Positions 1-64,000 of a stretch of 64,000 nucleotides of DNA are shown one piece after another; within the stretch, counting starts at the first letter, position 1, and every line of letters begins with the position of its first letter. Source of the DNA: Escherichia coli (GTDB taxonomy: Bacteria; Pseudomonadota; Gammaproteobacteria; Enterobacterales; Enterobacteriaceae); assembly GCF_003018255.1 (NCBI RefSeq), contig NZ_CP027440.1; one strand, written 5' to 3'. Below the pieces are notes generated by a model. The model searched no databases, had not been told where the DNA came from, and worked only from the letters and a program-made list of their open reading frames with translations. The position numbers and the translations under genes are program-made.

Positions 1-601
1 CTTCAATATTAACCGCCGGAAAGCGCCGCAACTGTGCTTCTGTTAGCGGCTCTTCAACGTTCGCCAGCGGATGATCCGCCGCCATGACAAAGCGCCATTG
101 CACCGATCCTAAGGGATCAAGACTAAAGGTATTTGCCAGCGCCTCGGTTCCCGTGACGCCGATAGCCAGTGAAAAACCTTCGTATAATAGCGAATCCCAG
201 ACGCCCATATAGATTTGTCGGGAGATGTGAAATTGGGTAAACGGGTAACGTTCATTTAGCCACGCCAGCAGCCTGGCAACGGCCTGAGGGTTATAGAGCA
301 GGTTGTTGATGACGATATTCACCTGGCGTTCCACGCCATCATTCACCTGTTGTAACTCGCTGGGCATACTTTCCAGCCAGCTCAGCCAGTCTCTGGCCTG
401 ACAAAGTAGATGCTCGCCAGCCGCCGTCAACGTCACGCTACGAGTCGTACGGAAAAACAGCGCTACTCCGGTATTCTCTTCCAGAAGTTTAATGCGATAA
501 CTGATCGTCGCCGTGGTTTTACATAATCGTTCTGCCGCTTTTGAAAAACTTCCTGTTTCAGCAACCGCAATGAAAGTCCGCAAGGTTTCTGGATCGAACA
601 T
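1..601 (-). CDS. allS: LysR-type allantoin regulon activator AllS, N-terminal part only (C-terminus lies beyond the window start)
   Basis: Reverse-strand translation from ATG at 601-599 gives [26 protein letters not shown]..., a LysR HTH N-terminus; runs off the window edge so it is absent from the ORF track. Confidence 0.8.
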
Positions 602-830
602 CTTCAGGTATCCCCTTTTAAATCCGCAAGTTGCGTGATTTTCTTATCCTCTGATTTATCAGTATTTTTACATGATAACCCTGTTCAATTTGTGGACTAA
701 ATCTAGTTTTGGAAAAATATTCCAACTTTTGTATTGATGTTGTTCTCTTAAGGTTTTAGATTGCCTGTTATTGAAACCAAGCTGACCGGTCGGCGGTGGT
801 TGAACGGAATTATGTTACAAGGACAAAGAG
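602..830. promoter_or_regulatory. Divergent allS / allA control region
   Basis: AT-rich 229-bp intergenic between divergently oriented allS and allA; exact operator sites not resolved. Confidence 0.4.
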
Positions 831-1313
831 ATGAAACTTCAGGTATTACCGTTAAGTCAGGAAGCCTTTAGTGCTTATGGCGACGTAATCGAAACGCAGC
901 AACGGGATTTTTTCCATATTAACAATGGTCTGGTGGAGCGTTACCACGATTTGGCGCTGGTTGAGATTCTTGAGCAAGACCGTACGCTTATCAGCATTAA
1001 CCGCGCGCAACCGGCGAATCTGCCGCTGACCCTTCACGAACTCGAACGTCATCCGCTGGGTACTCAGGCCTTTATCCCGATGAAAGGTGAAGTGTTTGTG
1101 GTGGTCGTGGCGTTAGGTGACGACAAACCAGACCTGTCAACCCTGCGGGCGTTTATTACCAACGGTGAACAGGGAGTGAATTACCATCGTAACGTCTGGC
1201 ATCACCCACTTTTCGCCTGGCAGCGCGTCACCGATTTTCTGACCATCGATCGCGGCGGCAGTGACAACTGTGATGTTGAAAGTATTCCTGAACAGGAACT
1301 CTGTTTTTCGTGA
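831..1313 (+). CDS. allA: Ureidoglycolate lyase
   Basis: 160-aa ORF; sequence and position match AllA at the head of the allantoin cluster. Confidence 0.9.
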
Positions 1314-1390
1314 CGCCTGCAACCGACTTGCATAAGATAAACGAATTGTTCATTGTTTATGCTCATTTGTAGGTCGGAGTTAACGTAGGT

Positions 1391-2206
1391 ATGACGGAAG
1401 TTAGACGGCGCGGCAGGCCAGGACAGGCGGAGCCTGTGGCACAGAAGGGTGCACAGGCGTTAGAGCGGGGAATTGCGATTCTGCAATATCTGGAAAAAAG
1501 TGGGGGAAGTTCGTCGGTTAGCGATATCTCTCTCAATCTGGATTTGCCGCTCTCCACGACCTTTCGCTTGCTGAAGGTTTTACAGGCAGCGGATTTTGTC
1601 TATCAGGACAGTCAGTTAGGCTGGTGGCATATAGGATTAGGTGTCTTTAACGTCGGTGCAGCGTACATCCATAACCGCGATGTACTCTCCGTCGCCGGGC
1701 CGTTTATGCGCCGCCTGATGTTACTTTCCGGCGAAACGGTCAATGTCGCGATCCGTAACGGCAATGAAGCGGTATTAATTGGTCAGTTAGAGTGTAAATC
1801 GATGGTCAGGATGTGTGCGCCGCTGGGCAGTCGTCTGCCGCTGCATGCTTCCGGTGCGGGCAAGGCGCTGCTTTATCCGCTGGCGGAAGAGGAGTTGATG
1901 AGCATCATTCTGCAAACCGGTTTGCAGCAGTTTACGCCAACTACGCTTGTGGATATGCCCACCTTGCTGAAGGACCTGGAACAAGCGCGTGAACTGGGCT
2001 ATACCGTAGATAAAGAAGAGCATGTTGTAGGCCTGAATTGCATAGCTTCAGCAATTTACGATGATGTAGGTAGTGTTGTTGCCGCTATCTCCATCTCCGG
2101 GCCTTCATCAAGACTGACAGAAGATCGTTTTGTCAGTCAGGGTGAGCTGGTCAGAGACACCGCCCGCGATATCAGCACGGCGTTGGGACTGAAAGCACAT
2201 CCATAG
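1391..2206 (+). CDS. allR: IclR-family allantoin repressor
   Basis: 271-aa ORF with N-terminal HTH and IclR effector domain; conserved synteny. Confidence 0.9.
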
Positions 2207-2295
2207 TGTCTGTCGCATCCCGCTCTGCGGAGCGGGTTTTTTTGACAAAATTTGAAAGTTGGAAAATTTTTCCAATTAATAGAGGTAGGAATAAA

Positions 2296-4077
2296 ATGGC
2301 AAAAATGAGAGCCGTTGACGCGGCAATGTATGTGCTGGAGAAAGAAGGTATCACCACCGCCTTCGGCGTTCCGGGAGCTGCAATCAATCCGTTCTACTCA
2401 GCGATGCGTAAGCACGGCGGTATTCGTCACATTCTGGCGCGTCATGTGGAAGGTGCTTCGCACATGGCGGAAGGTTATACCCGCGCAACGGCAGGGAATA
2501 TCGGCGTATGTCTGGGGACTTCCGGTCCTGCGGGCACGGACATGATCACCGCGCTCTATTCCGCTTCTGCTGATTCCATTCCTATTCTGTGCATTACCGG
2601 CCAGGCACCGCGCGCCCGTCTGCATAAAGAAGATTTTCAGGCCGTAGATATTGAAGCAATTGCTAAACCGGTCAGCAAAATGGCGGTTACAGTTCGTGAA
2701 GCGGCGCTGGTGCCTCGCGTGCTGCAACAGGCGTTTCACCTGATGCGTTCTGGTCGTCCGGGTCCGGTACTGGTGGATTTACCGTTCGACGTTCAGGTTG
2801 CGGAAATCGAGTTTGATCCTGACATGTACGAACCGCTGCCGGTCTACAAACCTGCTGCCAGCCGTATGCAGATCGAAAAAGCGGTAGAAATGTTAATTCA
2901 GGCCGAACGTCCGGTGATTGTTGCCGGGGGCGGGGTAATCAATGCTGACGCTGCTGCACTGTTACAACAGTTTGCTGAACTGACCAGCGTTCCGGTGATC
3001 CCAACGCTGATGGGCTGGGGCTGTATCCCGGATGACCACGAACTGATGGCCGGGATGGTGGGTCTGCAAACCGCGCATCGTTACGGTAACGCAACGTTGC
3101 TGGCGTCCGACATGGTGTTTGGTATCGGTAACCGTTTTGCGAACCGTCATACCGGTTCGGTAGAGAAATACACCGAAGGGCGCAAAATCGTTCATATCGA
3201 TATTGAGCCGACGCAAATTGGCCGCGTGCTGTGTCCGGATCTCGGCATTGTCTCTGATGCTAAAGCGGCGCTGACACTGCTGGTTGAAGTGGCGCAGGAG
3301 ATGCAAAAAGCGGGTCGTCTGCCGTGTCGTAAAGAATGGGTCGCCGACTGCCAGCAGCGCAAACGCACTTTGCTGCGCAAAACCCACTTCGACAATGTGC
3401 CGGTGAAACCGCAGCGCGTGTATGAAGAGATGAACAAAGCCTTTGGTCGCGATGTTTGTTATGTCACCACCATTGGTCTGTCACAAATCGCTGCGGCACA
3501 AATGCTGCATGTCTTTAAAGACCGCCACTGGATCAACTGTGGGCAGGCAGGCCCGTTGGGCTGGACCATTCCGGCGGCGCTGGGCGTGTGTGCCGCTGAT
3601 CCAGAGCGCAATGTGGTGGCGATTTCCGGTGACTTCGACTTCCAGTTCCTGATTGAAGAATTAGCCGTTGGCGCACAGTTCAACATTCCGTACATCCATG
3701 TACTGGTCAATAACGCCTATCTGGGGCTGATTCGCCAGTCGCAGCGCGCGTTTGATATGGATTACTGCGTACAGCTCGCGTTCGAAAATATTAACTCCAG
3801 TGAAGTGAACGGTTACGGCGTCGACCACGTAAAAGTAGCGGAAGGTTTAGGTTGTAAAGCGATTCGCGTTTTCAAACCGGAAGATATTGCACCAGCCTTT
3901 GAACAGGCGAAAGCCTTAATGGCGCAATATCGGGTACCGGTAGTCGTGGAAGTTATTCTCGAGCGTGTGACCAATATTTCGATGGGCAGCGAACTGGATA
4001 ACGTCATGGAATTTGAAGATATCGCCGATAACGCAGTGGACGCACCGACTGAAACCTGCTTCATGCACTATGAATAA
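2296..4077 (+). CDS. gcl: Glyoxylate carboligase (ThDP-dependent)
   Basis: ORF 2206-4077; start trimmed to ATG 2296 ([19 protein letters not shown]) after an AAGGA-like RBS, giving 593 aa. Confidence 0.9.
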
Positions 4078-4089
4078 GGGAGATAAATA

Positions 4090-4866
4090 ATGTTACGTTT
4101 CTCTGCTAATTTATCGATGTTATTTGGTGAATATGATTTTCTCGCCCGTTTTGAGAAAGCTGCGCAGTGTGGTTTTCGCGGCGTTGAATTTATGTTCCCT
4201 TATGACTATGACATTGAAGAATTAAAACAGGTGCTGGCGAGTAATAAACTCGAACATACGTTGCACAATTTACCGGCAGGTGACTGGGCGGCGGGCGAGC
4301 GGGGTATTGCTTGTATTCCTGGTCGTGAAGAAGAGTTTCGGGATGGCGTAGCAGCAGCGATTCGTTATGCTCGTGCGCTGGGTAATAAAAAAATTAACTG
4401 TCTGGTTGGTAAAACGCCGGCTGGTTTCAGCAGTGAACAGATTCACACAACGCTTGTAGAAAACCTGCGTTATGCCGCGAATATGCTGATGAAAGAAGAT
4501 ATTTTATTACTGATTGAACCTATCAACCATTTTGATATTCCTGGTTTCCATCTCACCGGAACTCGCCAGGCACTGAAACTGATTGACGATGTTGGTTGCT
4601 GCAATTTGAAAATTCAGTATGACATTTATCACATGCAGCGGATGGAAGGTGAATTAACTAATACCATGACTCAGTGGGCCGATAAAATTGGTCACCTGCA
4701 AATTGCTGATAATCCGCATCGCGGCGAACCGGGAACCGGAGAAATTAATTATGATTATCTCTTTACGGTAATCGAAAATTCTGACTACAACGGTTGGGTT
4801 GGGTGTGAATATAAACCCCAAACCACCACGGAAGCCGGTTTACGCTGGATGGATCCGTACCGTTAA
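4090..4866 (+). CDS. hyi: Hydroxypyruvate isomerase
   Basis: 258-aa TIM-barrel isomerase ORF directly downstream of gcl. Confidence 0.9.
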   Translation: MLRFSANLSMLFGEYDFLARFEKAAQCGFRGVEFMFPYDYDIEELKQVLASNKLEHTLHNLPAGDWAAGERGIACIPGREEEFRDGVAAAIRYARALGNKKINCLVGKTPAGFSSEQIHTTLVENLRYAANMLMKEDILLLIEPINHFDIPGFHLTGTRQALKLIDDVGCCNLKIQYDIYHMQRMEGELTNTMTQWADKIGHLQIADNPHRGEPGTGEINYDYLFTVIENSDYNGWVGCEYKPQTTTEAGLRWMDPYR

Positions 4867-4965
4867 AACGTAACGCTATTCAGACAATGCTTTTTTAGGC
4901 CGCTAAGTTGGCAGGGGATCGTGTTGTCTGAATTCAGGAAAAGCGAAATTTAAAAGAGGTTAATT

Positions 4966-5844
4966 ATGAAACTGGGATTTATTGGCTTAGGCATTATGGG
5001 TACACCGATGGCCATTAATCTGGCGCGAGCCGGTCATCAACTGCATGTCACAACCATTGGTCCGGTTGCTGATGAATTACTGTCACTGGGTGCCGTCAGT
5101 GTTGAAACTGCGCGCCAGGTAACGGAAGCAGCGGACATCATTTTTATTATGGTGCCGGACACACCACAGGTTGAAGAAGTTCTGTTTGGTGAAAATGGTT
5201 GTACCAAAGCCTCGCTGAAGGGCAAAACCATTGTTGATATGAGCTCCATTTCCCCGATTGAAACTAAGCGTTTCGCTCGTCAGGTGAATGAACTGGGCGG
5301 CGATTATCTCGATGCGCCAGTCTCCGGCGGTGAAATCGGCGCGCGTGAAGGGACGTTGTCGATTATGGTTGGCGGTGACGAAGCGGTATTTGAACGTGTT
5401 AAACCGCTGTTTGAACTGCTCGGTAAAAATATCACCCTCGTGGGCGGTAACGGCGACGGTCAAACCTGCAAAGTGGCAAATCAGATTATCGTGGCGCTCA
5501 ATATTGAAGCGGTTTCTGAAGCCCTGCTGTTTGCTTCAAAAGCCGGTGCAGATCCGGTACGTGTGCGCCAGGCGCTGATGGGCGGCTTTGCTTCCTCACG
5601 TATTCTGGAAGTTCACGGTGAGCGCATGATTAAACGCACCTTTAATCCAGGTTTTAAAATTGCGCTGCACCAGAAAGATCTCAACCTGGCACTGCAAAGT
5701 GCGAAAGCACTGGCGCTGAACCTGCCAAACACCGCGACCTGCCAGGAATTGTTTAATACCTGTGCGGCAAACGGTGGCAGCCAGTTGGATCACTCTGCGT
5801 TAGTGCAGGCGCTGGAATTAATGGCTAACCATAAACTGGCCTGA
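4966..5844 (+). CDS. glxR: Tartronate semialdehyde reductase
   Basis: 292 aa with N-terminal GxGxxG Rossmann motif (GFIGLGIMG); 3-hydroxyisobutyrate dehydrogenase family. Confidence 0.9.
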   Translation: MKLGFIGLGIMGTPMAINLARAGHQLHVTTIGPVADELLSLGAVSVETARQVTEAADIIFIMVPDTPQVEEVLFGENGCTKASLKGKTIVDMSSISPIETKRFARQVNELGGDYLDAPVSGGEIGAREGTLSIMVGGDEAVFERVKPLFELLGKNITLVGGNGDGQTCKVANQIIVALNIEAVSEALLFASKAGADPVRVRQALMGGFASSRILEVHGERMIKRTFNPGFKIALHQKDLNLALQSAKALALNLPNTATCQELFNTCAANGGSQLDHSALVQALELMANHKLA

Positions 5845-6013
5845 TACCCGCAATAAAAATGGCCGATATCAGAAAATGAATCGGCCAGCAATATTAAAAA
5901 AAGAAAGCAGCCAAAGATGTTGCTTCAGTATTAAAAATAATATTTTTATTTTATTTGTTCCTCATAGCTAGATTAAAAAGACGTTATTCGATACGTGAAA
6001 TTAAGAGGGATTT

Positions 6014-7468
6014 ATGGAACATCAGAGAAAACTATTCCAGCAACGCGGCTATAGCGAAGATCTATTGCCAAAAACGCAAAGCCAGCGGACCTGGAAAACA
6101 TTTAACTATTTTACCTTATGGATGGGTTCGGTTCATAACGTTCCCAATTATGTGATGGTCGGCGGCTTTTTTATTCTCGGCTTGTCTACCTTTAGTATTA
6201 TGCTGGCAATTATCCTCAGCGCCTTTTTCATTGCCGCGGTAATGGTATTAAACGGTGCTGCGGGCAGTAAATACGGTGTGCCTTTTGCCATGATCCTGCG
6301 TGCTTCTTACGGCGTACGTGGTGCACTGTTTCCCGGATTATTAAGAGGCGGGATTGCTGCCATTATGTGGTTTGGCCTGCAATGTTACGCTGGATCGCTG
6401 GCCTGCTTGATCCTGATTGGCAAAATCTGGCCGGGATTTTTAACTCTCGGTGGTGATTTCACGCTGTTAGGCCTTTCTCTACCGGGCTTAATTACTTTCT
6501 TACTCTTCTGGCTGGTCAACGTTGGTATTGGTTTTGGCGGTGGCAAAGTTTTAAATAAATTCACTGCCATTCTTAACCCGTGCATCTATATCGTTTTCGG
6601 CGGTATGGCGATTTGGGCGATTTCGCTGGTCGGGCTCGGTCCAATCTTTGACTACATTCCGAGCGGTATTCAGAAAGCAGAAAACAGTGGCTTCCTGTTC
6701 CTGGTGGTGATTAACGCGGTAGTTGCGGTCTGGGCGGCACCGGCGGTGAGCGCATCCGACTTTACGCAAAACGCCCACTCGTTTCGTGAGCAAGCGCTGG
6801 GGCAAACGCTGGGTTTAGTTGTGGCCTATATTCTGTTTGCGGTCGCCGGGGTATGTATTATTGCCGGAGCCAGTATTCACTACGGCGCTGATACCTGGAA
6901 CGTGCTGGATATTGTTCAGCGTTGGGACAGCCTGTTCGCCTCGTTCTTTGCGGTACTGGTTATTCTGATGACAACTATCTCCACTAACGCCACCGGTAAT
7001 ATTATTCCGGCCGGTTATCAGATTGCCGCTATTGCACCGACGAAACTGACCTATAAAAACGGCGTACTGATTGCCAGTATTATCAGCCTGCTGATCTGCC
7101 CGTGGAAATTAATGGAAAATCAGGACAGTATTTATCTGTTCCTCGATATTATCGGCGGGATGCTGGGTCCGGTAATTGGTGTCATGATGGCGCATTATTT
7201 TGTGGTGATGCGTGGGCAAATTAATCTTGATGAACTGTACACCGCACCTGGCGATTATAAATATTACGATAACGGTTTTAACCTCACTGCGTTTTCAGTA
7301 ACTCTGGTGGCCGTTATTTTATCTCTTGGCGGTAAGTTTATTTCCTTTATGGAACCGTTATCTCGTGTTTCATGGTTTGTCGGCGTCATCGTCGCCTTTG
7401 CGGCCTACGCCTTATTAAAGAAACGTACTACAGCAGAAAAAACAGGAGAACAAAAAGTCACAGGTTAA
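6014..7468 (+). CDS. ybbW: Allantoin permease (NCS1 family)
   Basis: 484-aa polytopic membrane ORF between glxR and allB. Confidence 0.85.
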   Translation: MEHQRKLFQQRGYSEDLLPKTQSQRTWKTFNYFTLWMGSVHNVPNYVMVGGFFILGLSTFSIMLAIILSAFFIAAVMVLNGAAGSKYGVPFAMILRASYGVRGALFPGLLRGGIAAIMWFGLQCYAGSLACLILIGKIWPGFLTLGGDFTLLGLSLPGLITFLLFWLVNVGIGFGGGKVLNKFTAILNPCIYIVFGGMAIWAISLVGLGPIFDYIPSGIQKAENSGFLFLVVINAVVAVWAAPAVSASDFTQNAHSFREQALGQTLGLVVAYILFAVAGVCIIAGASIHYGADTWNVLDIVQRWDSLFASFFAVLVILMTTISTNATGNIIPAGYQIAAIAPTKLTYKNGVLIASIISLLICPWKLMENQDSIYLFLDIIGGMLGPVIGVMMAHYFVVMRGQINLDELYTAPGDYKYYDNGFNLTAFSVTLVAVILSLGGKFISFMEPLSRVSWFVGVIVAFAAYALLKKRTTAEKTGEQKVTG

Positions 7469-7528
7469 TTAATCCCGATATTGAACATTGAGTTAAAAAA
7501 CCAATCTGTATTTTACAAGGAGTTTGTT

Positions 7529-8890
7529 ATGTCTTTTGATTTAATCATTAAAAACGGCACTGTTATTTTAGAAAACGAAGCTCGCGTTGTAGATATCGCC
7601 GTTAAAGGCGGAAAAATTGCTGCTATCGGTCAGGATCTGGGCGATGCAAAAGAAGTTATGGATGCGTCTGGTCTGGTGGTTTCGCCAGGCATGGTTGATG
7701 CGCACATCCATATTTCTGAACCGGGTCGTAGCCACTGGGAAGGTTATGAAACTGGTACTCGCGCAGCGGCAAAAGGTGGTATCACCACCATGATCGAAAT
7801 GCCGCTCAACCAGCTGCCTGCAACGGTTGACCGCGCATCGATTGAACTGAAGTTTGATGCCGCCAAAGGCAAGCTGACTATCGATGCGGCGCAACTCGGT
7901 GGCCTGGTGTCTTACAACATCGACCGTCTGCATGAGCTGGATGAAGTGGGCGTTGTCGGCTTCAAATGCTTCGTTGCGACCTGTGGCGATCGCGGTATCG
8001 ACAACGACTTCCGTGACGTCAATGACTGGCAGTTCTTCAAAGGTGCGCAGAAGCTGGGCGAACTGGGTCAGCCGGTGCTGGTGCACTGCGAAAACGCGCT
8101 GATCTGTGACGAACTGGGCGAAGAAGCGAAGCGTGAAGGTCGCGTAACCGCTCATGACTATGTGGCTTCGCGTCCGGTATTTACCGAAGTGGAAGCGATT
8201 CGCCGCGTGCTGTACCTGGCGAAAGTTGCCGGTTGCCGTCTGCACGTTTGCCATATCAGCAGCCCGGAAGGCGTTGAGGAAGTGACTCGTGCACGTCAGG
8301 AAGGTCAGGACGTTACTTGTGAATCCTGCCCGCATTACTTGGTACTGGATACCGATCAGTTCGAAGAAATCGGTACTCTGGCGAAGTGTTCACCGCCGAT
8401 CCGCGATCTGGAAAACCAGAAAGGCATGTGGGAAAAACTGTTTAACGGTGAAATAGACTGCCTGGTTTCCGACCACTCTCCATGCCCGCCGGAAATGAAA
8501 GCCGGTAACATCATGAAAGCGTGGGGCGGTATCGCTGGTCTGCAAAGCTGCATGGACGTGATGTTCGATGAAGCGGTACAGAAACGCGGAATGTCTCTGC
8601 CAATGTTCGGCAAATTAATGGCGACTAACGCAGCAGATATTTTCGGTCTGCAGCAAAAAGGCCGTATCGCCCCAGGAAAAGATGCCGACTTCGTCTTCAT
8701 TCAGCCGAATAGCAGCTATGTTCTTACCAATGACGATCTGGAATATCGCCACAAAGTCAGCCCGTATGTTGGCCGTACTATTGGCGCGCGTATCACGAAA
8801 ACCATCTTACGTGGTGATGTGATTTACGATATCGAACAGGGCTTCCCTGTTGCGCCGAAAGGTCAATTTATCCTTAAACATCAGCAGTAA
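7529..8890 (+). CDS. allB: Allantoinase
   Basis: ORF 7481-8890; start trimmed to ATG 7529 ([10 protein letters not shown]) after AAGGAG; amidohydrolase HxH metal motif ([10 protein letters not shown]). Confidence 0.9.
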
Positions 8891-8939
8891 TCTGGCCCTG
8901 CAATGCCCGTCCTTGTGGCGGGCATTCTCCGGTTAAGGT

Positions 8940-10247
8940 GTGTTTATGTTCAATTTTGCAGTGGGCCGCGAAAGCCTGTTATCAGGATTTCAGTGGTTTT
9001 TCTTTATTTTTTGCAACACGGTTGTGGTTCCTCCTACGCTACTTTCTGCTTTTCAGTTGCCGCAAAGTAGCCTGCTTACGCTCACGCAATATGCTTTTCT
9101 TGCTACCGTACTGGCCTGCTTCGCTCAGGCGTTCTGCGGTCATCGTCGCGCTATTATGGAGGGGCCGGGCGGCCTGTGGTGGGGAACCATCCTGACTATC
9201 ACCCTTGGCGAAGCATCGCGCGGGACACCGATCAACGATATCGCTACCAGTCTGGCGGTGGGGATTGCGCTCTCCGGCGTGCTGACGATGTTGATTGGTT
9301 TTAGCGGATTAGGCCATCGCCTGGCACGGTTATTTACGCCGTCGGTGATGGTCTTGTTTATGTTGATGCTGGGTGCGCAACTGACCACTATCTTTTTCAA
9401 AGGTATGCTCGGGCTGCCGTTTGGCATAGCCGACCCGAATTTTAAAATTCAATTACCGCCGTTCGCGCTCTCGGTGGCGGTGATGTGCCTGGTACTGGCG
9501 ATGATTATTTTCCTGCCACAACGTTTTGCCCGTTACGGCCTGCTGGTCGGTACGATAACCGGCTGGTTGTTGTGGTACTTTTGCTTTCCTTCTTCGCATT
9601 CGCTCTCCGGTGAGTTGCACTGGCAGTGGTTCCCGCTCGGCAGTGGCGGTGCTTTGTCGCCGGGGATTATTCTGACGGCGGTGATTACAGGTCTGGTAAA
9701 TATCAGCAATACCTACGGTGCGATTCGGGGCACGGATGTTTTTTATCCGCAGCAGGGCGCGGGGAATACGCGTTATCGTCGCAGCTTTGTGGCGACCGGA
9801 TTTATGACACTGATAACCGTGCCGCTGGCAGTAATTCCATTTTCACCGTTTGTTTCATCCATTGGTTTATTAACCCAGACAGGCGATTACACGCGGCGTT
9901 CGTTTATTTATGGCAGCGTTATTTGCCTGCTGGTGGCACTGGTTCCGGCACTCACGCGACTGTTTTGCAGTATCCCTTTACCCGTGAGTAGTGCAGTCAT
10001 GCTGGTTTCTTATCTGCCTTTACTCTTTTCCGCGCTGGTGTTTAGCCAGCAAATAACCTTTACCGCTCGCAATATTTATCGACTCGCATTGCCGTTATTT
10101 GTCGGCATATTTTTAATGGCATTACCGCCTGTGTATCTGCAAGACCTTCCATTAACGCTGCGTCCTCTGCTCAGTAACGGCTTACTGGTCGGGATTTTAC
10201 TGGCTGTTCTTATGGATAATCTTATTCCGTGGGAACGCATCGAATAA
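8940..10247 (+). CDS. ybbY: Putative purine/uracil permease (NCS2 family)
   Basis: 435-aa polytopic membrane ORF; synteny. Confidence 0.8.
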   Translation: MFMFNFAVGRESLLSGFQWFFFIFCNTVVVPPTLLSAFQLPQSSLLTLTQYAFLATVLACFAQAFCGHRRAIMEGPGGLWWGTILTITLGEASRGTPINDIATSLAVGIALSGVLTMLIGFSGLGHRLARLFTPSVMVLFMLMLGAQLTTIFFKGMLGLPFGIADPNFKIQLPPFALSVAVMCLVLAMIIFLPQRFARYGLLVGTITGWLLWYFCFPSSHSLSGELHWQWFPLGSGGALSPGIILTAVITGLVNISNTYGAIRGTDVFYPQQGAGNTRYRRSFVATGFMTLITVPLAVIPFSPFVSSIGLLTQTGDYTRRSFIYGSVICLLVALVPALTRLFCSIPLPVSSAVMLVSYLPLLFSALVFSQQITFTARNIYRLALPLFVGIFLMALPPVYLQDLPLTLRPLLSNGLLVGILLAVLMDNLIPWERIE

Positions 10248-10268
10248 TTTGTTGAAAAAGGATTGATA

Positions 10269-11414
10269 ATGAAAATTGTCATTGCGCCAGACTCGTTTAA
10301 AGAGAGTTTAAGTGCAGAAAAATGTTGTCAGGCAATTAAAGCCGGGTTTTCGACCATATTTCCCGATGCGCACTATATCTGTTTGCCGATAGCGGATGGC
10401 GGCGAAGGGACGGTGGATGCGATGGTCGCCGCGACGGGCGGCAACATCGTGACGCTTGAAGTCTGCGGGCCGATGGGCGAAACAGTGAATGCTTTTTATG
10501 GCCTTACCGGCGACGGGAAAACGGCGGTGATTGAGATGGCGGCGGCAAGCGGCCTGATGCTGGTCGCGCCTGAAAAGCGTAATCCGTTGCTGGCGTCAAG
10601 TTTTGGCACCGGAGAGCTGATTCGTCATGCGCTGGATAACGGCATTCGCCATATTATTCTCGGCATTGGCGGCAGTGCGACGGTCGACGGCGGTATGGGC
10701 ATGGCGCAGGCGCTCGGTGTGCGTTTCCTTGATGCTGACGGTCAGGTGCTGGCGGCTAACGGCGGCAATTTAGCGCGCGTGGCAAGCATTGAGATGGATG
10801 AATTCGATCCGCGTCTGGCGAACTGCCATATTGAAGTCGCATGTGATGTTGATAACCCGCTGGTAGGGGCACGCGGCGCGGCGGCGGTGTTTGGTCCGCA
10901 AAAAGGGGCAACGCCGGAAATGGTCGAAGAACTGGAACAGGGGCTGCAAAATTACGCCCGTGTTTTACAACAGCAAACTGAAATCAACGTCTGCCAGATG
11001 GCGGGCGGCGGCGCTGCGGGCGGTATGGGCATTGCGGCGGCGGTATTCCTCAATGCGGATATTAAACCGGGTATTGAGATTGTGTTGAATGCGGTCAATC
11101 TGGCGCAGGCGGTGCAGGGTGCAGCACTGGTGATCACCGGGGAAGGGCGCATCGACTCGCAAACGGCAGGCGGTAAAGCTCCGCTGGGCGTGGCGTCGGT
11201 GGCGAAGCAGTTTAATGTCCCGGTGATTGGGATTGCTGGCGTATTGGGTGATGGCGTGGAAGTGGTGCACCAGTACGGCATTGATGCGGTATTCAGCATT
11301 TTGCCACGTCTGGCACCTTTAGCCGAAGTGCTCGCCAGCGGTGAAACCAATCTCTTCAACAGTGCGCGAAATATTGCCTGCGCCATTAAAATAGGTCAGG
11401 GAATTAAAAACTGA
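10269..11414 (+). CDS. glxK: Glycerate kinase II
   Basis: ORF 10263-11414 trimmed to ATG 10269 ([14 protein letters not shown]); glycerate kinase family. Confidence 0.9.
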
Positions 11415-11429
11415 CTATTACCTTTAAAG

Positions 11430-11500
11430 CGGATGCGATTTATATCGCATCTTTTTTTACCTGAATTGACTACAAAAAAAGCCACGGAATAAACCGTGGC
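11430..11500. terminator. Convergent intrinsic terminators between glxK and allE
   Basis: Hairpin gatgcgat-ttat-atcgcatc followed by T7 (plus strand); second hairpin gccacgg-aataaa-ccgtggc preceded by A7 (terminator for the minus strand). Confidence 0.6.
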
Positions 11501-11542
11501 AAAATCCAACATAGCTAAAAATAATCAGGCGAGTGGTATGAC

Positions 11543-12268
11543 TTAAATCTCTACGTCGCGGTTGCAATCTTTCGAGTAAATATAGCTGAACGCTTCACCA
11601 CGCCCTACGCCATAACCAGCCTGTAAAGAATAAGCGCCCATAAAGATGTAATCGCCTTTTTTCACCGGGATCCAGTTATTGTCGAGGTTATAAACCCCCT
11701 GACCGGAAAGAATATAGGCACCGTGTTCCTGAACGTGGGTTTCGATATAACCGTGGCTGGCACCTGGTGCAAAAGAGAGGATATGCATGTTCATATCAAA
11801 ACCTAACTCTTTGGGCAGAAAATCCAGCAGAATAACATCGTCCATGCCTTCATAATGAATGCGTTCCAGTTCGCTGGCATTGCCAGAAACCAGCCACGGC
11901 GCATGACCTTCTACCGGAATATAGCGACGCTTATATAAAAAGATTTGGCTGTCTTCGGCCTGGGCGTTAACAAACGTCATTAAGGAGCCTGGCGGGCAAT
12001 AAAGATAGCCACCTTCACTTAAGGTAAATGTTTTCCCTTCGGCTTTGGCAGTGATATTTCCAGAGATCACATACAGGAACGTTTCAATGCCTTCGCCACC
12101 GAAGCCCTGTTGGTTGCCGCCGTTTTGATGCAGTGTGACCAGATAATCAACAAAAGAGGCACCCAGCTTTGGCGTGGAGAGGATTGTCGCGTCACAATTT
12201 TCAAAGCCCGGAATAATATTTTTTACCAGACCGTCTGGTGTTAACAGTGCGAAATTACCGTGTTTCAC
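11543..12268 (-). CDS. allE: (S)-ureidoglycine aminohydrolase (cupin)
   Basis: 241-aa ORF from GTG at 12268; the in-frame upstream extension reads KGYLNNVTGYREDLLANRAI preceded by TAA, i.e. no ATG at the position of the longer annotated form I recall. Confidence 0.8.
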   Translation of the reverse strand: MKHGNFALLTPDGLVKNIIPGFENCDATILSTPKLGASFVDYLVTLHQNGGNQQGFGGEGIETFLYVISGNITAKAEGKTFTLSEGGYLYCPPGSLMTFVNAQAEDSQIFLYKRRYIPVEGHAPWLVSGNASELERIHYEGMDDVILLDFLPKELGFDMNMHILSFAPGASHGYIETHVQEHGAYILSGQGVYNLDNNWIPVKKGDYIFMGAYSLQAGYGVGRGEAFSYIYSKDCNRDVEI

Positions 12269-12453
12269 AATCGCACGGTTAGCCAGTAAATCTTCGCGGT
12301 AACCGGTGACGTTATTTAAATATCCCTTTTATCAAATAGTGTTTTTTGCTGTTTCATAATGTTTCAGGTCGTTCATTATGTTTTTGATTATCAACGGATT
12401 TGCCATTTTTCTTGTTTCAGCTTGTTTCACGTTGTAGCGCTTTGTGCAACGAT

Positions 12454-12479
12454 CGGTGTAGTTAATGGTGTAGTCAATT
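12454..12479. repeat. attL core of the satellite
   Basis: cggtgtagttaatggtgtagtcaatt identical to 26414-26439; imperfect similarity extends ~30 bp to the left on both copies. Confidence 0.8.
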
Positions 12480-13730
12480 GTGATGACCGGAATCAAAATT
12501 ATGAGCAGAGCACTTAACAAACTGAGTGACACACAGCTAAGGAAAATCAACGGCACACCCGCCCAAAAAACAGCCTTTCTTAATGACGGTGGAAACCTGA
12601 GCGTCAGGCATTCAACCAGCGGCCTTTTAACCTGGTATTTCACATACAGGGCCGGAACGGGAAGAGGGACACAACCTGAACGCGTTAAGCTGGGAAATTA
12701 TCCCGATCTGAGCCTGAAAGCAGCCAGGGAAAAAGCCGCACAGTGTCGCGCATGGCTGGCTGAGGGGAAAAATCCACGCTATGAACTGAATTACACCATG
12801 CAGGAAGCGTTAAAGCCTGCAACGGTTGGCGATGCGCTCACCTACTGGCTTGAGTCGTACGCAAAGGAAAAGCGCACAGATTACGAATCACTGAAAAGCC
12901 GGATCAATAAAAACATAATCATCAAAATTGGTGCTATGCCGCTGGATAAATGCGAGCTACGGCACTGGCTGGCCTGTTTTGATCAGGTGGCAAAGCGAAC
13001 ACCTGTTACTGCCGGATTCTTGCTACAGACATGCAAACAGGCGCTTAAATTCTGCCGTAGGCGGCGCTATGCAATCAGCAACGTTCTGGACGATCTGAAC
13101 GTGGCGGACGTTGGGAAAAAACCGGATATAAGCGAACGTGTCTTAAGCACCAAAGAACTGGGCGAGTTATTGCAGGCGCTGGATAAAAAAATATTTTCTC
13201 CTTACTACGTCGCGTTAATCCGCCTCCTGATTGTCTTCGGAGCCAGGACGGTAGAACTGAGGTTATCGGAGATCAGCGAGTGGGATTTTACCGAAATGCT
13301 ATGGACCGTTCCGAAGGAGCACAGCAAAACGAAGGTTGCAATATTCCGGCCCATACCGGAAGCGATCCTGCCGTTCGTCACGCGGCTGGTGGAGCAGAAC
13401 AGGCACACGGGCTTATTACTGGGGGAAGTGAAACAGGAGGCTAGCGTATCGCAGTACGGCAGATTAGCGCACAGGAGGCTAAAACACCTTCAATGGTCAT
13501 TGCATGACATCCGGCGCACCTTTACAACGATGCTGAATGATTTGGGCGTGGATCCTCACGTCGTGGAGCAGCTTACAGGTCATCAGATGCCAGGGATGCA
13601 ACGAGTCTATAACCACTCCCGTTATCTCGATGCGAAACGTGATGCGCTGGATATGTGGACGGAGCGGTTAGGGATACTGGCGGGAGCACATGAAAACGTA
13701 ACCACGCTACCAGTAACCAGAATAAAATAA
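12480..13730 (+). CDS. int: Tyrosine recombinase / integrase (P4-like)
   Basis: 416-aa ORF abutting attL; C-terminal catalytic region (HDIRRTF...RYLD) typical of phage integrases. Confidence 0.85.
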   Translation: MMTGIKIMSRALNKLSDTQLRKINGTPAQKTAFLNDGGNLSVRHSTSGLLTWYFTYRAGTGRGTQPERVKLGNYPDLSLKAAREKAAQCRAWLAEGKNPRYELNYTMQEALKPATVGDALTYWLESYAKEKRTDYESLKSRINKNIIIKIGAMPLDKCELRHWLACFDQVAKRTPVTAGFLLQTCKQALKFCRRRRYAISNVLDDLNVADVGKKPDISERVLSTKELGELLQALDKKIFSPYYVALIRLLIVFGARTVELRLSEISEWDFTEMLWTVPKEHSKTKVAIFRPIPEAILPFVTRLVEQNRHTGLLLGEVKQEASVSQYGRLAHRRLKHLQWSLHDIRRTFTTMLNDLGVDPHVVEQLTGHQMPGMQRVYNHSRYLDAKRDALDMWTERLGILAGAHENVTTLPVTRIK

Positions 13731-14094
13731 TTTTTTTCGTGTTTTTTCAGTATGCGCATACTGGATAAGTGCACAGATACAACGTGAAACAATGTGCAAC
13801 AACGTGACACAATCATGAACAAGAGGCCAAAAAGAATACAGATTTATAAGTTACTGATTTTTATTGCTCAACTGGTTTTTTATACATTAGCGAATTACGC
13901 GTTAAAGCGTGCGAAAAAAGGCATAAAACAAGATTTTATGCCTTTGTATTAACATGAATTTAAATGATTTTATCCTGATTATTCCTCTTTCTGTAAACCA
14001 TACGACATCAACATTTGCCATTCACCACACTAGCGGGAACAATACGACACAATAAGACACCTGATGACTCTTTAAGAAACGAAAGGGGGCAATA

Positions 14095-14283
14095 GTGTTA
14101 AGCACTGATCGGTTTATACGTGAAAAAGAATGCGAAAAGCTAACAGGCCTTAGCCGCTCATGCCGCTACCGCCTGGAAAAGGCCGGACAATTCCCATCAC
14201 GTCGTAAACTTGGCGGGCGTTCTGTTGGCTGGTCTTTATCTGAGGTTTTGGCCTGGAAGGATAGCTGCAAGGCAGTTCACTAA
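14095..14283 (+). CDS. alpA: AlpA-family transcriptional regulator / excisionase-like protein
   Basis: 62-aa ORF (GTG start) with AlpA-type HTH signature LTGLSRS..Y.L...G.FP...LG.RSVGW..SEV..W. Confidence 0.7.
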   Translation: MLSTDRFIREKECEKLTGLSRSCRYRLEKAGQFPSRRKLGGRSVGWSLSEVLAWKDSCKAVH

Positions 14284-14423
14284 AAAGACTGGCGGCACAC
14301 AGTCGCCACACATCCACTAATACAGAGATATAACTATGAAGATTGAATATGCGCCCGAACGTGGGCGGGGATTCGTTCGCCCTGGTGAAACTGAAAAACA
14401 ACAAAATTGGGGTTTTTCAGGCA

Positions 14424-14453
14424 TAAAAAAAGCGGCCCCGATATGGAGCCGCC
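14424..14453 (-). terminator. Putative intrinsic terminator for the leftward RHH transcript
   Basis: Minus-strand hairpin GCGGC-11 nt-GCCGC followed by U7. Confidence 0.4.
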
Positions 14454-14781
14454 TTTCTGAACAATTAACCTGCTGCGCCTTATGTGTATGTGATCCCAAA
14501 CATAAGCACGGGGATGATAGCCGCTATCAGGCTGGTGGGCAATTCCTGTTTTGTCCGTATTGCGCCGCCATTTTCGCTCGTTCAGAGCGCGAATATTTTT
14601 TTAGAAACTCATCAAGGACAAAAGCGCATGGTGCGAATCTTTCTGATTCATGCTCGAGCGCCATATTTTCGTGCTCTCTGTTCGTTTTTTGCGATGGTGT
14701 ATCGCTTGATTCTTTGTTGGTCATTGTGTGTACCTGTAAAGCAATGCGCCGTAGTACCTCACACCACGGCGCTGATAGTTT

Positions 14782-14913
14782 TTATCCTTTGGGGTCTATG
14801 CCGCGCCGCTTTAGTTCAGTGCGCCCCAACTCTTTAAGCCAGTTGGCTAGGCTTATGCCGTCGCTCTGTGCTTCTTTGTCGAATTGCTCTTTTAGCTCTG
14901 GAGAAATTCGCAT
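14782..14913 (-). CDS. Small ribbon-helix-helix (CopG/Arc-like) DNA-binding protein, candidate satellite repressor
   Basis: MRISPELKEQFDKEAQSDGISLANWLKELGRTEL... within ORF 14782-15054; transcribed divergently from the early operon; start codon uncertain, weak RBS. Confidence 0.4.
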   Translation of the reverse strand: MRISPELKEQFDKEAQSDGISLANWLKELGRTELKRRGIDPKG

Positions 14914-14966
14914 TCTGAATTGTGGGGATTGCCCGTCCCCTTTAGGGCTTTTATCGCGTTTGATTG

Positions 14967-15017
14967 TTGACAAGTGGCCACCTATTAAATTAGCCTTTCT
15001 ATTGTTAGGTGGCCACC
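14967..15017. promoter_or_regulatory. Candidate operator/promoter region: two GTGGCCAC palindromes flanking a TTGACA
   Basis: TTGACA at 14967-14972; palindromes GTGGCCAC (14974-14981) and GGTGGCCACC (15008-15017), 34 bp apart, between the divergent RHH gene and the rightward early genes. Confidence 0.45.
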
Positions 15018-15030
15018 TTAACACAAGAGC

Positions 15031-15077
15031 ACTTAAAAAAGCAAAGCCCCGCAAGTGCCATTACCACTCGCAGGGCT
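15031..15077 (-). terminator. Minus-strand intrinsic terminator; candidate 3' end of an antisense RNA
   Basis: On the minus-strand RNA a 13-bp stem (agcccugcgagug / cacuugcggggcu, two G-U pairs) with a 7-nt loop is followed by UUGCUUUUUU; on the plus strand the same stem has two C-A mismatches. Confidence 0.45.
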
Positions 15078-15106
15078 TCTAACCAACAACGTAAACGAGG
15101 AGCCGT

Positions 15107-15308
15107 TATGGTTGCCGTAAATCATATACCACACCTTGTACACACACAAACTGCCTTTGTGTGGCGTTTTCTGGCCCTGAGTGCCGGAGAATCTCAAATC
15201 ATCCACGTAACCGCCTGGACGGAACGCGAAGCGCGTAACCGTTGCCCGTCCGGTTGTGTTGCTGTATTTGCCGCCCGTATTCGTCAGGGGGAAACCTATG
15301 CACAATAA
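15107..15308 (+). CDS. Small hypothetical protein, possibly Icd-like
   Basis: MVAVNHIPHLVHTQTAFVWRFLALSAGESQIIHVTAWTEREARNRCPSGCVAVFAARIRQ; the Icd-like assignment is by recalled similarity only. Confidence 0.35.
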
Positions 15309-15528
15309 AACCACACCGGACGCAGCAGAAGAAGCAATGCAAATACTGATACGTGCGCTCGTTGATGTTACCCACATGGTGGAGATTATGGAGAGAAAAT
15401 CACAGTCGGAGCACGACAAAAGAAAACTTAAAACAATAAAAATAATTGCCAAAAACTCGCTGATAAAAGTTACAGACATCCTTAATGAGGACATTAAAAG
15501 AATAAGGGAGAAAATTTGTGATGCATAA
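15298..15528 (+). CDS. Hypothetical small protein (AT-rich cargo gene 1)
   Basis: 76 aa from ATG 15298 (MHNKTTPDAAEEAMQ...); overlaps the next gene by 11 bp; locally AT-rich. Confidence 0.35.
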   Translation: MHNKTTPDAAEEAMQILIRALVDVTHMVEIMERKSQSEHDKRKLKTIKIIAKNSLIKVTDILNEDIKRIREKICDA

Positions 15529-15748
15529 AATCCCTTTTGAAGTATTAATCCACTCTGAAAACGCATTAATTAAAGCACGCGAAATGAATGCGTTGTTAAT
15601 TAAATTAATTGAAGTGCCGGAAGGTGGTGAGGAATCAGGTGTATTAATGTTTGCAGCCATTCAGACATTACTATCGCCTGTTATTGATGAACTGGATAAG
15701 GCAATGGCAATTCACGAAAATAATAACGCGCCCCACACCGGAGAATAA
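15518..15748 (+). CDS. Hypothetical small protein (AT-rich cargo gene 2)
   Basis: 76 aa; start overlaps the previous ORF, suggesting translational coupling. Confidence 0.35.
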   Translation: MMHKIPFEVLIHSENALIKAREMNALLIKLIEVPEGGEESGVLMFAAIQTLLSPVIDELDKAMAIHENNNAPHTGE

Positions 15749-15753
15749 AAATA

Positions 15754-16053
15754 ATGAAACTTAAATATTCTGGCTTAACTGCCAGTGGCAAAACTCGCAC
15801 TAAATTCATGCGCGGTGATATTTACCGCGACCAGTACGGCGGCACGGTAATGATTAAGGGCGTGGAGGAACGGCGCGTAACTTACCGCCGTGAAGGTTAC
15901 GAATATGATTGCGTGATGCCCGTTTATCAGTTCGACCGTGATTTTTCTCTGGTGCAGGCAGCGCAACGCAGCAAGCCCACCAGCAGGGAGAAAGCACGCG
16001 CCAATATTCAGGAAATAAAAAAGATGCTTAACGTATTCAGGGGTAAAAAATGA
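15754..16053 (+). CDS. Hypothetical protein
   Basis: 99-aa ORF whose stop overlaps the primase start (ATGA). Confidence 0.4.
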   Translation: MKLKYSGLTASGKTRTKFMRGDIYRDQYGGTVMIKGVEERRVTYRREGYEYDCVMPVYQFDRDFSLVQAAQRSKPTSREKARANIQEIKKMLNVFRGKK

Positions 16054-17804
16054 AACTGGCACCGAACGTAAAACAGCAGTCACGCGGCATAAAACACAAA
16101 GAAACAGAAGTCATTATTTTTGCGGGTAGTGATGCCTGGTCACACGCAAAACAATGGCAGGAACATGACGCGCGTATGGCCGGAGATAATGAGCCTCCTG
16201 TGTGGCTTGGGGAGCAGCAGTTATCAGAACTGGATAAGCTGCAAATTGTGCCGGAAGGCAGAAAATCCGTGCGCATATTCAGGGCCGGATATCTTGCACC
16301 AGTAATGATAAAGGCGATTGGTCAAAAGCTGGCGGCGGCTGGTGTACAGGATGCAAATTTTTATCCTGAGGGTATGCACGGCAAGGAGGTGCAGAACTGG
16401 CGCGAATACCTGGCCCGTGAACGCCAGAATCTTTCTGATGGTCTGGTCATTGAGCTTCCGGTAAAGCAAAAGGCGCAACTTTCGCAGATGGCGGACAGTG
16501 AGCGCGCGCAGCTGCTTGCCGATCGCTTTGATGGCGTTTGCGTACATCCTGAAAGTGAAATTGTTCACGTATGGCGCGGCGGGGTATGGTGTCCGGTCAG
16601 CACAATGGAACTTAGCCGCGAAATGGTGGCGATCTATTCAGAGCACAGGGCCACTTTCAGCAAGCGCGTAATCAATAACGCCGTGGAAGCGTTAAAAGTT
16701 ATTGCCGAACCAATGGGCGAGCCGTCCGGCGATTTGCTGCCGTTCGCCAATGGTGCGCTTGACCTGAAAACGGGGGAATTTTCCCCGCACACGCCGGAGA
16801 ACTGGATCACCACGCACAACGGCATTGAGTACACGCCACCAGCACCAGGGGAGAATATCCGCGACAACGCGCCAAACTTTCATAAATGGCTTGAGCACGC
16901 AGCCGGAAAAGACCCGCGCAAGATGATGCGTATATGTGCCGCGCTGTACATGATTATGGCGAACCGGTACGACTGGCAGATGTTTATTGAGGCCACCGGA
17001 GACGGCGGGAGCGGTAAAAGTACATTCACACACATAGCCAGCCTTCTGGCAGGGAAACAGAACACGGTAAGCGCTGAAATGACATCGCTTGATGATGCTG
17101 GTGGACGTGCGCAGGTTGTCGGGAGTCGTCTTATCGTCCTGGCTGACCAGCCGAAATATACAGGCGAAGGAACGGGCATCAAGAAAATCACGGGCGGCGA
17201 CCCCGTGGAAATTAACCCGAAATATGAGAAGCGTTTTACGGCGGTAATCAGGGCGGTGGTGCTGGCTACCAACAATAACCCGATGATATTCACCGAACGG
17301 GCCGGAGGTGTGTCACGTCGTCGCGTAATTTTCCGTTTCGACAATATCGTCAGTGAGGCCGAAAAAGACAGGGAGCTACCGGAAAAGATTGCGGCTGAAA
17401 TCCCTGTCATTATCCGCCGATTGCTGGCGAACTTTACCGACCCTGAGAAGGCACGGGCTTTACTACTGGAACAGCGTGACGGTGATGAAGCTCTGGCAAT
17501 AAAGCAACAGACGGATCCGGTTATTGAGTTTTGCCAGTTCCTGAATTTTCTGGAGGAAGCACGCGGCCTGATGATGGGCGGCGGTGGCGATTCAGTGAAG
17601 TACACGACCAGGAACAGCCTTTACCGCGTCTATCTGGCGTTTATGGCATACGCAGGCAGGAGCAAACCGCTAAACGTGGCTGAGTTCAGCAAGGCCATGA
17701 AGCCAGCGGCGAAAGTTTACGGGCATGAATATATTACGCGAAAAGTTAAGGGAGTAACGCAGACCAACGCAATTACAACAGACGATTGCGACGCGTTTTT
17801 ATAA
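16050..17804 (+). CDS. Replication protein: P4-family primase / D5-like SF3 helicase
   Basis: 584 aa with Walker A GDGGSGKST; domain architecture of satellite pri-rep proteins; iterons immediately downstream. Confidence 0.8.
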   Translation: MKLAPNVKQQSRGIKHKETEVIIFAGSDAWSHAKQWQEHDARMAGDNEPPVWLGEQQLSELDKLQIVPEGRKSVRIFRAGYLAPVMIKAIGQKLAAAGVQDANFYPEGMHGKEVQNWREYLARERQNLSDGLVIELPVKQKAQLSQMADSERAQLLADRFDGVCVHPESEIVHVWRGGVWCPVSTMELSREMVAIYSEHRATFSKRVINNAVEALKVIAEPMGEPSGDLLPFANGALDLKTGEFSPHTPENWITTHNGIEYTPPAPGENIRDNAPNFHKWLEHAAGKDPRKMMRICAALYMIMANRYDWQMFIEATGDGGSGKSTFTHIASLLAGKQNTVSAEMTSLDDAGGRAQVVGSRLIVLADQPKYTGEGTGIKKITGGDPVEINPKYEKRFTAVIRAVVLATNNNPMIFTERAGGVSRRRVIFRFDNIVSEAEKDRELPEKIAAEIPVIIRRLLANFTDPEKARALLLEQRDGDEALAIKQQTDPVIEFCQFLNFLEEARGLMMGGGGDSVKYTTRNSLYRVYLAFMAYAGRSKPLNVAEFSKAMKPAAKVYGHEYITRKVKGVTQTNAITTDDCDAFL

Positions 17805-17817
17805 TTTTTTGTAAAAG

Positions 17818-18044
17818 CCCTCTACCCCATCTACCTGAATGAAGTAAACGCATATTATTCAACATGATAAGTGGGTAGAGGGCTAGGTAGAAGGCTAATA
17901 AAAGCTCTCTACCCCTTCTACCTGATTTTATCAGTTTCAGGTAGCAGGGTAGACGGCAGGTAGAGGAGCCCAAAAAGCTATCTACCCGCTGAAAGCCGCG
18001 CCATTACTGACATGATGAGCATTCGGGTAGATGGGTAGAGGGGG
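17818..18044. repeat. Iteron-type replication origin
   Basis: At least 8 copies in both orientations of GGTAGA(G/T)GG / CC(C/T)CTACC with AT-rich spacers, directly after the primase-helicase gene. Confidence 0.6.
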
Positions 18045-18089
18045 GGGAGGCACAACTAAAAACTTTTTAAACGAGGGGGGGGAAAATAA

Positions 18090-18404
18090 ATGCGCATACA
18101 TCAAAATCACTTAACAAATATGCCAGCCGAAAACATGAATCAGGGGCGACAAATGACCAAAATTCGCAGAGACAGAACACAGGCAAAATATAAAGCGTTA
18201 GACATGACAGAGCTTTCCTTAAAGGTGGCAATCAAAGCGATAGACCACCACACACGGGCAGGATACGCGAAGGAACATCCCGACCTGATAAGCGCATTCA
18301 TGACCACGGCGGCGGCAAACTTTGCCACGTTGACAGAACGTGAGATTGCCGAAGCGGAACAGGTAACAACCATCAACGTTAAAACCGGAGAGGTGGAATC
18401 ATGA
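18090..18404 (+). CDS. Hypothetical protein
   Basis: 104-aa ORF; stop overlaps the ssb start (ATGA). Confidence 0.35.
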   Translation: MRIHQNHLTNMPAENMNQGRQMTKIRRDRTQAKYKALDMTELSLKVAIKAIDHHTRAGYAKEHPDLISAFMTTAAANFATLTEREIAEAEQVTTINVKTGEVES

Positions 18405-18811
18405 CAGCACAGATAGCCGCTTACGGGCGGCTGGTGGACGACCCGCAGGTAAAACAGACCAGCAAGGGCACACCGATGACGCTGGTTCGTATGGCGGTAT
18501 CGCTGCCATGCAGCCAGGCACATGACGGACAGGCGACGTTATGGTTATCGGTTATCGCATTTGGCAAACAGGCCGATTTCCTGGCTAAACATCAAAAAGG
18601 CGATGTTGCCAGCGTATCCGGCACGATGCAGGTAAGCCAGTGGACCGGACAGAACGGGGAAACGCGGCGGGGGTATCAGGTTATTGCAGACAGCGTAATC
18701 AGTGCCCGCGCGGCACGTCCAGGCGGGAACAGACGCAAAACCACAGGCACACAGGGTAATCAGCCACCAGCGGGAGGCGATGACCCTTACGGTGACGGTA
18801 TTCCGTTCTGA
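18401..18811 (+). CDS. ssb: Single-stranded DNA-binding protein
   Basis: 136 aa; Gly/Pro-rich linker and acidic C-terminal tail DDPYGDGIPF resembling the SSB D-I-P-F tip. Confidence 0.6.
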   Translation: MTAQIAAYGRLVDDPQVKQTSKGTPMTLVRMAVSLPCSQAHDGQATLWLSVIAFGKQADFLAKHQKGDVASVSGTMQVSQWTGQNGETRRGYQVIADSVISARAARPGGNRRKTTGTQGNQPPAGGDDPYGDGIPF

Positions 18812-18821
18812 GGGGGTGACG

Positions 18822-19070
18822 ATGGTACATGACCGCATAGCGGAGGAACTCGAGGCAAAAGGCTTTTACCGGAGGGCGTCGGCGCGATGGGGTGAAGTCA
18901 TGCAACTGGTGGAGACAGACAAGGAACGGCATCAGGTTACGATGCGACGGCTGGAATGTTCCAGGAAGGCACAGAGGCCACCGGAGCCGCCAACGGAGAA
19001 CTACGCAGACCTGAGAAATGCAGTAAATCGCACTTACGCAGACATGGGGCTGAGCAAATTAGCAGAGTAG
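18822..19070 (+). CDS. PerC-family transcriptional regulator (putative)
   Basis: MVHDRIAEELEAKGFYRRASARWGEVM... matches the PerC-type AEELE.KG.WRRA..RW motif; start chosen at ATG 18822. Confidence 0.45.
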   Translation: MVHDRIAEELEAKGFYRRASARWGEVMQLVETDKERHQVTMRRLECSRKAQRPPEPPTENYADLRNAVNRTYADMGLSKLAE

Positions 19071-19092
19071 GAATATCAGAACCACACCACGC

Positions 19093-19125
19093 AGCCGGAG
19101 CAATCCGGCTTTTTGTTATTTTTTG
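19093..19125 (+). terminator. Intrinsic terminator after the PerC-like gene
   Basis: Hairpin agccgga-gcaa-tccggct followed by TTTTTGTTATTTTTT. Confidence 0.55.
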
Positions 19126-19336
19126 TAAATTATTTGTTCGTGGTTGTTCCACGTTGTTCACTGAGCGGATCGGCATATTTTACCCGAACTGAATCATGAT
19201 TATTCTCGCCCGTGGTGCCAGGACGCTGGGGCCACTTTCCCGCCTGTTAATGTGCTCGCCAATATTCATTACCAGGCGGGAAAACGATCGGTGCGATTGC
19301 TGATTTCCTTATGAAAAACGGTTGAGTGTTTGCCGC

Positions 19337-19374
19337 GTCCTGGAGTTCCTTACTTAACCCCAGGACTTTTTTTT
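19337..19374 (+). promoter_or_regulatory. Hairpin plus T8 tract abutting the capsid start codon
   Basis: 7-bp stem gtcctgg/ccaggac (16-nt loop) followed by eight T that run directly into ATG 19375; no SD sequence. Confidence 0.4.
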
Positions 19375-20532
19375 ATGCCGAGAATAATCGAATTACGCCA
19401 GCAGAAAACCGCCATTAAAAATCAGATGCGCGACATGCTGGAGAACGCTGAAAAAGAAAACCGCAGTCTTAACGATGCTGAGGGCGCAAAATTTGACGAA
19501 TTACGCGCTAAAGCTGAATCCCTCGATAAAGACATTTCCCGCCTTGAAGCCATTGCAGACGAAGAGCGCAGCAAGCCAGGTAAAAGCAGCCAGACCACTG
19601 ACCCCGCAGAACTACGCAGCTACATTCTGACAGGTGAAACCCGCGCATTAAGTACAGGCGTTCCCGCTGATGGTGGTTATACCGTTATCCCCGAACTGAA
19701 CACCGAAATCATGCGAATGCTGGCGGATGAATCCACCATGCGCCGCATCTGTACCGTGAAAAAAATCAGCAGCAACGAGTTTAAGCAGCTTGTTTCCGCT
19801 GGCGGTGCGACCGTTAACCACGGTGAAGAGGGTAAGGCACGCGAACAGACCAGCACCCCGCAGATTAACGAGGTGAGCATTAAGCTGTATCCGGTCTATG
19901 CGTACCCGCGCACCACACAGGAAATCGTGGATTTTTCCGATGTGGACATCCTTTCATGGCTGACGGGTGAGATTGGCGACACCTTCACGGAAACCGAAGA
20001 AAGCGATCTGGTTGTGGGCGACGGTGACAAAAAAGCAAAAGGTTTTTTATCCGTACCCCGTGCAGAGAAGAACGACAAAGAGCGTGATTTTGGTACGTTG
20101 CAGGTAATTAAACCTTCCGAATCTCTGGCGTGGACATCTGCGGACCCGCTGATCGACCTGAAATTTGCATTACGTAAAAAATACCGCAAAAACGCGGTCT
20201 GGGTGGTTAACTCCACGACGGCGGCAAAACTCCAGAAGGTGAAGAACGCGAACGGTGATTACATCTGGCGTGACCGTTTACAGGCGGGTGATCCTGATAC
20301 GTTGCTGGGCCTTCCGGTCGAATATCTGGAGTTTATGCCTGATAACGTTATTGCCCTGGGTGACTTCAAACGCGGTTACTACATTGTTGATCACGAAACA
20401 GGTGTTCGCACCAGACCGGACAACCTCACAGAGCCGGGCTTCATCAAAATTTTCACGCAGAAATATTTAGGCGGTGGCGTGGTGGATTCGAACGCGATCA
20501 AGATTCTGGAACTGCCACAGGACGACGATTAA
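19375..20532 (+). CDS. Major capsid protein (HK97 fold) with N-terminal coiled-coil scaffold-like region
   Basis: ORF 19330-20532 (TTG) trimmed to ATG 19375 (MPRIIELRQQKTAIKNQ...). Confidence 0.8.
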   Translation: MPRIIELRQQKTAIKNQMRDMLENAEKENRSLNDAEGAKFDELRAKAESLDKDISRLEAIADEERSKPGKSSQTTDPAELRSYILTGETRALSTGVPADGGYTVIPELNTEIMRMLADESTMRRICTVKKISSNEFKQLVSAGGATVNHGEEGKAREQTSTPQINEVSIKLYPVYAYPRTTQEIVDFSDVDILSWLTGEIGDTFTETEESDLVVGDGDKKAKGFLSVPRAEKNDKERDFGTLQVIKPSESLAWTSADPLIDLKFALRKKYRKNAVWVVNSTTAAKLQKVKNANGDYIWRDRLQAGDPDTLLGLPVEYLEFMPDNVIALGDFKRGYYIVDHETGVRTRPDNLTEPGFIKIFTQKYLGGGVVDSNAIKILELPQDDD

Positions 20533-20543
20533 CAGCATACAGA

Positions 20544-20571
20544 AGGGGCTTAAAAGCCCCTTTAGTGTTTT
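20544..20571 (+). terminator. Putative terminator between capsid and protease genes
   Basis: Hairpin aggggctt-aa-aagcccct followed by TTAGTGTTTT. Confidence 0.45.
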
Positions 20572-21144
20572 ATGGGTGAAAAAATTATGAAGAGTATGGA
20601 AATCCGGTCATCGGAAATCACCACCAGCGGAGCCGGTACGCTGACGGGCTACGTTGTTCGCTGGGATAAGCTTTCAGAACTGTTATGGGGTGAGTTTTAC
20701 GAAAAATTCCAGCGGGGGGCGTTTACTGAATGGCTTGCGGCGGGTAATGACGTTCGCGGCCTGTATGAGCATGACCACAGCATGTTACTGGGGCGCACCC
20801 GTTCCGGCACGCTGAAACTGGAAGAGGACGAAACAGGGTTACGCTTTGAACTGACCCCACCGGATACCAGTACAGGGCGCGACGTTATCGAACTGGTTAA
20901 GCGTGGGGACATCTCGGGGATGAGCTTTGGCTTTCGCTCCCGTAAGGATGTATGGGATACCACAACAGATCCATGCGTGCGCACCGTGCTGGTGGCGGAA
21001 CTGTACGAAATTACCGTTACATCGGTACCGGCTTACCCCGATTCCGGCGTGGAGCTGGCCCGCCGTTCCCTGTATGAGCAGCACCCCGAAAAAATGCCGC
21101 GTGCGGATAATCGCCGCTGGTGGGTGGATTTAGCGGGGGTGTGA
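20572..21144 (+). CDS. Prohead maturation protease (HK97 family)
   Basis: 190-aa ORF following the capsid gene; length and position fit a prohead protease. Confidence 0.75.
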   Translation: MGEKIMKSMEIRSSEITTSGAGTLTGYVVRWDKLSELLWGEFYEKFQRGAFTEWLAAGNDVRGLYEHDHSMLLGRTRSGTLKLEEDETGLRFELTPPDTSTGRDVIELVKRGDISGMSFGFRSRKDVWDTTTDPCVRTVLVAELYEITVTSVPAYPDSGVELARRSLYEQHPEKMPRADNRRWWVDLAGV

Positions 21145-21145
21145 T

Positions 21146-22357
21146 ATGTGGCCTTTCAGAAGAAAAAAAGAGCAGCGCAGCATGACGCTTGATAAGTTTA
21201 TGGCGCTGGCTGGCACATCGAACACGGGGGCGGGTGAGTACGTATCATCGGGGACAGCGGAATCACTGCCCGCCGTCATGAACGCCGTGACGGTCATCTC
21301 TGAGGCGGTGGCTACCATGCCGTGTTACCTGTACCTGGTACGCAATGAGAAGGGGAAGGAGGCCCGCGAGTGGCTTGATTCTCATCCGGTCGATCACATC
21401 CTCAACGAGCGCCCGAACGCGTGGCAGACTCCCTACCAGTTTAAGCGAATGATGATCCGCCACTGCCTGTTAAACGGTAATGCTTATGCGGTGATTCAGT
21501 GGGGGCGTGATGGTTTTCCGGTGGCTTTACATCCTTACCCGCCGCAGTCGGTGAACGTGGAGCAGACAGGTGATCATAACTGGCGCTACTGCATCACTGA
21601 CGCCTACACCGGAAACACCCGCAACTATTTACCGTGGGAGGTTCTCCACCTTCGTTACTCCACGGATGACGGTTTTATGGGGCGCTCACCTGTAACCATC
21701 TGCCGCGAATCGCTGGGGCTTGGGCTGGCCCAACAACGCCACGGCGCGAGCGTGATGCGTGATGGCATGATGGCGGCAGGGGTTATCACGTCAGGCGAAT
21801 GGCTGGACGGCGTGAAGGGCAAACAGGCATTAGCCGCACTGGAACGCTACAAAGGGGCCAGAAACGCCGGAAAAACGCCCATCCTTGAAGGGGGGATGAG
21901 CTATCAGCAGCTGGGCATGAGTAATCAGGATGCCGAATGGCTGGCCTCCCGTCGCTTCACCATTGAAGACATCGCCCGAATGTTCAACGTCTCGCCGATT
22001 TTTTTGCAGGAATACAGCAACAGCACCTACAGCAACTTCAGCGAGGCAAGCCGCGCATTTCTCACCATGACGATGCGCCCGTGGCTGGCGAACTTTGAGC
22101 AGCAGATAAAAAACGCCCTGCTGGTGGCCTCGCCTGTACCTGGTATCCGGTATCAGGTGGAGTTTGACAGCGCGGACCTGTTACGGGCCACACCTGGCGA
22201 ACGCTTTGCCACCTATGAACGCGGCATCAAATCCGGCGTTATGTGCCCGAACGAAGCCCGCGAACGTGAAGGGCTGTCCCCGCGTGATGGTGGTGATGAG
22301 TTCAGCCAGGCATGGAAACAGGAAGTAAAAATCAGCGAGGGAGAAAAACCGGAATGA
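21146..22357 (+). CDS. Portal protein
   Basis: 403-aa ORF in the head module; portal-like by length and position. Confidence 0.8.
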   Translation: MWPFRRKKEQRSMTLDKFMALAGTSNTGAGEYVSSGTAESLPAVMNAVTVISEAVATMPCYLYLVRNEKGKEAREWLDSHPVDHILNERPNAWQTPYQFKRMMIRHCLLNGNAYAVIQWGRDGFPVALHPYPPQSVNVEQTGDHNWRYCITDAYTGNTRNYLPWEVLHLRYSTDDGFMGRSPVTICRESLGLGLAQQRHGASVMRDGMMAAGVITSGEWLDGVKGKQALAALERYKGARNAGKTPILEGGMSYQQLGMSNQDAEWLASRRFTIEDIARMFNVSPIFLQEYSNSTYSNFSEASRAFLTMTMRPWLANFEQQIKNALLVASPVPGIRYQVEFDSADLLRATPGERFATYERGIKSGVMCPNEAREREGLSPRDGGDEFSQAWKQEVKISEGEKPE

Positions 22358-22692
22358 ACATAGGGCGACTGCGTGACAGGATAACGATTCAGACCCTGAA
22401 ACAGACCAGGGATATAACCGGCGAAATACTCGAAACGTGGGAGGACGGTCACACACTCTGGGCAAGCGTGAACATGGTCAGCAGCAAGGAGGCCATTTCA
22501 TCGGGCGCAGAGCTGGCGATTGGTACCGTAAGGATCTGGATACGGTACCGGAAGGACATCAACGCCACCTGCCGGATAAAGGTCAGTACGGGGCCGCTGG
22601 CGGGGCGTGTACTGAATATCATCGGGCAGCCGCTGCCGGATGCCGCCAGGACACGCCTTGAAATTCTTTGTCGTGAGGGCGCGGAAAAATGA
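22354..22692 (+). CDS. Head-tail adaptor / head closure protein
   Basis: ATG 22354 overlaps the portal stop (ATGA); MNIGRLRDRITIQ... Confidence 0.55.
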   Translation: MNIGRLRDRITIQTLKQTRDITGEILETWEDGHTLWASVNMVSSKEAISSGAELAIGTVRIWIRYRKDINATCRIKVSTGPLAGRVLNIIGQPLPDAARTRLEILCREGAEK

Positions 22693-22985
22693 CAGAAGAA
22701 CTTATCACCCTGGAAGAAGTGAAACTCCATTGCCGCATCGATGGCGACGATGAAGACCAGTTAATCAGCGGATACATTGCCGCATCGCTTGAGGCGTGCC
22801 AGATACACATAGGCAGGCGCTTTGATGACGGGCTGGAGTTCACGCCAGCCATAAAGATTGGCTGCATGATGTTTATCGCTCACCTGTATGAAAATCGCCA
22901 GATTGTCGCGGATAACGCAAAAACACGCGTACCCATGACGATAGGCGCACTCTGGACGGCTTACCGTGATGTGGGGGTGTACTGA
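22689..22985 (+). CDS. Head-tail connector (gp6-like)
   Basis: 98 aa; overlapping stop/start with neighbours on both sides. Confidence 0.55.
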   Translation: MTEELITLEEVKLHCRIDGDDEDQLISGYIAASLEACQIHIGRRFDDGLEFTPAIKIGCMMFIAHLYENRQIVADNAKTRVPMTIGALWTAYRDVGVY

Positions 22986-23425
22986 TGCCGTGGCAACCAT
23001 TAAGACGATGCACAGAACCAGGCTGTAACAGGCGCGTTAAATCCGGCAAGTGTGAGGAGCACAGGCGGGCGGCATGGCGTGCAGAGGATGCCAGACGAGG
23101 ACACCGCCGCGCGCGTGGATATTCCAGACAGTGGGACAAATACCGCGCCATGTATCTGAGTAAAAACCCGTTATGCGTGCGATGCCTTGAGAAGGGGATA
23201 TATACGCCCGCCGTGGTGGTGGATCACATTATCCCGATTAATGGCGGTGATGATGTTCTCTTCTGGCCCGAATGGAACCATCAACCATTGTGCCAGGCGT
23301 GTCATAACCAGAAAACGAAATGGCTTGATCCGGCAACAAAAAGCAAGCGTGCCGCAGGTGGATTTCGTGAAGAGGAAGAACGGGCTGCTAACCGCAATAA
23401 CTGGATGTATGACGCTGATGAATGA
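22985..23425 (+). CDS. HNH endonuclease (packaging-associated)
   Basis: Cys-rich zinc-finger and HNH motifs (CVRCLEKG...VDHIIPINGG...CQACHNQKT); sits upstream of terS/terL as in cos-packaging HK97-like systems. Confidence 0.8.
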   Translation: MPWQPLRRCTEPGCNRRVKSGKCEEHRRAAWRAEDARRGHRRARGYSRQWDKYRAMYLSKNPLCVRCLEKGIYTPAVVVDHIIPINGGDDVLFWPEWNHQPLCQACHNQKTKWLDPATKSKRAAGGFREEEERAANRNNWMYDADE

Positions 23426-23591
23426 GCGGGAACAAAACCGCCTTATCCGTGGACTTATAAGGCAGCGTGACGCATGGAAGACACAGGAAACAGGGCATAA
23501 AGATAAAGCGTCAGGACGCGCAGAACGCATCACAGCGAAGCGATTAACCGACCGTGACCGCGAGGTTATGGAATGTTTCCGCAATCGCTGA
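23420..23591 (+). CDS. Hypothetical small protein
   Basis: 57-aa reading frame MNEREQNRLIRGLIRQRDAWK... between HNH and terS; may not be expressed. Confidence 0.25.
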
Positions 23592-23713
23592 TGAGGCTGT
23601 ATGACGGGGTGGGGGGCGTTTTCAGGACAAACCCGACCCCGCCGGGCACCGAACGCCTCCTCAAATTTTTATGCACGGGAATTTTTTGAAAAATAATCTG
23701 GCGAAAAATAAGC

Positions 23714-24070
23714 ATGGCAAGACCACCGAAAGCCCCCGCCTACCTGGATGATATCGCCGTGAAGCAGTGGCGGGAAAAATCTAGGCAGCTTGCGGAACGG
23801 GGAGACCTGACCCCCGCCGACTGGAGCAATCTGGAACTGTATTGTGTCAACTACTCCATTTACCGGAAAGCCGTTGCAGACCTTGCGGCGCGCGGGTTCA
23901 GCATTGTTAACAGTCAGGGCGGCGAGAGCAGAAACCCCGCATTAAGCGCAAAATCCGACGCTGAAAGAGTGATGATAAAAATGGCCTCTTTGCTCGGTTT
24001 TGACCCGATAAGCCGCCGTAAAAATCCACCGGAAACAGAAGAAGAGGACGAGCTTGACCGCCTGGAATAA
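23714..24070 (+). CDS. terS: Terminase small subunit (P27 family)
   Basis: 118 aa, MARPPKAPAYLDDIAVKQWRE...; overlaps the terL start. Confidence 0.75.
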   Translation: MARPPKAPAYLDDIAVKQWREKSRQLAERGDLTPADWSNLELYCVNYSIYRKAVADLAARGFSIVNSQGGESRNPALSAKSDAERVMIKMASLLGFDPISRRKNPPETEEEDELDRLE

Positions 24071-25715
24071 GTACGCAGAAGACGTAAAAACGGGCAAAAT
24101 TCCGGCCTGTAAACGGCTGAAACAGGCCGTTAAACGGTACTTTTCGGACCTTGAAAGCCCCCTTTACACGTTCGATCGTGAGGTTGTGGAGCGGTTTATT
24201 GCCTTTTCCAGGGTGTGCCCGCACGTAAAAGGGCCGATGCGTGGCAGACCCATTGAGCTGGAGCCGTGGCAGCAGTTCGCCTTTGCGTGCATCCTCGGCT
24301 TTAAGGTTAAGGCCACCGGACGGCGCAAATACACGAGCGCCTTTATCGAAGTGCCGCGCAAAAATGCGAAATCCACGACCGCCGCGATTCTGGCTAACTG
24401 GTTTCTGATTATGGAGAACGGGCAGCAGGATATTTACACCGCAGCGGTGAGCCGTGACCAGGCGCGGATCGTTTTTGATGATGCGCGTCAGATGTGCCTT
24501 TTATCCCGACCGTTACGCAGGCGGGTGAATATTCAGGCCCACAAGGTGATGCACCCGAAAAGCAACAGCCTGTTAAAGCCGCTGGCAGCAAAAGCGGCAA
24601 CCATCGAGGGAACAAACCCCAGCCTTTCCATCGTGGACGAATACCACCTACACCCCGATAACGGCGTTTATTCCGCGCTTGAGCTGGGGATGGGCGCACG
24701 TCCCGAAGGGCTGTTATTTGCCATTACCACATCGGGCAGTAACGTCGTTTCAACCTGTAAACAGCACTATGATTATTGCTGCCAGATCCTGGACGGCGAA
24801 GAGGTCAACGATTCAATTTTTGTGCTGATTTACGAGCTGGACGACGAAAACGAGGTTGATGATCCGGCGATGTGGATAAAGGCTAACCCTAACATCGATG
24901 TTTCCGTGGATCGTGAAAAACTGGCCTCAACCATCCAGAAAGCGCGGGGTATTCCGTCGCAATGGGTGGAGATGATGACAAAGCGATTTAATATCTGGTG
25001 CCAGGGGGCTACCCCGTGGATGGGTAACGGCGCATGGGCTGAGTGTGCCGGAACGTTCACGGAGGAAGATTTACACGGGCAGGAGTGTTACGCGGGGCTG
25101 GACTTATCATCAACCAGCGATATTTCCAGCGTGTGCTATGCCTTTCCGGTCGGTAAAAATATCATGCTGGTTTCCCGTCATTATCTGCCGGAGTTCCAGC
25201 TACAGAACCCCGCCAATAAAAACCGCGCTGTCTATCGCCAGTGGGCTAAAGCGGGCTGGATACGCACAACGCCAGGTGACTGCATTGATTACGACCGGAT
25301 CAGAGATGACATCATGCAGGATGCGGAGAAATTTAATATCAGGCTGGTGGGCTTTGATACGTGGAACGCCACGCATCTCAGGACGCAATTACAGGGGGCT
25401 GGTTTTGAGGTGGAGCCGTTCCCGCAAACCTACCTCAGATTCAGTCCGGCGGCGAAATCGTTCGAAGTTTTTGTTAACCGCAGGGTGATTGTGCATCGTG
25501 GCGATCCGGTGTTGTCCTGGTCGATGAGTAACGTCGTGATGCAGAGTGACGCGAACGCCAATATCAAGCCGAACAAGAAAAAATCACCGAACAAGATAGA
25601 CCCGAGCGTAGCGGCGCTGATGGCGTTTGGTACATTCCAGGCAGAGCATGAGGATTTTGCTTTTGATATAAGCGACAGCCACCGCCAGAAACTGGAAGAA
25701 TTTAGCGGGGTGTAA
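24054..25715 (+). CDS. terL: Terminase large subunit
   Basis: 553 aa with ATPase and nuclease regions; final large gene before attR. Confidence 0.85.
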   Translation: MTAWNKYAEDVKTGKIPACKRLKQAVKRYFSDLESPLYTFDREVVERFIAFSRVCPHVKGPMRGRPIELEPWQQFAFACILGFKVKATGRRKYTSAFIEVPRKNAKSTTAAILANWFLIMENGQQDIYTAAVSRDQARIVFDDARQMCLLSRPLRRRVNIQAHKVMHPKSNSLLKPLAAKAATIEGTNPSLSIVDEYHLHPDNGVYSALELGMGARPEGLLFAITTSGSNVVSTCKQHYDYCCQILDGEEVNDSIFVLIYELDDENEVDDPAMWIKANPNIDVSVDREKLASTIQKARGIPSQWVEMMTKRFNIWCQGATPWMGNGAWAECAGTFTEEDLHGQECYAGLDLSSTSDISSVCYAFPVGKNIMLVSRHYLPEFQLQNPANKNRAVYRQWAKAGWIRTTPGDCIDYDRIRDDIMQDAEKFNIRLVGFDTWNATHLRTQLQGAGFEVEPFPQTYLRFSPAAKSFEVFVNRRVIVHRGDPVLSWSMSNVVMQSDANANIKPNKKKSPNKIDPSVAALMAFGTFQAEHEDFAFDISDSHRQKLEEFSGV

Positions 25716-25728
25716 TGAGGTCAGCAGC

Positions 25729-26010
25729 ATGACAGAAGCCGAAATACTGCGATTAATCCGCCGCGTCTCTGGAATCAGCCAGCAGGCTGACGAACAGACC
25801 ACGCAGCCGGACAGCGTGACAGCCGAAAATTATGCGCGTGTTGTTGCTGAGGTGATGCGCCGTGATGGTATCCAGCTTAATGATGCGGATATGCGCGACA
25901 TACGGATCCGCGTTCTTGAAATGCTGGCCTACAATCGCCGTGTAGAGATGTACAGGGAGAAAGAGAAAATTACGTACAACTGGAAGAAGCCGGAGCGGTT
26001 ACGGCGGTAA
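25729..26010 (+). CDS. Hypothetical protein
   Basis: 93-aa ORF after terL. Confidence 0.4.
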   Translation: MTEAEILRLIRRVSGISQQADEQTTQPDSVTAENYARVVAEVMRRDGIQLNDADMRDIRIRVLEMLAYNRRVEMYREKEKITYNWKKPERLRR

Positions 26011-26012
26011 CG

Positions 26013-26082
26013 TGTTGATTTAAAGGCGGCTCAATTTTGAGCCTCGTAACTGGTTGATATTTCCGGCAACCTCAATTTGAGG
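26013..26082. repeat. Two tandem GTTGAT...CTCAATTTGAG palindrome units; candidate cos/packaging or operator site
   Basis: Unit 1 gtgttgatttaaaggcggctcaattttgagcc and unit 2 ggttgatatttccggcaacctcaatttgagg, ~40-bp period, in the 400-bp non-coding right end of the satellite. Confidence 0.4.
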
Positions 26083-26413
26083 AGAGCGGAAACATCATCC
26101 CTCACATTCTGAATGGTCATAATGACCACGCAGGCCATCGAGGCAACCATAGCGATCATCGTTACGGTTGGAGCTTTCCGCCATTGGTGGAAAAGGTGCA
26201 CATCTGGATCATCATTACGGTGATCAAGGGTATGTAAAACCCACCAGCCTGATTAAAGGTTAACCGGAAAAAAAATCCGGTAGCCCCGTTATGGGGATCC
26301 CCATATCGACATTAACGCCCCTCATGAATTGGTGCGCTTCCCCCTGGAAAGATTACCCGCCTGTATATTTCTTGTGTCTATTTGTTCCACGTTGTTTCAT
26401 ACAGTGCACCGAA

Positions 26414-26439
26414 CGGTGTAGTTAATGGTGTAGTCAATT
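26414..26439. repeat. attR core of the satellite
   Basis: Identical 26-mer to 12454-12479. Confidence 0.8.
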
Positions 26440-26531
26440 TGCGATTTTTGGCACTTTTTGTAGTGCGGGTTATTTAATTAAATCAATGTGTTATTGAAAA
26501 TAAGTTATAGATATATCCCATTTATAACTCC

Positions 26532-27767
26532 TTATTTCTGCCAGGCAAGTTGATAAAGCATGAGTGCCAACGTTTTGACCCCTTCGGCAAGGTCGGTAAT
26601 ATTGGTGCGTTCCGCCGGGTTATGGCTGATCCCGTTGATGCTGGGAATGAAAATCATGCAGGTCGGCACGCGAGGCGCGAAAATTTGCGCGTCGTGCCCG
26701 GCACCACTGTGCATTACCCGGTAGTTCTGTTTTTCACTTTCACACAATTCTGTCAGGGTGGCGACCAGCTCCTTATTCATCGGCACGGGTTCTTCGTCCA
26801 TCCATAAATCGATATCAATACCAATGTCCATTTCATCGCAAATCGCCCGCATGTCGTTTTCTAACTGCTGGGTGAAATCGCGCAGCACGGCAGCGTCGGT
26901 ATGACGACAATCAATGGTGAACGTGGTTTTACCCGGTACCACATTCACCGTATTCGGACGCGGCTCCACCTTGCCAAAGGTAAGCACCAGCGGGTCGCCC
27001 ATCTTTTTCGCTTTTTCGATCGACTGATGGCAAATGCGACTGAAAGCGTAAACCGTATCACGACGATAACCCATCGGCGTGGTGCCTGCATGGTTTGATT
27101 CGCCGTTCAGCGTCACCGTATAACGACGCTGCCCGACAATTGCATTCACCACGCCAATTGACTGCCCATTACTTTCCAGCACACAGCCCTGTTCGATATG
27201 CAGTTCGACAAAGGCTTTAATATCCTGACGCGGAGTTAGTGGGGCGTTCGGCAGAGTAAATCCGCAAGCCTTCATCGCATCGACAAAACTATTTCCTTTG
27301 GCATCACAGATATTCCGCACGTCGTCAGGATTCGCCAGCCCAAAGATATTTTTACTGCCCCAGAAGACATACGGGAAGCGGCTGCCTTCTTCTTCTGCCA
27401 TCGCCACCACTTCGACCGTACGTAACGGCGCGCCGTATTGCGTTTTCAGCCAGTCAATTGCCAGCCACGCCGCCAGCGCACCGAATTGCCCGTCGAGGTT
27501 ACCGCCGTTAACCACGGTATCGATATGCGAACCGCTCAGAACCACTTCCTGTGGATATTCGGTGCCACTCAGGCGACCGTATAAATTCCCCACTTCATCG
27601 AAACGTGTTTCCAGCCCGCTTGCTGCCATTCTTTTTTTAAACTGCTGCTGAGTTTCCAGCCATTCCGGCGAATAAAGTAAACGGGTCATCCCACCCGCTG
27701 GGTCAGCGCCAAAAGAGGAAAGCCAGGGCAGCGTTTCTTCTATGGCTTGACGGAAATGTGTAATCAT
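26532..27767 (-). CDS. allC: Allantoate amidohydrolase
   Basis: ORF 26532-27785 trimmed to the second ATG (MITHFRQAIEETLPWL); M20 peptidase family. Confidence 0.9.
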   Translation of the reverse strand: MITHFRQAIEETLPWLSSFGADPAGGMTRLLYSPEWLETQQQFKKRMAASGLETRFDEVGNLYGRLSGTEYPQEVVLSGSHIDTVVNGGNLDGQFGALAAWLAIDWLKTQYGAPLRTVEVVAMAEEEGSRFPYVFWGSKNIFGLANPDDVRNICDAKGNSFVDAMKACGFTLPNAPLTPRQDIKAFVELHIEQGCVLESNGQSIGVVNAIVGQRRYTVTLNGESNHAGTTPMGYRRDTVYAFSRICHQSIEKAKKMGDPLVLTFGKVEPRPNTVNVVPGKTTFTIDCRHTDAAVLRDFTQQLENDMRAICDEMDIGIDIDLWMDEEPVPMNKELVATLTELCESEKQNYRVMHSGAGHDAQIFAPRVPTCMIFIPSINGISHNPAERTNITDLAEGVKTLALMLYQLAWQK

Positions 27768-27788
27768 AAGAAAGTCCTGTCTCAATAA

Positions 27789-28838
27789 TTATTGCGCAAA
27801 GGGATTTTTCGTTTCGTATGACGTGTTATAAAGCGCGTCGGAAATTAAATACTGGTAAATATCATCAACAATTTCGATGCCTTCGACGGCGGCTTTGCGT
27901 TGTTTAATATCCTGATCCTGTCCGGGATAATAAACCTGATTAAAACCGGGCGCGGGGGTAATGGCATTTAATTCGCGCATGGTCTGGCTAAGATGTTGAC
28001 GGAATAATTCGCTGGAGGAGAAAAAGTTCGGATTAATAACGATATGTAATTGCCCCAAATTACGCCCGGCGTGTAAATCGTCATACATCGAACTAACCTG
28101 TCGCCCGAACGGTAAGCCGAGTAAGACGCCTGAGAGGACGTCAATCATCATCATCAGGCCATACCCTTTCGGTCCGGCGGCAGGGAGCAGGGCGTTAACT
28201 GCAAATGGATCGGTTGTTGGTGCTCCGTTTTTATCGACCGCCCAGGTATCCGGGATAGACATATTACGCGAGCGGGCGTCGAGCACTTTTCCCCATGCCT
28301 GTACGGTAGTCGCCATATCAAAGGTAAGGATCTCGTCGCCTTCTCCCGGCGCGGCAAAGGTCAGTGGGTTAGTACCGTAGTAAATTTCCGCGCCGCCAAA
28401 CGGCACCACCATTGGATCGGACTGGCACATCGAAATGCCAATTAACCCGGCGCGAGCTGCCTGCTGCACAAAATAAGAGATTGCGCCGCTGTGACCCATC
28501 CGGCTGATACCGACCACCGCAACGCCATTTTGCTGGGCGGTTTTGATGGCATGTTCCATACCCATTTTCGCCGCGACCTGTCCGGCGGCATTGTCGGCAT
28601 GTAAAATTGCCGAGCACGGCCCGGTTTCCTCAAGACGAAACTCCGGTTCGCGGTTGGTGCCGCCTTTTGAAATGCGTTCCGCGTAGTATTCCACGCGCAC
28701 CGCGCCATGAGAGTGGATCCCTCTGGCATCGGCGTAAACCAATACTTCAGCCACGGTTGCAGCGTGCTCACGTTTTAACCCAGCCTGGCAGAGTTTATTC
28801 TCAATTAGCTGGTGGAGTGTTTCCCGACTGATTTTCAT
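27789..28838 (-). CDS. allD: Ureidoglycolate dehydrogenase
   Basis: 349-aa Ldh2-family ORF; synteny. Confidence 0.9.
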   Translation of the reverse strand: MKISRETLHQLIENKLCQAGLKREHAATVAEVLVYADARGIHSHGAVRVEYYAERISKGGTNREPEFRLEETGPCSAILHADNAAGQVAAKMGMEHAIKTAQQNGVAVVGISRMGHSGAISYFVQQAARAGLIGISMCQSDPMVVPFGGAEIYYGTNPLTFAAPGEGDEILTFDMATTVQAWGKVLDARSRNMSIPDTWAVDKNGAPTTDPFAVNALLPAAGPKGYGLMMMIDVLSGVLLGLPFGRQVSSMYDDLHAGRNLGQLHIVINPNFFSSSELFRQHLSQTMRELNAITPAPGFNQVYYPGQDQDIKQRKAAVEGIEIVDDIYQYLISDALYNTSYETKNPFAQ

Positions 28839-29154
28839 CTGTCTTCCTTTTTAACGACGGTGTGAAGCATGACTGCAATTAACATACAGGGAAAATATCT
28901 GGATTATGTGATCCAGACAGGCAAAAAAATATAGTTAGAATTTATTTGATAATCCGCTCGCTTTTAACCTAGTTTTTAAAACAACCACGCTTATTAAAAA
29001 ATAACACGTAATAGCATGGCGGTTATTTGAATTCTTTTGTTAATAATCCCTGTGTGATATTCATCACCTTATTTACTCGTTGTCATCGATACCGTAATCG
29101 CCACATTAACACTGCTCGTGCAATTGCCATGGGTGCAATTTTTAAGGAGTTGTT

Positions 29155-30822
29155 ATGATCCACGCCTTTATTAAAAAAGGGTGTTTTCAGGATTCGGTCA
29201 GTTTAATGATTATTTCACGAAAACTCAGCGAATCAGAAAATGTTGATGATGTTTCCGTAATGATGGGTACGCCCGCCAATAAAGCGTTATTAGATACCAC
29301 AGGTTTCTGGCATGACGATTTTAATAACGCCACGCCGAACGATATTTGCGTGGCAATTCGTAGCGAAGCGGCGGATGCGGGGATCGCGCAGGCGATTATG
29401 CAGCAGCTTGAAGAGGCGCTAAAACAACTGGCGCAGGGGTCAGCCAGCAGCCAGGCGTTGACGCAGGTGCGCCGCTGGGACAGTGCCTGTCAGAAATTAC
29501 CCGATGCCAATCTGGCGCTGATTTCAGTGGCTGGTGAGTATGCGGCGGAGCTGGCGAACCAGGCGCTGGATCGCAACCTCAACGTGATGATGTTCTCCGA
29601 TAACGTCACGCTGGAAGATGAAATCCAACTTAAAACCCGCGCGCGGGAAAAAGGCTTGCTGGTGATGGGGCCGGACTGCGGTACGTCGATGATTGCCGGC
29701 ACGCCGCTGGCTTTTGCTAACGTGATACCGGAAGGCAACATTGGCGTCATTGGCGCTTCCGGTACCGGGATTCAGGAGCTGTGCTCACAGATTGCGCTGG
29801 CAGGGGAGGGAATTACTCACGCGATTGGCCTTGGCGGGCGCGACCTCAGCCGTGAAGTGGGCGGCATCAGTGCGCTGACGGCGCTGGAAATGCTCAGTGC
29901 AGACGAGAAAAGCGAAGTGCTGGCATTTGTTTCAAAACCACCTGCCGAAGCGGTGCGTCTGAAAATTGTTAATGCCATGAAAGCAACTGGCAAACCGACG
30001 GTGGCGCTGTTTTTAGGTTATACCCCGGCGGTGGCCCGCGACGAGAATGTCTGGTTTGCCTCCTCGCTGGATGAGGCCGCTCGTCTGGCTTGTCTGCTTT
30101 CACGCGTCACTGCGCGACGTAACGCGATAGCGCCTGTCAGCAGCGGATTTATTTGCGGTTTGTATACCGGCGGTACGCTGGCTGCTGAAGCTGCGGGATT
30201 ACTTGCCGGACACCTTGGCGTGGAAGCCGACGATACCCATCAACATGGCATGATGCTGGACGCCGACGGACATCAGATCCTCGACCTGGGCGATGATTTT
30301 TACACCGTCGGGCGTCCCCATCCGATGATCGACCCGACCTTACGCAACCTGTTAATTGCCGATCTCGGCGCTAAACCGCAAGTGCGCGTGTTGCTGCTTG
30401 ATGTCGTGATTGGCTTCGGTGCGACCGCCGATCCTGCCGCCTCGCTGGTGAGCGCCTGGCAAAAAGCCTGTGCCGCGCGTTCAGACAATCAACCACTGTA
30501 TGCCATTGCCACGGTGACAGGCACTGAACGTGACCCGCAATGCCGCGCGCAGCAAATCGCCACGCTGGAAGATGCGGGGATCGCGGTAGTGAGTTCGCTA
30601 CCGGAAGCCACCTTGCTGGCTGCGGCGTTAATTCATCCGCTCTCGTCAGCCACACAGCAACACACACCGTCATTACTGGAAAACGTCGCCGTGATTAACA
30701 TCGGATTATGCAGCTTTGCGCTGGAGCTACAAAGCGCCAGCAAACCGGTTGTGCATTACCAATGGTCGCCAGTCGCCGGCGGCAATAAAAAACTGGCTCG
30801 TTTATTAGAACGTTTGCAATAA
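29155..30822 (+). CDS. fdrA: FdrA (acyl-CoA synthetase-like)
   Basis: 555-aa ORF; CoA-binding / succinyl-CoA synthetase-like domains. Confidence 0.85.
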   Translation: MIHAFIKKGCFQDSVSLMIISRKLSESENVDDVSVMMGTPANKALLDTTGFWHDDFNNATPNDICVAIRSEAADAGIAQAIMQQLEEALKQLAQGSASSQALTQVRRWDSACQKLPDANLALISVAGEYAAELANQALDRNLNVMMFSDNVTLEDEIQLKTRAREKGLLVMGPDCGTSMIAGTPLAFANVIPEGNIGVIGASGTGIQELCSQIALAGEGITHAIGLGGRDLSREVGGISALTALEMLSADEKSEVLAFVSKPPAEAVRLKIVNAMKATGKPTVALFLGYTPAVARDENVWFASSLDEAARLACLLSRVTARRNAIAPVSSGFICGLYTGGTLAAEAAGLLAGHLGVEADDTHQHGMMLDADGHQILDLGDDFYTVGRPHPMIDPTLRNLLIADLGAKPQVRVLLLDVVIGFGATADPAASLVSAWQKACAARSDNQPLYAIATVTGTERDPQCRAQQIATLEDAGIAVVSSLPEATLLAAALIHPLSSATQQHTPSLLENVAVINIGLCSFALELQSASKPVVHYQWSPVAGGNKKLARLLERLQ

Positions 30823-30831
30823 GGGGTTCCC

Positions 30832-32091
30832 ATGTTTACATCAGTGGCGCAAGCCAATGCTGCGGTTATCGAACAAATTCGTCGCGCTCGTCCACACTGG
30901 CTGGATGTGCAACCGGCTTCTTCACTTATCAGCGAACTAAACGAGGGCAAAACACTGCTTCACGCCGGGCCGCCAATGCGCTGGCAGGAGATGACCGGAC
31001 CCATGAAAGGGGCATGTGTGGGCGCATGTCTGTTTGAAGGCTGGGCGAAAGATGAAGCGCAGGCGCTGGCAATGCTGGATCAGGGGGAAGTGAACTTCAT
31101 TCCTTGTCACCATGTGAATGCCGTCGGGCCAATGGGCGGCATTACTTCTGCCAGTATGCCGATGCTGGTGGTCGAGAACGTGACCGACGGCAACCGGGCG
31201 TACTGCAACCTCAACGAAGGTATCGGCAAAGTGATGCGTTTTGGCGCTTACGGCGAAGATGTTCTGACTCGCCATCGCTGGATGCGCGATGTGTTAATGC
31301 CAGTATTAAGCGCGGCGCTGGGGCGCATGGAGCGCGGTATCGATCTCACCGCGATGATGGCGCAGGGCATTACCATGGGCGATGAGTTCCATCAACGCAA
31401 TATTGCTTCCTCAGCACTGTTAATGCGTGCGCTGGCCCCACACATTGCTCGCCTCGATCATGATAAACAGCACATCGCGGAAGTGATGGATTTCCTCAGC
31501 GTGACCGATCAGTTCTTCCTTAACCTCGCGATGGCTTACTGCAAGGCGGCGATGGATGCTGGTGCGATGATCCGCGCAGGCAGCATCGTCACGGCTATGA
31601 CCCGCAACGGCAATATGTTCGGGATTCGGGTAAGCGGGCTGGGCGAACGCTGGTTTACTGCGCCTGTAAACACTCCCCAAGGGCTGTTTTTCACCGGCTT
31701 CTCGCAGGAGCAGGCGAACCCGGATATGGGCGATAGCGCAATTACCGAAACCTTTGGTATTGGCGGTGCGGCGATGATCGCAGCGCCTGGCGTAACGCGC
31801 TTTGTCGGTGCGGGTGGCATGGAAGCGGCCAGAGCGGTATCTGAAGAGATGGCGGAAATCTTCCTTGAACGCAATATGCAGTTGCAGATCCCCGGCTGGG
31901 ATTTCCAGGGCGCGTGCCTGGGGCTGGATATTCGTCGCGTGGTAGAAACCGGCATTACGCCGCTCATCAATACCGGAATCGCCCATAAAGAGGCGGGGAT
32001 CGGGCAGATTGGCGCAGGCACCGTGCGGGCACCGCTGGCGTGCTTTGAGCAGGCGCTGGAAGCACTGGCTGAAAGCATGGGGATTGGTTGA
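30832..32091 (+). CDS. ylbE: DUF1116-family protein YlbE
   Basis: 419-aa ORF; synteny. Confidence 0.8.
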
Positions 32092-32101
32092 GGAACGCAC
32101 A

Positions 32102-32917
32102 ATGACGATCATCCATCCTCTGCTTGCCAGTAGTAGCGCACCGAATTATCGCCAGTCCTGGCGGTTAGCGGGAGTGTGGCGGCGGGCGATTAACCTGATG
32201 ACGGAAAGCGGCGAACTGTTAACGCTGCATCGTCAGGGTAGTGGTTTCGGCCCCGGAGGATGGGTGCTTCGCCGCGCGCAATTCGATGCGTTATGCGGTG
32301 GATTATGCGGCAATGAACGACCACAGGTTATGGCTCAAGGGATTCGCCTCGGACGTTTCACGGTTAAACAGCCACAGCGTTATTGTTTGCTGCGTATTAC
32401 GCCGCCTGCGCATCCTCAACCGCTTGCAGCTGCATGGATGCAACGCGCGGAGGAAACCGGGCTTTTCGGGCCACTGGCGTTGGCGGCAGGCGATCCGCTT
32501 CCTGCTGAATTACGCCAGTTTCGTCACTGTTTTCAGGCCGCGCTCAATGGCGTTAAGACCGACTGGCGGCACTGGCTGGGTAAAGGCCCAGGATTAACGC
32601 CAAGTCATGATGACACGCTGAGCGGAATGCTGCTGGCGGCCTGGTATTATGGCGCTTTAGATGCGCGCTCCGGTCGCCCGTTTTTTGCCTGTTCCGACAA
32701 TCTTCAACTCGTTACCACAGCGGTGAGCGTCAGTTATTTACGTTATGCCGCGCAAGGATACTTCGCCTCGCCACTCCTGCACTTTATTCATGCTCTGAGT
32801 TGCCCGAAACGTACCGCTGTTGCGATTGATTCGCTGCTGGCGCTGGGGCATACGTCAGGGGCAGATACGCTGCTGGGGTTCTGGCTTGGCCAACAATTAT
32901 TACAAGGAAAATCATGA
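32102..32917 (+). CDS. ylbF: DUF2877-family protein YlbF
   Basis: ORF 32009-32917 trimmed to ATG 32102 ([11 protein letters not shown]), 271 aa. Confidence 0.7.
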
Positions 32918-33807
32918 AAACACTGGTTGTGGCTCTTGGGGGCAACGCCTTACTCCAGCGCGGTGAGGCGCTGACGGCAGAAAATCAATATCGCAACATT
33001 GCCAGTGCTGTACCCGCACTGGCGCGCCTGGCCCGTTCTTATCGGCTGGCGATTGTTCACGGCAACGGGCCGCAGGTGGGGCTGCTGGCGTTACAGAATC
33101 TGGCGTGGAAAGAGGTAGAACCGTATCCGCTGGATGTGCTGGTGGCGGAAAGCCAGGGGATGATTGGCTATATGCTGGCGCAGAGCTTGAGCGCACAGCC
33201 GCAGATGCCGCCTGTCACGACAGTGCTGACGCGCATTGAAGTTTCGCCTGATGATCCGGCGTTTTTGCAGCCAGAGAAGTTTATCGGTCCGGTTTATCAG
33301 CCAGAAGAACAAGAGGCACTGGAAGCGGCTTATGGCTGGCAGATGAAACGTGATGGTAAATATTTACGCCGGGTGGTGGCGTCTCCGCAACCGCGTAAAA
33401 TTCTCGACAGCGAAGCCATCGAGTTGTTGCTCAAAGAGGGGCATGTGGTGATTTGCAGTGGCGGCGGCGGTGTGCCTGTGACGAAAGACGGGGCAGGGAG
33501 TGAAGCGGTAATTGATAAAGATCTCGCCGCTGCGTTGCTCGCCGAGCAGATTAATGCCGATGGACTGGTGATCCTCACCGATGCTGATGCGGTATATGAA
33601 AACTGGGGAACGCCGCAGCAACGTGCCATTCGCCATGCCACACCGGATGAGTTAGCGCCATTTGCCAAAGCCGATGGTTCGATGGGGCCGAAGGTGACTG
33701 CGGTGAGTGGCTATGTCAGAAGCCGTGGCAAACCCGCGTGGATTGGGGCGTTATCGCGGATTGAAGAGACGCTGGCGGGCGAAGCGGGGACTTGTATTTC
33801 GCTGTAG
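32914..33807 (+). CDS. ybcF: Carbamate kinase-like protein
   Basis: 297 aa, amino-acid kinase fold ([14 protein letters not shown]...). Confidence 0.85.
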
Positions 33808-33836
33808 TGATGGGCACCAGGCAATTGGCACATCCA

Positions 33837-34325
<489 letters not shown>

Positions 34326-34339
34326 AAAATGAGCATCAA

Positions 34340-35407
34340 TTAACTGAACTTGCTCTGCGCCCACATCACGCCGCTGGCATACTCTGGCGGCAGCAGCGGG
34401 ATTAAGGCTTCCAGCGTCGCGGTCAGACGCGATGTGTCGCTGTCGGTCAAATTCAGATGCCCCACTTTACGCCCCGGACGGACTTCTTTGTCGTACCAGT
34501 GCAGATGCACCAGCGGCAGTTTCAGCCAGTCATAATTCACATCGCTACCAATCAGGTTGATCATCACCGACGGACTATTCACTACCGGTTGCGGTAACGG
34601 CAGATCGGTAATCGCCCGCAGATGCAGCTCAAACTGGCTGATGCTGGCACCGTTTTGTGTCCAGTGACCGCTGTTATGCACACGCGGAGCCAGTTCGTTG
34701 ATCAGCAGACCTTGCGGGGTGACAAAACACTCCATTGCCATCACGCCTACATAGCCCAGCTCCTGCATAATCGCCGACAGCATCTCTTCGGCTTGCGCTT
34801 GCTGCTGCGCATTGGCCTGCGGGAAAGCGACGCTGGTGCGCAAAATACCGTCCTGATGCAGGTTATGCGTCAGCGGATAAAACACGGTGCTGCCATCAAA
34901 ACCGCGCGCGCCAACCAGCGACACTTCACCAGAGAAGTTAATGCCCTGCTCGACAATACATTCGCCGTAACACTCTGCCGGTAACTGTTCGGTTTCATTT
35001 GCGCGTAAACGCCATTGACCGCGACCGTCATAGCCACCAGTGCGACGCTTAACAATCGCCAGTTCACCTAAACGATCAAACACCGCAGGCCACTCGCTGC
35101 GATCGGCAAGTAACTGCCACGGCGCGGTCGGCAGGTGGAGCTTATCGAAAAGCTGCTTCTGAGTCAGACGGTCGGCAATAATCGGGAACACATCGCGGTT
35201 CACAAAGGCCGGATGGCGCGCCAGCTCGCGGGTTAATGCGGTTTCCGGCCAGCGTTCGATCTCAGCGGTAATCACACTTTGTTGAACAGGCACCGCCGCC
35301 GGTTCAGCGTCCAGCCCGACCGGCCAGACAGCAATGCCTAACGGTTCGCCTGCCTGACGCAGCATACGGCCTAACTGCCCGTTACCGAGGACGCAAACCT
35401 GTTTCAT
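34340..35407 (-). CDS. purK: N5-carboxyaminoimidazole ribonucleotide synthase
   Basis: 355-aa ATP-grasp ORF overlapping the purE stop. Confidence 0.9.
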
Positions 35408-35913
35408 GCCGCACCTCGCGGGTCCGGGTTTTCCAGCACTTCGTCGGTCTGGGCTTTGCGCCAGTCATTCAGACGCTGGTGCAGTTCTTTATCATGAGTC
35501 GCAAGAATTTGTGCTGCCAGTAACGCCGCGTTTGCCGCGCCAGCTTTACCAATCGCCAGCGTACCCACCGGAATGCCGCGCGGCATTTGTACGATGGAGT
35601 AGAGGCTATCGACACCGCTCAGTGCGGCGCTCTGTACTGGCACGCCCAGCACTGGCACCAGCGTTTTGGCGGCAATCATGCCTGGCAGGTGCGCTGCGCC
35701 GCCTGCGCCCGCAATAATCACCTGATAACCGTTCTCTTCGGCACTTTCGGCGAAGCTGAACAGTTTATCGGGGGTGCGGTGAGCAGAAACCACTTCAACG
35801 TGGTGTGGGACATTCAGGATTTCGAAGATTTCGGCGGCGAACTGCATGGTAGCCCAGTCGCTTTTGGACCCCATCACGATGGCGACACGCGCCGGATTAT
35901 TGCGGGAAGACAT
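35404..35913 (-). CDS. purE: N5-CAIR mutase
   Basis: ORF 35404-35940 trimmed to [19 protein letters not shown] (169 aa). Confidence 0.9.
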
Positions 35914-36030
35914 GCGTCTTAAAACTCCTGTGGTGCACAACTCTCGGCTTTAGAGGGCACAGAGAATAGCACGGAAAGAGAGCAAGGAAAACGGTTGCGC
36001 GGTTATGAAATCAGCAAAGTTGCGCGTTTT

Positions 36031-36753
36031 TTAAAATGGAAAATGGATCAACTCAACGTCATCCGCCGTGACTTTCACCATCGAACCTTCAGTATGCCAG
36101 GCACCCAGCACGACGCGGAAAGCAGGTTGCTGATTGGCGATAAGTTCATGTACTGCCGGGCGATGGGTATGCCCGTGAATCAGCCATTGCACCTGATGTT
36201 TTTCCATCGCACTGACCACCGCGTTTTGGTTAACGTCCATGATCGCCAGCGATTTACTGCTGTTGGCTTCTTTGCTGTTCGCGCGCATTCGCGCGGCAAT
36301 GCGTTTGCGCACAAACAACGGCAGGGCGAGGAATAGCGTTTGCAGCCAGGGTTTGTGGACTTTGGCGCGAAAAGCCTGATAACCGGCGTCATCGGTGCAC
36401 AGCGTGTCGCCATGCATAATCAACACCCGGCGACCATAAAGTTCGAGCACCTTTTCTTCCGGCAATAACGTCATGCCGCTTTCACGGGCAAAGCGTTTGC
36501 CGAGCAGAAAATCACGGTTGCCATGAATGAAATAACAGGGAACGCCGGAATCGGACACCGCTTTGATCGCTGCCGCCATCTGGCGATGGAGTGGGTTGGG
36601 ATCGTCGTCGCCAATCCATGCTTCAAACAGATCGCCAAGAATATACAGCGCGTCGGCCTTGCGGGCTTCCCCCGCTAAAAAACGCAGAAAACCGGCGGTG
36701 ATCGCCGGTTCTTCCGCGCAGAGATGAAGATCTGCAATAAAGAGTGTCGCCAC
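36031..36753 (-). CDS. lpxH: UDP-2,3-diacylglucosamine pyrophosphatase
   Basis: 240 aa, calcineurin-like phosphoesterase motifs ([11 protein letters not shown]...GNRD). Confidence 0.9.
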
Positions 36754-36755
36754 GA

Positions 36756-37250
36756 TTACTCGCTAACGGTCACGCTTTCAATGATAACGTCTTCTTTTGG
36801 CACGTCCTGGTGCATACCGCTACGACCGGTTGCAACACCTTTGATTTTGTCTACCACGTCCATGCCTTCAACCACTTCAGCAAACACGCAGTAACCCCAA
36901 CCTTGCAGGCTTTCGCCAGAGAAGTTCAGGAAGTCGTTATCAACCACGTTGATGAAGAACTGTGCAGTTGCAGAGTGCGGTGCCTGAGTACGGGCCATTG
37001 CCAGTGTACCACGGGTATTTTTCAGACCGTTGTTAGCTTCGTTTTTGATCGGGTCTTTGGTGGTTTTTTGCTTCATGCCCGGCTCAAAACCGCCGCCCTG
37101 AATCATAAAGCCGTTGATTACACGGTGGAAAATGGTGTTGTTGTAAAAACCTTCGCGGCAGTAGTCCAGGAAGTTTTTAACTGTTTCAGGTGCTTTATCG
37201 TCAAAAGTTTTGATGACAATATCGCCGTGATTGGTGTGGAAAGTAACCAT
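36756..37250 (-). CDS. ppiB: Peptidyl-prolyl cis-trans isomerase B (cyclophilin)
   Basis: 164-aa cyclophilin ORF. Confidence 0.9.
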
Positions 37251-37423
37251 TTTTGCATCCTGTTCCGTTTGATTGGTGCTTCAACCCGGTTCGGGTCATA
37301 TATAGGGTGGTGTTATAGCATAACCGCACGATCGGATCATCACGCAATGTATGCTGATTCGCGCGGGAAATATGGGTATTATACGCAACTCAATTACCCA
37401 CACATGTCTAAACGGAATCTTCG

Positions 37424-38809
37424 ATGCTAAAAATCTTCAATACTCTGACACGCCAAAAAGAGGAATTTAAGCCTATTCACGCCGGGGAAGTCGGCATGTA
37501 CGTGTGTGGAATCACCGTTTACGATCTCTGTCATATCGGTCACGGGCGTACCTTTGTTGCTTTTGACGTGGTTGCGCGCTATCTGCGTTTCCTCGGCTAT
37601 AAGCTGAAGTATGTGCGCAACATTACCGATATCGACGACAAAATCATCAAACGCGCCAATGAAAATGGCGAAAGCTTTGTAGCGCTGGTGGATCGCATGA
37701 TCGCCGAAATGCACAAAGATTTTGATGCTTTGAATATTCTGCGCCCGGATATGGAGCCGCGCGCGACGCACCATATCGCAGAAATTATTGAACTCACTGA
37801 ACAACTGATCGCCAAAGGTCACGCGTATGTGGCGGACAACGGCGACGTGATGTTCGACGTACCGACCGATCCGACTTATGGCGTGCTGTCGCGTCAGGAT
37901 CTCGACCAGTTGCAGGCAGGCGCGCGCGTTGACGTAGTCGATGACAAACGCAACCCAATGGATTTCGTTCTGTGGAAGATGTCGAAAGAGGGCGAACCGA
38001 GCTGGCCGTCGCCGTGGGGCGCGGGCCGTCCAGGCTGGCACATTGAATGTTCGGCAATGAACTGCAAGCAGCTGGGTAACCACTTTGATATCCACGGCGG
38101 CGGTTCAGACCTGATGTTCCCGCACCACGAGAACGAAATCGCGCAGTCCACCTGTGCCCATGATGGTCAGTATGTGAACTACTGGATGCACTCGGGGATG
38201 GTGATGGTTGACCGCGAGAAGATGTCCAAATCGCTGGGTAACTTCTTTACCGTGCGCGATGTGCTGAAATACTACGACGCGGAAACCGTGCGTTACTTCC
38301 TGATGTCAGGCCACTATCGCAGCCAGCTGAACTACAGCGAAGAGAACCTGAAGCAGGCACGCGCGGCGCTGGAGCGTCTCTACACTGCGCTGCGTGGCAC
38401 AGATAAAACCGTTGCGCCTGCCGGTGGCGAAGCGTTTGAAGCGCGCTTTATTGAAGCGATGGACGACGATTTCAACACCCCGGAAGCCTATTCCGTGCTG
38501 TTTGATATGGCGCGTGAAGTGAACCGTCTGAAAGCAGAAGATATGGCAGCGGCGAATGCAATGGCATCTCACCTGCGTAAACTTTCCGCTGTATTGGGCC
38601 TGCTGGAGCAAGAACCGGAAGCGTTCCTGCAAAGCGGTGCGCAGGCAGACGACAGCGAAGTGGCTGAGATTGAAGCGTTAATTCAACAGCGTCTGGATGC
38701 CCGTAAAGCGAAAGACTGGGCGGCGGCAGATGCGGCGCGTGACCGTCTTAACGAGATGGGGATCGTGCTGGAAGATGGCCCGCAAGGGACCACCTGGCGT
38801 CGTAAGTAA
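37424..38809 (+). CDS. cysS: Cysteinyl-tRNA synthetase
   Basis: 461 aa with class I HIGH (CHIGHGRT) and KMSKS motifs. Confidence 0.95.
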
Positions 38810-38844
38810 TTGCGCTATTGCCGGATGCGAGTTTTCGCATCCGG

Positions 38845-39366
38845 TTATCGTCTGCGCCACCACAACATTCCCATCAGTAGCATCCCCGGCAACCACACCC
38901 ACATCAATTCAGAAATAATCACCTGATGCCCGTACGGCGTGGTGTAACGAGACAATGCAAACGGCGCGACTTTAATCACCTGCCAGGGAGCGAAAAAGCG
39001 TTCATCTGACCACGGCCACAGCCAGCCAACGCCTTTACCGCCAGTGGTTACCGAATCCAGCAAGCTGTGCGATAGCAACGAGACGGTTAAAAACAGCCAG
39101 CAGCGAATCAGCCCAGCCCTGAACCATCGACGTCCAATCAGCACACATAACAGCGGGACAACAAACGCAAACACCAGCGAATGGGTAAACCCGCGATGAC
39201 CAAAAACATTGCCGTAAGCAAAGCCAAATTTAAACGACAATACGTCGGCATCAGGCAGCATCGCCAGGACGATTCCGGCAAATAACAGGCGCGGAGGGAT
39301 GACTTTCGAACCCAACCCTAAACCAATGCAAAGGGGAACGGCGGCGTGCGTAATAACGGTTGGCAT
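38845..39366 (-). CDS. ybcI: Inner-membrane metal-dependent hydrolase-like protein
   Basis: 173-aa hydrophobic ORF; synteny. Confidence 0.8.
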   Translation of the reverse strand: MPTVITHAAVPLCIGLGLGSKVIPPRLLFAGIVLAMLPDADVLSFKFGFAYGNVFGHRGFTHSLVFAFVVPLLCVLIGRRWFRAGLIRCWLFLTVSLLSHSLLDSVTTGGKGVGWLWPWSDERFFAPWQVIKVAPFALSRYTTPYGHQVIISELMWVWLPGMLLMGMLWWRRR

Positions 39367-39473
39367 GATGGTCGCTTCGGCAAAATGTCGATGCTATCAG
39401 CATGGATGAACGGGGCGTAGAGGGCAACAGTCTGAAAAGAGAACCGGCCTGTTGTTACAGGCCGGGAAAGGGA

Positions 39474-39686
39474 TCAGGCAACAACCTGTACGCTGTGACC
39501 TGCAAAACTCACTGTCTGCCCGGCGACGATTTTGCAGCGTTTGCGCGTTTCAACCGCACCGTCGACTTTCACCTGGCCTTCGGCAATCGCGATTTTCGCC
39601 TGCGCGCCGCTTTCGCTCCAGCCTTCCAGTTTCAGCAAGTCGCACAGCTCAACGTGCGGATGTTTACCTAAAGAAAATGTCGCCAT
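39474..39686 (-). CDS. ybcJ: S4-domain RNA-binding protein
   Basis: ORF 39474-39740 trimmed to MATFSLGKHPHVELCDLLK (70 aa). Confidence 0.8.
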   Translation of the reverse strand: MATFSLGKHPHVELCDLLKLEGWSESGAQAKIAIAEGQVKVDGAVETRKRCKIVAGQTVSFAGHSVQVVA

Positions 39687-39687
39687 G

Positions 39688-40554
39688 TTACTCACCCTGT
39701 GGATCATGATATTCAACGCACGCCTGTAGCGTGTTTTCAATCAGCGTGGCAACCGTCATCGGGCCAACGCCGCCCGGAACAGGCGTAATGTATGAGGCGC
39801 GTTTAGCCGCGTCTTCAAACACGACGTCGCCCACAACTTTGCCATTTTCCAGACGGTTGATGCCGACATCAATCACAATTGCGCCTTCTTTGATCCAGTC
39901 ACCAGGAATAAAGCCCGGCTTGCCGACGGCAACGATCAGTAGATCGGCATTTTCTACGTGGTGACGCAGATTTTTAGTGAAACGGTGAGTCACGGTGGTG
40001 GTGCAACCTGCCAGTAGCAGTTCCATGCTCATCGGGCGGCCAACGATATTCGATGCGCCAATCACCACGGCGTTGAGGCCGAAGGTATCAATGTTGTAAC
40101 GCTCAAGCAGCGTGACAATACCGCGCGGGGTGCAGGGACGCAGACGCGGCGCGCGCTGGCACAGGCGACCGACGTTATAAGGATGGAAACCGTCCACGTC
40201 TTTGTCCGGGTGTATACGTTCCAGCACTTTGACGTTATCAATACCCGCCGGTAACGGCAGTTGAACCAGAATGCCATCGATGGTGTTGTCGGCATTCAGC
40301 GCATCGATAAGCTCCAGCAGCTCCGCTTCGCTGGTGGTTTCCGGGAGGTCATAAGAGCGGGAGACGAACCCGACTTCTTCACAAGCCTTGCGTTTGCTTG
40401 CGACATAAATTTGCGATGCAGGGTTACTACCCACCAGCACAACGGCCAGTCCTGGTGCCCGCAGTCCGGCTGCAATACGCGCCTGAACTTTTTGAGCAAC
40501 TTCAGAGCGCACCTGCTGCGCAATCGTTTTACCGTCAATAATCTTTGCTGCCAT
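39688..40554 (-). CDS. folD: Bifunctional methylene-THF dehydrogenase / cyclohydrolase
   Basis: 288-aa ORF; FolD family. Confidence 0.9.
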
Positions 40555-40824
40555 CAGAGAGAGGATTCCATCTGTTACGTAGGTCGAAGGGGATGCGTCT
40601 ATTTTGTCAGAAGCGTGGCGCGCTGTCAGTTTTCGTTTTCTGAAAAGTAAAACCTTCTGTACCTGGCTGATTCACACCTATCATGATAACCGTCGTTGGT
40701 TTGCCGCCATAGTGAGCTACATCTGATGCGGTCGTACACTTGTTCAGCAACTGGTTCAAAAGCCATTGACTCAGCAAGGGTTGACCGTATAATTCACGCG
40801 ATTACAGCACACCGTGGTATCAAT

Positions 40825-40901
40825 GCGCCCTTAGCTCAGTTGGATAGAGCAACGACCTTCTAAGTCGTGGGCCGCAGGTTCGAATCCTGCAGGGCGCGCC
40901 A
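40825..40901 (+). tRNA. argU: tRNA-Arg (anticodon UCU)
   Basis: GCGCCCTTAGCTCAGTTGGATAGAGCAACGACCTTCTAAGTCGTGGGCCGCAGGTTCGAATCCTGCAGGGCGCGCCA; cloverleaf, UCU anticodon, encoded CCA. Confidence 0.9.
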
Positions 40902-40908
40902 TTAAAAT

Positions 40909-41536
40909 TCAATCAGTTACGCCTTCTTTATTTCTTCTATAATTCCAGAGTGGGACATTATCACCAAAAATGTCGTCTATTTTCCTCGCGTGCTCAGTCA
41001 AATGATTAGGCGCAAGGTGAGCATATCTACGAACCATTTCTCTGGACTCCCATCCGCCCATTTCCTGAAGCACTGATAATGGGACGCCTGACGGAATCAA
41101 CCAGCTTGCCCAGGTATGCCAGAGGTCATGGAAACGGAAATTTTCAATTCCTGCACGACGACAAGCTGATAGCCATGCTGTCTTGCTGTCAATGCGCATC
41201 TTCCTGAGCGCAGGCATTGATGTTCCATCTGCTCGCTTAGCCGCCCTGGTATGTACACCCACATTTGTGATGCTTGCCTGTTTGATCACGCAACACTTTA
41301 GAGGCGGTATCGTTCAGCGCCACACCAATGGCGCAGTTTGATTTGCTATCTTCTGGATTCACCCTGGCAACTTGTCGCTGCATGTCAATCTGTTGCCACT
41401 CCAGATTTATGATGTTCGACTTTCTCAGAACAGTTACCAGCGCAAATTTGACGACAGATTTCAGTGGTTCGGGGCTCTCATCAATCAGGCGTTTGGCCTG
41501 ATTCTTTTGTAAGTCTCTTGTGCCATTCCACCTCAT
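40909..41536 (-). pseudogene. Phage integrase, frameshifted and N-terminally truncated
   Basis: Two reading frames (40909-41289 with the catalytic HDLWHTWAS...RYAHL region; 41237-41536 with the middle region) read as one disrupted integrase oriented with its 3' end next to the tRNA. Confidence 0.7.
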
Positions 41537-41589
41537 ACAGGTTTGCCTGCAAACAGTACTGATATTGCCCAGATATTCCGGCTGGCTTC

Positions 41590-41865
41590 GTGGTTGTTTT
41601 CAACAGTGATGAGGCATCGTGGCATCTCGTTGAAGACCATCGGGGTAAAACGGTTTATGACGTGGCATCAGGGGACGCATTATTTATTTCTGAACTCGGT
41701 CCGTTACCGGAAAATGTCACCAGGTATCCCCGGCAGGGGAGTTTCAGAAGTGGAACGGCATATCATGGATAAAGGATACGGAGGAAGAAACCTCGTTGCT
41801 GGAAGCCTGGAAGATGTATCGGGTGTTGCTGAACCGAGTTGATACATCAACTGCCCCTGATATTT
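41590..41865 (+). pseudogene. Tail fibre assembly (Tfa) gene fragment, frameshifted
   Basis: [19 protein letters not shown]...GPLPENVT in one frame and ...[29 protein letters not shown] in another; typical Tfa N- and C-terminal segments. Confidence 0.5.
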
Positions 41866-41948
41866 AGTGGCCTGTGAACCCTGTCAGAGAGTAATCATTG
41901 GGATTATGCCGCAGAACGTCGTGCGCAAGAACGTGCTGCGGCTGGATG

Positions 41949-42617
41949 CTATTTTTTCCCTGAAGCGGAAAACATTACTACAGTACCTTTAACCTTGGTT
42001 TTAACATTCTCGAAATGCTCTGAGAGTATATGTGTTAAGCCTTCTTCGGAATCTTTTGTGTTTGAAAAGATGCCTTTCTGATTGTAAATGCGCATCAGTT
42101 TTTGACCGAAGCTATTGTGCACAACGCCGTCACCAAGAATTGTGGCTCCGTATAGAGTTCCATCGTCAGTTAAGGCCTGCGCCGCATTGCGTATTACACA
42201 GCTTTTTGTAGATATATTTCCAGGCAGGCAGTGAAGAAGGTAAAACATGGAAATGGAATCAAATTGACCATGTAACGCCGCGGGATAAGGATCAAAAACA
42301 TCATGGCTAATTTTATGTTTAATTTTTGATTCCCCAGCCCTTGTCGATGCCGCGTTCAGGCTAGCTTCGTTCAAATCCATTAAAGATATCAGACTACTCT
42401 CAGGTACGTGAGTAAGGTAAAACCCAGTTCCAACGCCAATATCCAGATGGTTGTTACCTAAATGTTCCAGAAAGTGTGGAAGAAGGTGTTCCTTTGTAGG
42501 ACATCCCCATGCAAGCCGATTTGATACACCCAAAACCCACCAGTCATAAAGCTTTAGGGTAAGTGGTGTGTAAATTTTAGCCCCATCATCTGTGTTTTTT
42601 TTCATTAGTTTCACCAT
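41949..42617 (-). CDS. Class I SAM-dependent methyltransferase
   Basis: 222 aa with SAM-binding motif LDIGVGTGFYL; intact reading frame. Confidence 0.7.
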   Translation of the reverse strand: MVKLMKKNTDDGAKIYTPLTLKLYDWWVLGVSNRLAWGCPTKEHLLPHFLEHLGNNHLDIGVGTGFYLTHVPESSLISLMDLNEASLNAASTRAGESKIKHKISHDVFDPYPAALHGQFDSISMFYLLHCLPGNISTKSCVIRNAAQALTDDGTLYGATILGDGVVHNSFGQKLMRIYNQKGIFSNTKDSEEGLTHILSEHFENVKTKVKGTVVMFSASGKK

Positions 42618-42848
42618 GTTATAGTTTTATTTGTGAATTAAATCAATTATAGCGATGAATTACAAGGGGTTAAATGATGCCACGGCATAACGAATTTGAA
42701 TATATTGAGTCTTGTGTTGCGGTAAGAGGTTACACGCCAGGACGCAGGTTAAATGCTTACAAGATTAGGGGATATTGTTTGCTTTTAACGGTAAACAAAT
42801 TCCCCGGGGCTATACAATACCACCGGGGAGAAAATCTATTTAACGTTG

Positions 42849-43802
42849 TTAAAAGGTGTACTTAAGACCAGCAGTAGTGATGAAGTTATAGTTTTCTATG
42901 CCTGCACCATTTTTGCTGTAGTCAGAAGTGTTATCATTGTGATCATAAAGTGAAGTATCACCTTTTTTATTCGTAACCCGATTCCATGCGCCTTCAATAT
43001 AAACTTTTGCATTAGGCGTTACGTAATAACCTGCATTGACTGCAACAGAATAGTAATTTTGGTCTTTGACTTTACTGCGATAAGTGATTCTTTTTCCTGG
43101 GTCATAGTGTTCATCGTTATCAGATGCTTCCACCCAGCCGCTGTATTTAAATGTGCCACCTAGCTCAAAATCTTCATAACGATAACTTCCAGTCAAGCCA
43201 ATGTAGGGCATTTTAAAACGTTGTTTGTAGCCGATTGCTCTTTCTCCATTCGGGAAGGAGCCGATATCATCTCTGAATCCCTCCTCAGAACTGTAGATAT
43301 AGGAACCACCTCTGGCTGTAAAGCTATAACGGCTTTCCTGATATCCGGCCATGAGTCCCAGGCGGTAATTGGGTTCGTTGAGGAACCAGCCTTTGATATT
43401 CAGATCAAATTCGTTGGCATAATTGAGTTGTGTATCAGGGTGTCTACTTTCATCCGTCCAGGTTCCGGGGTTACTGGAATCCATCCAGTCCTGATCGACC
43501 ATATTGCCACCTCGGCTGCCGAGTGTTGTCCAGCCAGCAGCCCCGATAGATATCTGGGGCATCAAATCCCAATTAATTGCACCTTTAATAATTGCAGCGT
43601 TATTGAATTTCCAGTCAAGTTGACTGACTTTTCGGCCTCCTTCTTCGGCTAGATAAACACGCTCTTTTGTTTTTCCGCTCAGAGTTCCAAGACTAATGTC
43701 CGCATTTATGTTGTCAGGAGTAAACGATAAAGTCTCGGTAGAAGCAAAAGAGCTGATCGCAATAGGGGTTGTCAGGACTATTCCCAGAAGTTTCGCCCGC
43801 AT
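42849..43802 (-). CDS. ompT: Outer-membrane protease (omptin)
   Basis: 317 aa with signal peptide and omptin beta-barrel sequence ending ...TAGLKYTF. Confidence 0.9.
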   Translation of the reverse strand: MRAKLLGIVLTTPIAISSFASTETLSFTPDNINADISLGTLSGKTKERVYLAEEGGRKVSQLDWKFNNAAIIKGAINWDLMPQISIGAAGWTTLGSRGGNMVDQDWMDSSNPGTWTDESRHPDTQLNYANEFDLNIKGWFLNEPNYRLGLMAGYQESRYSFTARGGSYIYSSEEGFRDDIGSFPNGERAIGYKQRFKMPYIGLTGSYRYEDFELGGTFKYSGWVEASDNDEHYDPGKRITYRSKVKDQNYYSVAVNAGYYVTPNAKVYIEGAWNRVTNKKGDTSLYDHNDNTSDYSKNGAGIENYNFITTAGLKYTF

Positions 43803-44226
43803 AAAAGGTCTCCATTCAATCGTTTTAATGATTGAGTATGTATTTTTTATATCTAACTTAATGAGTCAATTGTATATTGCCCCACTGTTTATATTTTGTT
43901 TAACATTGAATTTTTGTCACAATGCACTGTCAGTTTTTTAGTTTAATTGTCTGTTTGTGTTTTGCATTGTGGTTTTATGGGCTAATTATTTTTTTCTTTG
44001 TGGAGTTTTTATCTATTCAAGTACCATGCCTTTAGATGCATATTAGCGATAATAGCATGAGGTTTATCCTCAATTGCTGTGTTTTTTAGTATAAAAAAGA
44101 GGAACAAAACTGAGACACATAAGGCCTCGCAATGGCTTGCAAGGTTTTACATATTTTGAGGTGGTGGAACGTGTGAACGCAGAGATGGCGCGGTAATTTG
44201 TTGATTTAAAATGTCGTTCCTGGAGT

Positions 44227-44270
44227 TTCTAAGTCGTGGGCTACAGGTTCGAATCCTGCAGGGCGAGCCA
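44227..44270 (+). repeat. Partial duplicate of the tRNA-Arg 3' end (attR of the remnant)
   Basis: ttctaagtcgtgggctacaggttcgaatcctgcagggcgagcca matches the 3' 44 nt of the tRNA with 3 mismatches. Confidence 0.75.
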
Positions 44271-44460
44271 TTTCCTCGCCATTTATTTGTTCCCTTTTAC
44301 AAATTACACCATCACTTTGTTGTCGCGGTTTTGCTAAATAATTGGAACACGTCAGACGAATAAAATGAAAACAGAAATTCTGCTAAACAATTCATCTTGC
44401 CAGGATTTTGATTAGGAAAGTGAAAAGGAAAGGAGCAAGCTAAGTTGCTCCCTTTAATCA

Positions 44461-45351
44461 TTAATACTCAAGGATACTCTGCGCGACGGGCAAATAGCGC
44501 AGAGAGAAATAGAGCGTGTCTTTACCGCAAGAGGAACGTTTCGCTAACAGCGAGGCGATCTCTGCATCCGGTTTCGGTTTCGCTGTAAACGTTTTACCTT
44601 TACCAGCGACAAACAGTTCATAAACAATGCCGCTTGCTGGGGCGGAACTTTGGCAATCGGCGCTGGCCTGTAGATAACGTTCACGCTGTTCAGCGGTCAG
44701 TTTATCCACGCCGCTGCCATCCTGTACCCAGACATTAACACCGGTTGCTTTAACTTGTTCCAGCAGTTGGCGATAGCCATCTGGCGACATGTTTCCGGCG
44801 AAAAAACTACTGATATAAACCGGTTTTGCTGAAACATCGCTAATCAACCGCTGCGCGTTGTTTAACCATGTTAGCAAAGGTTGACGGGCGGCTTCGCTGC
44901 GCCAGTTCAGGTCGTCAATTTCCGCGCTGATGTACCAGCCATCCGGCGTTACGCCAGGCACGGCGCTCCATAATCTGGCTTGCTGGAGATCGGCAGCCAG
45001 CAGGCGATTAAGATAGCTTTCCAGCGCTGCGGAGGACTGTTTCTGGTGTATAAAAAATTCCGGATCGGCGTTCAGCCCGACAATCAGCTTCAGGCCAGCC
45101 TGTTGCGCAGCTGCGGCACGCTTAAACAATAACGCGCGCTGTTCTGGCTGGGTGAATGCATCGCCGTAACGGGTCCATTGCAAAACCAGGGTATCGAAGC
45201 CTTGCAAACGTAACTGACTCATCAGCCCCTGCCACTGGGTATCGGTAACCTGACTATCACGGTTTTGTGGTTGCCAGATAATACCTTTCATCGCAAAGGA
45301 AAAAGGGCTGACCAAAAGCAGTGTCAACAATACGAAAATGAACTTACGCAT
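44461..45351 (-). CDS. ybcH: Periplasmic glycoside-hydrolase-like protein
   Basis: 296 aa with signal peptide; immediately downstream of nfrA in the same orientation. Confidence 0.8.
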   Translation of the reverse strand: MRKFIFVLLTLLLVSPFSFAMKGIIWQPQNRDSQVTDTQWQGLMSQLRLQGFDTLVLQWTRYGDAFTQPEQRALLFKRAAAAQQAGLKLIVGLNADPEFFIHQKQSSAALESYLNRLLAADLQQARLWSAVPGVTPDGWYISAEIDDLNWRSEAARQPLLTWLNNAQRLISDVSAKPVYISSFFAGNMSPDGYRQLLEQVKATGVNVWVQDGSGVDKLTAEQRERYLQASADCQSSAPASGIVYELFVAGKGKTFTAKPKPDAEIASLLAKRSSCGKDTLYFSLRYLPVAQSILEY

Positions 45352-48324
45352 TTACCAGTGCACTCCAATGGTGAGAAACGCGTTGTTGCGCTCTCCGTTA
45401 CGTTGATTAATCGCCTTAAAGGTATGTTGATATTCGATGCCGAGACTGACTTTGTGCGGCCAGGCGTCGTAGTGCGTCTCGCCGGTCCAGATATTCCAGC
45501 GGACCCCGACACCGCCAAGCTGCGCGCCCTGAGTGCCTTTATCACGATAACCGTTGTCCTGAACGTGAGCATAAGGCTCAATAGTCTGCCCGTTTGCCAC
45601 CTTCTGATGCCAGCTGACTCGATAATCTGCCGTCCACGCCTGAATATCCTGGCGGATATATTGCGCCGCATCGAGGTACAGGTTTTGGGCAAACCAGCCT
45701 GAACCGTTCGGGTGCCATTCGTCGCTGTATTTGCCGCCATTAAAGAATGAGGCGCTGGCGCGCAGCATGGTATCGGATGCGCCATTTTGTCCGTTCAGCG
45801 GCAACTGCTGTTCGACGGCGAGGAAAAAGATCTGATCGCGCAGCGGCTTCCAGCGCAGACCGGTGCCGGACATCGGATTTTTCACCGGCATCATCACCCC
45901 GTTTTCACCGGTATCGGCAAAGACGCGGCTATAAACTGAGAGCAGGTCGCCTTCCAGCAGCATATTGCGTCCGATGCGGTACTCGGCTTCCAGTTGCCCG
46001 TAGCTACGATAGCTTTTCCTTGGCGCTGCGCCGCCGACATTATTGTTAGCGGTACTCATTGCGCCGGAACGCAAGCCAATAGAAGAATCGAAACTGAACG
46101 TCCAGTGGCGACCGACCTCCTCATGCAGACGGCGGAAATTGAAGCGTTGCTGATTTTGCTCTGGGGTCAGTGGGGTTATCAGCGCCTGATTATCAATGTC
46201 ATCAATCACCAGTCGGGCGTAGTGCTGCGTCGCAGGCATGTCATCCAGACGCTGGTTCACGTAGGCCAGTTGTCGGATAAGTGCCGGATCGTCCGGTAGC
46301 CCTTTATGCGCCTGTTCGAGCATTTCCCGCGACTGTGCGATATCACCGCTATCCCACAAGGCGTAACCGAGCGCTGCCTGGGTGTTGCTATTATTCGGTT
46401 CCAGTTCCAGAGCGGCGCGCAAATCACTCACCGCCGCCGGGACATTATGACGTTGGCGATAAATTGTCGCCCGCGCAACGTAAGCGTTGGCAGAAGGCGC
46501 AATATTGATTGAGCGCGTGAGATCGCTCAGTGCGAGTTCCGGCTGACCAGGAATGTAACGTTGCGCATGCAGCCACCAGTAGAGGGCATTGTTTCCCAGC
46601 CCACGTTGTTCTGCCTGCTGAAGCCAGCGATCGCGAGCCGCACCATTTCCTGCCGCCTGGGCGGTATTGGCAGCAGCAAGCAGATCCTCATTGCTCATGC
46701 CGTGAAGACTGATTTTCTGCCAGGCCGCCAGTGCGGTGGCGTAGTCCTCAACCTGATACGCCTGATAGGCTACCGCACGATGTTGCCAGGCGTTCGGTTG
46801 TCGTTGTTCGGCCTGAAGCCATGCATACAACGCCACACCGGGTAGCGTGTCCCGATAACACTTTGCCAGACGGTTCCAGGCGGCAGCATCGTAGGAAGGC
46901 GACATATCGCCCAGCAAGCGAACTATTGCCGGGCAATTATCTGCAATACCCGGCAACTGACTTTGCCACTGACGTTGCTCCGCCAGCGGTAAGGGTTTCG
47001 ATAAAATCGCCACCTTCGCCGGAGTTGCCAGGTAAGGATGACTTTCCAGCAGAGACGCCAGTCGCGCCATTAAAGTCTGGCTGACACGCGCATCGCCCTG
47101 GAAAGGATAGCGTTGCAGCAATAAATCGGCAGCTTCACGTGACTGCTCGTTCTGCATCAGTTGCCAGGTCAGTTGATCCAGGCGGGTAAGATTTGCCGGT
47201 TCTTGCTGATACAGCAATCGTGCCAGACGCAGAGCTTCAGCCTTGTTACGGGTCGCCACGCTAACGGTATAACGCTCCTCAAGCATTTCATTGGCGGGGA
47301 GGGTGGCGAGCAGTTTTTGCGCTGCGTCGTACTGACCTTCTTTTAACAGCACCGGTAGCGTCGCGCCAACAACATACTGGCGGTTGTCGGCAAACTGTAC
47401 CGTATAATTCGCCAACGCCTGAACGGGGTTGCCGCTGTATTTAGATAACAGATAGAGCCAACTTTTCTCTTGTGCGTCCGTGGTAAATAGCGGCGTATTT
47501 TCAATGAGATAATGCTGGAGGCGTGCTTTTTCGCCACGATAAGCCAGCGCGGTCGCGTAAGTAATATATGACTGAGGATCGGTGAAGATCCCCTGTGATT
47601 GCAGCGCCAGGATCCGATCGTCCAGCTGCCCGGCAAGAAGCACATCAAACCACTGACGGCGTTCTGCCGCGCTTAATGTGTTCTGCTGGCGTGCTTCATT
47701 GTATAGCGTATCTGCCTGGGACCATTGTTTCAGGTAGATTGCCCGTTGCAGCAGATCGGTTCGCAGCGTTTTTCCTTCCGGCGATGCAGCAAACGTCGCA
47801 TCGTTCAGTTGCGCTCTGGCGACAGGTAATTGTGCCAGCCGCAGGGCATTCTGCCCGACTTCACTGCGACAACGCAGGGTCGGCGCAGCATCGCACGCTT
47901 TTTGCTGGGCAAGCAGTTCTTCAACAGTCGTAACGCTTTTCACTTCAACTGGAATAGCCGCCAGACTGCGCTCAAGTCGGGCATCTCCTGGGTGACGTTT
48001 CAGTTGATCCTCAAGCAACAGCCGCGCCCGGTCATCATGACCAAAATGGCGATAGGCTTCCGCAAGGTATAAAGTCAGCGGAATATTATCCGGCACCTGT
48101 TGGTGTATATATTCAAATTCGCGGATGGCGGTTGCTTCGTCGTTATTTTTCTGTGCCTTCAGCGCCTTATCGAGACGGGGATAAATAACAAAATGGCGAT
48201 AATCGCTCAGCCCCAGCTCTTCTGCGCTGGTGCCGATATTGTCTGCGAGTGCGCTGGTGCTCAATAAAGACGTCAGCAGTAAACCAGACCATCCGATGAC
48301 GCGATTAAGGTTATTCTCCTTCAT
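45352..48324 (-). CDS. nfrA: Outer-membrane TPR/beta-barrel protein NfrA (phage N4 adsorption / exopolysaccharide export)
   Basis: ORF 45352-48345; ~990 aa with multiple TPR repeats and a C-terminal beta-barrel; start taken at MKENNLNRV. Confidence 0.85.
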   Translation of the reverse strand: MKENNLNRVIGWSGLLLTSLLSTSALADNIGTSAEELGLSDYRHFVIYPRLDKALKAQKNNDEATAIREFEYIHQQVPDNIPLTLYLAEAYRHFGHDDRARLLLEDQLKRHPGDARLERSLAAIPVEVKSVTTVEELLAQQKACDAAPTLRCRSEVGQNALRLAQLPVARAQLNDATFAASPEGKTLRTDLLQRAIYLKQWSQADTLYNEARQQNTLSAAERRQWFDVLLAGQLDDRILALQSQGIFTDPQSYITYATALAYRGEKARLQHYLIENTPLFTTDAQEKSWLYLLSKYSGNPVQALANYTVQFADNRQYVVGATLPVLLKEGQYDAAQKLLATLPANEMLEERYTVSVATRNKAEALRLARLLYQQEPANLTRLDQLTWQLMQNEQSREAADLLLQRYPFQGDARVSQTLMARLASLLESHPYLATPAKVAILSKPLPLAEQRQWQSQLPGIADNCPAIVRLLGDMSPSYDAAAWNRLAKCYRDTLPGVALYAWLQAEQRQPNAWQHRAVAYQAYQVEDYATALAAWQKISLHGMSNEDLLAAANTAQAAGNGAARDRWLQQAEQRGLGNNALYWWLHAQRYIPGQPELALSDLTRSINIAPSANAYVARATIYRQRHNVPAAVSDLRAALELEPNNSNTQAALGYALWDSGDIAQSREMLEQAHKGLPDDPALIRQLAYVNQRLDDMPATQHYARLVIDDIDNQALITPLTPEQNQQRFNFRRLHEEVGRHWTFSFDSSIGLRSGAMSTANNNVGGAAPRKSYRSYGQLEAEYRIGRNMLLEGDLLSVYSRVFADTGENGVMMPVKNPMSGTGLRWKPLRDQIFFLAVEQQLPLNGQNGASDTMLRASASFFNGGKYSDEWHPNGSGWFAQNLYLDAAQYIRQDIQAWTADYRVSWHQKVANGQTIEPYAHVQDNGYRDKGTQGAQLGGVGVRWNIWTGETHYDAWPHKVSLGIEYQHTFKAINQRNGERNNAFLTIGVHW

Positions 48325-50548
48325 TTTCGGACTCCAGTTGCGCAACCTGTTCTGGGTTTAAACCTGCTTTGAGTAATAGTGATTGCATCGAAACTTGTAA
48401 TTCGCGTTGAATTGTCAGGACGCGATCCAACGTTTCCTGGCTGATAACGCCTTCGGTGACCAAAAACTTGCCGAGCGGCAGAGAACTGCGTTCATGGCGC
48501 AATAACAACACGTTAATTGCTGAACGATTAATATGACCGAGCGTGGTCAGTATTTCGGCGAACAGGAACTGATGCGGCACATATTGCCGCCAGATTTCAC
48601 CGGCCTGCTGTTCCGTGAGCCACTGATGCTGAACCGCATTGTACAACATTGCCCGCGGGTCGTGACCGCGTCGGCGTGCATACCAGTGACGTAACCCCGT
48701 GACAATTTGTCCGCGCAGAACAATGACGTAACGCACTTTGCGTCCGACTTTACGCGTCAGGGCTGCCAGCGAAACCGGGTCAATACCATCTTCACTGCCG
48801 ACAATTAACTCATCATTTTCCAGACGCAGCGGCAGCACTGCATAATGCAGCGCCACGGAAGCCGGCATTTCGGCAATCAGTGATGAAGGGATCTGCCAGG
48901 CGTCGATCGACTCCCACGCCACGCCGTTTTGCTCTGCCAGCGCCTGTGCCAGCTGTTCGGCGCTAATCAGCCCCTGCATCAGCATTGAACCGCCCAGGCG
49001 TAGACCTTCGACGCGATTACGCAGTGCTGTATCGAGTTGTTCTTCAGTGATGACCTGATTTTCCAGCAGGATTTGGCCTAACGGGCGCAACGAGCGGGTA
49101 TCGCCAGTCACGCTGGGGAAGTCATGCGTTGTTTTATCCCACGCGACGCGACGTGGATCGCCGTGTTGAAGTACCTGTTTTAACGCGCGCCAGTTGGCCA
49201 TGAAGTTAATCAGGTTGCCCCAGAAAAGACGCAGGACAGATAGCAGCCCCTGCGTCAGACCGTAGTAGCCAGTGACAAAAATCACCCGCTGCACGATGCG
49301 GTTAACCATCAAACCAAAGTTTAGCCACAGCAGGGTCATTAACCATGCGCTGCCGCTGAAAATAGAAAGGAAATGCCAGGCATCGGGCCACAAACTTTCA
49401 TACGCCAGTAACAGCAAAAGCTGGATCATCACCAGCATCGCGAGGAAGCTGACAAAGTTACTGATTGCCCCTTTGCGGTCGCGCCAGAGAAAGTAGTTCA
49501 GCGTCAGGCTGGAGGTCCATTTGTGGGTTTTAAAGCCCTGGAAAACAATGCCGATGATCCAGCGAGATTTTTGTCGAACCGCAGTCGAAAAGGTATCGGG
49601 GAAATATTCGCGCACGCAGATCATGTTTGACGTCCGCGCGTGCTGTAAAAATTTACGCTGCTCGCGTTCTTTGGCTTCGTCCACCACCGGAAAACGGACA
49701 AAAATTTCCGTCATACCTTTTTCTTTCAGGCGGAAACCAATGTCGTAATCTTCAGTCAGACTCTGCACGTCGAAAGCAATACCGTCACCGTCAGCTAACA
49801 GTGCGGTCACGGCGCGGCGGCTGAAACAGGTGCCGACGCCTGCGCTGGGCACCTGTCCGGCGAGGGCTTCACGCACCGGAACATCTTTGCCATGCAGTTC
49901 TGAAAACTCATCAATGTAGGTCATGCTGGTGAAGTGCGTCCATTCGCGTTCGAACGGATACACTGGGATCTGAATCAGATCTTTACGCTCGACCAGATAG
50001 TTGAACAGACGCAATTCCATCGGTGAAATCACATCTTCGGCGTCATGCAGAATAAAACCAGCAAAAGCGAAATTGGCGCTACGTTCAAATTGGGTGATGG
50101 CGTCCAGCACGTTGTTCAGACAGTCGGCTTTGCTGGTGGGGCCAGGACGCGCGCAGACTACCTTATGCACGTTCGGGAAGCGAGCGCACACTTCGTCAAC
50201 ATCACGCTGAGTATCGGGGTCGTTGGGGTAGGTGCCAACAAAGATATGATAGTTTTCGTAGTCGAGCGTGGTCGCCGCCAGCTCGGCCATATTGCCGATG
50301 ACGCCCGTTTCATTCCACGCCGGAACCATAATCGCTAACGGTTTTTCATCTGGTTTATACAGTTCGCGGTAACTCATTCGCGGGTAGCGGCGATAAACAC
50401 TCAACTTGCGTTTAATGCGGCGTACCCAGTAGACGACATCAATAAAAAAATCGTCCAGCCCGCTGATGAACATGATGACCGCTAACGTTATCGCGATTAC
50501 TTTTAAGCCGTAGAGCCAGGTAGCAAAAACATCAAGAAGCCAGTCCAC
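48311..50548 (-). CDS. nfrB: Inner-membrane family-2 glycosyltransferase NfrB
   Basis: 745 aa, N-terminal TM segments plus GT-2 domain and C-terminal regulatory domain; overlaps the nfrA start. Confidence 0.85.
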   Translation of the reverse strand: MDWLLDVFATWLYGLKVIAITLAVIMFISGLDDFFIDVVYWVRRIKRKLSVYRRYPRMSYRELYKPDEKPLAIMVPAWNETGVIGNMAELAATTLDYENYHIFVGTYPNDPDTQRDVDEVCARFPNVHKVVCARPGPTSKADCLNNVLDAITQFERSANFAFAGFILHDAEDVISPMELRLFNYLVERKDLIQIPVYPFEREWTHFTSMTYIDEFSELHGKDVPVREALAGQVPSAGVGTCFSRRAVTALLADGDGIAFDVQSLTEDYDIGFRLKEKGMTEIFVRFPVVDEAKEREQRKFLQHARTSNMICVREYFPDTFSTAVRQKSRWIIGIVFQGFKTHKWTSSLTLNYFLWRDRKGAISNFVSFLAMLVMIQLLLLLAYESLWPDAWHFLSIFSGSAWLMTLLWLNFGLMVNRIVQRVIFVTGYYGLTQGLLSVLRLFWGNLINFMANWRALKQVLQHGDPRRVAWDKTTHDFPSVTGDTRSLRPLGQILLENQVITEEQLDTALRNRVEGLRLGGSMLMQGLISAEQLAQALAEQNGVAWESIDAWQIPSSLIAEMPASVALHYAVLPLRLENDELIVGSEDGIDPVSLAALTRKVGRKVRYVIVLRGQIVTGLRHWYARRRGHDPRAMLYNAVQHQWLTEQQAGEIWRQYVPHQFLFAEILTTLGHINRSAINVLLLRHERSSLPLGKFLVTEGVISQETLDRVLTIQRELQVSMQSLLLKAGLNPEQVAQLESENEGE

Positions 50549-50745
50549 ACAAAAACCTTACATTAACGCTGGTTATGTTTAGGGTGGCGTATATTAAGGT
50601 TTTTTATGAATTGTGACAGCTTTTTACCATTAATAGGTATGACTATTGCGGCACGTTATTTTTACACTGGTTATAAAAGTTGCCGTTTGCGTAGAATGTA
50701 GACAAAAGCGTGGTGTCAAGGAGGGGAGGTTAACGCAGGGAAAGA

Positions 50746-51882
50746 TTACGAAAGCCCGCTCCCAGCAAGGACTGACGCGAGATAGTTTCTGTCCATGGCT
50801 GCTTTTCGCAACTTACGTCTTAACCCTGCCTTGAATACCTTATCATTCGTCAAAATATTAATAGCGATGTGCCGTAGCCCTGAAAATAATTCTGCTGCAT
50901 TTCCTCTTCTTATTTTGCAGTCGTCTTCATTCATTACCACGTCCAGACGCCAGTGCAGCTTATTCTCCACGTGCCAGTGGTTTCGGATTGCTGTGGCGAA
51001 CTTCTCTGCGGTTAAATCAGCAGAACTGATATAATATCTGACCGTCATTTCTGGCTCTTTCTTTTGTTCTGCTATTATTGACCGAAAGGAGACTGCCACG
51101 CATAATTTCTTCAGTCCTTTCCATTCAAACGTGAAATCAATAAGTTCATCAGGGACATCGCAAACAATGTGAAGCCGGATTTCTTCTCTGCCGTGACTCT
51201 TTTCACTAATTGCGTAACTGTCATGCTCTGGATTATTTAATTCTTTCAGTGGGAATTTTTCCTCAAAGGCTTTATTAAGCCGCCCCTGATTTCCTTTTAC
51301 AGCGAATAAATAATCACCGCCCTGTTTTTGTATCTTCTCTGCAATATCTTTCTGGCAACCCATCGCATCAGTTGTGATGATTTTTCCTTTAATATCCAGC
51401 ATGTTAAGAAGTTCTGGGATAGCTGTAATCTCATTAGATTTCTCATCCGTCCTGATCTGTCCGATGACCAGACTGTGCATTGTTGAGAACGCACTAATGA
51501 CATGAATCGCTCCCCTGCGGCGACTCCTGTCATAAGAATGCCGGAGTGTTTTTCCATCGATTGCAATAACGTCTTTATCATCTGAAGTATGGCAATCTCG
51601 CATCCAGTTAATAAAGCACTCGTGAAATTTTGAAGGACTGATACAGGATACAACTCTGGCGATGGTATCGTGAACAGGAATACCATTTTCAAAATCACCA
51701 TATTGTTTTAAAAAATCGAGATGTGTTTCCCCAAAATCCTCTATATCTTCCCAGCCTTCTGCACCAGAAATAACGGCACAAATAGTCAACAGTAGAATAT
51801 CCGACAATTTATGTTCCACTTTCCAGGCTTGTCTGTAATCGGGGATAATAGAAATATGTTCCATCAATTTTTTAAGTTCCAT
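50746..51882 (-). mobile_element. ISAs1-family transposase (H-repeat-associated protein)
   Basis: 378 aa, [51 protein letters not shown]...; classic H-rpt ORF at the distal end of an Rhs element. Confidence 0.85.
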
Positions 51883-51908
51883 TTTGTTCTCCTTAATTAT
51901 GTAAGGAG

Positions 51909-52147
51909 TATTTGATCATGTATACGCAATAAAAAACAGCTTCAGGTAATGAGGAATATCTCGATTTTTAAACATAAAATGCGAATTACTTAGTACAAAA
52001 AATGTACTTCTGATGATCTTTCCCTGGTATTTGATCATGTATAAGCAATAAAAAACAGCTTCAGGTAATGAGGAATATCTCAATTTTTAAACATAAAATG
52101 CGAATTGTTTAGTACAAAAAAGCAGCGTTACGTGATCTTTCCCTGGT
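51909..52147. repeat. Two tandem ~119-bp direct repeats
   Basis: tatttgatcatgtata(c/a)gcaataaaaaacagcttcaggtaatgaggaatatct...ctttccctgg at 51909-52026 and 52028-52147, ~93% identical. Confidence 0.8.
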
Positions 52148-52272
52148 GCAGGAACTGAGGAAGGAACTTTATCAGGTTAAACAGGTGGTGAAGGGAATGA
52201 AGAACGGGATATCCGGCGTATTACGCGAGGTATAAAAATAAAAGCCGGGAGATTGTCACTCCCGGCAACATA

Positions 52273-52554
52273 TTATTTTTTTATTTCATTATATCTGATA
52301 AAAAAAGTATTTAGCGCATCATGTTCATCTTGTGAGAACAATAAAATAATTTTATCCCATGAATGTCCTGTTACTCCATAATAGTCTTCAATATAAGATT
52401 GAAGCCTTATTAATATCTCAATATTGACGATTTCTTTTGGCTCTCTCATTTGCCATCCATCCAGGAAAGCTTTTAACGCCGATATGGTATGCCTGCTTAA
52501 ATATAAAGCTGGTCTTTTTTCTATCATATCAATCAGTTTAACAATATCATTCAT
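52273..52554 (-). CDS. Putative immunity protein for the orphan Rhs toxin tip
   Basis: 93-aa AT-rich ORF starting 3 bp after the orphan toxin stop. Confidence 0.5.
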   Translation of the reverse strand: MNDIVKLIDMIEKRPALYLSRHTISALKAFLDGWQMREPKEIVNIEILIRLQSYIEDYYGVTGHSWDKIILLFSQDEHDALNTFFIRYNEIKK

Positions 52555-52556
52555 AA

Positions 52557-53180
52557 TTAAAACCTTGATGGAGTAATGGTGTATTCGCCAGGAGAGTATA
52601 TATCATTCAGCCAATCTTCATACTTTATACCAGAAGGATTCATATTATCAAAAACTGTATCACCTACTTTTATTGCTTCATGATGACCATTAGTTGCTAT
52701 ATTTTTACCTATTCTATCACTCCATATATTGCCAAAGGCACCTTGTTTATTTTTAGTTTCGAGTATGAGATGCTCACCATTTACCCCAGCTTGTTGCATT
52801 TTACTTTTTAACGCTGCGGCAAATTTATCGCATTGAAAAAGCTGTTTAAACTTATCACTTATTGTTGTTGCAAGATCCCTTGTTTTTGCGATATCGCAAA
52901 TGGTTAATCCTAATGGATCAATATAACCAAGGGGATTATGAACATATGCATAATTGTTTATCCCGCCTCTCAGCCCTATCGGGTCACTCACCAGGTACAT
53001 CCCTGTTTCCGGCTCGTAATACCGGAACCGGTTATAGCACAGCCCGGATTCCGTATCCTGCCACTGTCCTGCATACAGCAGGCCGGGGTCGGGGTCGGCT
53101 TCCGGGTCCAGCTCCCCGCGCGGGTCCGGGTAGCCGGTGTCTGCGGGCAGACTGAGTGCCAGCCCCCACAGGCTGGTTTG
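52557..53180 (-). CDS. Orphan Rhs C-terminal module (core end with DPxGL motifs plus ~115-aa toxin domain)
   Basis: In frame with the upstream orphan core but separated by TGA; reads ...YRYYEPETGMYLVSDPIGLRGG...YIDPLGLTICDIAKTRD... Confidence 0.55.
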   Translation of the reverse strand, partial: QTSLWGLALSLPADTGYPDPRGELDPEADPDPGLLYAGQWQDTESGLCYNRFRYYEPETGMYLVSDPIGLRGGINNYAYVHNPLGYIDPLGLTICDIAKTRDLATTISDKFKQLFQCDKFAAALKSKMQQAGVNGEHLILETKNKQGAFGNIWSDRIGKNIATNGHHEAIKVGDTVFDNMNPSGIKYEDWLNDIYSPGEYTITPSRF

Positions 53181-54476
53181 TCACGGTCGCCACACGGTTT
53201 TACCTTCACTGTTAAAGAGCATCAGCGGACGGCCCGTCAGGTCGCTCACCGCATGATTCGTCCGCGTCACCCACTGCGGGGCCACCGACGGATGCGGCTG
53301 CCGTACCCGGCTGCACTGCTGGCTTATCAGCTCAAAGCCGTTAAACACCAGGTGCCGTACGCTGTACAGTTTATCATCGCGGTATTCCCGGATTTCCGCA
53401 ATATTGTCGCCGTCCCACAGGTACGTAAAACGGATTTTCTTCCGGTCGCAGCGTTTTTCCGTCCGCCTGCCGCTGGCGTCGTAGCGGTATTCCCACTGCT
53501 CACCCTGTGCGCTGCAATACCCGGTCAGCTGGTCACGGCTGTCCCACCGGAACCGCTCTGTTTCCGGGCGGTAGCCGTCACGGTGTCTGGTGCGGCTGAC
53601 CATCCGGCCTGCGGCGTCATAGTCATACTGCGTGTTTCCGGCCTGTTTCAGCCGGTGGCCTCCGGCATACTGGTCAGTCTCTTCACTTATCCGGTGCCTG
53701 CCCGCAGACTGCGCCTTCAGGTAGCCACAACTGTCATAGCCATAGGACTCATCGCCTTCGCCATAGCCCAGCCCGGTGCCTGAGGCTGTCACCGCCGTGA
53801 CCTGACCGTTCCGGTCCAGCCGGTATTCCCGCCGTGTTTCCCGTCCGTAATCTTCCCGGCTGGTGACAGCCGACACATTGCCCGCGCTGTCGTAACGGTA
53901 CTCCCGTACCAGTGAGGGGAGCAGCCCGCCCCATGTGGTTTCCTCCGGGAAAAATCCGGCGCGCTGGGTGACAAGCTGGCTGGCTGCATTCCAGCCCTGC
54001 TCACAGGCAAAACCCCGGTTACTGTGCCGGAGCACTTCACGTCCTGCCTCATCACGGCTGAACGTCAGCGTCTCATCCCCCGGCAGGATAACCTCCGTCA
54101 GTTCTCCGGCGGCGTTGTAGCGGTAGGTGGTTTTCAGCAGGGATTCACCGGGATGTCTGTCGCGTTCATCTTCCGGTGGCAGGATACAGCGGATGACGGT
54201 GTGTTCATCGGGGTAGTGGTATTCAATGGCCCGTCGGCCCTGAGTGGTGACATTCACCCGCCCGCGTTCGTCATAGCCGGTGCGCTGTGATGTGCCGTCC
54301 GGGCTGAAGATACCCGTCAGCCTGCCGGATTTGTCATACGCATACTGCGTTTTGCCTTCCGGCGTGATGACTTCTGCCAGGCGGCCTGCGGCGTCCCGGC
54401 TGTAGAGGATGGTTTCCTCCAGACCGTTAACCCTGGCGGTACACAGGCCATCGGCGTCATAGCGGTAACGCCAGGC
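53181..54476 (-). pseudogene. Orphan rhs core fragment (duplicate of the 3' core of the main rhs)
   Basis: ~1.3 kb ~98% identical to 55589-56885; 5'-truncated; ends in the same in-frame TGA. Confidence 0.75.
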
Positions 54477-54503
54477 TACTCCGTTGTACCCAGCTCATAG
54501 AAT

Positions 54504-54926
54504 TTATCTAGCAATTTGTATTAAGGGGGTTTCACCCACATGTTTTAATAAACTCATTAACCAGATGGCCTCTTCTCTCGTTCCGGAGTATATTACCTTC
54601 GATTCATTTCTAATAATTCGAAGTGCTTCTTTTGTATCAATCGAAAAAGCCTTACGAATGACTTTTATAGTTTCCATCTGTGATTTTATATTTTCAAGTC
54701 TAACATTCCATAAACCCTCAAAATCAATCAATTGTAGACGAATTTTTTCTGGGGGAAAGCCTATATCATCTGATTCACTACGTAATCCGCAATTATGGCA
54801 TATAATTGATTCATACCATGCGAGTATACCATTGTGACTCGTCTGCCCTATAGCTATAGAACATATTTTTCCACAGCAAGGACACTCAATAGTCGTTTTA
54901 AATTCATCACCAAACACTATAACCAC
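54504..54926 (-). CDS. Putative immunity protein for the main Rhs toxin (Cys-rich zinc-ribbon-like)
   Basis: 140 aa, CPCCGK...CHNCG motifs; start overlaps the toxin stop by 10 bp. Confidence 0.55.
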   Translation of the reverse strand: MVIVFGDEFKTTIECPCCGKICSIAIGQTSHNGILAWYESIICHNCGLRSESDDIGFPPEKIRLQLIDFEGLWNVRLENIKSQMETIKVIRKAFSIDTKEALRIIRNESKVIYSGTREEAIWLMSLLKHVGETPLIQIAR

Positions 54927-55588
54927 CCTCTCATCCGCTTATATCTTCGAATCGTCTCGTAAAATTTCTGTTCCATCTCAGTACCTTTGGGATGATGATC
55001 ATTCAATCCTCGCTTCCACCACCTATGATGTAATTCTTCATGAATAATAACATCTCTTAATGCTGCACGAGACGAAAAACTATTTTTACCAAACTGAGTT
55101 CCTTCCCAAAGTTTAGCAATCCCTGTTCGCATAAACGGATTGTATTGAGGGATATATGTTAGTTTAAGATATGCAAAATCTTCTTTAAGTATGGCTGTAA
55201 TTGCCTTATTTCTGGCTCTGGCCGTAGAACCTGTAACATGACCGAGATCAGAAACATAAGTCTGTGGCCCTCTAGAAAACTCGACTGTTTTATTAATTAT
55301 ACTAGTTATAGCTAATCCCAGCGGATCAACATACCCACACGGATTAGGCACATACCGGTAAGTCTGCTCACCCCCCAGCAACCCCAGCGGATCACTCACC
55401 AGGTACATCCCTGTTTCCGGCTCGTAATACCGGAACCGGTTATAGCACAACCCGGATTCCGCATCCCGCCACTGTCCTGCATACAGCAGGCCGGGGTCGG
55501 GGTCGGCTTCCGGGTCCAGCTCCCCGCGCGGGTCCGGGTAGCCGGTGTCTGCGGGCAGACTGAGTGCCAGCCCCCACAGGCTGGTTTG
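54917..55588 (-). CDS. Rhs C-terminal module: core end (DPLGL...DPLGL) plus toxin domain with HExxH motif
   Basis: Same frame as the rhs core after TGA; QTSLWGL...LYAGQWRDAESGLCYNRFRYYEPETGMYLVSDPLGL...IIHEELHHRWW... Confidence 0.6.
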   Translation of the reverse strand, partial: QTSLWGLALSLPADTGYPDPRGELDPEADPDPGLLYAGQWRDAESGLCYNRFRYYEPETGMYLVSDPLGLLGGEQTYRYVPNPCGYVDPLGLAITSIINKTVEFSRGPQTYVSDLGHVTGSTARARNKAITAILKEDFAYLKLTYIPQYNPFMRTGIAKLWEGTQFGKNSFSSRAALRDVIIHEELHHRWWKRGLNDHHPKGTEMEQKFYETIRRYKRMRGWL

Positions 55589-58500
55589 TCACGGTCGCCA
55601 CACGGTTTTACCTTCACTGTTAAAGAGCATCAGCGGACGGCCCGTCAGGTCGCTCACCGCATGATTCGTCCGCGTCACCCACTGCGGGGCCACCGACGGA
55701 TGCGGCTGCCGTACCCGGCTGCACTGCTGGCTTATCAGCTCAAAGCCGTTAAACACCAGGTGCCGTACGCTGTACAGTTTATCATCGCGGTATTCCCGGA
55801 TTTCCGCAATATTGTCGCCGTCCCACAGGTACGTAAAACGGATTTTCTTCCGGTCGCAGCGTTTTTCCGTCCGCCTGCCGCTGGCGTCGTAGCGGTATTC
55901 CCACTGCTCACCCTGTGCGCTGCAATACCCGGTCAGCTGGTCACGGCTGTCCCACCGGAACCGCTCTGTTTCCGGGCGGTAGCCGTCACGGTGTCTGGTG
56001 CGGCTGACCATCCGGCCTGCGGCGTCATAGTCATACTGCGTGTTTCCGGCCTGTTTCAGCCGGTGGCCTCCGGCATACCGCTCAGTCTCTTCACTTATCC
56101 GGTGCCTGCCCGCAGACTGCGCCTTCAGGTAGCCGCAGCTGTCATAGCCATAAGTCTCATCGCCTTCGCCATAGCCCAGCCCGGTGCCTGAGGCTGTCAC
56201 CGCCGTGACCTGGCCGTTCCGGTCCAGCCGGTACTCCCGGCGTGTTTCCCGTCCGTAATCTTCCCGGCTGGTGACACCTGACACGTTACCCGCGCTGTCG
56301 TAACGGTACTCCCGTACCAGTGACGGAACCAGCCCGCCCCATGTGGCTTCTTCCGGAAAAAATCCGGCGCGCTGGCTGACAGGCTGGCCGGCTGCATTCC
56401 AGCCCTGCTCACAGGCAAAACCCCGGTTACTGTGCCGGAGCACTTCACGTCCTGCCTCATCACGGCTGAACGTCAGCGTCTCATCCCCCGGCAGGATAAC
56501 CTCCGTCAGTTCTCCGGCGGCGTTGTAGCGGTAGGTGGTTTTCAGCAGGGATTCATCGGGGTGTCTGTCGCGTTCATCTTCCGGTGGCAGGATACAGCGG
56601 ATGACGGTGTGTTCATCGGGGTAATGGTACTCAATGGCCCGTCGGCCCTGAGTGGTGACATTCACCCGCCCGCGTTCGTCATAGCCGGTGCGCTGTGATG
56701 TGCCGTCCGGGCTGAAGATACCCGTCAGCCTGCCGGATTTGTCATACGCATACTGCGTTTTGCCTTCCGGCGTGATGATTTCTGCCAGGCGGCCTGCGGC
56801 GTCCCGGCTGTAGAGGATGGTTTCCTCCAGGCCGTTAACCCTGGCGGTACACAGGCCATCGGCGTCATAGCGGTAACGCCAGGTCACGCCGCCCCAGTCA
56901 TGCTCTTCCGTCACCCGCCCACAGTTGTCGAGAAGATAACGGTATGACTCACCCTGCGGGTTGATGACTTCTGTCAGTTGCAGCGTGTCTTTATCATAGC
57001 GGTACTGCCAGCGGTGGCCTTCACCGTCCGTTCGCGCCACCGGCAAATCAAACGGGCCGTATTCCATTGTCCAGACAACGCCGTTACCGTCCGTGTACGC
57101 CAGCAGGTTGCCGTGGCGGTCATAGCGGAATCCTTCTGCGCCGGTTCCTGCCCGCTCAAGGCCGCTCAGTTTATGGTGCTGCTGCCACTGCAACCGCACT
57201 GACTGACCGCCGGGGCCGCGCATCTTCACCGGCAGGTCGTGACCACTGTATTCGGTGTGGTGTTCACGGCCCATCACGTCGGTGAGTGTTTCCGGCCGGT
57301 TGTGGTGGTCGTACTCTATGCCCAGACGCCGTTCATCCTGGCGGAATATCCCCGACAGCAGCCCCTGAGCGGTGTACGCCAGCCGGGTCTCTTCGCCCTG
57401 TGGCGATACCAGACTCACCGGCAGGCCGCGTTCATCGCACTGCTGTGTCCACGTCTGCCCGGCAGGGTCGGTGATGTTGCTGAGCAGGCCGCGCTCATCA
57501 TAGCGGTACAACCACACCGCGCCGTCTGCCGCCGTATAACGGCTTAACTGACCGTGTACGGCGTTGTATTCAAATTTCTCCACCCGTCCGGCAGGGGAGT
57601 GGCGGGCCAGCAGGTGATGGAATTCATCCCATTCATACGTGGTGGTGCTGCCGTCCGGCGCTTCTTCCCGCAGAATATTGCCGTCAGGATCATAGTAATA
57701 ACGGTGAATGCCCTTGCCGTCCGTCACGGTGGTGCAGCCGTCACTATAGTCCAGCGTGGCGTTGTAATAGCCGTCCGCCCCGGTGACATTCACGCACCGG
57801 CCCTGTTCATCGTAGGTGAAACGGCTCCACGTCTGGTCGTTATCGGACCAGCGGATGATCCGGTCCGCAGCGTCGTACTCATAAAACAGGTGGTAGTCCA
57901 GCCGCGCATCCGCTTCGGTCAGCCGCCCCCGCGCATCCTGTTCGTAGGTCGCCAGCGTCTGTATGCCGTTATCCGTGCGGTGAATGGCTTTCAGGTAGCC
58001 GCTGGCGTGGTACGTCAGTTTAAGCCGGATCCCGTCGGTGTGACTGACACCCGTGATGCGGTACTGGCTGTCGCGCTCAAACGTGATGCGGTTGCTGGCG
58101 GTGTCGCTCATCCCGCCCAGCATGTACATCCGGTCACCGGGGCTGTGTGCCAGGCGGTCATCATTGGTATCGTCAGTCACCGGGTGGCGCAGGCGCATTC
58201 CCGGAAAGGCGTCATAAAAGAAGCGGCTGCTCAGGGCATCACGGTCGAACAGCTCCAGGTAATCGTCGCGGCGGCGCAGGATATACTGGGCGTGATACGG
58301 GTTAACCGCCGTATCACTGTCTCCGTCGAAGGCAAAGTACAGCGTGGCTCCCTGGCTGATGATATCCACCCGGTTTCCCTGTTCACGCACCCAGGCGTAT
58401 TCGCTCCAGGAGTCGCTCCAGCCCACGCCCGTCAGGCCATGCAGTGGCAGTACAGAACTGTGGAAACGGGTGAAGGAGAGGGGGAGTGTCTGGCCCAGCG

Positions 58501-59728
58501 TAAAGTCGGTACGTTCGTCGCAGTATGCGCCGGTTACCGGATCGACAGGATCTGTTACCCATCTGATGACTTTATTGGCAATACTTTTTAACGACTTACC
58601 TGTTTTCCCCAGCAACGCGCCGAGCTTTGCCCCCAGCAGCTTCCCGCTTTTCCCCAGCAGGTTTCCCAGTTTGCCGAGTTTCGCCAGATTCCCCAGTTTT
58701 CCCAGCAGTCCCGCGGGCGGCAGAAGATAGCTGGCTATCGTTATTCCCCCCAGGATCATTCTCTGCCACGGCGGGAACTCCGGCTGGATATCCAGATAGG
58801 TCACCTGTTCACCGCCAATAAAGACGTCCGGCGAACCTTCCACGATTGCCGCGCTGCACTCCAGTTTGTCGCCCTTGCGCGCGGCAGGCTGATTGTTGAT
58901 AAAGACGTTGCTGCTGCCCTGGGCTATCCTCGGTGGTTTGTTCTCCTTGTCGCAGAGCGCCGTGTCCTCACCGGCTTCCGGGAAATCCACGTCTTTTTTG
59001 ATTTCGCCACGCCCGCCCACCATGGTGGCAAACTCCATTAATACCGGACCGGCGGGAAACAGAAGCGATGCGCCGGCGCTGACGCGATCCATAATACCGG
59101 CATTGCTGTCCGTCAGGGTGATAACAGCGTTCCCCCAGGCCTTCGCCAGTGGCACTGCTTTTTCCGCTGCCGATTCAAGCAGGTCAGTGGCAATATCCCC
59201 CCATGAAGGTTCCCCCTGTGGTGGAGAGGGTATTGCTTCAGTCAGGGGAGGAGGGGGAAGGGTGACGGCGGCCCTGGCTGCTGGCTTACCGTTAATTTTT
59301 ACGTTTTCAGAACCGGTATTGATGGCGCCGTCCGTGTCACAAAAACTGTTTATCCATGACTCAAGCTGGTTCTGTTTCTCCTCCACATAATCACTCGCCT
59401 TATAGCTGGCATACATCAGCGCAGGCACCAGAACCAGCGCATAAGGGCCGGTGGCGCAGGCGGCCATAATCAGGCAACCTTCTGCGATAGTTACTATCGC
59501 CCCCAGCACGGCCCCTGCCAGTGCCCCCAGAAAACTTTTATGCTGAATTTCATCGCCCAGCCTGGCGGCAGGTGGGCCGGACTTCTTTGCTGCCAGCATC
59601 TGTGCAATGGCTTTGTCGTTGGCTGCCCGTTTCATCTGGCTGGCGACCATCGCCTGCTGTGACAGCATTCGCATTGCCAGCGTACCGCCTGCGGTCGCTC
59701 CCTGTGGGCCGCCTGGTCCTTCACTCAT
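55589..59728 (-). CDS. rhs: T6SS Rhs effector: prePAAR motif, transmembrane region, PAAR domain and YD-repeat core
   Basis: 1379 aa; N-terminal AARLGDEIQH (prePAAR AARxxDxxxH), hydrophobic helices, PAAR-like segment, then YD repeats; terminates at TGA just before the DPxGL region. Confidence 0.85.
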   Translation of the reverse strand: MSEGPGGPQGATAGGTLAMRMLSQQAMVASQMKRAANDKAIAQMLAAKKSGPPAARLGDEIQHKSFLGALAGAVLGAIVTIAEGCLIMAACATGPYALVLVPALMYASYKASDYVEEKQNQLESWINSFCDTDGAINTGSENVKINGKPAARAAVTLPPPPLTEAIPSPPQGEPSWGDIATDLLESAAEKAVPLAKAWGNAVITLTDSNAGIMDRVSAGASLLFPAGPVLMEFATMVGGRGEIKKDVDFPEAGEDTALCDKENKPPRIAQGSSNVFINNQPAARKGDKLECSAAIVEGSPDVFIGGEQVTYLDIQPEFPPWQRMILGGITIASYLLPPAGLLGKLGNLAKLGKLGNLLGKSGKLLGAKLGALLGKTGKSLKSIANKVIRWVTDPVDPVTGAYCDERTDFTLGQTLPLSFTRFHSSVLPLHGLTGVGWSDSWSEYAWVREQGNRVDIISQGATLYFAFDGDSDTAVNPYHAQYILRRRDDYLELFDRDALSSRFFYDAFPGMRLRHPVTDDTNDDRLAHSPGDRMYMLGGMSDTASNRITFERDSQYRITGVSHTDGIRLKLTYHASGYLKAIHRTDNGIQTLATYEQDARGRLTEADARLDYHLFYEYDAADRIIRWSDNDQTWSRFTYDEQGRCVNVTGADGYYNATLDYSDGCTTVTDGKGIHRYYYDPDGNILREEAPDGSTTTYEWDEFHHLLARHSPAGRVEKFEYNAVHGQLSRYTAADGAVWLYRYDERGLLSNITDPAGQTWTQQCDERGLPVSLVSPQGEETRLAYTAQGLLSGIFRQDERRLGIEYDHHNRPETLTDVMGREHHTEYSGHDLPVKMRGPGGQSVRLQWQQHHKLSGLERAGTGAEGFRYDRHGNLLAYTDGNGVVWTMEYGPFDLPVARTDGEGHRWQYRYDKDTLQLTEVINPQGESYRYLLDNCGRVTEEHDWGGVTWRYRYDADGLCTARVNGLEETILYSRDAAGRLAEIITPEGKTQYAYDKSGRLTGIFSPDGTSQRTGYDERGRVNVTTQGRRAIEYHYPDEHTVIRCILPPEDERDRHPDESLLKTTYRYNAAGELTEVILPGDETLTFSRDEAGREVLRHSNRGFACEQGWNAAGQPVSQRAGFFPEEATWGGLVPSLVREYRYDSAGNVSGVTSREDYGRETRREYRLDRNGQVTAVTASGTGLGYGEGDETYGYDSCGYLKAQSAGRHRISEETERYAGGHRLKQAGNTQYDYDAAGRMVSRTRHRDGYRPETERFRWDSRDQLTGYCSAQGEQWEYRYDASGRRTEKRCDRKKIRFTYLWDGDNIAEIREYRDDKLYSVRHLVFNGFELISQQCSRVRQPHPSVAPQWVTRTNHAVSDLTGRPLMLFNSEGKTVWRP

Positions 59729-59747
59729 GTGTTATCCCTCGTTTATG

Positions 59748-60209
59748 TCAGCGCGGCTGGTCCTTTTGGATGTCATTCTCCGGTGGCAACGGGGTGAAGC
59801 TCTTTATCACCTCCAGCAGCATCGTCTTTTGACTGTTCTTCAGGGATAAGGAGGTGCTGAAAGTGAAGGTCAGCAGCGTATCTCCACGCCGCTGGAATAC
59901 GGCTATCTGGTCAATCCGTCCCTGGTTCCCCTCATCTTCCGGACCGTTCCAGGAATAATCCAGCAGCCAGGCCGGGGCCTCTGCCAGAGTGATTTCCCGG
60001 CAGGCATGTTCGGTGTACCCATCAAGTTTGCCCTGGTACAGCGCCAGCGTTTCCTGGTACAGCTCTGGTGTCAGGGTTCCCTGTGGAACGGCTTCGCGGG
60101 TAATGACCAGGTTGATGCCACTGTTATCTGTGGACACCAGGACCTGCATTGACTGATCCTGCCATTGCGATGGCAGCTGAATATGACCTTCATTAAAAGT
60201 GAACTGCAT
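59748..60209 (-). CDS. Eag-type (DUF1795) chaperone for the prePAAR effector
   Basis: 153-aa ORF between vgrG and rhs; family assigned by context and size. Confidence 0.65.
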   Translation of the reverse strand: MQFTFNEGHIQLPSQWQDQSMQVLVSTDNSGINLVITREAVPQGTLTPELYQETLALYQGKLDGYTEHACREITLAEAPAWLLDYSWNGPEDEGNQGRIDQIAVFQRRGDTLLTFTFSTSLSLKNSQKTMLLEVIKSFTPLPPENDIQKDQPR

Positions 60210-60236
60210 AAAATACTCCCTGATAATCTGAATGAA

Positions 60237-62138
60237 TCAGTTGATGAAAACAGAACCGCCCACGATGGTGATGCCATCCTTCGACAGCCTGATTACCGTC
60301 GATTCCCCGACCTGTAGCTGAATGCCATCCGGCGTCAGCGCAATTTTGCTTTCCTCCACGGCCAGCATAATTTGCTTAATTGCCGTATAAGCCTGTATAC
60401 CGTCGCCTTCGCCACCATTGTTTACAGCGTCAACATGCACTGAACCGGCAATCGTGCCTCTGTCCTGAAAAACATCCTCAGATAAAGACCCTTTTAGTAC
60501 GCCTGTGATTTTGTGGCCTTTTTCCACCGTAAGAAGGCGGTTACCTTCCTGGATCATGACCGTCTGGTCATTTTTTACGGTTTCGCGGTGATCGTGTTTT
60601 ACGGTGGTGGTACGGTCGTTGAGTACCTCGGTATCCATGTTCTTCTGGGCGTGGATGTAGACCTGTTCTTTCCCTGTCGCATCGTCAAACTTCAGCTCGT
60701 TAAACCCGCTGCCCATATATGTTTTGGAGCGGATGGTCATCTGCGTCTTCGTTCCCGGCAGGCTGCCCGGCGAGCGGTTATCTTCGTGGTAGGTGCGCCC
60801 CATAATGATCGGCTGGTCCGGATCGCCGTTGAGGAAGTCCACAATCACCTCCTGACCCACGCGCGGTATCGCCAGGTTGCCAAATCCCGGCCCCGCCCAC
60901 GCCTGCGCCACCCGTATCCAGCACGAACTGTCCTGATTGGCCGGGTTATAGCGGTCCCAGTTGAATTTCACCCGCACCCGGCCATGCTCGTCGCAGAAGA
61001 TTTCCTCTCCCGCAGGCCCCGTCACGACGGCGCTCTGCGGACCGTCCACTGACGGCTTTGGCTTCGGCTGAGGTCGCCACGTCCGGTCTGCCGGTATTAC
61101 CGCAAAGTGGTTATTCAGCGTGGTACCTGACCCCCTGCGTCCCGGCACCGCCTGCGGCTGTTCGCCGTGCAGTTCGCTCGCCACCACCTGCCATTCCCGG
61201 TTCAGGTTCGCCTGCGGATGCTCCGTCAGCACAATTCGCCGTCCAGGCCATATCTCCGGCGAGCGGCTCATTCCCCGCGCGGTTTCGGCGTTGTTTCGCC
61301 AGCCGTCCATCTGCCAGCGGGCAAAGTTCTGCCCGTGGGCGCTCTTGAAACGCCCGGGCCAGTCATACACTTCATACTGTGTGCGCTGGTAATCCTGATG
61401 CTGGCCTTCCTGGTCAAAACGTCCGGCCCAGCCGGGGCGTTTAAAGGTGTAGTCTTTGGTCACCACAGAGGAAGGACGGATTTGTGCGCTGTAGCGGAAC
61501 TGGCTGATGCAGAGGGTGCTCACCTCGGTACGGGTGTTCGGGTTCCAGGGGATTTCAAAGGATTCCGGCAGATAGCGGACCGTGTCGCACAGCACCAGAC
61601 TCTGGTCGGTACTTTTCTGCGCGTGCTCCTCATAGAAGAAGATGCCTTCCTCCGCTGCTATCCGGCAGAGAAAGTCGTAATCGGTTTCACCGTACTGGAC
61701 ACAAAACTCACGGGAAGGATGCGGCTCACTGAACAGCGGGCTCCACTCCGTGACGTCATTTTCCTGCAGTATGGTGCCGAGGATGCTTCTGATGTCCTCG
61801 TTCTGGAATATACGGAAGTTCTGACGCAGTCCTGCCCGCCACAGCGGCGGGCGCACCTTCATGCTGTACAGCATCTGGTTTTTGTCGTTCTCCCCGAGTT
61901 CAAACCAGGTCACCACGCCTTTCACCCGGCGCTGTACGTCATCGCCCTGCCATACCGTCAGGTAGGCCATTTTGTCCAGCACCTGCGCAAATTCAAGGGA
62001 GAGAAACTGCTGACTGACCAGAGAAAGGTCAAGGGAAAAAAGTGAAGAGAGTGACTGGGTGAGATGAAAGGAGACCACCGCAAAAGCGTCCGGTGGCAGG
62101 CCGTCCACTTCCAGTGTGAAACGTAATCCGGTTGACAT
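60237..62138 (-). CDS. vgrG: T6SS spike protein VgrG
   Basis: 633 aa, MSTGLRFTLEVDGLPPDAFAVVSFHLTQSLSSLFSLDLSLVS...; gp27/gp5-like VgrG N-terminus. Confidence 0.85.
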   Translation of the reverse strand: MSTGLRFTLEVDGLPPDAFAVVSFHLTQSLSSLFSLDLSLVSQQFLSLEFAQVLDKMAYLTVWQGDDVQRRVKGVVTWFELGENDKNQMLYSMKVRPPLWRAGLRQNFRIFQNEDIRSILGTILQENDVTEWSPLFSEPHPSREFCVQYGETDYDFLCRIAAEEGIFFYEEHAQKSTDQSLVLCDTVRYLPESFEIPWNPNTRTEVSTLCISQFRYSAQIRPSSVVTKDYTFKRPGWAGRFDQEGQHQDYQRTQYEVYDWPGRFKSAHGQNFARWQMDGWRNNAETARGMSRSPEIWPGRRIVLTEHPQANLNREWQVVASELHGEQPQAVPGRRGSGTTLNNHFAVIPADRTWRPQPKPKPSVDGPQSAVVTGPAGEEIFCDEHGRVRVKFNWDRYNPANQDSSCWIRVAQAWAGPGFGNLAIPRVGQEVIVDFLNGDPDQPIIMGRTYHEDNRSPGSLPGTKTQMTIRSKTYMGSGFNELKFDDATGKEQVYIHAQKNMDTEVLNDRTTTVKHDHRETVKNDQTVMIQEGNRLLTVEKGHKITGVLKGSLSEDVFQDRGTIAGSVHVDAVNNGGEGDGIQAYTAIKQIMLAVEESKIALTPDGIQLQVGESTVIRLSKDGITIVGGSVFIN

Positions 62139-62881
62139 AGCAACCTCCGTGAAAATGAATAATAATCCGCATATATTGCATGTACAACATGTCGGGTAAT
62201 GAGATAAGCGGGCCGGCTTCAGGCGTTACCGGGGAATATCAGAAAAGTGTCATGGTTATGTGATGATTTTGTCCGGGATTTTACTTCAGAGAAACGGGGG
62301 GCTGTTGACTCAACAAAATAATCACAAACTCAACTGACGGGTTCACGATGTTATTAAGGACAGGCTCGTATATTACATCGAGTAACAAAAAAACACCTGA
62401 TATGCAAAGTCAAACCAATATTTGTAATGTCTTTTTATTCACAATAATAAATAACTCAATAAACATTATTGAAATGAATGATGGTTTGTATAAGGAATAT
62501 ACGCTACCGCCCCACCCTGATAACATGATCTGCACATTGCTATCTTAACGTCGTTAGACGCTGGCTTAATAGTGAATATTTTAAATTAGGAATTTATCAA
62601 GTTCACTTGATAAATAGACCGCGTGAATAATATAGAGATTAATGATGCCTGACTGCGCTTTATATTATAGCCGATTCTTTTATAGTGATGAAAATTTAGT
62701 AATAGCATTGTGCTCTACAATTGGTAGAAACACGAATTTAATTAAATTGCATATCTAAATATCTCGTAAATATCCGAAAATGAATAACCTTCGATTTCAG
62801 ACGACCAATAAGGTCTTCCCTGTTTTATTGATAAATAATAACAGAAGGCGATACATCACTCTTTGAGTTTGAACTAACTAA

Positions 62882-64000
62882 TTAACCTTTCTCCGGTAGT
62901 TTGATCATAAACCTTGTCCCCCGAGCATCTGACGTTACTGCAACCGTGCCTTTATGCGCGACAACAATCGATTTCACTATCGCCAGGCCAATACCGCTAC
63001 CTTCGCCTTTTCGCTGACGGGAGGGGTCAACGCGATAGAAACGGTCAAACAATCGCGGTAAGTGCTCGGGCGCAATGGGCGTACCGGGGTTTTCGACGGT
63101 AACTTGCACCAGGTGATCGACCGTCTGGCAGCGCACGACAATTGTCTCTCCGGTTGGCGTATAACGCAGGGCATTAGAAAGCAGGTTGCTTAACGCCCGA
63201 CGCAGCATCAGCGGATCGCCCGCAACCTGACACTCGTCGCCAACAAACCGCAGCTCCACGCCGCGATCTTCTGCTAACGCCTCGAAAAAATCGAACACTT
63301 TGCCGACTTCATCCGCCAGGTTGAGCATTTTCTTTTCGGGGATTAGCTGGTTGTTATCGGCCTGAGCGAGAAACAGCATATCGCTGACCATTTTCGCCAT
63401 TCGCGTCAGCTCTTCGAGATTAGAGTAGTGCACATCTTCCAGCTCCTTCTGGCTGCGCGACTGGCTGAGGGCGATTTCCGTTTGCGTAATGAGATTAGTA
63501 ATAGGTGTGCGAATTTCGTGGGCGATATCCGCTGAGAAATTGGACTGGCGGGTAAAGACATCCTCAATACGCTCGATCATATGGTTGAACGACAGTACCA
63601 GCTGTTCCAGCTCAATGGGCACGGTCTGCGGGTCAAGGCGAACGTCGAGATCTTTCGAGGTAATGTTCTGGATTTGACGGCTGACGCTGCGGATCGGCGC
63701 GTGACCTTTATGTACCGCCAACAGCACGATAAAGACGATCAGGATGCTGATTACCGATGCGGTCATAATAAGTTTATTCATCAAATCATTTATGTAATGA
63801 AGATGAAAATCGATCGAAAGCGCAATGTAGAGCGTATAAATCGGTTTGCCGTCCACCAGTGGGCCAACCGGCAAGCTAATCATCCGCCAGTTGCTGTGTT
63901 CCATATGCCCGTGACCGTGGCCCGGCATCATCATCGTCGGGCCGGAAAGGAGATACACCTCGCCGCCCTGCGCGTCTTTATCGGGTATGGCGTCACGCGT
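62882..64000 (-). CDS. cusS: Copper/silver sensor histidine kinase CusS, C-terminal part (N-terminus beyond window end)
   Basis: H-box HEIRTPITNL and ATPase G-boxes (GSGIGLAIVKSIV); the ORF runs off the right edge. Confidence 0.8.
   Translation of the reverse strand, partial: TRDAIPDKDAQGGEVYLLSGPTMMMPGHGHGHMEHSNWRMISLPVGPLVDGKPIYTLYIALSIDFHLHYINDLMNKLIMTASVISILIVFIVLLAVHKGHAPIRSVSRQIQNITSKDLDVRLDPQTVPIELEQLVLSFNHMIERIEDVFTRQSNFSADIAHEIRTPITNLITQTEIALSQSRSQKELEDVHYSNLEELTRMAKMVSDMLFLAQADNNQLIPEKKMLNLADEVGKVFDFFEALAEDRGVELRFVGDECQVAGDPLMLRRALSNLLSNALRYTPTGETIVVRCQTVDHLVQVTVENPGTPIAPEHLPRLFDRFYRVDPSRQRKGEGSGIGLAIVKSIVVAHKGTVAVTSDARGTRFMIKLPEKG

Follow-up and report, generated by a model that had tools for sequence, protein, structure and literature searches.

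How does a phage satellite that builds its own capsids control its capsid gene? The question is raised by a 64,000-nt stretch of Escherichia coli DNA (contig NZ_CP027440.1, hereafter the window), in which a major capsid gene is bracketed by terminator-like hairpins and preceded directly by a run of eight T. The gene belongs to an island of ~14.2 kb (~12327-26513) with the gene order int, alpA, primase, ssb, perC, then capsid through terL, which is that of a capsid-forming PICI (cf-PICI) of the EcCIEDL933 type. Such islands are defined by int, alpA and pri-rep followed by capsid, protease, portal, connectors, HNH, terS and terL, by the absence of tail and lysis genes and by a size of ~10-15 kb. 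Only recently recognised as satellites, cf-PICIs make capsids of their own and rely on borrowed tails to move from one species to another. In the cf-PICI literature that we searched, we found no description of the switch-on of the head and packaging operon or of helper-free capsid leakage. We propose that positions 19093-20573 form the control region of this operon in an EcCIEDL933-like cf-PICI, with a terminator (T1), a promoter, a leader switch and a leaky hairpin (H3). Taken as a whole, this model seems to us to stand an even chance of being right. All genes and features described between 18822 and 21144 lie on the plus strand unless stated otherwise.

The flanking genes can be assigned by homology. 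The variable region that precedes the head operon ends with a PerC-family gene (18822-19070; Pfam PerC PF06069, E 1.1e-35), also annotated by PGAP in a 96%-identical copy. The HK97-family major capsid gene (TIGR01554, E 3.3e-86) occupies 19375-20532; PGAP calls the same ATG in the 96%-identical copy, and the motif M-x-x-[IL]-[IL]-E-L-R-Q-Q from this ATG onward is common to five clades. An upstream in-frame TTG (19330) was rejected as capsid start because a T7/T8 length polymorphism among related copies would shift the frame and because homology starts at the ATG. The HK97 prohead protease gene follows (TIGR01543, E 3.8e-53; 20574-21144 including its Shine-Dalgarno (SD) sequence GGGTGA at 20574-20579). 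Its start is most likely 20587 and not the ATG at 20572, based on this SD and on the PGAP start in a related locus (L001). A GG(A/G)-rich box is conserved 3′ of H3 in all clades. The stretch upstream of the capsid gene that we describe below as its leader is 98.4% identical in the window to the leader of the listed O157:H7 genomes.

Transcription arriving from the early, replication and perC genes would be stopped at T1 (19093-19125), which would insulate the head operon. T1 has the canonical form of an intrinsic terminator: the stem AGCCGGA-GCAA-TCCGGCT (19093-19110; 7 bp, 4-nt loop, dG -12.0 kcal/mol) is followed by TTTTGTTATTTTTTG at 19111-19125. It is retained downstream of three different upstream sequences, and in two loci (L013 and L056) its position is held by a non-homologous terminator, AGCCCTGG-TTTAA-CCAGGGCT followed by T7. 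Two further hairpins, H2 and H3, lie directly before and directly after the capsid gene. The GC-rich stem (~5-14 bp) and short loop of intrinsic terminators are found in T1, H2 and H3, and the U-tract in T1 (TTTTGTTATTTTTTG) and H2 (T8); the tract of H3 is interrupted, and so weaker. All three hairpins that the preliminary description had seen around the capsid gene are present at the positions given there, including a canonical terminator after the PerC-like gene at 19093-19125. A generic terminator scan yielded no overall enrichment (21 found vs 15.6 +/- 3.9 expected), so the case for function rests on conservation and not on counts. We consider it supported that the capsid gene is punctuated by terminator-like signals under selection.

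Downstream of the T1 stem, four TTGT(A/T) repeats phased by ~10 bp, among them TTTGTAAATTAT, span 19122-19159 (~-90 to -54 from the predicted transcript start). The pattern TTGTTN5TTGTTN5TTGT has 7 matches at 4 loci in the window (0.04 expected), all of them inside the island: 12412-12445, 13779-13822 (minus strand), 19134-19157 and 26372-26395. Phased TTGTT arrays are found at both island ends, beside alpA and upstream of the head operon. In an independent cf-PICI, the regulator gene is likewise preceded by phased arrays, and the capsid leader contains phased repeats of a similar kind. The motif TTTGTAAATTAT is common to all clades; it occurs only once in the window, which excludes that it is shared with the alpA promoter. 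We consider the array a candidate target of a Xis/AlpA-type (or Int-arm) protein encoded by the island. Most likely it is bound by the island's AlpA, a Xis/Vis-like master activator, and Int could bind it instead.

AlpA is known as a DNA-binding autoactivator related to P4 Vis and as the master regulator of PICI genes; the helper acts upstream of it by switching on alpA. The AlpA of this island is a 62-aa Phage_AlpA helix-turn-helix (HTH) protein of the Xis type, and its sole significant match among solved structures is the AlpA-family phage regulatory protein 8c3t. A search of ncbifam gave no match for AlpA, PerC or a 104-aa ORF.

The array is followed by a predicted weak sigma-70 promoter (19179-19206), consisting of a -35-like TTTACC (19179-19184), a 16-nt spacer and the -10 element TATTCT (19201-19206). 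The evidence for it is comparative. A TATnnT box is located exactly 5 nt upstream of P1, the first hairpin of the leader, in 33/33 distinct contexts (90 loci), against a background of 0.0096 per position, while the middle of the hexamer and the spacer vary among contexts. Based on the phased array and on this fixed distance, we predict a local promoter with a transcript start at ~19212. A generic sigma-70 consensus scan found no strong promoter in the perC-capsid spacer, and the -35 of the predicted promoter is poor; the promoter is therefore probably activator-dependent. Both its activity and the binding of AlpA to the array are what we infer from this arrangement. A weak promoter preceded by the TTGTT array would begin a new transcript at ~19212, and since the -10 box and the regulator array lie inside the perC-capsid spacer, read-through from upstream is probably unnecessary.

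This transcript would open with a leader of ~163 nt containing the hairpins P1, P2, P3 and H2. P1 (19212-19235; GTGGTG-CCAG-GACG-CTGG-GGCCAC) lies at or <=2 nt from the predicted transcript 5′ end. Compared with the near-invariant P1 of the majority-type leader (GTGGCACTCAGACGTGAGCCGCCAC), the P1 of the window has the same GACG loop and outer stem, and three inner pairs are changed on both sides; in L138 and L141, the closing pair is changed from G-C to A-U. P2 (19236-19283, dG -23.3) is a long hairpin with a perfect 11-bp stem, TTTCCCGCCTG/CAGGCGGGAAA. The sequence of its stem is different in nearly every clade yet remains complementary: both sides changed in 6/8 scored pairs, and C-to-U variants face G. 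P3 (19286-19305) is a small hairpin specific to the window-type leader, predicted in all folds and without comparative support outside the window lineage. The last helix of this conserved structured leader is H2 with its T8. Across clades, P2 and the linkers diverge freely, and hardly any change is seen in P1 or in the 5′ arm of the last hairpin.

The leader folds with a z-score of -5.06. In the majority-type alignment, 92.9% of cells pair compared to 37-48% when the partners are slid, and the observed covariation was reached by 0/500 shuffles. The leader family is conserved in cf-PICIs of many Enterobacterales. The majority-type covariance model matches the window only at 19212-19313 (19.2 bits, E 7.7e-4), and Rfam 15 has nothing better than E ~1 in 19000-20700 and no match to the leader at gathering thresholds. 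Among 50,697 phage records, we found no match to the window-type leader, and the majority-type leader matches only cf-PICI-like ‘induced prophage’ entries. In the cf-PICI relatives of Photorhabdus and in L139, L140 and L142, P1 to P4 (P4 being the position of H2) are entirely absent, and the leader is thus dispensable in some lineages.

Other functions for the leader were considered and set aside. A 10-codon ORF overlaps P1 or ends inside it in some leaders; its ATG is missing in many others, for which reason attenuation by a leader peptide was not favoured. The leader is not the cos site: the packaged cf-PICI genome LR881103.1 starts 22 nt before terS, which places cos between HNH and terS. 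A replication origin is unlikely as well, with the iterons of LR881103.1 (GTGAACAC repeats) located directly 3′ of the primase gene, apart from the capsid leader.

H2 and its T-run (19335-19374) combine several signals within 40 nt. The hairpin (19337-19366) has the form GTCCTGG...CCAGGAC, with 7 bp, a 1x1 mismatch, 3 bp and an 8-nt loop (dG -12.7), and is missed by a consensus terminator scan because its stem is interrupted. It is followed by T8 (19367-19374) and by the capsid ATG at 19375, so that the hairpin and eight T do run straight into the start codon, as first described. The same description held that this leaves no SD. An AGGA is in fact present at 19362-19365, 9 nt before the ATG; since it lies inside the 3′ arm of H2 and pairs with the anti-SD at only -4.0 kcal/mol, the SD is weak and sequestered but not absent. 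H2 with its T8 is a putative leader attenuator, a hairpin that sequesters the ribosome binding site (RBS), or both.

The conservation of the hairpin and that of the T-run differ in scope. Runs of at least eight T are rare, with two on the plus strand in 64 kb, and the length is not fixed at eight, related copies having T7 in 31 cases and T8 in 11. Only the E. coli lineage has the T-run; in most relatives the last hairpin still adjoins the AUG without a U-run, and termination therefore cannot be the family-wide function of this helix. In the E. coli lineage, the U-run may serve translation instead. A/U-rich tracts are known to stimulate translation via protein S1 and without regard to the SD, and here a U8 lies directly 5′ of the AUG beside a weak AGGA (-4.0 kcal/mol), a possible role being that of an enhancer of this type. 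Among 38 copies, the 5′ arm of H2 shows no change and all variation falls in the loop or the 3′ arm. Stem-weakening changes in the 3′ arm, which speak against the model, are carried by a few natural copies (L019, L032 and L046). In L013, the stem is retained (9 bp) with a completely different loop.

The 5′ side of H2 (19335-19343, GCGTCCTGG) has two possible partners, its own 3′ arm and the P1 segment CCAGGACGC (19218-19226). The alternative helix, 19218-19226 with 19335-19343, comprises 9 bp at -17.1 kcal/mol, compared to -11.3 for the H2 stem. It thereby uses one arm of the terminator-like hairpin, as the antiterminator helix of an attenuator does, and it covaries: CCAGGACGC:GCGTCCTGG in one version and AGACGTGA:TCACGTCT in the other occupy equivalent positions, over 9 nt in the window type and 8 nt in the majority type. 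Complementarity of this extent was reached by 6-8/2000 shuffles of the window, L013 and L145 representatives. There are only two independent sequence versions of the long-range pairing, and a search for a third in Salmonella, Xenorhabdus, Photorhabdus and Proteus returned the majority type or a short leader only.

In predicted nascent folds, the P1:H2 helix has a probability of 0.83-0.97, which drops to 0 once the 3′ arm of H2 is made; 11/13 leaders examined behave in the same way. At equilibrium, the state with P1 and H2 is favoured by ~11 kcal/mol in the full-length leader. P1 forms first, and consequently it would depend on kinetics whether the alternative helix arises in vivo at all. As predicted, the arrangement of H2 and P1 is that of an attenuator. 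Attenuation at H2 is plausible, given the perfect U-run and the covarying alternative pairing able to block the hairpin.

According to this model, the 5′ arm of H2 paired with its own 3′ arm would give a terminator-like hairpin followed by U7-8, with the weak SD buried; paired with the P1 segment, it would leave the 3′ arm, the SD and the AUG free. The P1:H2 helix would dominate the nascent RNA until the 3′ arm of H2 is transcribed. The choice between stop and read-through, and between a closed and an open RBS, would thus be made kinetically and could be tuned by whatever stabilises or opens P1. We found no Rfam riboswitch match in the leader as the input that chooses between the states. The analysis demonstrates the sequence features, the way they are conserved and covary, and their predicted energetics; both the trigger of the switch and actual termination at the hairpins are inferred.

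On the other side of the capsid gene, 10 nt after its stop codon, H3 (20542-20573) has the GC-rich core GGGGC/GCCCC. The hairpin (20542-20563; 9 pairs, 4-nt loop, dG -13.8) is followed by AGTGTTTTAT, an interrupted tail of the form TTT-AGTG-TTTTAT, so that the third hairpin with a T-rich tail reported between capsid and protease is confirmed. H3 takes the form GGGGC-loop-GCCCC in 57/94 loci, with five different loops, and in nearly all the remaining loci it is replaced by other GC hairpins with T-runs of unrelated sequence. A GC hairpin with a T-rich tail is accordingly found 3′ of the capsid stop codon in nearly all of the 94 loci. H3 is probably a partial or leaky terminator, a 3′ stabiliser of the capsid message, or both. 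A leaky H3 would raise the capsid message above that of protease, portal and terminase. The earlier suggestion that attenuation sets capsid stoichiometry is to this extent reasonable for a leaky stop after the capsid gene, given its conservation over the 94 loci, and plausible for H2; its other part, a factor supplied by the helper, is not supported. It has been published that tail-less cf-PICI capsids are made without a helper phage and that EcCIEDL933 makes capsids without helper induction, which contradicts a dependence of head-gene expression on such a factor.

Antitermination was among the mechanisms suggested in the preliminary description. Worked out as a rival to our model, it implies that the spacer has no promoter, and polymerase from the alpA promoter crosses T1, H2 and H3 with the help of a Q or N factor of the helper or of a put-like RNA formed by P1 and P2. 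The spacer indeed has no strong sigma-70 match, three terminator-like signals precede or interrupt an operon with essential downstream genes, and transcription of Gram-negative PICIs is described as unidirectional and rightward. P1 and P2, a pair of neighbouring stem-loops close to where the leader begins, loosely resemble the put RNA of HK022. Against these points stand the capsids formed without helper phage, a conserved -10 box whose distance from P1 does not vary and which is preceded by a regulator array, and a terminator conserved in varied sequence guises, which fits insulation and not obligatory read-through. Neither a Q- nor an N-like gene is annotated in the island (PGAP of the 96%-identical copy). 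A protein-mediated mechanism could otherwise have been sought in AlpA, the P. aeruginosa antiterminator of this name being an eight-helix, 21Q-like protein; the PICI AlpA, a Xis-type HTH, is unrelated to it and not Q-like. We consider processive antitermination unlikely. More credible, and still a minority possibility in our view, is a purely translational role, in which H2 never terminates and only hides the weak SD, U7-8 serves as S1-binding enhancer or spacer, and pairing with P1 opens the RBS. All clades have a weak SD (-3 to -4 kcal/mol), the AGGA is at a workable 8-9 nt from the AUG, A/U-rich tracts can act through S1 without an SD, and the homologous hairpin adjoins the AUG without a U-run in most relatives. 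Nevertheless, a 7-bp GC-rich stem abutting U7-8 is the textbook geometry of an intrinsic terminator, and hairpin and U-run are kept between two sublineages whose leaders are 75% identical and whose loops are different. Many leader terminators also hide an SD, and the translational and the attenuation readings are compatible.

Ordinary punctuation without any switch is improbable. T1 and H3 would then be plain terminators or stabilisers, the leader hairpins would protect the 5′ end of the mRNA and the P1:H2 complementarity would have no role. The equilibrium fold of the full leader, P1+P2+P3+H2, agrees with such a view, as do the lineages that lack the leader; a 5′-terminal hairpin like P1 is a known stabiliser of mRNA. 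However, the two leader versions show the complementarity at the same positions, each with its own sequence, and a generic stabiliser would not require P1 and the 5′ arm of the last hairpin to be so nearly invariant. The repeats of the leader could also act as DNA, being operators for a DNA-binding protein instead of RNA pairing partners: CCAGGAC(GC) occurs three times in the leader, at 19218 (plus), 19335 (inverted) and 19360 (plus), GACGTG/CACGTC occurs twice in the majority-type leader, and inverted sites for a single protein would likewise ‘covary’ from lineage to lineage. We regard this as very improbable, since changes compatible with G-U pairing occur (C-to-U opposite G in P2, A-to-G in the P1 loop of L138, U-G pairs in P1), the P2 stems of different clades have entirely different sequences and carry loops from 11 to 43 nt long, and CCAGGAC(GC) is not enriched elsewhere in the island.

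The leader switch that we favour has counterparts in known systems. Like the B. subtilis pyr (PyrR) and trp (TRAP) and the E. coli bgl attenuators, the cf-PICI leader would be promoter-proximal and, in the window, places a hairpin with a U-run directly ahead of the first gene; a stronger partner for one arm of this terminator-like hairpin, the 5′ one, lies upstream and is itself held in a hairpin (here P1), and the predicted nascent folds behave as a kinetic switch. Unlike these attenuators, the leader mostly has no U-run across the family and has no Rfam match. Because most members have no U-run, the shared output of the leader family is more likely RBS access than termination. A hairpin with U8 before the start codon recalls E. 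coli rnd, encoding RNase D, for which Zhang and Deutscher are said to have described in 1989 a terminator-like hairpin followed by U8 that is needed for translation. The capsid leader likewise has a hairpin and then about eight U directly before a start codon poorly endowed with an SD; it differs in that H2 contains the SD and has a covarying alternative partner, and there is no sequence relationship.

For the array, the closest analogy is with P4 Vis and P2 Cox, Xis-type proteins that act on phased direct repeats at att and promoters, in systems with activator-dependent late promoters (P_LL, P_sid). In the PICI, AlpA is homologous to Vis and works as an activator, the phased arrays lie at the island ends, at alpA and at the head operon, and the -35 of the predicted late promoter is poor. 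In contrast, the candidate PICI repeat consensus TTGTT(T/C)CACG differs from Cox boxes, and P4 has no capsid gene. As in lambda pR′-tR′ (6S RNA) with Q and in HK022 put, a late operon would start with a short leader ending in a putative intrinsic terminator; here the island lacks a Q gene, the helper is dispensable, no similarity is detectable, and the proposed bypass is an intramolecular alternative helix instead of a modified polymerase. H3 resembles T-phi of T7 after gene 10, a hairpin with a U-rich tail directly after the most-needed structural gene that raises the dose of capsid message. The cf-PICI is transcribed by host RNA polymerase and not by T7 polymerase, and its capsid gene is the first of the operon. 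With essential genes downstream, a terminator after the capsid gene must be leaky.

More tentatively, and with doubts of our own, we suggest that the spacer encodes a previously undescribed, satellite-specific family of riboregulators, the ‘cf-PICI capsid leader’, in which P1 is promoter-proximal and nearly invariant, P2 covaries freely, the 5′ arm of the start-proximal hairpin toggles between P1 and its own 3′ arm, and P1 serves as the docking site of a conserved factor. An unassembled head protein, or some other protein of the island, might for instance be this factor, and its binding to P1 would set co-transcriptionally whether the head operon is terminated or closed, or else read through and translated. 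If true, this mechanism would set the number of capsids per cf-PICI and would account for the spontaneous, helper-independent formation of tail-less capsids.

The locus provides parts that can be tested separately: an AlpA-type operator array, a promoter and a transcript start, all three predicted, a conserved structured leader with a covarying two-state pairing and a conserved, probably leaky stop after the capsid gene. Should the switch prove not to be real, the region would be a clean example of terminators partitioning a satellite into modules. If it is real, the leader would represent a new family of cis-regulatory RNAs for phage-satellite biology, and it would offer a handle on capsid output in engineered PICI delivery vehicles.

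An EcCIEDL933-like capsid-forming PICI (cf-PICI, a phage satellite) occupies positions ~12327-26513 of the window, with the gene order integrase, alpA, primase, ssb, perC, HK97-type capsid, protease, portal, connectors, HNH, terS and terL. The alpA and perC products match the Pfam families Phage_AlpA (5.6e-18) and PerC (1.1e-35). About 360 E. coli genomes, O157:H7 among them, carry the perC-capsid spacer, which is absent from true phages: the matches in phage records are cf-PICI-like 'induced prophage' records only. In the annotated 96%-identical copy (L001), the AI-2 transporter gene tqsA flanks the island as two pseudogene fragments (594-1499 and 16727-16870), indicating that integration inactivates tqsA. 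A match to the enterobacterial sRNA STnc480 (84 bits, 11470-11536) lies just upstream of the insertion site. Elsewhere in the window are four tandem copies of naRNA4 (CssrE, a REP-derived nucleoid-associated RNA), 100 bp apart at 33892-34269 and all above the Rfam gathering score, and a tRNA-Arg (anticodon tct) at 40825-40901.

Sequence and folding energies place three hairpins, all on the plus strand, where the preliminary description had put them. T1, after perC, has the stem AGCCGGA-GCAA-TCCGGCT (19093-19110, dG -12.0 kcal/mol) followed by TTTTGTTATTTTTTG, in form a textbook intrinsic terminator. H2, before the capsid gene, is GTCCTGG...CCAGGAC (19337-19366), with 7 bp, a 1x1 mismatch, 3 more pairs and an 8-nt loop (dG -12.7). 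H3, after the capsid stop, has the core GGGGC/GCCCC (20542-20563, dG -13.8) and an interrupted T-rich tail. The eight T described between H2 and the capsid ATG (plus strand, 19367-19374) are present in the window, but their number is not fixed among related copies, 31 having T7 and 11 having T8.

The capsid ATG at 19375 is the start called by PGAP in the 96%-identical copy, and the N-terminus beginning at its methionine is common to five clades; as judged from sequence, this start is sound. The capsid gene had been thought to have no SD. Instead, AGGA is found at 19362-19365, 9 nt before the ATG and within the H2 3′ arm. Its spacing is correct though its pairing is weak (-4.0 kcal/mol), which makes for a weak, sequestered SD rather than an absent one. 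The T7/T8 variation (19367-19374 and loci L014-L060) shifts the SD-to-AUG spacing from 8 to 9 nt. Several capsid homologues from Salmonella and metagenomes (P0010, P0013, P0019, P0024 and others) are annotated ~18-20 residues longer (403-405 aa); here gene callers may have picked an upstream start, the true one being without SD. For the protease, the most likely start is 20587, preceded by GGGTGA, rather than 20572.

In close relatives the same T1 hairpin is joined to three different upstream sequences, and in two related loci (L013/L056) its position is taken by an unrelated terminator, AGCCCTGG-TTTAA-CCAGGGCT plus T7. The leader that follows exists in two sequence versions, the window type and the majority type, and in the latter a terminator-like hairpin likewise stands ahead of the leader core. 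A terminator before the head operon is therefore under selection, whatever its sequence, and T1 is predicted to act as an insulator of that operon. At the other end, a GC hairpin with a T-rich tail directly follows the capsid stop in nearly all of the 94 loci with a complete capsid gene. It has the GGGGC-loop-GCCCC form in 57 of them, with five different loops; most others carry unrelated stems, such as GGAGGCC-TTCG-GGCCTCC+T5 and GAAGCGTTCCTG...CAGGAGCGCTT+T5. Phages similarly have terminators behind major capsid genes. The genes downstream of H3 are reported to be essential for transfer and show no other evident promoter, so this hairpin must be leaky; it is predicted to be a partial terminator and/or 3′ stabiliser that increases the amount of capsid transcript relative to protease and portal transcript. 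The terminators on either side of the capsid gene are ordinary punctuation of an operon.

H2 itself reads as the final helix in a leader whose structure is conserved. The perC-capsid spacer folds far better than its shuffles (z = -5.06), and the same order of elements recurs in about 25 clusters from Escherichia, Citrobacter, Salmonella, Erwinia, Proteus and Xenorhabdus: a -10 box, the near-invariant hairpin P1 (GTGGCACTCAGACGTGAGCCGCCAC), the long hairpin P2, a pyrimidine-rich linker and hairpin P4 (H2 in the window), ending 4-5 nt before the AUG. The P2 stem differs in almost every clade with its complementarity kept. In the majority-type alignment 92.9% of cells pair, compared to 37-48% with the partners slid, six of the eight P2 pairs are altered on both sides, and none of 500 shuffles reached this level of covariation. 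P1 of the window (19212-19235, plus strand, GTGGTG-CCAG-GACG-CTGG-GGCCAC) keeps the loop and outer stem and differs in three inner pairs, each altered on both sides. When a covariance model was made from the majority type alone, it had a single match in the 64-kb window, at 19212-19313 (19.2 bits, E about 8e-4); no Rfam family matches the leader. Capsid homologues also occur in Morganella and Photorhabdus. Some relatives, Photorhabdus (L152) and L139, L140 and L142, have a short leader without P1-P4; it is ~35-45 nt long, A/C-rich and without SD, and keeps the TTTGTAAAT motif, a terminator-like hairpin and an AT-rich box.

In 33 of 33 distinct contexts (90 loci) a TATnnT box precedes the first leader hairpin by exactly 5 nt, against a background of ~1% per position. 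The hexamer's middle positions and the spacer are free to vary, as they would be around a -10 element. The predicted promoter of the window (plus strand) has the -10 TATTCT at 19201-19206 and a poor -35, TTTACC, at a 16-nt spacing, pointing to an activator-dependent promoter with a start at ~19212; a generic promoter scan requiring 9/12 matches found none in the spacer. A short ORF runs from the -10 region through P1 in several leaders (L002, L118, L138, L141, L143, L144, L147). It encodes MYILISGTQT-stop in the majority type, with the UGA inside P1, and 36 codons beginning MIIL in the window (19196-19306). Since its ATG is missing from many leaders, a leader peptide is improbable.

Upstream of this promoter, at 19134-19157 (plus strand), lies a TTGTT array. 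Against an expectation of 0.04 for the window, the pattern TTGTT-N5-TTGTT-N5-TTGT is found at four loci (7 matches), all within the island. The others are ~90 bp inside the left end (12412-12445, plus), in the int-alpA spacer (13779-13822, minus, five repeats) and ~130 bp inside the right end (26372-26395, plus). The repeats, TTGTT(T/C)CACG, are 10-bp-phased and island-specific. Xis/Cox/Vis-type proteins (P2 Cox, P4 Vis) bind phased direct repeats at both att arms and promoters. PICI AlpA is described as homologous to Vis and as a DNA-binding autoactivator that serves as master regulator of PICI genes. The arrays are likely candidates for AlpA/Xis-type or Int-arm binding sites. In an independent packaged cf-PICI genome (LR881103.1), phased arrays likewise precede the regulator gene, and the capsid leader contains phased repeats of a similar kind.

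Within the leader, CCAGGACGC in P1 (19218-19226) is perfectly complementary to GCGTCCTGG (19335-19343), the H2 5′ arm plus two bases; the H2 3′ arm, CCAGGAC, duplicates the P1 segment. The majority type has AGACGTGA and TCACGTCT at the same relative positions, and in both types one segment lies 6-9 nt into P1, its partner ending 28-31 nt ahead of the ATG. For the window, L013 and L145 representatives, each match was equalled in only 6-8 of 2000 shuffles. The alternative duplex is predicted at -17.1 kcal/mol versus -11.3 for the H2 stem, while in the full leader the P1+H2 state is favoured by about 11 kcal/mol. In nascent-RNA folds at successive lengths, the alternative helix has a probability of 0.83-0.97 with the 3′ end at 19343-19356, when the H2 3′ arm is not yet made, and ~0 once that arm exists. 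Eleven of 13 leaders, drawn from both versions, show this rise followed by collapse. Among 38 window-type copies, P1 and the H2 5′ arm are invariant, all H2 variation falls in the loop or 3′ arm, and P2 changes are C-to-U opposite G, as expected if two RNA partners share one arm. The full-length L013 RNA is predicted to be bistable (0.61). In a Salmonella leader (L149), which has a single A-to-C in P1, the predicted minimum-energy fold of the entire leader is the long-range P1:P4 helix.

This geometry, with its covarying alternative pairing, makes the attenuation proposed in the preliminary description plausible, the mechanism being a prediction. P1 would act as anti-antiterminator, P1 paired with the H2 5′ arm as antiterminator and H2 with its U7-8 as terminator; H2 would also bury the capsid SD. 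Since most relatives have the homologous hairpin without a U-run behind it, access to the RBS is the more likely output across the family. By comparison among relatives, the U-run is an addition of the E. coli lineage, where it may terminate, serve as an S1-type translational enhancer, as reported for the rnd leader, or both.

The proposed dependence on a helper factor is not borne out: tail-less cf-PICI capsids are reported from a host that is not a lysogen, EcCIEDL933 is reported to form capsids when no helper is induced, and the reported role of the helper is induction of alpA. Protein-mediated antitermination has no candidate. PICI AlpA has nothing but the name in common with the Q-like AlpA of P. 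aeruginosa. The leader was also considered as cos and rejected, as the packaged cf-PICI genome starts at terS. In an independent cf-PICI (L148, 11700-11960), GTGAACAC/GTGTTCAC iterons flank an AT-rich stretch immediately behind the primase gene. This corresponds to the replication origin expected of a PICI and is separate from the capsid leader.

The arrangement first noticed around the capsid gene is real, and it is beyond chance because it is conserved, not because of its counts. The structured leader, joining a fixed-distance -10 box, an upstream regulator array and a covarying two-state pairing, appears to be undescribed. It is best filed with the leader-attenuator / RBS-switch kind, every mechanistic step being a prediction.

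Follow-up and report, generated by a model that had tools for sequence, protein, structure and literature searches.

The segment at positions 12333–26503 of the window, the 64,000-nucleotide stretch of Escherichia coli DNA analyzed here, is almost certainly an intact capsid-forming phage-inducible chromosomal island (PICI; capsid-forming type, cf-PICI) of the EcCIEDL933 type. Its packaging operon occupies 19375–25715, and the gene order of that operon reflects a conserved organization of the family and no local rearrangement. This order is already published as a signature of Proteobacterial cf-PICIs (Alqurainy et al., bioRxiv 10.1101/2022.09.08.507074) which, together with near-identity to EcCIEDL933, makes it ordinary and already known.

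Analysis of the open reading frames revealed eight head and packaging genes, all on the plus strand, in the order capsid, protease, portal, head-closure, adaptor, HNH, TerS and TerL (Table 1). An earlier note on this DNA had described a capsid-first, terminase-last arrangement on one strand, and the eight genes lie where it placed them. Its protein assignments were upheld by two independent HMM libraries, PHROGs and the NCBIfam equivalogs, the latter matching six of the eight genes but neither HNH nor TerL. Its labels "adaptor, connector" agree with the cf-PICI papers, in which Hc1 is called "adaptor" and Ad1 "connector", but by profile the pair is Hc1 followed by Ad1; the PHROG names differ from those of the papers. 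The order could in principle be an artefact of wrong gene calls, such as a portal/capsid swap, or of misassembly, for which nothing speaks beyond the caveat in the earlier note itself. The matches in both libraries are unambiguous and full length, RefSeq names and order are the same in two copies that are 96–97% identical, and matching DNA is present in 1713 of 5426 complete E. coli genomes. An artefact is already refuted by the HMM matches and the RefSeq annotation of the two copies, and its probability is negligible.

Table 1. Features of the island and its packaging module (window coordinates).
Feature	Position	Strand	Evidence
attL core, left copy of ~22-nt target duplication at allE start	12311..12332	.	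Alignment to K-12
Tyrosine integrase	12501..13730	+	phrog_1 E=7e-73; 92% identical to EcCIEDL933 Int
Three tandem copies of 15-mer TTGTTcCACGTTGTT, 10-nt spacing, between int and alpA	13778..13812	-	
AlpA-type excisionase/transcriptional regulator	14095..14283	+	phrog_2790 E=1.7e-17; 98% identical to EcCIEDL933 AlpA
Primase/replicase, 584 aa	16050..17804	+	phrog_864 DNA primase E=7e-175
Single-stranded DNA-binding protein	18401..18811	+	phrog_44 E=3e-38
PerC-family transcriptional activator-like protein	18822..19070	+	phrog_994/phrog_10396; RefSeq name in relatives
Terminator-like hairpin after PerC-like gene, setting it apart from packaging operon	19093..19110	+	
Exact copy of 15-mer, 231 nt upstream of capsid ATG	19144..19158	+	
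HK97-fold major capsid protein, first gene of operon	19375..20532	+	phrog_10 major head protein E=5.5e-88; TIGR01554 major_cap_HK97 289.8 bits
9-bp GC-rich hairpin with T-rich tail, directly after capsid gene	20542..20563	+	
HK97-family prohead protease (S78)	20572..21144	+	phrog_80 head maturation protease E=1.9e-67; TIGR01543 proheadase_HK97
Portal protein	21146..22357	+	phrog_12 E=1.2e-116; TIGR01537 portal_HK97
Head-closure Hc1 (SPP1 gp16-like)	22354..22692	+	phrog_25 E=6.6e-35; TIGR01563 gp16_SPP1
Head-tail adaptor Ad1 (HK97 gp6 / SPP1 gp15-like)	22689..22985	+	phrog_40 E=8.4e-36; TIGR01560 put_DNA_pack
HNH endonuclease, packaging accessory	22985..23425	+	phrog_144 E=8.1e-45
60-aa ORF, conserved, no assigned function	23409..23591	+	phrog_3173 E=7.5e-37; 100% identical in EcCIEDL933
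Non-coding gap, HNH side to TerS, 122 nt, probable cos site	23592..23713	+	Motifs conserved across genera, alignment of 59 distinct sequences
Small terminase TerS, P27 family	23714..24070	+	phrog_83 E=2.6e-39; TIGR01558 sm_term_P27
Large terminase TerL	24054..25715	+	phrog_9 E=5.9e-179
93-aa ORF, last gene of island, no assigned function	25729..26010	+	phrog_1561 E=9.5e-55
attR core, right copy of target duplication, adjoining allC stop codon	26504..26525	.	Alignment to K-12

The island measures 14.2 kb between its target duplications and lies at the beginning of allE, where its insertion replaces the start codon and splits allE from allD-allC. K-12 allE/allC aligns to 11471–12332 and 26504–27874 with an overlap of 22 nt. 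A pair of 75-nt direct repeats (12405–12479 and 26365–26439) was rejected as the att sites, both copies being internal by the K-12 comparison. The earlier note placed the terminase genes at the right end and adjoining attR; the mapped att core leaves TerL parted from attR by the 93-aa ORF and some 500 nt. None of the island ORFs scanned matched a tail, holin or endolysin family, and the approximately 3.3 kb without assigned known function falls into stretches (13730–16050, 17804–18401 and 26010–26503) of at most 2.3 kb each, which are too short for a tail module.

Comparison with the cryptic prophage CP-933C of E. coli O157:H7 EDL933, which is EcCIEDL933, the experimentally characterized prototype cf-PICI (bioRxiv 10.1101/2022.09.08.507074; 10.1101/2025.02.11.637232), bore out the earlier note's hint of a cf-PICI-type satellite: the module is 97.3% identical in DNA over 6.6 kb (NZ_CP008957.1), and its genes agree in length and order. 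Protein identities are 99.2% for the capsid, 97.4% for the protease, 99.0% for the portal, 95.5% for Hc1, 99.0% for Ad1, 99.3% for HNH, 100% for TerS and 98.2% for TerL. Proteobacterial cf-PICIs have been reported to share a conserved order of capsid-protease-portal-connectors followed by hnh-terS-terL, distinct from that of their helper phages (Alqurainy et al.), and the same order is given by He et al. [quoted passage not shown] The SatelliteFinder cfPICI model, by which these elements occur in approximately 13% of Enterobacteriaceae genomes, has 11 components and forbids tails and holins. The island falls within the size range, carries neither lysis genes nor a tail module, and has the gene order of EcCIEDL933 and of 50 species-representative loci. 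It encodes an integrase, an AlpA regulator and a primase-replicase (phrog_1, phrog_2790 and phrog_864) as well as the full packaging set with strong PHROG matches, and thus all 11 SatelliteFinder core components (Type A). An ordinary HK97-like temperate prophage would differ in order and have tail and lysis genes, and a classical PICI would lack the portal, Hc1 and Ad1 found here.

Conservation of the order was assessed in a survey of related loci based on a four-sequence capsid alignment, which yielded mostly close relatives; the zone of 33–42% capsid identity was sampled through nine exact-protein look-ups and a phage collection. The portal-protease-capsid triplet, which the earlier note had read as reversed, runs capsid, protease, portal both here and in 68 of 69 related loci from species-representative genomes, the sole exception being a canonical prophage with 41% identity. 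TerL follows the capsid gene in 57 of 58 such loci, Hc1 precedes Ad1 in all 52 loci, so that the connector pair is swapped relative to phages, and the eight-gene order is identical in 50 of 78. These recurrences of the order and of the triplet indicate that the arrangement is not due to chance. The int-to-TerL span in the species-representative survey has a median of 14.1 kb. Capsid identity is at least 56% within the clade and at most 42% outside it; satellite-sized records share 68–82% identity in TerL and 62–81% in the portal, compared with at most 36% and 35%, respectively, in phages. Across relatives, Hc1 varies more than any other gene in the module, with a median identity of 40% versus 55–76% for the others.

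These data also bear on whether the locus is a decayed HK97-like prophage, a cryptic remnant without function of its own, stripped of tail and lysis genes and locally rearranged. Its proteins are of the HK97 family and its homologues carry the name cryptic prophage CP-933C, a historical annotation. Yet all genes are full length, with lengths matching those of the functional prototype, the backbone is of the PICI type (int-alpA-primase), and the same eight-gene order and size of approximately 14 kb recur across Enterobacterales, Pasteurellales and Orbales. Deletion alone cannot convert the canonical order into that of cf-PICIs; several separate transposition-type events would be needed, consistent with a satellite lineage that is old and separate. 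Moreover, EcCIEDL933 has been mobilized experimentally, and mutation of each packaging gene abolished its transfer (bioRxiv 10.1101/2022.09.08.507074). Decay is therefore in effect already refuted by the published transfer experiments together with the conserved gene order, and we consider it extremely improbable.

A capsid-first order would be uninformative on satellite status if it were common in ordinary tailed HK97-like phages. All tailed phages and prophages examined (L013/L014, L092, L093, YeP1 and VW-6S) have the canonical TerS-TerL-portal-protease-capsid order, as do 14 phage records common to the capsid and portal searches, although this sample is small against phage diversity. The departure from the HK97-like order claimed in the earlier note is thus confirmed, and its order, sought in these ordinary phages, was not found there; in synteny the module matches EcCIEDL933 and not the canonical phages. 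A metagenomic contig (L009, 38% capsid identity) does feature TerL, one ORF and then capsid-protease-portal, and lies outside the cf-PICI clade in a neighbor-joining capsid tree that, having no bootstrap, is used descriptively. The triplet order may therefore have more than one origin. This contig is a fragment of 6.6 kb in which no tail genes are visible, and a capsid-first order was seen in no genome with tail genes within the small phage sample, which makes a common phage order very unlikely.

The 122-nt gap preceding terS probably contains the cos site, as judged from sequence conservation and from one linear database record, that of vB_KppS-Ant, whose ends fall inside the conserved HNH-TerS block. 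Because this record lacks approximately 80 nt of the block, it may not terminate at genuine cos ends; its ends were rejected as such and kept only as consistent with a cos site there. DNA in the virion would then have terS-terL at its start and the head genes and HNH at its end, an arrangement shared with HNH-dependent HK97-like phages.

The 15-mer TTGTTcCACGTTGTT has six matches in the window, all within the island, versus 0.15 expected. The copy upstream of the capsid gene is a candidate activator site for the packaging operon, and the placement of the 15-mer, including the 231-nt distance, is the same in EcCIEDL933 and strain OkiPb01677. A sigma-70 scan of 18000–26600 revealed no plus-strand promoter, although such a scan is uninformative for activator-dependent promoters; the operon may have an activator-dependent promoter of its own downstream of the terminator-like hairpin. 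The hairpin after the capsid gene is a candidate attenuator or RNA stabilizer, which could raise capsid mRNA above that of the downstream low-copy proteins. A GGGGC/GCCCC-type hairpin is present at this position in approximately 90% of 72 distinct relatives (RNAfold), and a strict detector found it in 41 of the 72 versus none of 1440 shuffles. As the stem sequence is largely conserved, covariation support is weak and none is claimed. A post-capsid hairpin was likewise found in each of the five canonical phages checked, and is thus not specific to the capsid-first order.

EcCIEDL933 is induced by a helper phage, forms small T=4 capsids from its own proteins, packages exclusively itself and uses helper tails (bioRxiv 10.1101/2022.09.08.507074; 10.1101/2025.02.11.637232). 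Near-identity suggests that the copy in the window would behave likewise. Upon induction of a helper prophage, the island would excise (Int/AlpA) and replicate (primase), its capsid, protease and portal would build small T=4 capsids of the HK97 fold, and its own HNH-TerS-TerL would package island DNA at its own cos site. The two connector proteins would close the head and dock tails stolen from the helper.

It is conceivable, although we rate it as rather unlikely, that the gene order is a working design and no frozen accident, a proposal undescribed in the cf-PICI papers (Alqurainy et al.; He et al.). The capsid gene would come first behind an activator-dependent promoter marked by the island-specific 15-mer, and the conserved hairpin would make capsid protein much more abundant than the portal, connector and terminase proteins. 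The cos site would cut the operon between HNH and terS, and the gene for the tail-facing head-closure protein, which precedes that of the adaptor, would act as a fast-evolving specificity determinant. Satellite fitness would in that case depend on gene order.

As a discovery the order carries little weight, being a published hallmark in a close variant of the prototype. What is gained is a correct annotation, as a satellite and not a defective prophage, and the record of the EcCIEDL933 packaging module in a new pairing with another replication module. For work on cf-PICI expression and packaging, leads come from the swapped connectors, the hairpin behind the capsid gene, the conserved cos-like block and the recurring 15-mer.

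Among known systems, EcCIEDL933 is closest, with an identical gene order from the PerC-like gene through the last ORF and the same 15-mer at the same positions. It differs in its replication gene, which there encodes a 710-aa DUF927 protein (only 163 aa alignable with the 584-aa primase), in the stretch between alpA and that gene, in its integration between roxA and phoQ, and in its size of 15.4 kb. Firmicutes cf-PICIs, which form two groups, resemble the island in gene content and life style, but their operons start with portal-protease-capsid in one group and HNH-TerS-TerL in the other, and both groups form separate capsid and TerL clades (bioRxiv 10.1101/2022.09.08.507074). Classical Gram-negative PICIs (EcCICFT073 and EcCIED1a) share the int-alpA-replication left half (bioRxiv 10.1101/2022.09.08.507074; SatelliteFinder), but have no portal, connectors or TerL and rely on the capsids of the helper; in their SatelliteFinder model portal, adaptor and connector are forbidden components. 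HNH-dependent cos HK97-like temperate phages (HK97 and the helper HK106; those examined were YeP1, VW-6S and the prophages L013, L092 and L093) have the same P27-type TerS, TerL, HK97 portal, S78 protease, HK97 capsid, gp6-like adaptor and gp16-like head closure, with HNH directly upstream of terS and a hairpin after the capsid gene. Their order is HNH-TerS-TerL-portal-protease-capsid-Ad1-Hc1 followed by tail genes, whereas the island places its head genes before HNH, reverses both the triplet and the connector pair, and dispenses with tail and lysis genes.

Listing the ORFs of the window revealed a compact, co-directional gene string on the + strand in which the capsid gene comes first and the terminase genes last (see table). 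PHROGs profiles matched the eight module proteins with E-values of 1e-35 to 1e-179, and NCBIfam, which is independent of PHROGs, gave HK97 equivalogs for capsid, protease and portal. Because the two profile sets give the same identities, the coordinates and protein assignments of the earlier note are right; the ORF listing and profiles likewise confirm the unusual order that it described for 19375-25715. Its interpretation, a departure from HK97-like order with a hint at a satellite, is supported. [quoted passage not shown]

Features of the island in window coordinates
Feature	Coordinates	Strand	Size	Basis or remark
15-mer site	12422-12436			island only
Tyrosine integrase	12501-13730			upstream of packaging module
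15-mer sites	13778-13812			island only
AlpA-type regulator	14095-14283			upstream of packaging module
Primase	16050-17804			upstream of packaging module
15-mer site	19144-19158			island only
Major head protein (capsid)	19375-20532	+	385 aa	PHROGs; NCBIfam major_cap_HK97
Head maturation protease	20572-21144	+	190 aa	PHROGs; NCBIfam proheadase_HK97
Portal	21146-22357	+	403 aa	PHROGs; NCBIfam portal_HK97
Head closure Hc1	22354-22692	+	112 aa	PHROGs; NCBIfam gp16_SPP1
Head-tail adaptor Ad1	22689-22985	+	98 aa	PHROGs; NCBIfam gp6-like head-tail connector
HNH endonuclease	22985-23425	+	146 aa	PHROGs
ORF	23409-23591	+	60 aa	ORF listing
Non-coding gap	23592-23713	+	122 nt	before terS
Small terminase TerS	23714-24070	+	118 aa	PHROGs; NCBIfam P27-family TerS
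Large terminase TerL	24054-25715	+	553 aa	PHROGs
ORF	25729-26010	+	93 aa	ORF listing
15-mer site	26382-26396			island only

A scan for close relatives (one genome per species, phmmer-based annotation) yielded 78 loci in Enterobacterales, Pasteurellales, Orbales and others. Capsid, protease and portal follow one another in this order in 68 of the 69 loci holding all three genes, TerL lies 3′ of capsid in 57/58, and Hc1 precedes Ad1 in 52/52. The complete eight-gene order was found in 50 of the 78, and seven further loci match it except for an undetected divergent first connector gene. The span from int to TerL has a median of 14.1 kb (9.4-15.2 kb, n=27 loci). The sole exception to the triplet order comes from Acinetobacter tandoii, where a prophage with the canonical HNH-TerS-TerL-portal-protease-capsid arrangement matched at 41% identity, over the C-terminal part only.

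Among capsid neighbors at the 50% cluster level, identity falls to ≤40% beyond the 63% cluster, and small int/primase islands in this distant group also carry capsid-protease-portal. Of these islands, P0126 has HNH and TerS and no TerL, and P0128 has Ad1 ahead of Hc1. In the fragment P0132, TerL and one ORF precede capsid-protease-portal. Other neighbors are PICI-like islands, of which P0134 and P0239 carry just a capsid homologue and P0194 carries TerS as well, and two genuine tailed prophages of canonical order (P0131, P0138). In the phage collection, matches of 58-82% to capsid, TerL and portal are confined to satellite-sized or composite records. These are vB_KppS-Ant (16.5 kb), Pmp7/Pmp8, a Salmonella fragment and the terminal segment of P12620-1, and every one is capsid-first. 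Real phages reach ≤40% identity for capsid, ≤36% for TerL and ≤35% for portal; YeP1 and VW-6S have the canonical order, as do 14 records present in the capsid as well as the portal table (YeP1-3, SfII, SfIV, VIT_AJPSC, Kp488x, 689R6). The capsid-first order was seen in no tail-encoding genome among the relatives, look-ups and phage records examined, and the departure from ordinary HK97-like order claimed by the earlier note holds against the tailed phages and prophages in this set.

Two loci from JGI metagenomes (L005/L006) and one from Aliiglaciecola sp. (L086) form small islands with an int gene, the string capsid-protease-portal-(HNH)-TerS and 40-42% capsid identity, in which TerL and connector genes were not detected; they may represent incomplete capsid-forming satellites that take TerL from a helper. 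An 11.6 kb contig (L007, Logan SRR28502134) carries a primase, capsid-protease-portal, Ad1 then Hc1, and TerS-TerL, which makes it a capsid-first variant with phage-like connector order. Two Logan fragments (L009/L010; SRR17165151, SRR17165149) have a TerL homologue directly 5′ of a 155-aa ORF followed by capsid-protease-portal, and a rough NJ tree places their capsid outside the clade of cf-PICIs. A cf-PICI-like segment (L004, 90.9-106.5 kb; TerS-TerL-int ... capsid-protease-portal) ends the 106.5 kb record PQ569648.1, 'Klebsiella phage P12620-1', which suggests a composite assembly. In vB_KppS-Ant (L002, LR881103.1) the 765-aa gene 3′ of terL carries a tape measure annotation, a doubtful assignment in a 16.5 kb element.

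Treated as circles, the phage string reads HNH-TerS-TerL-portal-protease-capsid-Ad1-Hc1 and the satellite string HNH-TerS-TerL-[int, regulation, replication]-capsid-protease-portal-Hc1-Ad1. The terminase genes appear last only because attP sits just 3′ of terL. The head genes lie 5′ of HNH in the satellite, whereas those of HK97-like phages lie 3′ of terL, and both the capsid/protease/portal triplet and the connector pair are internally reversed. Since all genes are co-directional, no single inversion, rotation or deletion yields the satellite order; we infer that at least four transposition-type steps are required, consistent with the deep divergence from homologues in phages. In published capsid and TerL trees, cf-PICIs form three clades apart from phages (Alqurainy et al., bioRxiv 10.1101/2022.09.08.507074).

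In alignments, the non-coding gap 5′ of terS retains blocks (GGGTGGGGG ... ACCG.CCCCCTCCT.AATTTTTA.GCACGG.A.TTTTTT.AAAATA) even between genera with proteins of just 55-76% identity, with strong conservation in Escherichia, Proteus, Xenorhabdus, Photorhabdus and others. For vB_KppS-Ant, an induced element, the linear GenBank entry starts 22 nt 5′ of terS and ends inside the conserved block. The gap is probably a cos site, in which case packaged DNA would begin with terS-terL and end with the head genes and HNH, as in HNH-dependent HK97-like phages.

Within the module, Hc1 varies most, with a median identity of 40% versus 55-76% for the other genes. The gp16-like protein faces the tail in connectors of the SPP1 type. 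The variability agrees with the report that adaptor and connector set tail specificity and that, of the two, the 'adaptor' has diverged more (He et al., bioRxiv 10.1101/2025.02.11.637232).

A terminator-like hairpin (19093-19110) follows the PerC-like gene, and a promoter scan found no sigma-70 consensus ahead of the capsid gene. The 15-mer TTGTTCCACGTTGTT lies exactly 231 nt 5′ of the capsid ATG in the window, in the prototype cf-PICI EcCIEDL933 and in strain OkiPb01677. Matches to the 15-mer TTGTTcCACGTTGTT number six in the window, all within the island, versus 0.15 expected by chance; they lie near both island ends, and three are tandem copies with 10-nt spacing between int and alpA. This layout is the same in EcCIEDL933 and OkiPb01677, and the 15-mer is a candidate binding site for AlpA, Int or the PerC-like protein. 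Between capsid and protease lies a 9-bp GC-rich hairpin with a T-rich tail (20542-20563). A similar post-capsid hairpin is visible in ~90% of 72 distinct relatives, a strict detector found it in 41/72 versus 0/1440 shuffles, and a hairpin also follows the capsid gene in all five canonical phages checked. With the capsid gene first, such a hairpin could hypothetically let capsid mRNA exceed that of all downstream genes.

Upstream of the packaging module the island also encodes small regulators, a DUF4222 protein, SSB and a PerC-like activator; no island ORF matched tail, holin or endolysin families in PHROGs searches. Comparison with E. coli K-12 placed the chromosomal break exactly at the allE start, and a ~22-nt duplication (12311-12332 and 26504-26525) thus delimits an island of ~14.2 kb. 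Repeats of 75 nt, another candidate for the att sites, are internal to the island by the same comparison. Where K-12 has the start codon of allE (11543-12328, - strand; CAT on the + strand), the left junction has CTT, leaving allE without its ATG, and the gene is now 14 kb from allD-allC, its same-orientation upstream genes. Allantoin catabolism may be affected by the insertion at allE. Of 5426 complete E. coli genomes, 1713 contain matching DNA, and in 236 of these it spans ≥80% of the island.

Elsewhere in the window, no large prophage ORFs were seen beside tRNA-Arg(tct) (40825-40901); after it come an omptin protease gene and nfrA/nfrB homologues (41900-62200 region). This part also holds a low-G+C ISAs1 transposase (50746-51882) and a Rhs/YD-repeat PAAR protein with VgrG (55589-62138).

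The SatelliteFinder cfPICI model comprises 11 core components and forbids tails and holins (PMC10085698). All 11 are present in the island and the order is the published cf-PICI organization, so the gene order is a known hallmark of a known family; what is mildly new is limited to the cos-like block, the 15-mer, the two hairpins, Hc1 variability and the allE insertion. For EcCIEDL933, an 'unusual genetic organisation' and loss of transfer on mutating each packaging gene have been described (Alqurainy et al., 10.1101/2022.09.08.507074), and the cf-PICI capsid is T=4 (He et al., 10.1101/2025.02.11.637232). EcCIEDL933 is CP-933C, which we located at NZ_CP008957.1 1680329-1694760 in the EDL933 chromosome. 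Its RefSeq annotation has the same packaging gene order, the window module is 97.3% DNA-identical to it over 6.6 kb, each packaging protein is equal in length and 95.5-100% identical, and Int and AlpA are 92% and 98% identical. Judged by sequence, the element is a cf-PICI whose packaging module is nearly identical to that of the prototype. The two differ in integration site and in the replication gene, which encodes a 710-aa DUF927 protein in EcCIEDL933 (L099 24039-26171) and a 584-aa primase in the window; a swapped replication module beside a 97%-identical packaging module indicates modular exchange between satellites.

Follow-up and report, generated by a model that had tools for sequence, protein, structure and literature searches.

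A probable lambdoid prophage stump at argU of Escherichia coli, bordered by two copies of the tRNA end and retaining ompT and an intact methyltransferase gene

Gene content and borders of the argU island

The window analysed here is a 64,000-nucleotide stretch of the E. coli contig NZ_CP027440.1, in which a 3.4-kb island lies between folD and ybcH. The island and its flanks show the following features:

40629-40667, no strand assigned: probable fimZ coding relic (local alignment to K-12 564264-564304)
40825-40901, plus strand: argU, tRNA-Arg(UCU) (ARAGORN; Rfam RF00005, 72.1 bits)
40858-40903, plus strand: attL core, 46 nt at the argU 3' end (repeat family D1)
40909-41536, minus strand: int', DLP12-type tyrosine integrase pseudogene, C-terminal half, frameshifted
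41509-41524, no strand assigned: junction left by the large deletion, joining mid-int to tfa at about codon 31 (ends of BLAST blocks)
41525-41894, plus strand: tfa', tail-fibre-assembly pseudogene (phrog_105, 6e-20)
41949-42617, minus strand: intact ybcY-type class I SAM-dependent methyltransferase gene, 222 aa (218 aa from the second ATG, 42605)
42646-42673, minus strand: promoter-like site TTAACC-16-TATAAT, about 28 nt 5' of the methyltransferase ATG
42694-42700, no strand assigned: junction where a cargo cassette is missing (two alignment blocks, 7 nt overlap)
42849-43802, minus strand: intact ompT, omptin outer-membrane protease, 317 aa
43803-44226, minus strand: ompT 5' region of the EPEC/B2 type, phage-derived, P arm of attR
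44227-44272, plus strand: attR core, displaced copy of the argU 3' end with three substitutions (repeat D1, 43/46)
44305-44343, minus strand: envY 3'-end relic (alignment with the final 39 nt of the K-12 gene, 586147-586185)

A preliminary description had read this segment as a decayed prophage at a tRNA-Arg gene, in which the tRNA is followed by a broken integrase, a tfa fragment, an intact 222-aa methyltransferase and ompT; each element lies where it had been placed, and Pfam, phrog_105 and BLAST against K-12 and phages agree with this reading. The description had also reported a 44-bp copy of the tRNA 3' end downstream of ompT. The copy is present, although it measures 46 nt with 43 identical positions. 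The argU gene is identical to that of K-12 in 77 of 77 positions.

The int' remnant abuts attL on the strand opposite to argU and is split into two ORF pieces that overlap, 40909-41289 and 41237-41536 on the minus strand, with Pfam Phage_integrase matches of 6e-17 and 5e-15. Homology to K-12 intD ends at 41508, so that about 605 nt of the C-terminal half are kept, and the remnant shows 90.4% identity to K-12 564584-565419 and 91.9% to the int gene of phage Lambda_ev243 (ev243). Its orthologue is labelled "frameshifted; incomplete" by RefSeq, and comparison of its translation with IntD shows HDLWHT in place of HDLRHT, with loss of the catalytic-box Arg. With an integrase that is cut short, frameshifted and altered from Arg to Trp in its catalytic box, the relic is predicted to be incapable of excision.

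Homology to tfa of PhiR26_1 begins at 41525. The tfa' fragment lacks about 31 N-terminal codons and has an internal deletion of about 117 nt, flanked by a 13-nt repeat (41778-41790), as its alignments with K-12 tfaD and PhiR26_1 tfa each fall in two BLAST blocks with a 13-nt overlap. The same deletion has gutted the Rfam element IS009, which scores 67.5 bits over 82 nt in tfa', under the gathering score, while the K-12 match covers the full 199 nt. This element and the tRNA were the only RNA features found by Rfam in the island. Within the borders, tfa' alone remains of the prophage structural and late genes (phrog_105; BLAST to K-12 tfaD and PhiR26_1 tfa), and no xis, repressor, replication or morphogenesis genes were found in the island.

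On the folD side, the start codon of folD (40554) and the start of the tRNA (40825) are separated by a spacer of 270 bp, in accordance with the description, which had given about 270 bp and had inferred the absence of the sfm fimbrial genes and fimZ. MG1655 carries sfmA-sfmF and fimZ between folD and argU, and K-12 557826-564583 (6.76 kb) has no counterpart in the window. The sfm genes have been reported in no B2 genome, and a Salmonella fim operon lies at the same site (PMC3604780). The fimZ-like stretch aligns with a score of 36, against a mean of 22.2 and a maximum of 32 in 200 shuffles, and probably marks the deletion of sfmACDHF-fimZ. RefSeq annotates a 65-aa hypothetical protein in the folD-argU spacer of some strains; this is probably no gene, with a stop codon interrupting the window copy and an overlap with the argU promoter region. 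On the other side, ompT starts at 43802 and the stop codon of ybcH is at 44461, with neither envY nor appY between them. Apart from the envY 3' end and a weak alignment of 44388-44432 to K-12 587017-587059, upstream of envY, the remainder of envY (about 0.9 kb) is deleted.

Comparison with DLP12 and with active lambdoid phages

MG1655 carries DLP12 at this position as a feature of 21,302 bp after argU, matching the size of about 21 kb given in the description. DLP12 (argU-intD ... tfaD-ybcY'-tfaX-appY-ompT-pauD) has the same argU 3'-end site and att core as the window, an integrase of the same family with 90% nucleotide identity across the retained half, and the same right-end order of tfa, ybcY, ompT and attR; pauD is the counterpart of the attR core. 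The window differs from it in lacking the 16.2-kb core (xisD to aaaD), the 1.7-kb tfaX-appY segment (K-12 582902-584633) and the nearby envY and sfm-fimZ; neither the tfaX-appY nor the envY loss figured in the preliminary description. Furthermore, ybcY is intact in the window, whereas the K-12 copy has been disrupted by the loss of 2 bp at the start codon/A-tract. The description had called the K-12 homologue a pseudogene, and ybcY (b0562) is indeed so annotated in MG1655. Since the 98-bp stretch following ompT (42701-42798) has its match in phage ev243 and not in K-12, the relic is probably no simple deletion derivative of K-12 DLP12.

The active lambdoid phages Lambda_ev243 (NC_049955, genus Nesevirus), 2G7b, PhiR26_1, PhiR29, Kati and Turner share the module tfa-[ybcY]-tfa'-cargo-ompT-attP-int. 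In Lambda_ev243 and PhiR26_1 the order J-lom-stf-tfa-[ybcY]-tfa'-[hydrolase]-ompT-attP-int matches the window in both order and orientation. These phages have complete genomes of 45-49 kb and an intact 387-aa integrase, in contrast to the approximately 3.4 kb of the window, and carry between tfa' and ompT a 494-aa alpha/beta hydrolase (Abhydrolase_1 plus a TAP-like C-terminal domain) that the window lacks. Accordingly, ev243 aligns in two blocks, 41778-42700 and 42694-44272, and about 1.98 kb of phage sequence between them, corresponding to tfa' and the hydrolase in ev243 and to tfaX-appY in K-12, has no match. The block from ompT through attP (42694-44272) shows 93.9% identity.

The attP core of the active phages is identical to the argU 3' end, in ev243 over 46 of 46 positions and to the same extent as the repeat in the window. 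Phage homology stops exactly at both cores (40854 and 44272); past 44272 only the K-12 bacterial flank aligns and ev243 does not. The active-phage module, together with an attP core identical to the tRNA 3' end, fixes the origin of the island and both of its borders. We therefore consider the island to be a lambdoid prophage, of the DLP12/Lambda_ev243 type, reduced to a stump, with a probability of about 93%.

The two intact genes

The OmpT protein matches Pfam Omptin (PF01278) with 433.7 bits (cut-off 22.6) over model positions 1-283 and NCBIfam NF008222 with 707 bits (cut-off 537). It differs from the K-12 protein in five residues, and the catalytic D83, D85, D210 and H212 (mature numbering) are all kept. 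At the nucleotide level ompT shows 13 synonymous and four non-synonymous changes (dN/dS 0.08, with a range of 0.08-0.10), and ybcY shows seven and two, respectively, in relation to ev243 (dN/dS 0.08). Both genes thus appear to be under purifying selection, at a dN/dS of about 0.08 that is based on few substitutions and on divergence partly accrued in phage lineages.

A four-way alignment shows that the ompT 5' region is about 10% diverged from both K-12 and ev243, with a peak approximately 130-190 nt 5' of the start codon. An upstream region of this EPEC/B2 type has been tied to low ompT expression, and the ybcH-ompT-ybcY context has been described in CFT073, UTI89, 536, J96, ABU83972 and E2348/69 (PMC6854850). 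The order and spacing of the window are identical to this EPEC-like context (ybcH - 657 bp - ompT - ybcY), with no structural difference. Papers on this context deal with ompT expression and leave aside both the methyltransferase and the borders of the prophage (PMC6854850).

The methyltransferase matches the Pfam families Methyltransf_12, 23, 25 and 11 (Methyltransf_12 with 37.5 bits against a cut-off of 30) and phrog_2132 (6e-156), and its protein identity to the active-phage gene is 98-99% (99.1%). Its SAM-binding motif I reads LDIGVGTG, and D77 is invariant among 32 homologues. The AF2 model (pLDDT 90.5, pTM 0.87) retrieved many class I methyltransferases in Foldseek at probability 1.0 and TM of about 0.6-0.67, and both together show the seven-stranded alpha/beta fold of the class. 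By sequence and fold, the nearest proteins are small-molecule O-, N- or C-methyltransferases (JHAMT, UbiG, PEAMT, SgvM).

Several more specific assignments were rejected. Identity with PmtA is contradicted by an NF045882 score of 17.6 bits against a cut-off of 390, and the top Foldseek hit, 8ys9, lends it no support, its 15-16% identity and TM of 0.63-0.65 not exceeding those of unrelated small-molecule methyltransferases. NCBIfam scores for RquA and CpaM are far under the cut-offs. No phage DNA methyltransferase family (marked by an N6_Mtase/DNA_methylase-type domain or a DPPY/NPPY motif) appeared among the Pfam, NCBIfam and PDB hits. A substrate could not be read from the fold either, since the Foldseek hits are generic and the best profile-versus-PDB match is JHAMT at 1e-5.

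Chromosomal members of the YbcY family in Salmonella, Enterobacter, Citrobacter, Klebsiella, Yersinia and Erwinia have 217-229 aa, share 56-69% identity with the window protein and show the same invariant motifs DxGxGTG, D77 and YLLHCLPG. Their genes stand alone, outside prophages and in neighbourhoods that vary by genus, unlike the window gene in its prophage stump; no partner gene common to Salmonella, Enterobacter, Yersinia, Erwinia and Klebsiella was found. In ev243, Enterobacter, Erwinia and Yersinia the methyltransferase has hydrolase, esterase or lipase genes in its vicinity. A two-gene module of methyltransferase and esterase was discarded, as the 494-aa hydrolase of ev243 and the 510-aa carboxylesterase of Erwinia belong to different Pfam families and show no detectable homology (BLASTP E = 0.87).

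The gene may be expressed. The promoter-like site upstream of it matches the consensus in 10 of 12 positions, which is weak because promoter and terminator scans of the region gave no more sites than shuffled sequence. In K-12, the ybcY/tfaX spacer is bound in vitro by the RpoD holoenzyme and H-NS (PMC3946193).

It is conceivable, though unlikely, that the YbcY family acts in lysogenic conversion, altering a host metabolite or envelope component (a small molecule or lipid) to a benefit that would explain its conservation. The closest structure is a bacterial phosphatidylethanolamine N-methyltransferase and the closest sequences are carboxyl- and O-methyltransferases. The gene is found intact, with the signature of purifying selection, in the B2 stump, in about 70% of E. 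coli genomes and in active lambdoid phages, beside the envelope genes lom and ompT.

Distribution and history of the island

Distribution was examined in 5426 complete E. coli genomes, using for the int'/tfa' junction a 261-nt probe with at least 80% coverage. Of these, 1118 carry the full island, 1120 have the int'/tfa' junction, with an identity of 96.6-100% among carriers, and 1122 have that between folD and argU. Being common to about 1120 of the 5426 genomes, the relic is the state of a lineage and not strain-specific. The named carriers E2348/69, LF82 and F11 are B2 strains, and together with the literature they point to phylogroup B2 as the carrier lineage. In the sampled genomes of E2348/69, DETEC-S792, UPEC957C, AVS0155 and Z1323HEC0477 the arrangement is identical and both genes are intact. 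The ybcY gene itself is present in 3831 of the 5426 genomes (about 70%). The description had held that a methyltransferase core to this lineage would refute its reading. Taken literally the gene is core to the lineage, as every genome with this configuration has it; prophage origin is not undermined by this, as active phages have the same gene in the same module.

We infer the following order of events for the prophage stump. A phage attP, with a core equal to the 46-nt copy of the tRNA end, would have recombined with the argU 3' end by means of the tyrosine integrase, rebuilding the tRNA at attL and moving the old 3' end to attR. One large deletion, with its ends in mid-int and near codon 31 of tfa, would then have taken out the early genes and those for replication, lysis, head and tail. 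Smaller ones would have removed about 117 nt within tfa' and the cargo cassette that had lain between ompT and the second tfa fragment; outside the prophage, sfmACDHF-fimZ and envY would have been lost. The survivors would be two cargo ("moron") genes of the phage b-region, the leftward ompT and ybcY, apparently under purifying selection, the latter probably encoding a small-molecule-type class I SAM methyltransferase. The configuration was presumably fixed before a large lineage, B2 by its named members, diversified, and would have been inherited vertically.

A single lysogeny shared with K-12 DLP12, older than the split of the phylogroups and followed by lineage-specific decay, is a tentative possibility, somewhat short of an even chance. 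Window and K-12 share the attachment site and the flank past attR, homology to the envY end included; their dS in ompT (0.066) and ybcY (0.050) is close to that in folD (0.072) and cysS (0.083), and similar to the 0.07-0.15 of flanking core genes, and divergence in int' and in non-coding sequence, at about 8-10%, is close to a neutral rate. However, 42701-42798 is common to the window and ev243 where K-12 has the appY cassette, and K-12 ybcY (dS 0.014) and the ompT-upstream/attR segment are much nearer to ev243 than to the window. The attR core of K-12 is also identical to the tRNA end in 46 of 46 positions, against three changes in the window, a weak point given such small numbers. Recombination of resident relics with incoming phages could account for all of these differences. 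The dS values and att-core substitutions rest on counts too small to choose between a single and independent lysogenies.

Import of an already decayed island, or of parts of it, by homologous recombination (transduction or conjugation) through the folD and ybcH-nfrA flanks, into a lineage that never held the complete phage, is very unlikely. It would fit the 90-96% identity of the island to K-12, compared with about 98% in the flanks, and the co-occurrence of sfm loss, envY loss and relic in nearly the same sets of genomes (1118, 1120, 1122). Nevertheless, no donor lineage with the same junctions was seen outside the carrier set, the junction identity within the set is that predicted by old vertical inheritance, and the low identity of the island lies mostly in pseudogene and non-coding parts while its coding dS matches that of core genes. 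Finally, chance similarity or an annotation artefact, with no real prophage relic, can practically be dismissed, as the E-value of the 46-nt repeat (about 4e-14) is too low for chance, collinear blocks of 0.65-1.6 kb to two active phages and DLP12 stop exactly at the att cores, and RefSeq annotates the same pseudogenes independently.

The B2-type argU relic with ompT and the methyltransferase is already known; it is ordinary and leaves current understanding unchanged. The prophage stump at argU offers a clean textbook case of prophage domestication, in which a phage of about 45 kb has been reduced to two cargo genes kept by the host lineage. Being missing together, sfm-fimZ, envY and the prophage body provide a handy lineage marker. 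In UPEC and EPEC, low OmpT activity has already been linked in published work to the B2-type sequence upstream of ompT and to the absence of envY.

Structure and phage origin of the argU island

In the window, a stretch of E. coli DNA, the argU island and its borders contain the following features:

40825-40901, plus strand: argU, tRNA-Arg(TCT), the only tRNA called by ARAGORN in 36-50 kb
40909-41289 and 41237-41536, minus strand: int', overlapping ORF pieces, both matching Pfam Phage_integrase
beyond int', plus strand: tfa', fragment matching tail-fibre-assembly families (phrog_105, 6e-20)
41949-42617, minus strand: ybcY, uninterrupted ORF of 222 aa with class I methyltransferase domains (Pfam)
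42849-43802, minus strand: ompT, 317-aa omptin (Pfam, 433.7 bits; NCBIfam NF008222, 707 bits with a cut-off of 537)
40858-40903 and 44227-44272: direct repeat of 46 nt, 43/46 matching (BLAST, E ~4e-14)

The argU call is supported by Rfam (72 bits), and every base is identical to K-12 argU. Directly 3' of it, the int' pieces cover positions 103-171 and 3-86 of the Phage_integrase model, respectively. The folD start at 40554 leaves a 270-bp spacer before the tRNA, as the preliminary description had estimated (~270 bp). Its other parts, the tRNA, a broken integrase, tfa', an intact 222-aa methyltransferase, ompT and a repeat of the tRNA 3' end, were each found where it placed them, although the repeat is 46 nt long with 43 matching positions and not 44 bp. 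Its reading of the island as a decayed prophage is borne out, with refinements, by the att borders and by homology to phages and to the K-12 prophage DLP12.

A tblastn search of 50,697 phage records placed the methyltransferase in 14 records of Escherichia phages, with proteins 98-99% identical; 13 of these are complete genomes of 45-50 kb and the other is a 31.5-kb record. One short partial record also carries it. The 13 complete phages include isolates grown on E. coli K-12, C and ECOR13. The active lambdoid phages Lambda_ev243 (ev243) and PhiR26_1 show the order J, lom, stf, tfa, methyltransferase on the opposite strand, a second short tfa, a 494-aa alpha/beta hydrolase, ompT, attP and int, which after integration at attP gives exactly the order of the window, attL-int ... 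tfa-ybcY-...-ompT-attR. The attP core of ev243 and the 3' end of argU agree at 46/46 positions. Alignments to ev243 cover 40854-41508, reaching into int, and 42694-44272, taking in ompT; the homology ends precisely at both att cores, and past 44272 the bacterial flank of K-12 is the only sequence that aligns.

In relation to both phages, the int of the window is severed halfway, the first ~31 codons of tfa are gone (junction at 41509-41524) along with a ~117-nt internal piece between 13-nt repeats, and a ~1.98-kb hydrolase cassette is absent, with a 7-nt overlap at 42694-42700. Furthermore, int' shows an Arg to Trp change in the HxLRHT box; on this sequence, with int' also truncated, the relic is predicted to be immobile. 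The 98 bp just 3' of ompT (42701-42798) are ev243-like and have no counterpart in K-12, therefore the stump is not simply DLP12 with more deleted.

The slot between tfa' and ompT holds the hydrolase in active phages (positions 3971-5455 of the ev243 stretch; TAP-like C-terminal domain), appY in K-12 and nothing in the window, which makes it a swap point for cargo genes. In K-12, the 3' part of tfaD also contains a 199-nt match to Rfam IS009 (581856-582054, positions 1857-2055 of the K-12 stretch L004; 228 bits); only its two ends are found in the window (41770-41851, 67.5 bits), because the internal tfa' deletion took out the middle.

Comparison with K-12 and sequence divergence

According to the MG1655 annotation, sfmA-C-D-H-F and fimZ sit between folD and argU, DLP12 (21,302 bp) spans from within argU to just beyond ompT, ybcY (b0562) is a pseudogene and envY separates the prophage end from ybcH. 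This agrees with the preliminary description, which gave a ~21 kb DLP12 and a methyltransferase pseudogene for K-12. BLAST of window 36-50 kb against the K-12 folD-ybcH region gave collinear blocks: the flanks show ~98% identity, argU with the 3' 605 nt of intD 90.4%, ybcY 95.9% and the ompT-to-attR block 92.2%, and the tfaD region aligns as two blocks. Four K-12 segments have no counterpart in window 36-50 kb: 557826-564583 (sfm-fimZ, 6.76 kb), 565420-581658 (DLP12 core, 16.2 kb), 582902-584633 (tfaX-appY, 1.7 kb) and 586186-587090 (envY). The noted absence of the sfm genes and fimZ is thus confirmed, the spacer standing in their place. Within it, 39 nt (40629-40667) align to the fimZ interior with a score of 36, against a maximum of 32 in 200 shuffles, and the final 39 nt of envY are kept at 44305-44343. 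Since these small relics remain, they indicate that sfm-fimZ and envY would be missing by deletion and not by insertion elsewhere.

Some strains, E2348/69 among them, have a 65-aa hypothetical protein (WP_000025786.1) annotated between folD and argU. In the window its frame (40595-40792) is broken by an in-frame stop and overlaps the argU promoter region; it is probably not a gene.

Between the window and ev243, the methyltransferase shows seven synonymous and two non-synonymous changes (dS 0.050, dN/dS 0.08) and ompT 13 and four (dS 0.066, dN/dS 0.08), and the values against K-12 are close to these. The dS of the core neighbors is 0.072 for folD, 0.083 for cysS and 0.146 for ybcH, and the pseudogene and non-coding parts of the relic are ~8-10% diverged. 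Divergence peaks in the distal upstream region of ompT, which fits the published promoter difference (PMC6854850). K-12 ybcY and the ompT-upstream/attR segment are far nearer to ev243 than to the window, which is consistent both with separate lysogenies in the two lineages and with later recombination with incoming phages. The three attR substitutions of the window are also present in E2348/69 and are therefore older than the split of those strains.

The ybcY methyltransferase

The methyltransferase gene is present in 3831 of 5426 E. coli genomes, with at least 99% identity in 1166 records. Homologs of equal length and 56-69% identity are stand-alone chromosomal genes across Enterobacterales, therefore the phage copy looks like a captured host gene. 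Their neighborhood varies by genus, so that context is uninformative and gave no substrate clue across Enterobacterales. The SAM-binding residues are invariant in an alignment of 32 sequences. AF2 gave a confident model (pLDDT 90.5), whose nearest solved folds, PE N-methyltransferase 8ys9, JHAMT, SgvM and phosphoethanolamine methyltransferases, are all small-molecule methyltransferases (TM ~0.6-0.67). Sequence profiles reach JHAMT (1e-5) and UbiG, NCBIfam equivalog models score far under their cut-offs, and none of the fold, profile or NCBIfam comparisons showed signs of a DNA methyltransferase.

The ATG is preceded, at a distance of 28 nt, by a promoter-like TTAACC-16-TATAAT, a kind of site for which the region shows no enrichment. 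In vitro, RpoD holoenzyme and H-NS bind the ybcY/tfaX spacer of K-12 (PMC3946193). K-12 ybcY is disrupted by the loss of 2 bp at the start codon/A-tract (CTAATGAAAAAAAAC in the window, TTAATAAAAAAAC in K-12), and the frame is otherwise open. In the window, an A8 run follows the second ATG (42590-42605, minus strand). Because the loss falls exactly at ATG + A8 and the remainder is open, it suggests that K-12 ybcY may have been inactivated recently at a slippage-prone tract.

Other elements of the window and distribution of the relic

DETEC-S792, the closest genome, has glxK next to allE and lacks a ~14.2-kb segment of the window (12333-26503). Elsewhere, matches to this segment carry annotations such as integrase, DNA primase, terminase large subunit, portal and major capsid, and it looks like a putative small phage satellite or capsid-forming PICI-like element. 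Coverage of at least 80% is reached in just 217 of 5426 genomes (best identity 96%). Four tandem copies of naRNA4, a REP-type nucleoid-associated RNA element of Rfam, lie with 100-nt spacing at 33892-34269, in the carbamate kinase-purK intergenic region. The enterobacterial sRNA STnc480 has a full-length Rfam match at 11470-11536 (84 bits; gathering score 72), and several mutually similar repeats of 1.5-2.3 kb each occupy ~50700-58400. DETEC-S792 shows, 3' of nfrB (30193-43907 of its stretch L013), an ISAs1 transposase, a symE fragment and an Rhs core and toxin-tip cluster with internal stops.

Among 5426 complete E. coli genomes, 1118 match the 3.9-kb query for the full island (folD end to ybcH end) over at least 80% of its length at a single location; the 261-nt int'/tfa' junction probe is covered in 1120 (96.6-100% identity) and the 301-nt folD-argU spacer probe in 1122. 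Five sampled genomes are annotated alike, with integrase and tfa pseudogenes and intact methyltransferase and ompT. Named carriers of the full island include LF82, NRG857C, E2348/69 and F11, and judging from such strains the relic-bearing genomes would belong to phylogroup B2. The sfmA gene has been found in 65% of E. coli genomes and in none of the B2 group, and the Salmonella fim operon is at the same site beside tRNA-Arg (Kisiela et al. 2013, PMC3604780). Previous work already covers how the relic is built, in which lineage it occurs and how it relates to ompT expression: "ompT 657 bp downstream of ybcH and upstream of ybcY" is common to CFT073, UTI89, 536, J96, ABU83972 and E2348/69, and this ybcH-ompT-ybcY context is associated with low omptin activity (Desloges et al. 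2019, PMC6854850).

Follow-up and report, generated by a model that had tools for sequence, protein, structure and literature searches.

Class I prePAAR Rhs effectors are loaded onto a T6SS spike, where the prePAAR and PAAR regions of the effector cap the cognate VgrG trimer and an Eag chaperone covers the transmembrane helices at the N-terminus of the effector. A cage of YD-repeats surrounds the C-terminal toxin, which is freed by a cut at a DPxGL motif. The spike is shot into neighbouring bacteria by a T6SS whose genes lie elsewhere, and kin are protected by small genes downstream of rhs. Orphan rhs 3′ fragments, which have a tip and an immunity gene of their own, form a reserve that homologous recombination can swap onto the main gene (C-terminal displacement). 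The definition of class I prePAAR proteins is taken from PMC7773334; class I proteins have a single transmembrane region and class II proteins two. In Escherichia coli, the nfrB/cusS site is known as rhs locus 4 (Jackson et al. 2009, PMC2935791, Table 3), and the strain EDL933 carries vgrG1 (z0707), eagR (z0706) and rhsF there (PMC7216683). As far as the summary of Ma et al. 2017b in PMC6730261 goes, delivery of Rhs-CT toxins in E. coli needs vgrGO1 and eagR.

We analysed a 64,000-nucleotide stretch of the E. coli contig NZ_CP027440.1 (the window), in which a reverse-strand rhs gene sits between nfrB and cusS, as at rhs locus 4. In K-12 the two genes are adjacent with a gap of 149 bp, just as the preliminary description of this DNA had stated. 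Comparison with K-12 places the additional DNA at 50691-62894, and positions 50549-50690 are plain K-12-type intergenic DNA outside the island. The island takes the place of 14 bp including the last codons of cusS, so that the 3′ end of cusS is rewritten by the outer end of the island to ...RFMIKLPEKG instead of ...RFVITLPA as in K-12. After an AT-rich leader without an annotated gene (62139-62894, minus strand, GC 0.35), the minus strand reads vgrG, Eag chaperone, main rhs, immunity gene 1, orphan rhs, immunity gene 2 and an ISAs1 element; profile and sequence searches recovered every element of this order as listed previously. The GC content is 0.62 in the rhs cores and 0.29-0.38 in the AT-rich tips and immunity genes, a contrast which had been explained by swapped toxin modules, and that explanation is upheld. 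However, the island is not the strain-specific insertion it had been taken for. Of 5426 complete genomes, only 2326 have the K-12-like empty junction, and in most of the remainder the break falls on the identical base; by another count, the junction is interrupted in about 3,000 of 5,350 complete E. coli genomes. The module of the vgrG C-terminus and eag occurs in 2240 genomes, an island of similar form in about 40% of complete E. coli genomes, and at least 80% of the island sequence in 753 genomes. The locus is one copy of a common accessory T6SS effector island of E. coli at the conserved nfrB/cusS rhs locus. Its location, architecture and mechanism have all been described already, making it an ordinary catalogued island.

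The vgrG gene (60237-62138, minus strand) encodes the 633-residue T6SS spike protein (TssI). The scores against TIGR03361 (627 bits, cut-off 186) and TIGR01646 (439 bits, cut-off 122) confirm the VgrG assignment on which the preliminary description hinged, and an exact-sequence look-up found the identical protein on 680 contigs. Residues 1-538 are 92% identical by BLASTP to the VgrG from the T6SS cluster that the nearest relative has at aspV-yafV, and the C-terminal ~95 residues diverge from the cluster VgrG, as expected of a cargo-specific part. The adjoining gene (59748-60209, minus strand) encodes a 153-residue protein of the DcrB/DUF1795 family, known as EagR in the E. coli literature and labelled "DcrB-related protein" by PGAP, which matches Pfam DcrB (PF08786, 3e-27) and the PDB entries of EagT6 (6xrf) and PA0094 (1tu1) at 1.6e-5. 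We regard the protein as an Eag-type chaperone; its gene stops 19 bp short of the start of rhs, which encodes a prePAAR effector. JNE112863 has a complete T6SS cluster at aspV-yafV, in which one VasL-domain gene is frameshifted. A full T6SS core cluster is present in each of the three nearest complete genomes, with tssE-C-B being 99.9-100% identical across all three, from which we infer that the T6SS core is present in the genome of this strain as well. Neither of the observations that would have contradicted the preliminary description, a wrong VgrG assignment or a lack of T6SS core genes, was made.

Matches to Pfam, TIGR01643 and Tre23 identify the main rhs gene (54917-59728, minus strand) as a PAAR-Rhs gene of the prePAAR type, probably class I, that has a Tox-MPTase5 tip. 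The prePAAR motif, AARLGDEIQH at residues 54-63 (Pfam prePAAR_I, 4.5e-5), is directly followed by a strong hydrophobic region at residues 64-105, and a weak hydrophobic window after PAAR (residues 324-342) is barely at the Kyte-Doolittle cut-off of 1.6. The PAAR region is split into two Pfam PAAR_motif matches (residues 131-152 and 266-310) and precedes DUF6531 (Pfam, residues 393-454) and a YD-repeat cage found by TIGR01643 in nine stretches. Residues 253-1378 could be aligned to Photorhabdus Tre23 (PDB 7pq5) with an E-value of 4.7e-232. The remaining part of the gene, downstream of an in-frame stop, comprises the TIGR03696 Rhs core, DPLGL motifs at codons 1446 and 1468 and HEELH at 1563, the last being the HExxH motif of the Tox-MPTase5 tip (Pfam PF15641, 2.5e-29 across the full-length model). 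Immunity gene 1 (54504-54917, minus strand, from the sequence) encodes 137 residues from a GTG start, which overlaps the TAG of rhs as TAGTG and is preceded by GAGGG; its product has CxxC...CxxC motifs and matched no Pfam family.

The orphan rhs 3′ fragment (52557-54475, minus strand) was recognised by its core homology to the main rhs gene and its papain-fold Tox-PL-2 tip (Pfam PF15643, 1.7e-22). The homology covers 52980-54475 with 97.9% identity over 1496 bp, and the two tips part ways after 55388 in the main gene and 52980 in the orphan. With DPxGL motifs of its own and without an N-terminal delivery part, the fragment is an orphan module; in relatives, PGAP flags it as "internal stop". 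Immunity gene 2 (52273-52554, minus strand, from the sequence) follows, the 93-residue product of which had no family match and is found as the exact protein on 493 contigs. AF40 has the orphan Tox-PL-2 tip displaced onto the main gene, and DETEC-S792 has a longer array with three orphans. Last in the gene order is an insertion sequence of the ISAs1 family (H-repeat/ISEc1-like; about 1293 bp, 50736-52028, minus strand), defined by terminal inverted repeats at 50736-50760 and 52014-52028, the 25-nt arms of which are 80% complementary, and by an intact transposase ORF of 378 residues (50746-51882, minus strand; NF033564, 417 bits) that is a pseudogene in JNE112863. A second copy of the right end of the element (119 bp, 52027-52147, plus strand), seen as direct repeats, and a fragment of a SymE-family toxin (~52128-52235, plus strand), so annotated by PGAP in the same DNA of three relatives, make 52027-52235 the debris of earlier insertions.

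Despite this full set of genes, the cassette is not the complete spike-chaperone-effector unit of the preliminary description. The main rhs gene is broken by an in-frame TGA (55589-55591, minus strand; WRP*QTSLWG) at codon 1380, 66 codons before the DPLGL motif, and the continuous ORF (55589-59728, minus strand) encodes only 1379 residues. As a consequence of this TGA, the product lacks the autocleavage module and Tox-MPTase5. Two near-identical islands (JNE112863 and JNE23-011) read GGA (Gly) where the TGA is and have an intact rhs gene of 1601 residues. The autocleavage core (DPxGL) and the toxin, which are in frame with the delivery part in JNE112863, are separated from it by the stop here, in departure from class I proteins. 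The identical TGA is found in the orphan rhs at 53181-53183. In the main gene it lies inside a stretch of 142 bp or more (55559-55700), which is identical to the orphan copy and contains at least 12 linked sites at which the main gene agrees with the orphan but not with the intact gene of JNE112863. The TGA is located within a tract shared by the rhs copies and so came in by recombination. DETEC-S792, a complete genome, has the same TGA in all four of its rhs copies, the main gene being marked "internal stop" by PGAP, and the draft GCA_005045255.1 has it in both of its rhs copies.

We conclude that the locus is very probably a known E. coli Rhs island in which a stop has uncoupled the toxin tip from the scaffold, leaving the effector disarmed and the immunity kept. 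Recombination among the rhs copies has homogenised the 3′ core and placed the TGA in the main gene and the orphan alike. The main gene accordingly encodes a 1379-residue protein; the spike and chaperone genes are intact and the effector is probably disarmed, with toxin delivery predicted to be lost. Both immunity genes are intact and presumably functional, and probably still guard against relatives firing matching toxins. In E. coli, UGA terminates weakly when C follows it, and some read-through product past the TGA may be made.

Among other explanations, the tips could be made without delivery from internal promoters or starts, and the toxin-immunity pairs could act as modules resembling type II toxin-antitoxin systems, which we consider unlikely. 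Candidate starts do exist past the stop, TTG at 55450 and ATG at 55408 in the main gene and ATG at 53000 in the orphan; the resulting frames of 177 (54917-55450) and 147 residues (52557-53000) span whole toxin domains, and both immunity genes are intact. In Salmonella Typhimurium, Rhs-CT toxins of main and orphan rhs genes are transcribed and translated internally (PMC7043789). However, the candidate starts lie in the conserved core, before DPLGL, and no Shine-Dalgarno sequence is evident ahead of them. Internal expression of the tips is compatible with a disarmed main effector.

A fully functional cassette, which would require that the TGA stems from faulty sequencing or assembly or else is read through sufficiently for a working full-length effector, seems improbable to us. 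The leaky TGA-C context would permit some read-through, all other parts of the cassette are intact, the VgrG, the chaperone and the product of immunity gene 2 are identical to proteins on hundreds of contigs, and the conceptual full-length Rhs differs from that of JNE112863 by only seven residues besides the stop and a 6-bp insertion. However, the TGA is embedded in 12 linked substitutions rather than being a lone base change, two further assemblies have it, including a complete genome with the PGAP flag, and the RNA structure 3′ of it is not unusual (z = 0.38). The exact 71-mer with the TGA was found in three of 5426 genomes, compared with 353 for the GGA type, a rarity that fits decay better than programmed recoding. 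The truncated 1379-residue product is found on exactly one contig of 4.89 Mb among about 15 billion proteins.

It is even less probable that the TGA in every rhs copy of this locus in this lineage is a silencing device rather than mere decay, providing either leaky delivery of the metallopeptidase toxin at a very low level or an OFF state reversible by recombination. If there were such an OFF state, gene conversion from a GGA-bearing copy like that of JNE112863 could re-arm the effector, amounting to slow switching resembling phase variation with the immunity genes on. An assembly artefact, with reads of the 1.5-kb orphan repeat mixed into the main copy to give a mosaic, is scarcely credible: the 97.9% identity of the copies and a scrambled version of the locus in the draft GCA_902708725.2 could speak for it, but the upstream 800 bp of the repeat keep about 30 main-specific differences from the orphan, the main haplotype equals the DETEC-S792 main copy site for site down to 55513, and the 4.89-Mb contig with the exact 1379-residue product is a closed chromosome.

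The uncoupling of scaffold and toxin, together with the retention of both immunity genes, suggests that the strain is probably "defended but disarmed" at this locus. This matters chiefly for annotation: judged by gene content alone, the strain would be counted as one armed by a Tox-MPTase5 Rhs effector. If the T6SS core genes were absent from the strain, the whole island would be inert, beyond being disarmed.

The island shares its chromosomal site with the E. coli vgrGO1-eagR-PAAR-Rhs-CT modules, the EDL933 island and rhs locus 4, and with these modules also the VgrG and chaperone families and the order of vgrG, DUF1795 chaperone, PAAR-Rhs with a variable C-terminal toxin, and immunity gene. 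The tips are Tox-MPTase5 (main) and Tox-PL-2 (orphan) here, whereas the tested tips of the vgrGO1-eagR modules are MPTase4, REase-3 and RNase; unlike in those modules, the main rhs has a nonsense codon ahead of the toxin. Likewise, it has in common with the class I prePAAR effectors Rhs1-SciW of Salmonella and RhsA-EagR1 of P. protegens (PMC7773334) and with Tre23 the AARxxDxxxH motif, an N-terminal and probably single transmembrane region, a PAAR domain, an Rhs cage and a DcrB/DUF1795 chaperone gene adjoining the effector gene. In contrast to these effectors, 53 residues stand ahead of prePAAR, an insert of about 110 residues splits PAAR, and in this copy neither the C-terminal plug nor the autocleavage site nor the toxin is in frame. 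The orphan follows the published pattern of Rhs orphan arrays (Jackson et al. 2009; Salmonella, PMC7043789), in which a 3′ core with a new tip and an immunity gene lies downstream of the main gene. C-terminal displacement as described there exchanges tips, whereas the exchange at this locus also spread a nonsense codon, disarming instead of re-arming the main gene, and provides a clear small case of tip-swapping Rhs recombination distributing a nonsense codon to every copy in an array.

We found the gene layout of the island on the minus strand to be as proposed from sequence alone in the preliminary description: it was reproduced by the ORF map and the composition profile, and family searches backed each gene assignment. 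The vgrG gene at 60237-62138 (minus strand) matched TIGR03361 with 627 bits at a cut-off of 186, and the gene for the 153-aa Eag chaperone at 59748-60209 (minus strand) encodes a DcrB/DUF1795 protein (PF08786, 3e-27). In the main rhs product (54917-59728), the AARLGDEIQH motif covers residues 54-63 and is directly followed by hydrophobic stretches at residues 64-105. Its Pfam matches are prePAAR_I, DUF6531 and a PAAR domain split into residues 131-152 and 266-310 (class I prePAAR was defined in PMC7773334), together with nine stretches of YD repeats. The main tip is Tox-MPTase5 (2.5e-29), where the HEELH motif is found, and the tip of the orphan rhs is Tox-PL-2 (1.7e-22). Immunity gene 1 has a GTG start codon overlapping the rhs TAG, with GAGGG upstream; neither of the two small downstream immunity proteins matched any family in Pfam or NCBIfam searches. 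Both rhs cores have a GC content of 0.62; that of the toxin tips and the immunity genes lies at 0.29-0.38. A promoter scan of the AT-rich leader 5' of vgrG (743 bp, GC 0.35) was uninformative, giving 6 sites where 3.5 are expected, and Rfam at E <= 0.1 returned no RNA genes in the island.

The cassette, previously taken to be complete, is interrupted in its main effector gene by a TGA at codon 1380 (55589-55591). The rhs ORF of the ORF map ends at 55589 after 1379 aa, and the toxin tip is encoded in frame by a second ORF of 177 aa; translation across the two ORFs reads ...GKTVWRP-stop-QTSLWG..., the codon being TGA. The TIGR03696 Rhs-associated core domain, the DPLGL motifs at residues 1446 and 1468 and the toxin are all located 3' of this codon. 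The islands of the close relatives JNE112863 (NZ_AP045072.1) and JNE23-011, which are 99.7% identical, have GGA at this position and an intact rhs of 1601 aa. The orphan rhs copy of the window contains the same TGA in the same sequence context. In a four-way alignment, the main copy was still set apart from the orphan by about 30 main-specific differences at 56888-56079, and agreed with it at 12 linked sites from 55700 to 55559, the stop included; the intact JNE112863 rhs differed at all 12. The TGA is thus not an isolated base change: the 12 linked orphan-identical sites place it in a recombination tract measuring between 142 and ~610 bp.

The truncated 1379-aa Rhs had exactly one exact occurrence among ~15 billion proteins. 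At the same site, the complete genome of DETEC-S792 (NZ_CP116067.1; L009, 5265-18521) has a four-copy array of a main rhs and three orphans, each with its own tip and immunity gene. All four rhs copies carry the TGA at the equivalent of 55589-55591, and PGAP tags the main gene as 'internal stop'; both rhs copies of the draft GCA_005045255.1 carry it as well. An 11-sequence alignment of rhs copies showed that the window main copy follows the DETEC-S792 main haplotype as far as 55513 and has, at 55506-55450, a 6-bp insertion and three substitutions otherwise present in DETEC-S792 orphan 1, the module of which is missing from the window. We had considered a recent orphan-to-main conversion in this strain, and dropped it because the DETEC-S792 main copy already has the tract haplotype; the main-gene stop is thus inherited within a lineage. 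The window and JNE112863 each have a single orphan, whose 5' part is that of DETEC orphan 1 and whose tip is that of orphan 3; the locus is thus a mosaic that derives by contraction from a longer array. In the set of 5,426 complete genomes, three had the exact TGA-bearing 71-mer and 353 the GGA type, the Tox-PL-2 junction occurred in only four, and the core/tip junction of the window at >=99% identity in none. The stop is thus a rare allele that is restricted to a lineage and homogenised across rhs copies.

Other genomes have rearrangements at this locus. In AF40 (NZ_OZ547043.1; L010, 8658-13415), one of the four genomes with the Tox-PL-2 junction, this tip is joined to the main rhs, an instance of C-terminal displacement. 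This main rhs has GGA at codon 1380 but another nonsense codon at position 31, with a Met directly after it, upstream of prePAAR. The draft GCA_902708725.2 (L006, 4881-9326) has a rearranged or deleted island with a 326-aa VgrG/PAAR fusion ORF, a 564-aa orphan ORF without the stop, and GGA in both copies. The repeats may have been misassembled here, or the deletion variant may be genuine; because of the former possibility we left this locus out of the evidence.

From steps established for the family, we infer that in the intact form the Eag chaperone would hold the TM helices of the effector, which would be mounted on VgrG through prePAAR and PAAR. The toxin would be enclosed in a cage and freed by DPxGL cleavage, the T6SS would carry it into neighbouring cells, and kin would be protected by the immunity proteins. 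In this strain, VgrG, chaperone and immunity genes are intact, and the Rhs product should end short of the cleavage module, so that the Tox-MPTase5 toxin would be neither encapsulated nor delivered. We considered that the tips may be expressed internally as toxin-antitoxin-like modules, as described for rhs tips in Salmonella (PMC7043789). Another explanation considered was that the TGA is read through or is a sequencing error. UGA-C is a weak stop, which would favour read-through; however, the allele recurs in independent assemblies, and folding of the 81 nt that start at the TGA is not better than that of shuffled sequences (z = 0.38). With this z value and the rarity of the allele, programmed recoding at the TGA is unsupported. 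An assembly artefact in the main copy is unlikely given its retained main-specific differences, the haplotype shared with DETEC-S792 and the location of the exact 1379-aa product on a 4.89-Mb contig. We retain a disarmed main effector as the preferred reading.

No T6SS core genes were found within the 64-kb window, where the region upstream of the island contains allantoin, pur, cysS, folD, ompT and nfrA genes and one extra element. This ~14.2-kb block among the allantoin genes (12333-26503) is missing from JNE112863, the nearest relative, and 217 of 5,426 complete genomes have at least 80% of it. The best matches of the block carry the annotations integrase, DNA primase, terminase large subunit, portal and major capsid protein, which suggests a small element that is phage-like or a satellite (capsid-forming, PICI-like). 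The full T6SS cluster of JNE112863 lies between aspV and yafV and contains tssA, B, C, E, F, G, H, J, K and M, icmH/DotU, tagH, vasI, two hcp, a vgrG and an rhs. All three nearest relatives share the tssE-C-B segment of this cluster at 99.9-100% identity, and ~2,200 of 5,426 genomes have it. The cluster VgrG and the island VgrG share 92% identity over residues 1-538, and their last ~95 residues are unrelated; this pattern fits the island VgrG as an alternative spike for that machine, with a cargo adaptor of its own. A VasL-domain gene of the cluster (34174-35584 on L004, the JNE112863 sequence) is annotated as frameshifted, and the machine may therefore be impaired in this lineage.

In K-12 MG1655, 149 bp separate nfrB and cusS. 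Alignment identified 50549-50690 as ordinary K-12-type intergenic DNA and the island as 50691-62894 (12,204 bp), in place of 14 K-12 bp to which the last codons of cusS belong. The junction lies inside these final codons (62882-62905), so that CusS ends in ...RFMIKLPEKG here as against ...RFVITLPA in K-12; it has 482 aa in relatives and 480 aa in K-12. The ~1293-bp ISAs1 element (50736-52028, minus strand; transposase 417 bits) has 25-nt inverted repeats at both ends. Its transposase ORF (50746-51882, 378 aa) is intact in the window, the exact protein occurring on only 4 contigs; in JNE112863 and JNE23-011 the same gene has an internal stop and is a pseudogene. The right end is tandemly duplicated with a 119-bp period (51908-52028 and 52027-52147), followed, in the region to 52235, by a fragment that PGAP annotates as a SymE-family type I toxin without its N terminus.

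Comparison of nfrB-cusS junctions in 5,426 complete genomes contradicted the suggestion of a strain-specific insertion, as the site is widely occupied. The K-12 junction probe was unbroken in 2,326 genomes, and in most others it broke at the exact base where the island starts. At least 80% of the island was found in one place in 753 genomes, and the chaperone gene with the VgrG C-terminal region, at 95-99% identity, in 2,240. This position is one of eleven conserved E. coli rhs positions (Jackson et al. 2009, PMC2935791), and in EDL933 it contains vgrG1 (z0707), eagR (z0706) and rhsF (PMC7216683). According to the summary of Ma et al. 2017b in PMC6730261, vgrGO1 and eagR are required for PAAR-Rhs-CT toxins to be delivered by the T6SS in E. 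coli. The island chaperone has matches in EagT6 and PA0094, two Eag chaperones of solved structure, and Tre23, a solved T6SS Rhs toxin, aligns to residues 253-1378 of the main Rhs at 4.7e-232. The island represents a system that is already known and is partly decayed here.

Follow-up and report, generated by a model that had tools for sequence, protein, structure and literature searches.

The closest described counterpart of the arrangement analysed in this study is the tandem array of H-repeats (ISEc1) at the RhsC locus of Escherichia coli K-12, the copies of which are presumably those named H-rptC1-C2-C3 (ybfQ/ybfL/ybfD). When the ISEc1 element of the window (the whole 64-kb stretch of DNA that was analysed) was compared by BLAST with the K-12 region 728000-742000, the matches covered positions 1-381 of the element, then positions 1-1291 and then positions 26-911. 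A 381-nt stack therefore lies to the left of the full copy in K-12, and the right end of this full copy is joined to approximately position 25 of the next one. The latter joint, at the right end of copy C2, looks like the unrecombined half of a nested insertion.

Two other systems are relevant for comparison. The first is the single copy of K-12, ydcC, which resembles the element of the window in its length (1291 bp), in its 11-bp terminal repeats, which are the same, and in its 378-aa transposase, the two elements being 96% identical. Normal single copies of this kind have one left-end unit, whereas the element of the window is followed by a second, stranded unit. The second system is IS30, an insertion sequence which targets its own terminal repeats and forms IS dimers. 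The accessible literature on H-rpt/ISEc1 provided only a brief mention of these elements, in the E. coli W genome paper (PMC3032704), according to which H-repeat transposition has not been observed.

Our analysis revealed that the window contains a new and rare allele of a known arrangement, i.e. of the tandem or partial H-repeats found at Rhs loci such as K-12 RhsC. In both cases a complete 1291-bp ISEc1 is accompanied by a partial left end in the same orientation, which abuts its exact left terminus. The two loci differ in several respects: in the window the outer piece is 119 nt long, not 381 nt, no third copy is present beyond the right end, the two ends differ in the type of their tails, and the locus is nfrB-rhs.

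The tandem repeat and the ISEc1 element

The initial annotation of this DNA had described two adjacent, nearly identical 119-bp units, placed immediately upstream of the transposase start codon and extending towards an orphan immunity gene. The existence of such units was confirmed. Tandem Repeats Finder detected one array at 51908-52147 (period 119, 2.0 copies, 91% matches, score 399), only three arrays with a score of at least 80 being present across the 64-kb window, and a separate repeat search recovered the same 119-bp pair. The exact units (Table 1), whose similarity begins at 51908 when both are aligned, are 89.1% identical over an ungapped alignment with 13 differences. The repeat cannot be considered an assembly artefact, since three independent complete genomes share the identical junction and the units differ from each other. 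Its position had been described only in part correctly: the array is indeed upstream of the transposase ATG, at a distance of 25 nt, but it does not directly abut the immunity gene, from which it is separated by the last 90 nt of a symE-like gene and a hairpin terminator.

Table 1. Features of the ISEc1 locus in the window and of related loci
Feature	Coordinates	Strand	Evidence or remarks
Right terminal inverted repeat (IRR) of ISEc1	50736..50760	.	begins CAGGGAAAGAT, perfect 11-bp core
Intact ISAs1-family (ISEc1/H-repeat) transposase gene, 378 aa	50746..51882	-	NCBIfam, Pfam
Single-copy leader with transposase ribosome-binding site (AAGGAG), outside the repeat	51883..51907	-	sequence read directly
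Unit 1: non-coding left end of the complete inner ISEc1 copy	51908..52026	-	B-type tail TGTACTTCTGAT
Unit 2: isolated left end (119 nt) of another ISEc1 copy, same orientation	52027..52145	-	A-type tail GCAGCGTTACGT
symE-like type I toxin gene, 3' remnant	52146..52235	+	30 codons including stop, cut by the outer IS end
Terminator-like GC-rich hairpin between A and T runs	52244..52266	.	common to the convergent symE remnant and immunity gene
Orphan immunity-position gene, 93 aa	52273..52554	-	ORF immediately following the toxin tip
Orphan Rhs C-terminal toxin tip (papain-fold toxin)	52557..53000	-	PF15643 Tox-PL-2, 5e-23; Rhs core end TIGR03696
symE-like gene loci	L005 3058-3387; L007 3147-3476; L006 2797-3090		
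ISEc1-ISEc1 junctions at about position 25 (AF40, 2014C-3075, K-12 RhsC C2/C3 joint)	L016 (K-12 728000-742000) 8303-10916; L002 5416-5451; L010 2537-2572		

The gene adjoining the array encodes a transposase of the ISAs1 type. Its product was recognized by the NCBIfam model NF033564 (416.8 bits, with a cutoff of 70) and matched both the DDE_Tnp_1_assoc (PF13808) and DDE_Tnp_1 (PF01609) domains of Pfam; moreover, the homologous gene has been annotated by PGAP as an ISAs1/ISEc1 transposase.

Each of the two units corresponds to the whole non-coding left end of ISEc1, which begins about 25 nt before the transposase start codon and reaches as far as the exact terminus of the element (...GATCTTTCCCTG, the 11-bp terminal inverted repeat). 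Both units terminate in ATCTTTCCCTG, the reverse complement of CAGGGAAAGAT, with which the element starts at 50736. This perfect 11-bp repeat is found, reverse-complemented, at 52016-52026 and at 52135-52145, where it closes units 1 and 2, respectively. When the IRR was compared with the reverse-complemented left repeat, 20 of 25 positions were identical for the outer (A-type) end and 15 of 25 for the inner (B-type) end.

With the inner unit alone, the element spans 50736-52026, which gives 1291 bp, the same length as that of other ISEc1 copies, and its positions 1-1291 can be aligned end to end (94-99.6% identity) with 11 ISEc1/H-repeat copies, including K-12 ydcC. The left terminus is fixed at ...CCCTG by about ten independent flanking contexts. 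In the window the ...CCCTG at 52026 directly precedes position 119 of the second left end, as in a stacked arrangement of the RhsC type, and the inner junction is the exact IS terminus, given a 2-nt (GT) ambiguity. No target-site duplication was found, there being no direct repeat between the left flank (GAGGGGAGGTTAACG) and the right one (GTATTTG... or GTGCAGG...). K-12 ydcC likewise has no such duplication; its absence in the window would be expected if the insertion had been followed by recombination or deletion.

Of the 13 differences between the units, four fall within the first 95 nt and the other nine within nt 96-106, in one 12-nt block that belongs to the inner portion of the terminal repeat. 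Each version of this block is a widespread end type among the other E. coli ISEc1 copies: the B-type tail TGTACTTCTGAT of unit 1 is also carried by K-12 ydcC and by the copies of loci L004 and L014, while the A-type tail GCAGCGTTACGT of unit 2 ends full copies in L003, L005, L008, L009 and L010. Outside the carrier strains, the nearest relatives of unit 1 are B-type ends located at unrelated loci (97.9%). As the block represents two widespread end types, the outer unit appears to be a remnant of a second ISEc1 copy and not a fresh duplicate. Judged from its sequence, the arrangement combines a complete element that has a B-type end with, beyond it and in the same orientation, the stranded last 119 nt of an element that has an A-type end. 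The earlier suggestion of a duplicated IS terminus thus holds insofar as each unit ends in the ISEc1 terminal inverted repeat at the exact end of the element; it has to be modified in that two different left ends have been stacked, rather than one sequence duplicated.

Two minor features of the units were also noted. GATC (Dam) sites are present at 51914, 52015, 52033 and 52134, i.e. at both edges of each 119-bp unit, and within the terminal repeats the GATC occurs only in the left end of ISEc1, the right end having GATT. A 55-aa ORF spanning both units (51916-52083, minus strand) owes its existence to the duplication alone.

Distribution of the two-unit allele and of other stacked ends

Of the 5,426 complete E. 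coli genomes, 5,425 contain ISEc1, the median number of places being 5 per genome. A 56-nt probe placed across the junction of units 1 and 2 was matched over its full length in only three of these genomes (strains DETEC-S792, JNE23-011 and JNE112863), in each case at the same nfrB-rhs locus, and with this probe no two-unit copy was detected at any other locus in the whole set. Alleles of the same locus with one unit are carried by AF40, 806883-9-2019 and SC407, and these single-unit alleles have the nfrB-side junction in common with the window. It had been pointed out in the initial annotation that an identical duplication in other copies would make it simply a part of the element. We have examined this point: the other ISEc1 copies have one unit and the duplication is confined to one locus, which indicates that it is not simply a part of the element.

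Stacked left ends of a similar kind were found in three further strains. At the same locus, the full copy of AF40 is A-ended and the last 25 nt of a B-type end adjoin it; in strain 2014C-3075 a full A-ended copy is followed by 25 nt of an A-type end, and in Z1323HEC0462 by 34 nt of a B-type end. The architecture and orientation of these stacks are the same as in the window, but their outer pieces are only 25 or 34 nt long, compared with 119 nt. AF40 is the most similar of them with respect to its genetic context, as it shares with the window the nfrB-rhs locus and the immunity and toxin genes; however, its end types are reversed (A inside, B outside) and its symE remnant is 29 nt shorter. In every stack the inner copy extends without loss to its exact terminus, which argues for a joint made by the transposase rather than for a random duplication. 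These exact-terminus junctions can be regarded as modest, sequence-level evidence of past H-repeat transposition in E. coli.

ISEc1-ISEc1 junctions were found repeatedly at approximately position 25, counted from the left terminus, which is the inner edge of the 25-bp imperfect repeat (Table 1), and this position may be a preferred site of ISEc1 self-insertion. Another candidate stack, hit H177 of strain Rb-50, was rejected, as it reflected a chance similarity to TTCTTTCCCC in the flank.

Origin of the stacked ends

We consider it likely that the repeat consists of two stacked ISEc1 left ends, the outer of which is the end of an older, A-type copy, and that this arrangement arose by a nested insertion followed by homologous recombination and is now an inert scar. 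According to this model, an A-type copy, the left end of which cut a symE-like gene, would have been resident at the nfrB edge of the vgrG-rhs orphan-toxin array. A B-type copy would then have inserted into this resident element at a distance of 119 nt from the left terminus, both copies having the same orientation and the predicted junction of the nested intermediate being TCCTTAATTATGTAAGGA-(0-12 nt)-CAGGGAAAGATTACG. Homologous recombination between the two direct repeats of ~1.17 kb would have led to the loss of one element-equivalent, leaving one mosaic transposase gene, the B-type end and a stranded A-type end. Alternatively, the same product might have been generated from two copies arranged in tandem, by an adjacent deletion mediated by the transposase. 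The possibility that the nested insertion is still in place was rejected, the sequence to the left of the IRR not being ISEc1.

The proposed sequence of events would preserve the nfrB-side junction of the resident copy, as seen in the single-unit alleles, and it predicts a mosaic element. The element of the window is indeed mosaic: columns 609-975 match the same-locus allele of AF40, and columns 1020-1291 match B-type copies present elsewhere. ISEc1 copies in E. coli are generally mosaic, and for this reason the crossover pattern fits the model without being a proof of it. The putative single-unit parent allele, in which the A-type end is joined to symE at 52146, was absent from the 5,426 genomes when these were searched with a synthetic query from which unit 1 had been deleted; the best match to this query was AF40 (92.9%). 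The order of the ends and the symE junction of AF40 differ at the same locus, and therefore at least two separate histories are needed.

A more speculative explanation, which we regard as rather doubtful, is that ISEc1 repeatedly inserts into the left end of resident copies, in the manner of the self-end targeting of IS30, and that the outer terminus in the window is an alternative end, defining a 1410-bp element. This idea is based on the presence of at least five independent exact-terminus stacks, two or three of which are placed at the inner edge of the 25-bp repeat. As in IS30, the junctions of ISEc1 connect the terminus of one copy with a site in, or next to, the terminal repeat of a further copy of the element. 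However, the transposases of the two elements belong to different families, and the junction in the window lies 119 nt inside the resident end and not at the repeat.

It is improbable that the 119-bp tandem duplication arose in situ, by replication slippage or unequal sister exchange at a 2-nt GT microhomology, with one unit having then diverged or been gene-converted from another ISEc1. GT does follow both units (51908-09, 52146-47), which provides the required 2 nt of microhomology, and the 25-nt piece stacked in strain 2014C-3075 is of the A type, the same as its inner end. Such a duplication would nevertheless have to match the exact IS terminus by chance, a coincidence which recurs in at least four other independent stacks. 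Moreover, the 12-nt block, with its nine differing positions, fits two pre-existing end lineages and not random drift.

A functional meaning of the duplication also seems unlikely. The unit could be the promoter of the transposase gene, a regulatory region or an alternative left terminus, and its doubling might then alter the expression of the transposase or the transposition itself. IS promoters are usually located between the terminus and the ribosome-binding site, and the unit comprises this whole region, so that a duplicated promoter region, as proposed in the initial annotation, is possible. Weak promoter-like hexamers, GATC sites at both edges of each unit, and the inheritance of the arrangement in four or more strains, with 5 SNPs between their IS copies, point in the same direction. 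On the other hand, a single consensus promoter-like site was located close to the transposase gene (51924-51896, minus strand); since it crosses the inner boundary of unit 1, the duplication does not include all of it, and the number of promoter-like sites found in the consensus scan equals that expected from shuffled sequences (3 versus 3.1). The rarity of the arrangement (3/5,426 genomes) and its absence from other loci also speak against such a role. The outer unit would add a potential second left terminus and would double most of the sequence that precedes the transposase gene; at present it is most likely an inert scar.

The least probable explanation, a small structured RNA locus or an antisense or type I antitoxin RNA tied to the adjoining symE-like gene, could be prompted by the use of the antisense RNA SymR in symE systems and by the ISEc1 left ends which adjoin full-length symE-like genes in ~80 genomes, but we found no support for it, since an Rfam scan of 50500-52700 at E<=1 yielded only Ssr1 (16.3 bits against a gathering score of 820), neither unit on either strand was clearly more stable than shuffled sequences (MFE z-scores of -1.25, 0.07, -1.54 and -0.01), symE has lost its 5' part here, the place of action of SymR-type RNAs, and the unit sequence is simply the ISEc1 end found throughout E. 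coli. The candidate RNA locus can thus be removed, and the odd repeat explained as a by-product of IS-on-IS events at the edge of an Rhs orphan-toxin array. Taken alone, the stacked ISEc1 ends are an ordinary IS scar of little importance.

The symE-like remnant and the surrounding locus

Beyond the outer unit, the flank switches to symE-like sequence exactly at 52146. At the DNA level, the remnant (the last 90 nt) and the 3' end of a full-length gene of the symE family are 93% identical, and in strain DETEC-S792 the region has been annotated by PGAP as a partial SymE pseudogene. The start of this pseudogene, at 52128, would be located inside the IS end; it was rejected, because homology to intact genes begins at 52146 (GTGCAGGAACTG). 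No Pfam match to the SymE_toxin domain (PF08845) was obtained for the 35-aa fragment, and the full-length relative in L005 does match this domain (1.6e-20).

The association of ISEc1 with such genes is not limited to the window. In ~80 E. coli genomes an ISEc1 left end is placed directly upstream of a full-length symE-like gene, which is convergent with rhs orphan immunity genes. The distance between the IS end and the ATG is 96 nt in both L007 and L008, but only 7 nt in L005. In L005 the toxin gene has lost its native upstream region, and any expression of this gene would therefore have to originate inside the IS. The locus in the window shows ISEc1 eroding a neighbouring gene (the symE-like toxin gene) and reshuffling the ends of an rhs array.

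In K-12, cusS directly follows nfrB, while in the window these genes are separated by a vgrG-rhs cluster with orphan toxin/immunity modules, ISEc1 being located at the nfrB edge of this cluster. The orphan immunity-position gene had no match in Pfam or NCBIfam. Between the end of the K-12 nfrB-cusS homology and the right end of the IS there are 45 nt (50691-50735, GTAGAATG...GGTTAACG), which indicates that the boundary of the island is not the IS end itself; in SC407 a further 71 nt are present in this place. A 300-nt direct repeat (52900-53199 and 55308-55607, 89% identical) represents the conserved Rhs core end preceding successive orphan toxin tips.

Several other repeats were recorded elsewhere in the window. 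In the segment 33820-34324, five 100-bp units (94% alike) are arranged in tandem, the consensus of which contains REP/BIME-like palindromes (GCCGGATAAGGCGTTCACGCCGCATCC). A tRNA-Arg(TCT) gene is located at 40825-40901, and a 46-nt direct repeat of its 3' end (93%) occurs 3.4 kb downstream, at 44227-44272. These two sequences are probably the attachment sites of a small remnant that has been integrated; in K-12, the DLP12 prophage is located in this neighbourhood. Finally, a 75-nt direct repeat (80% identical) is formed by 12405-12479 and 26365-26439, the copies of which are 13,960 bp apart.
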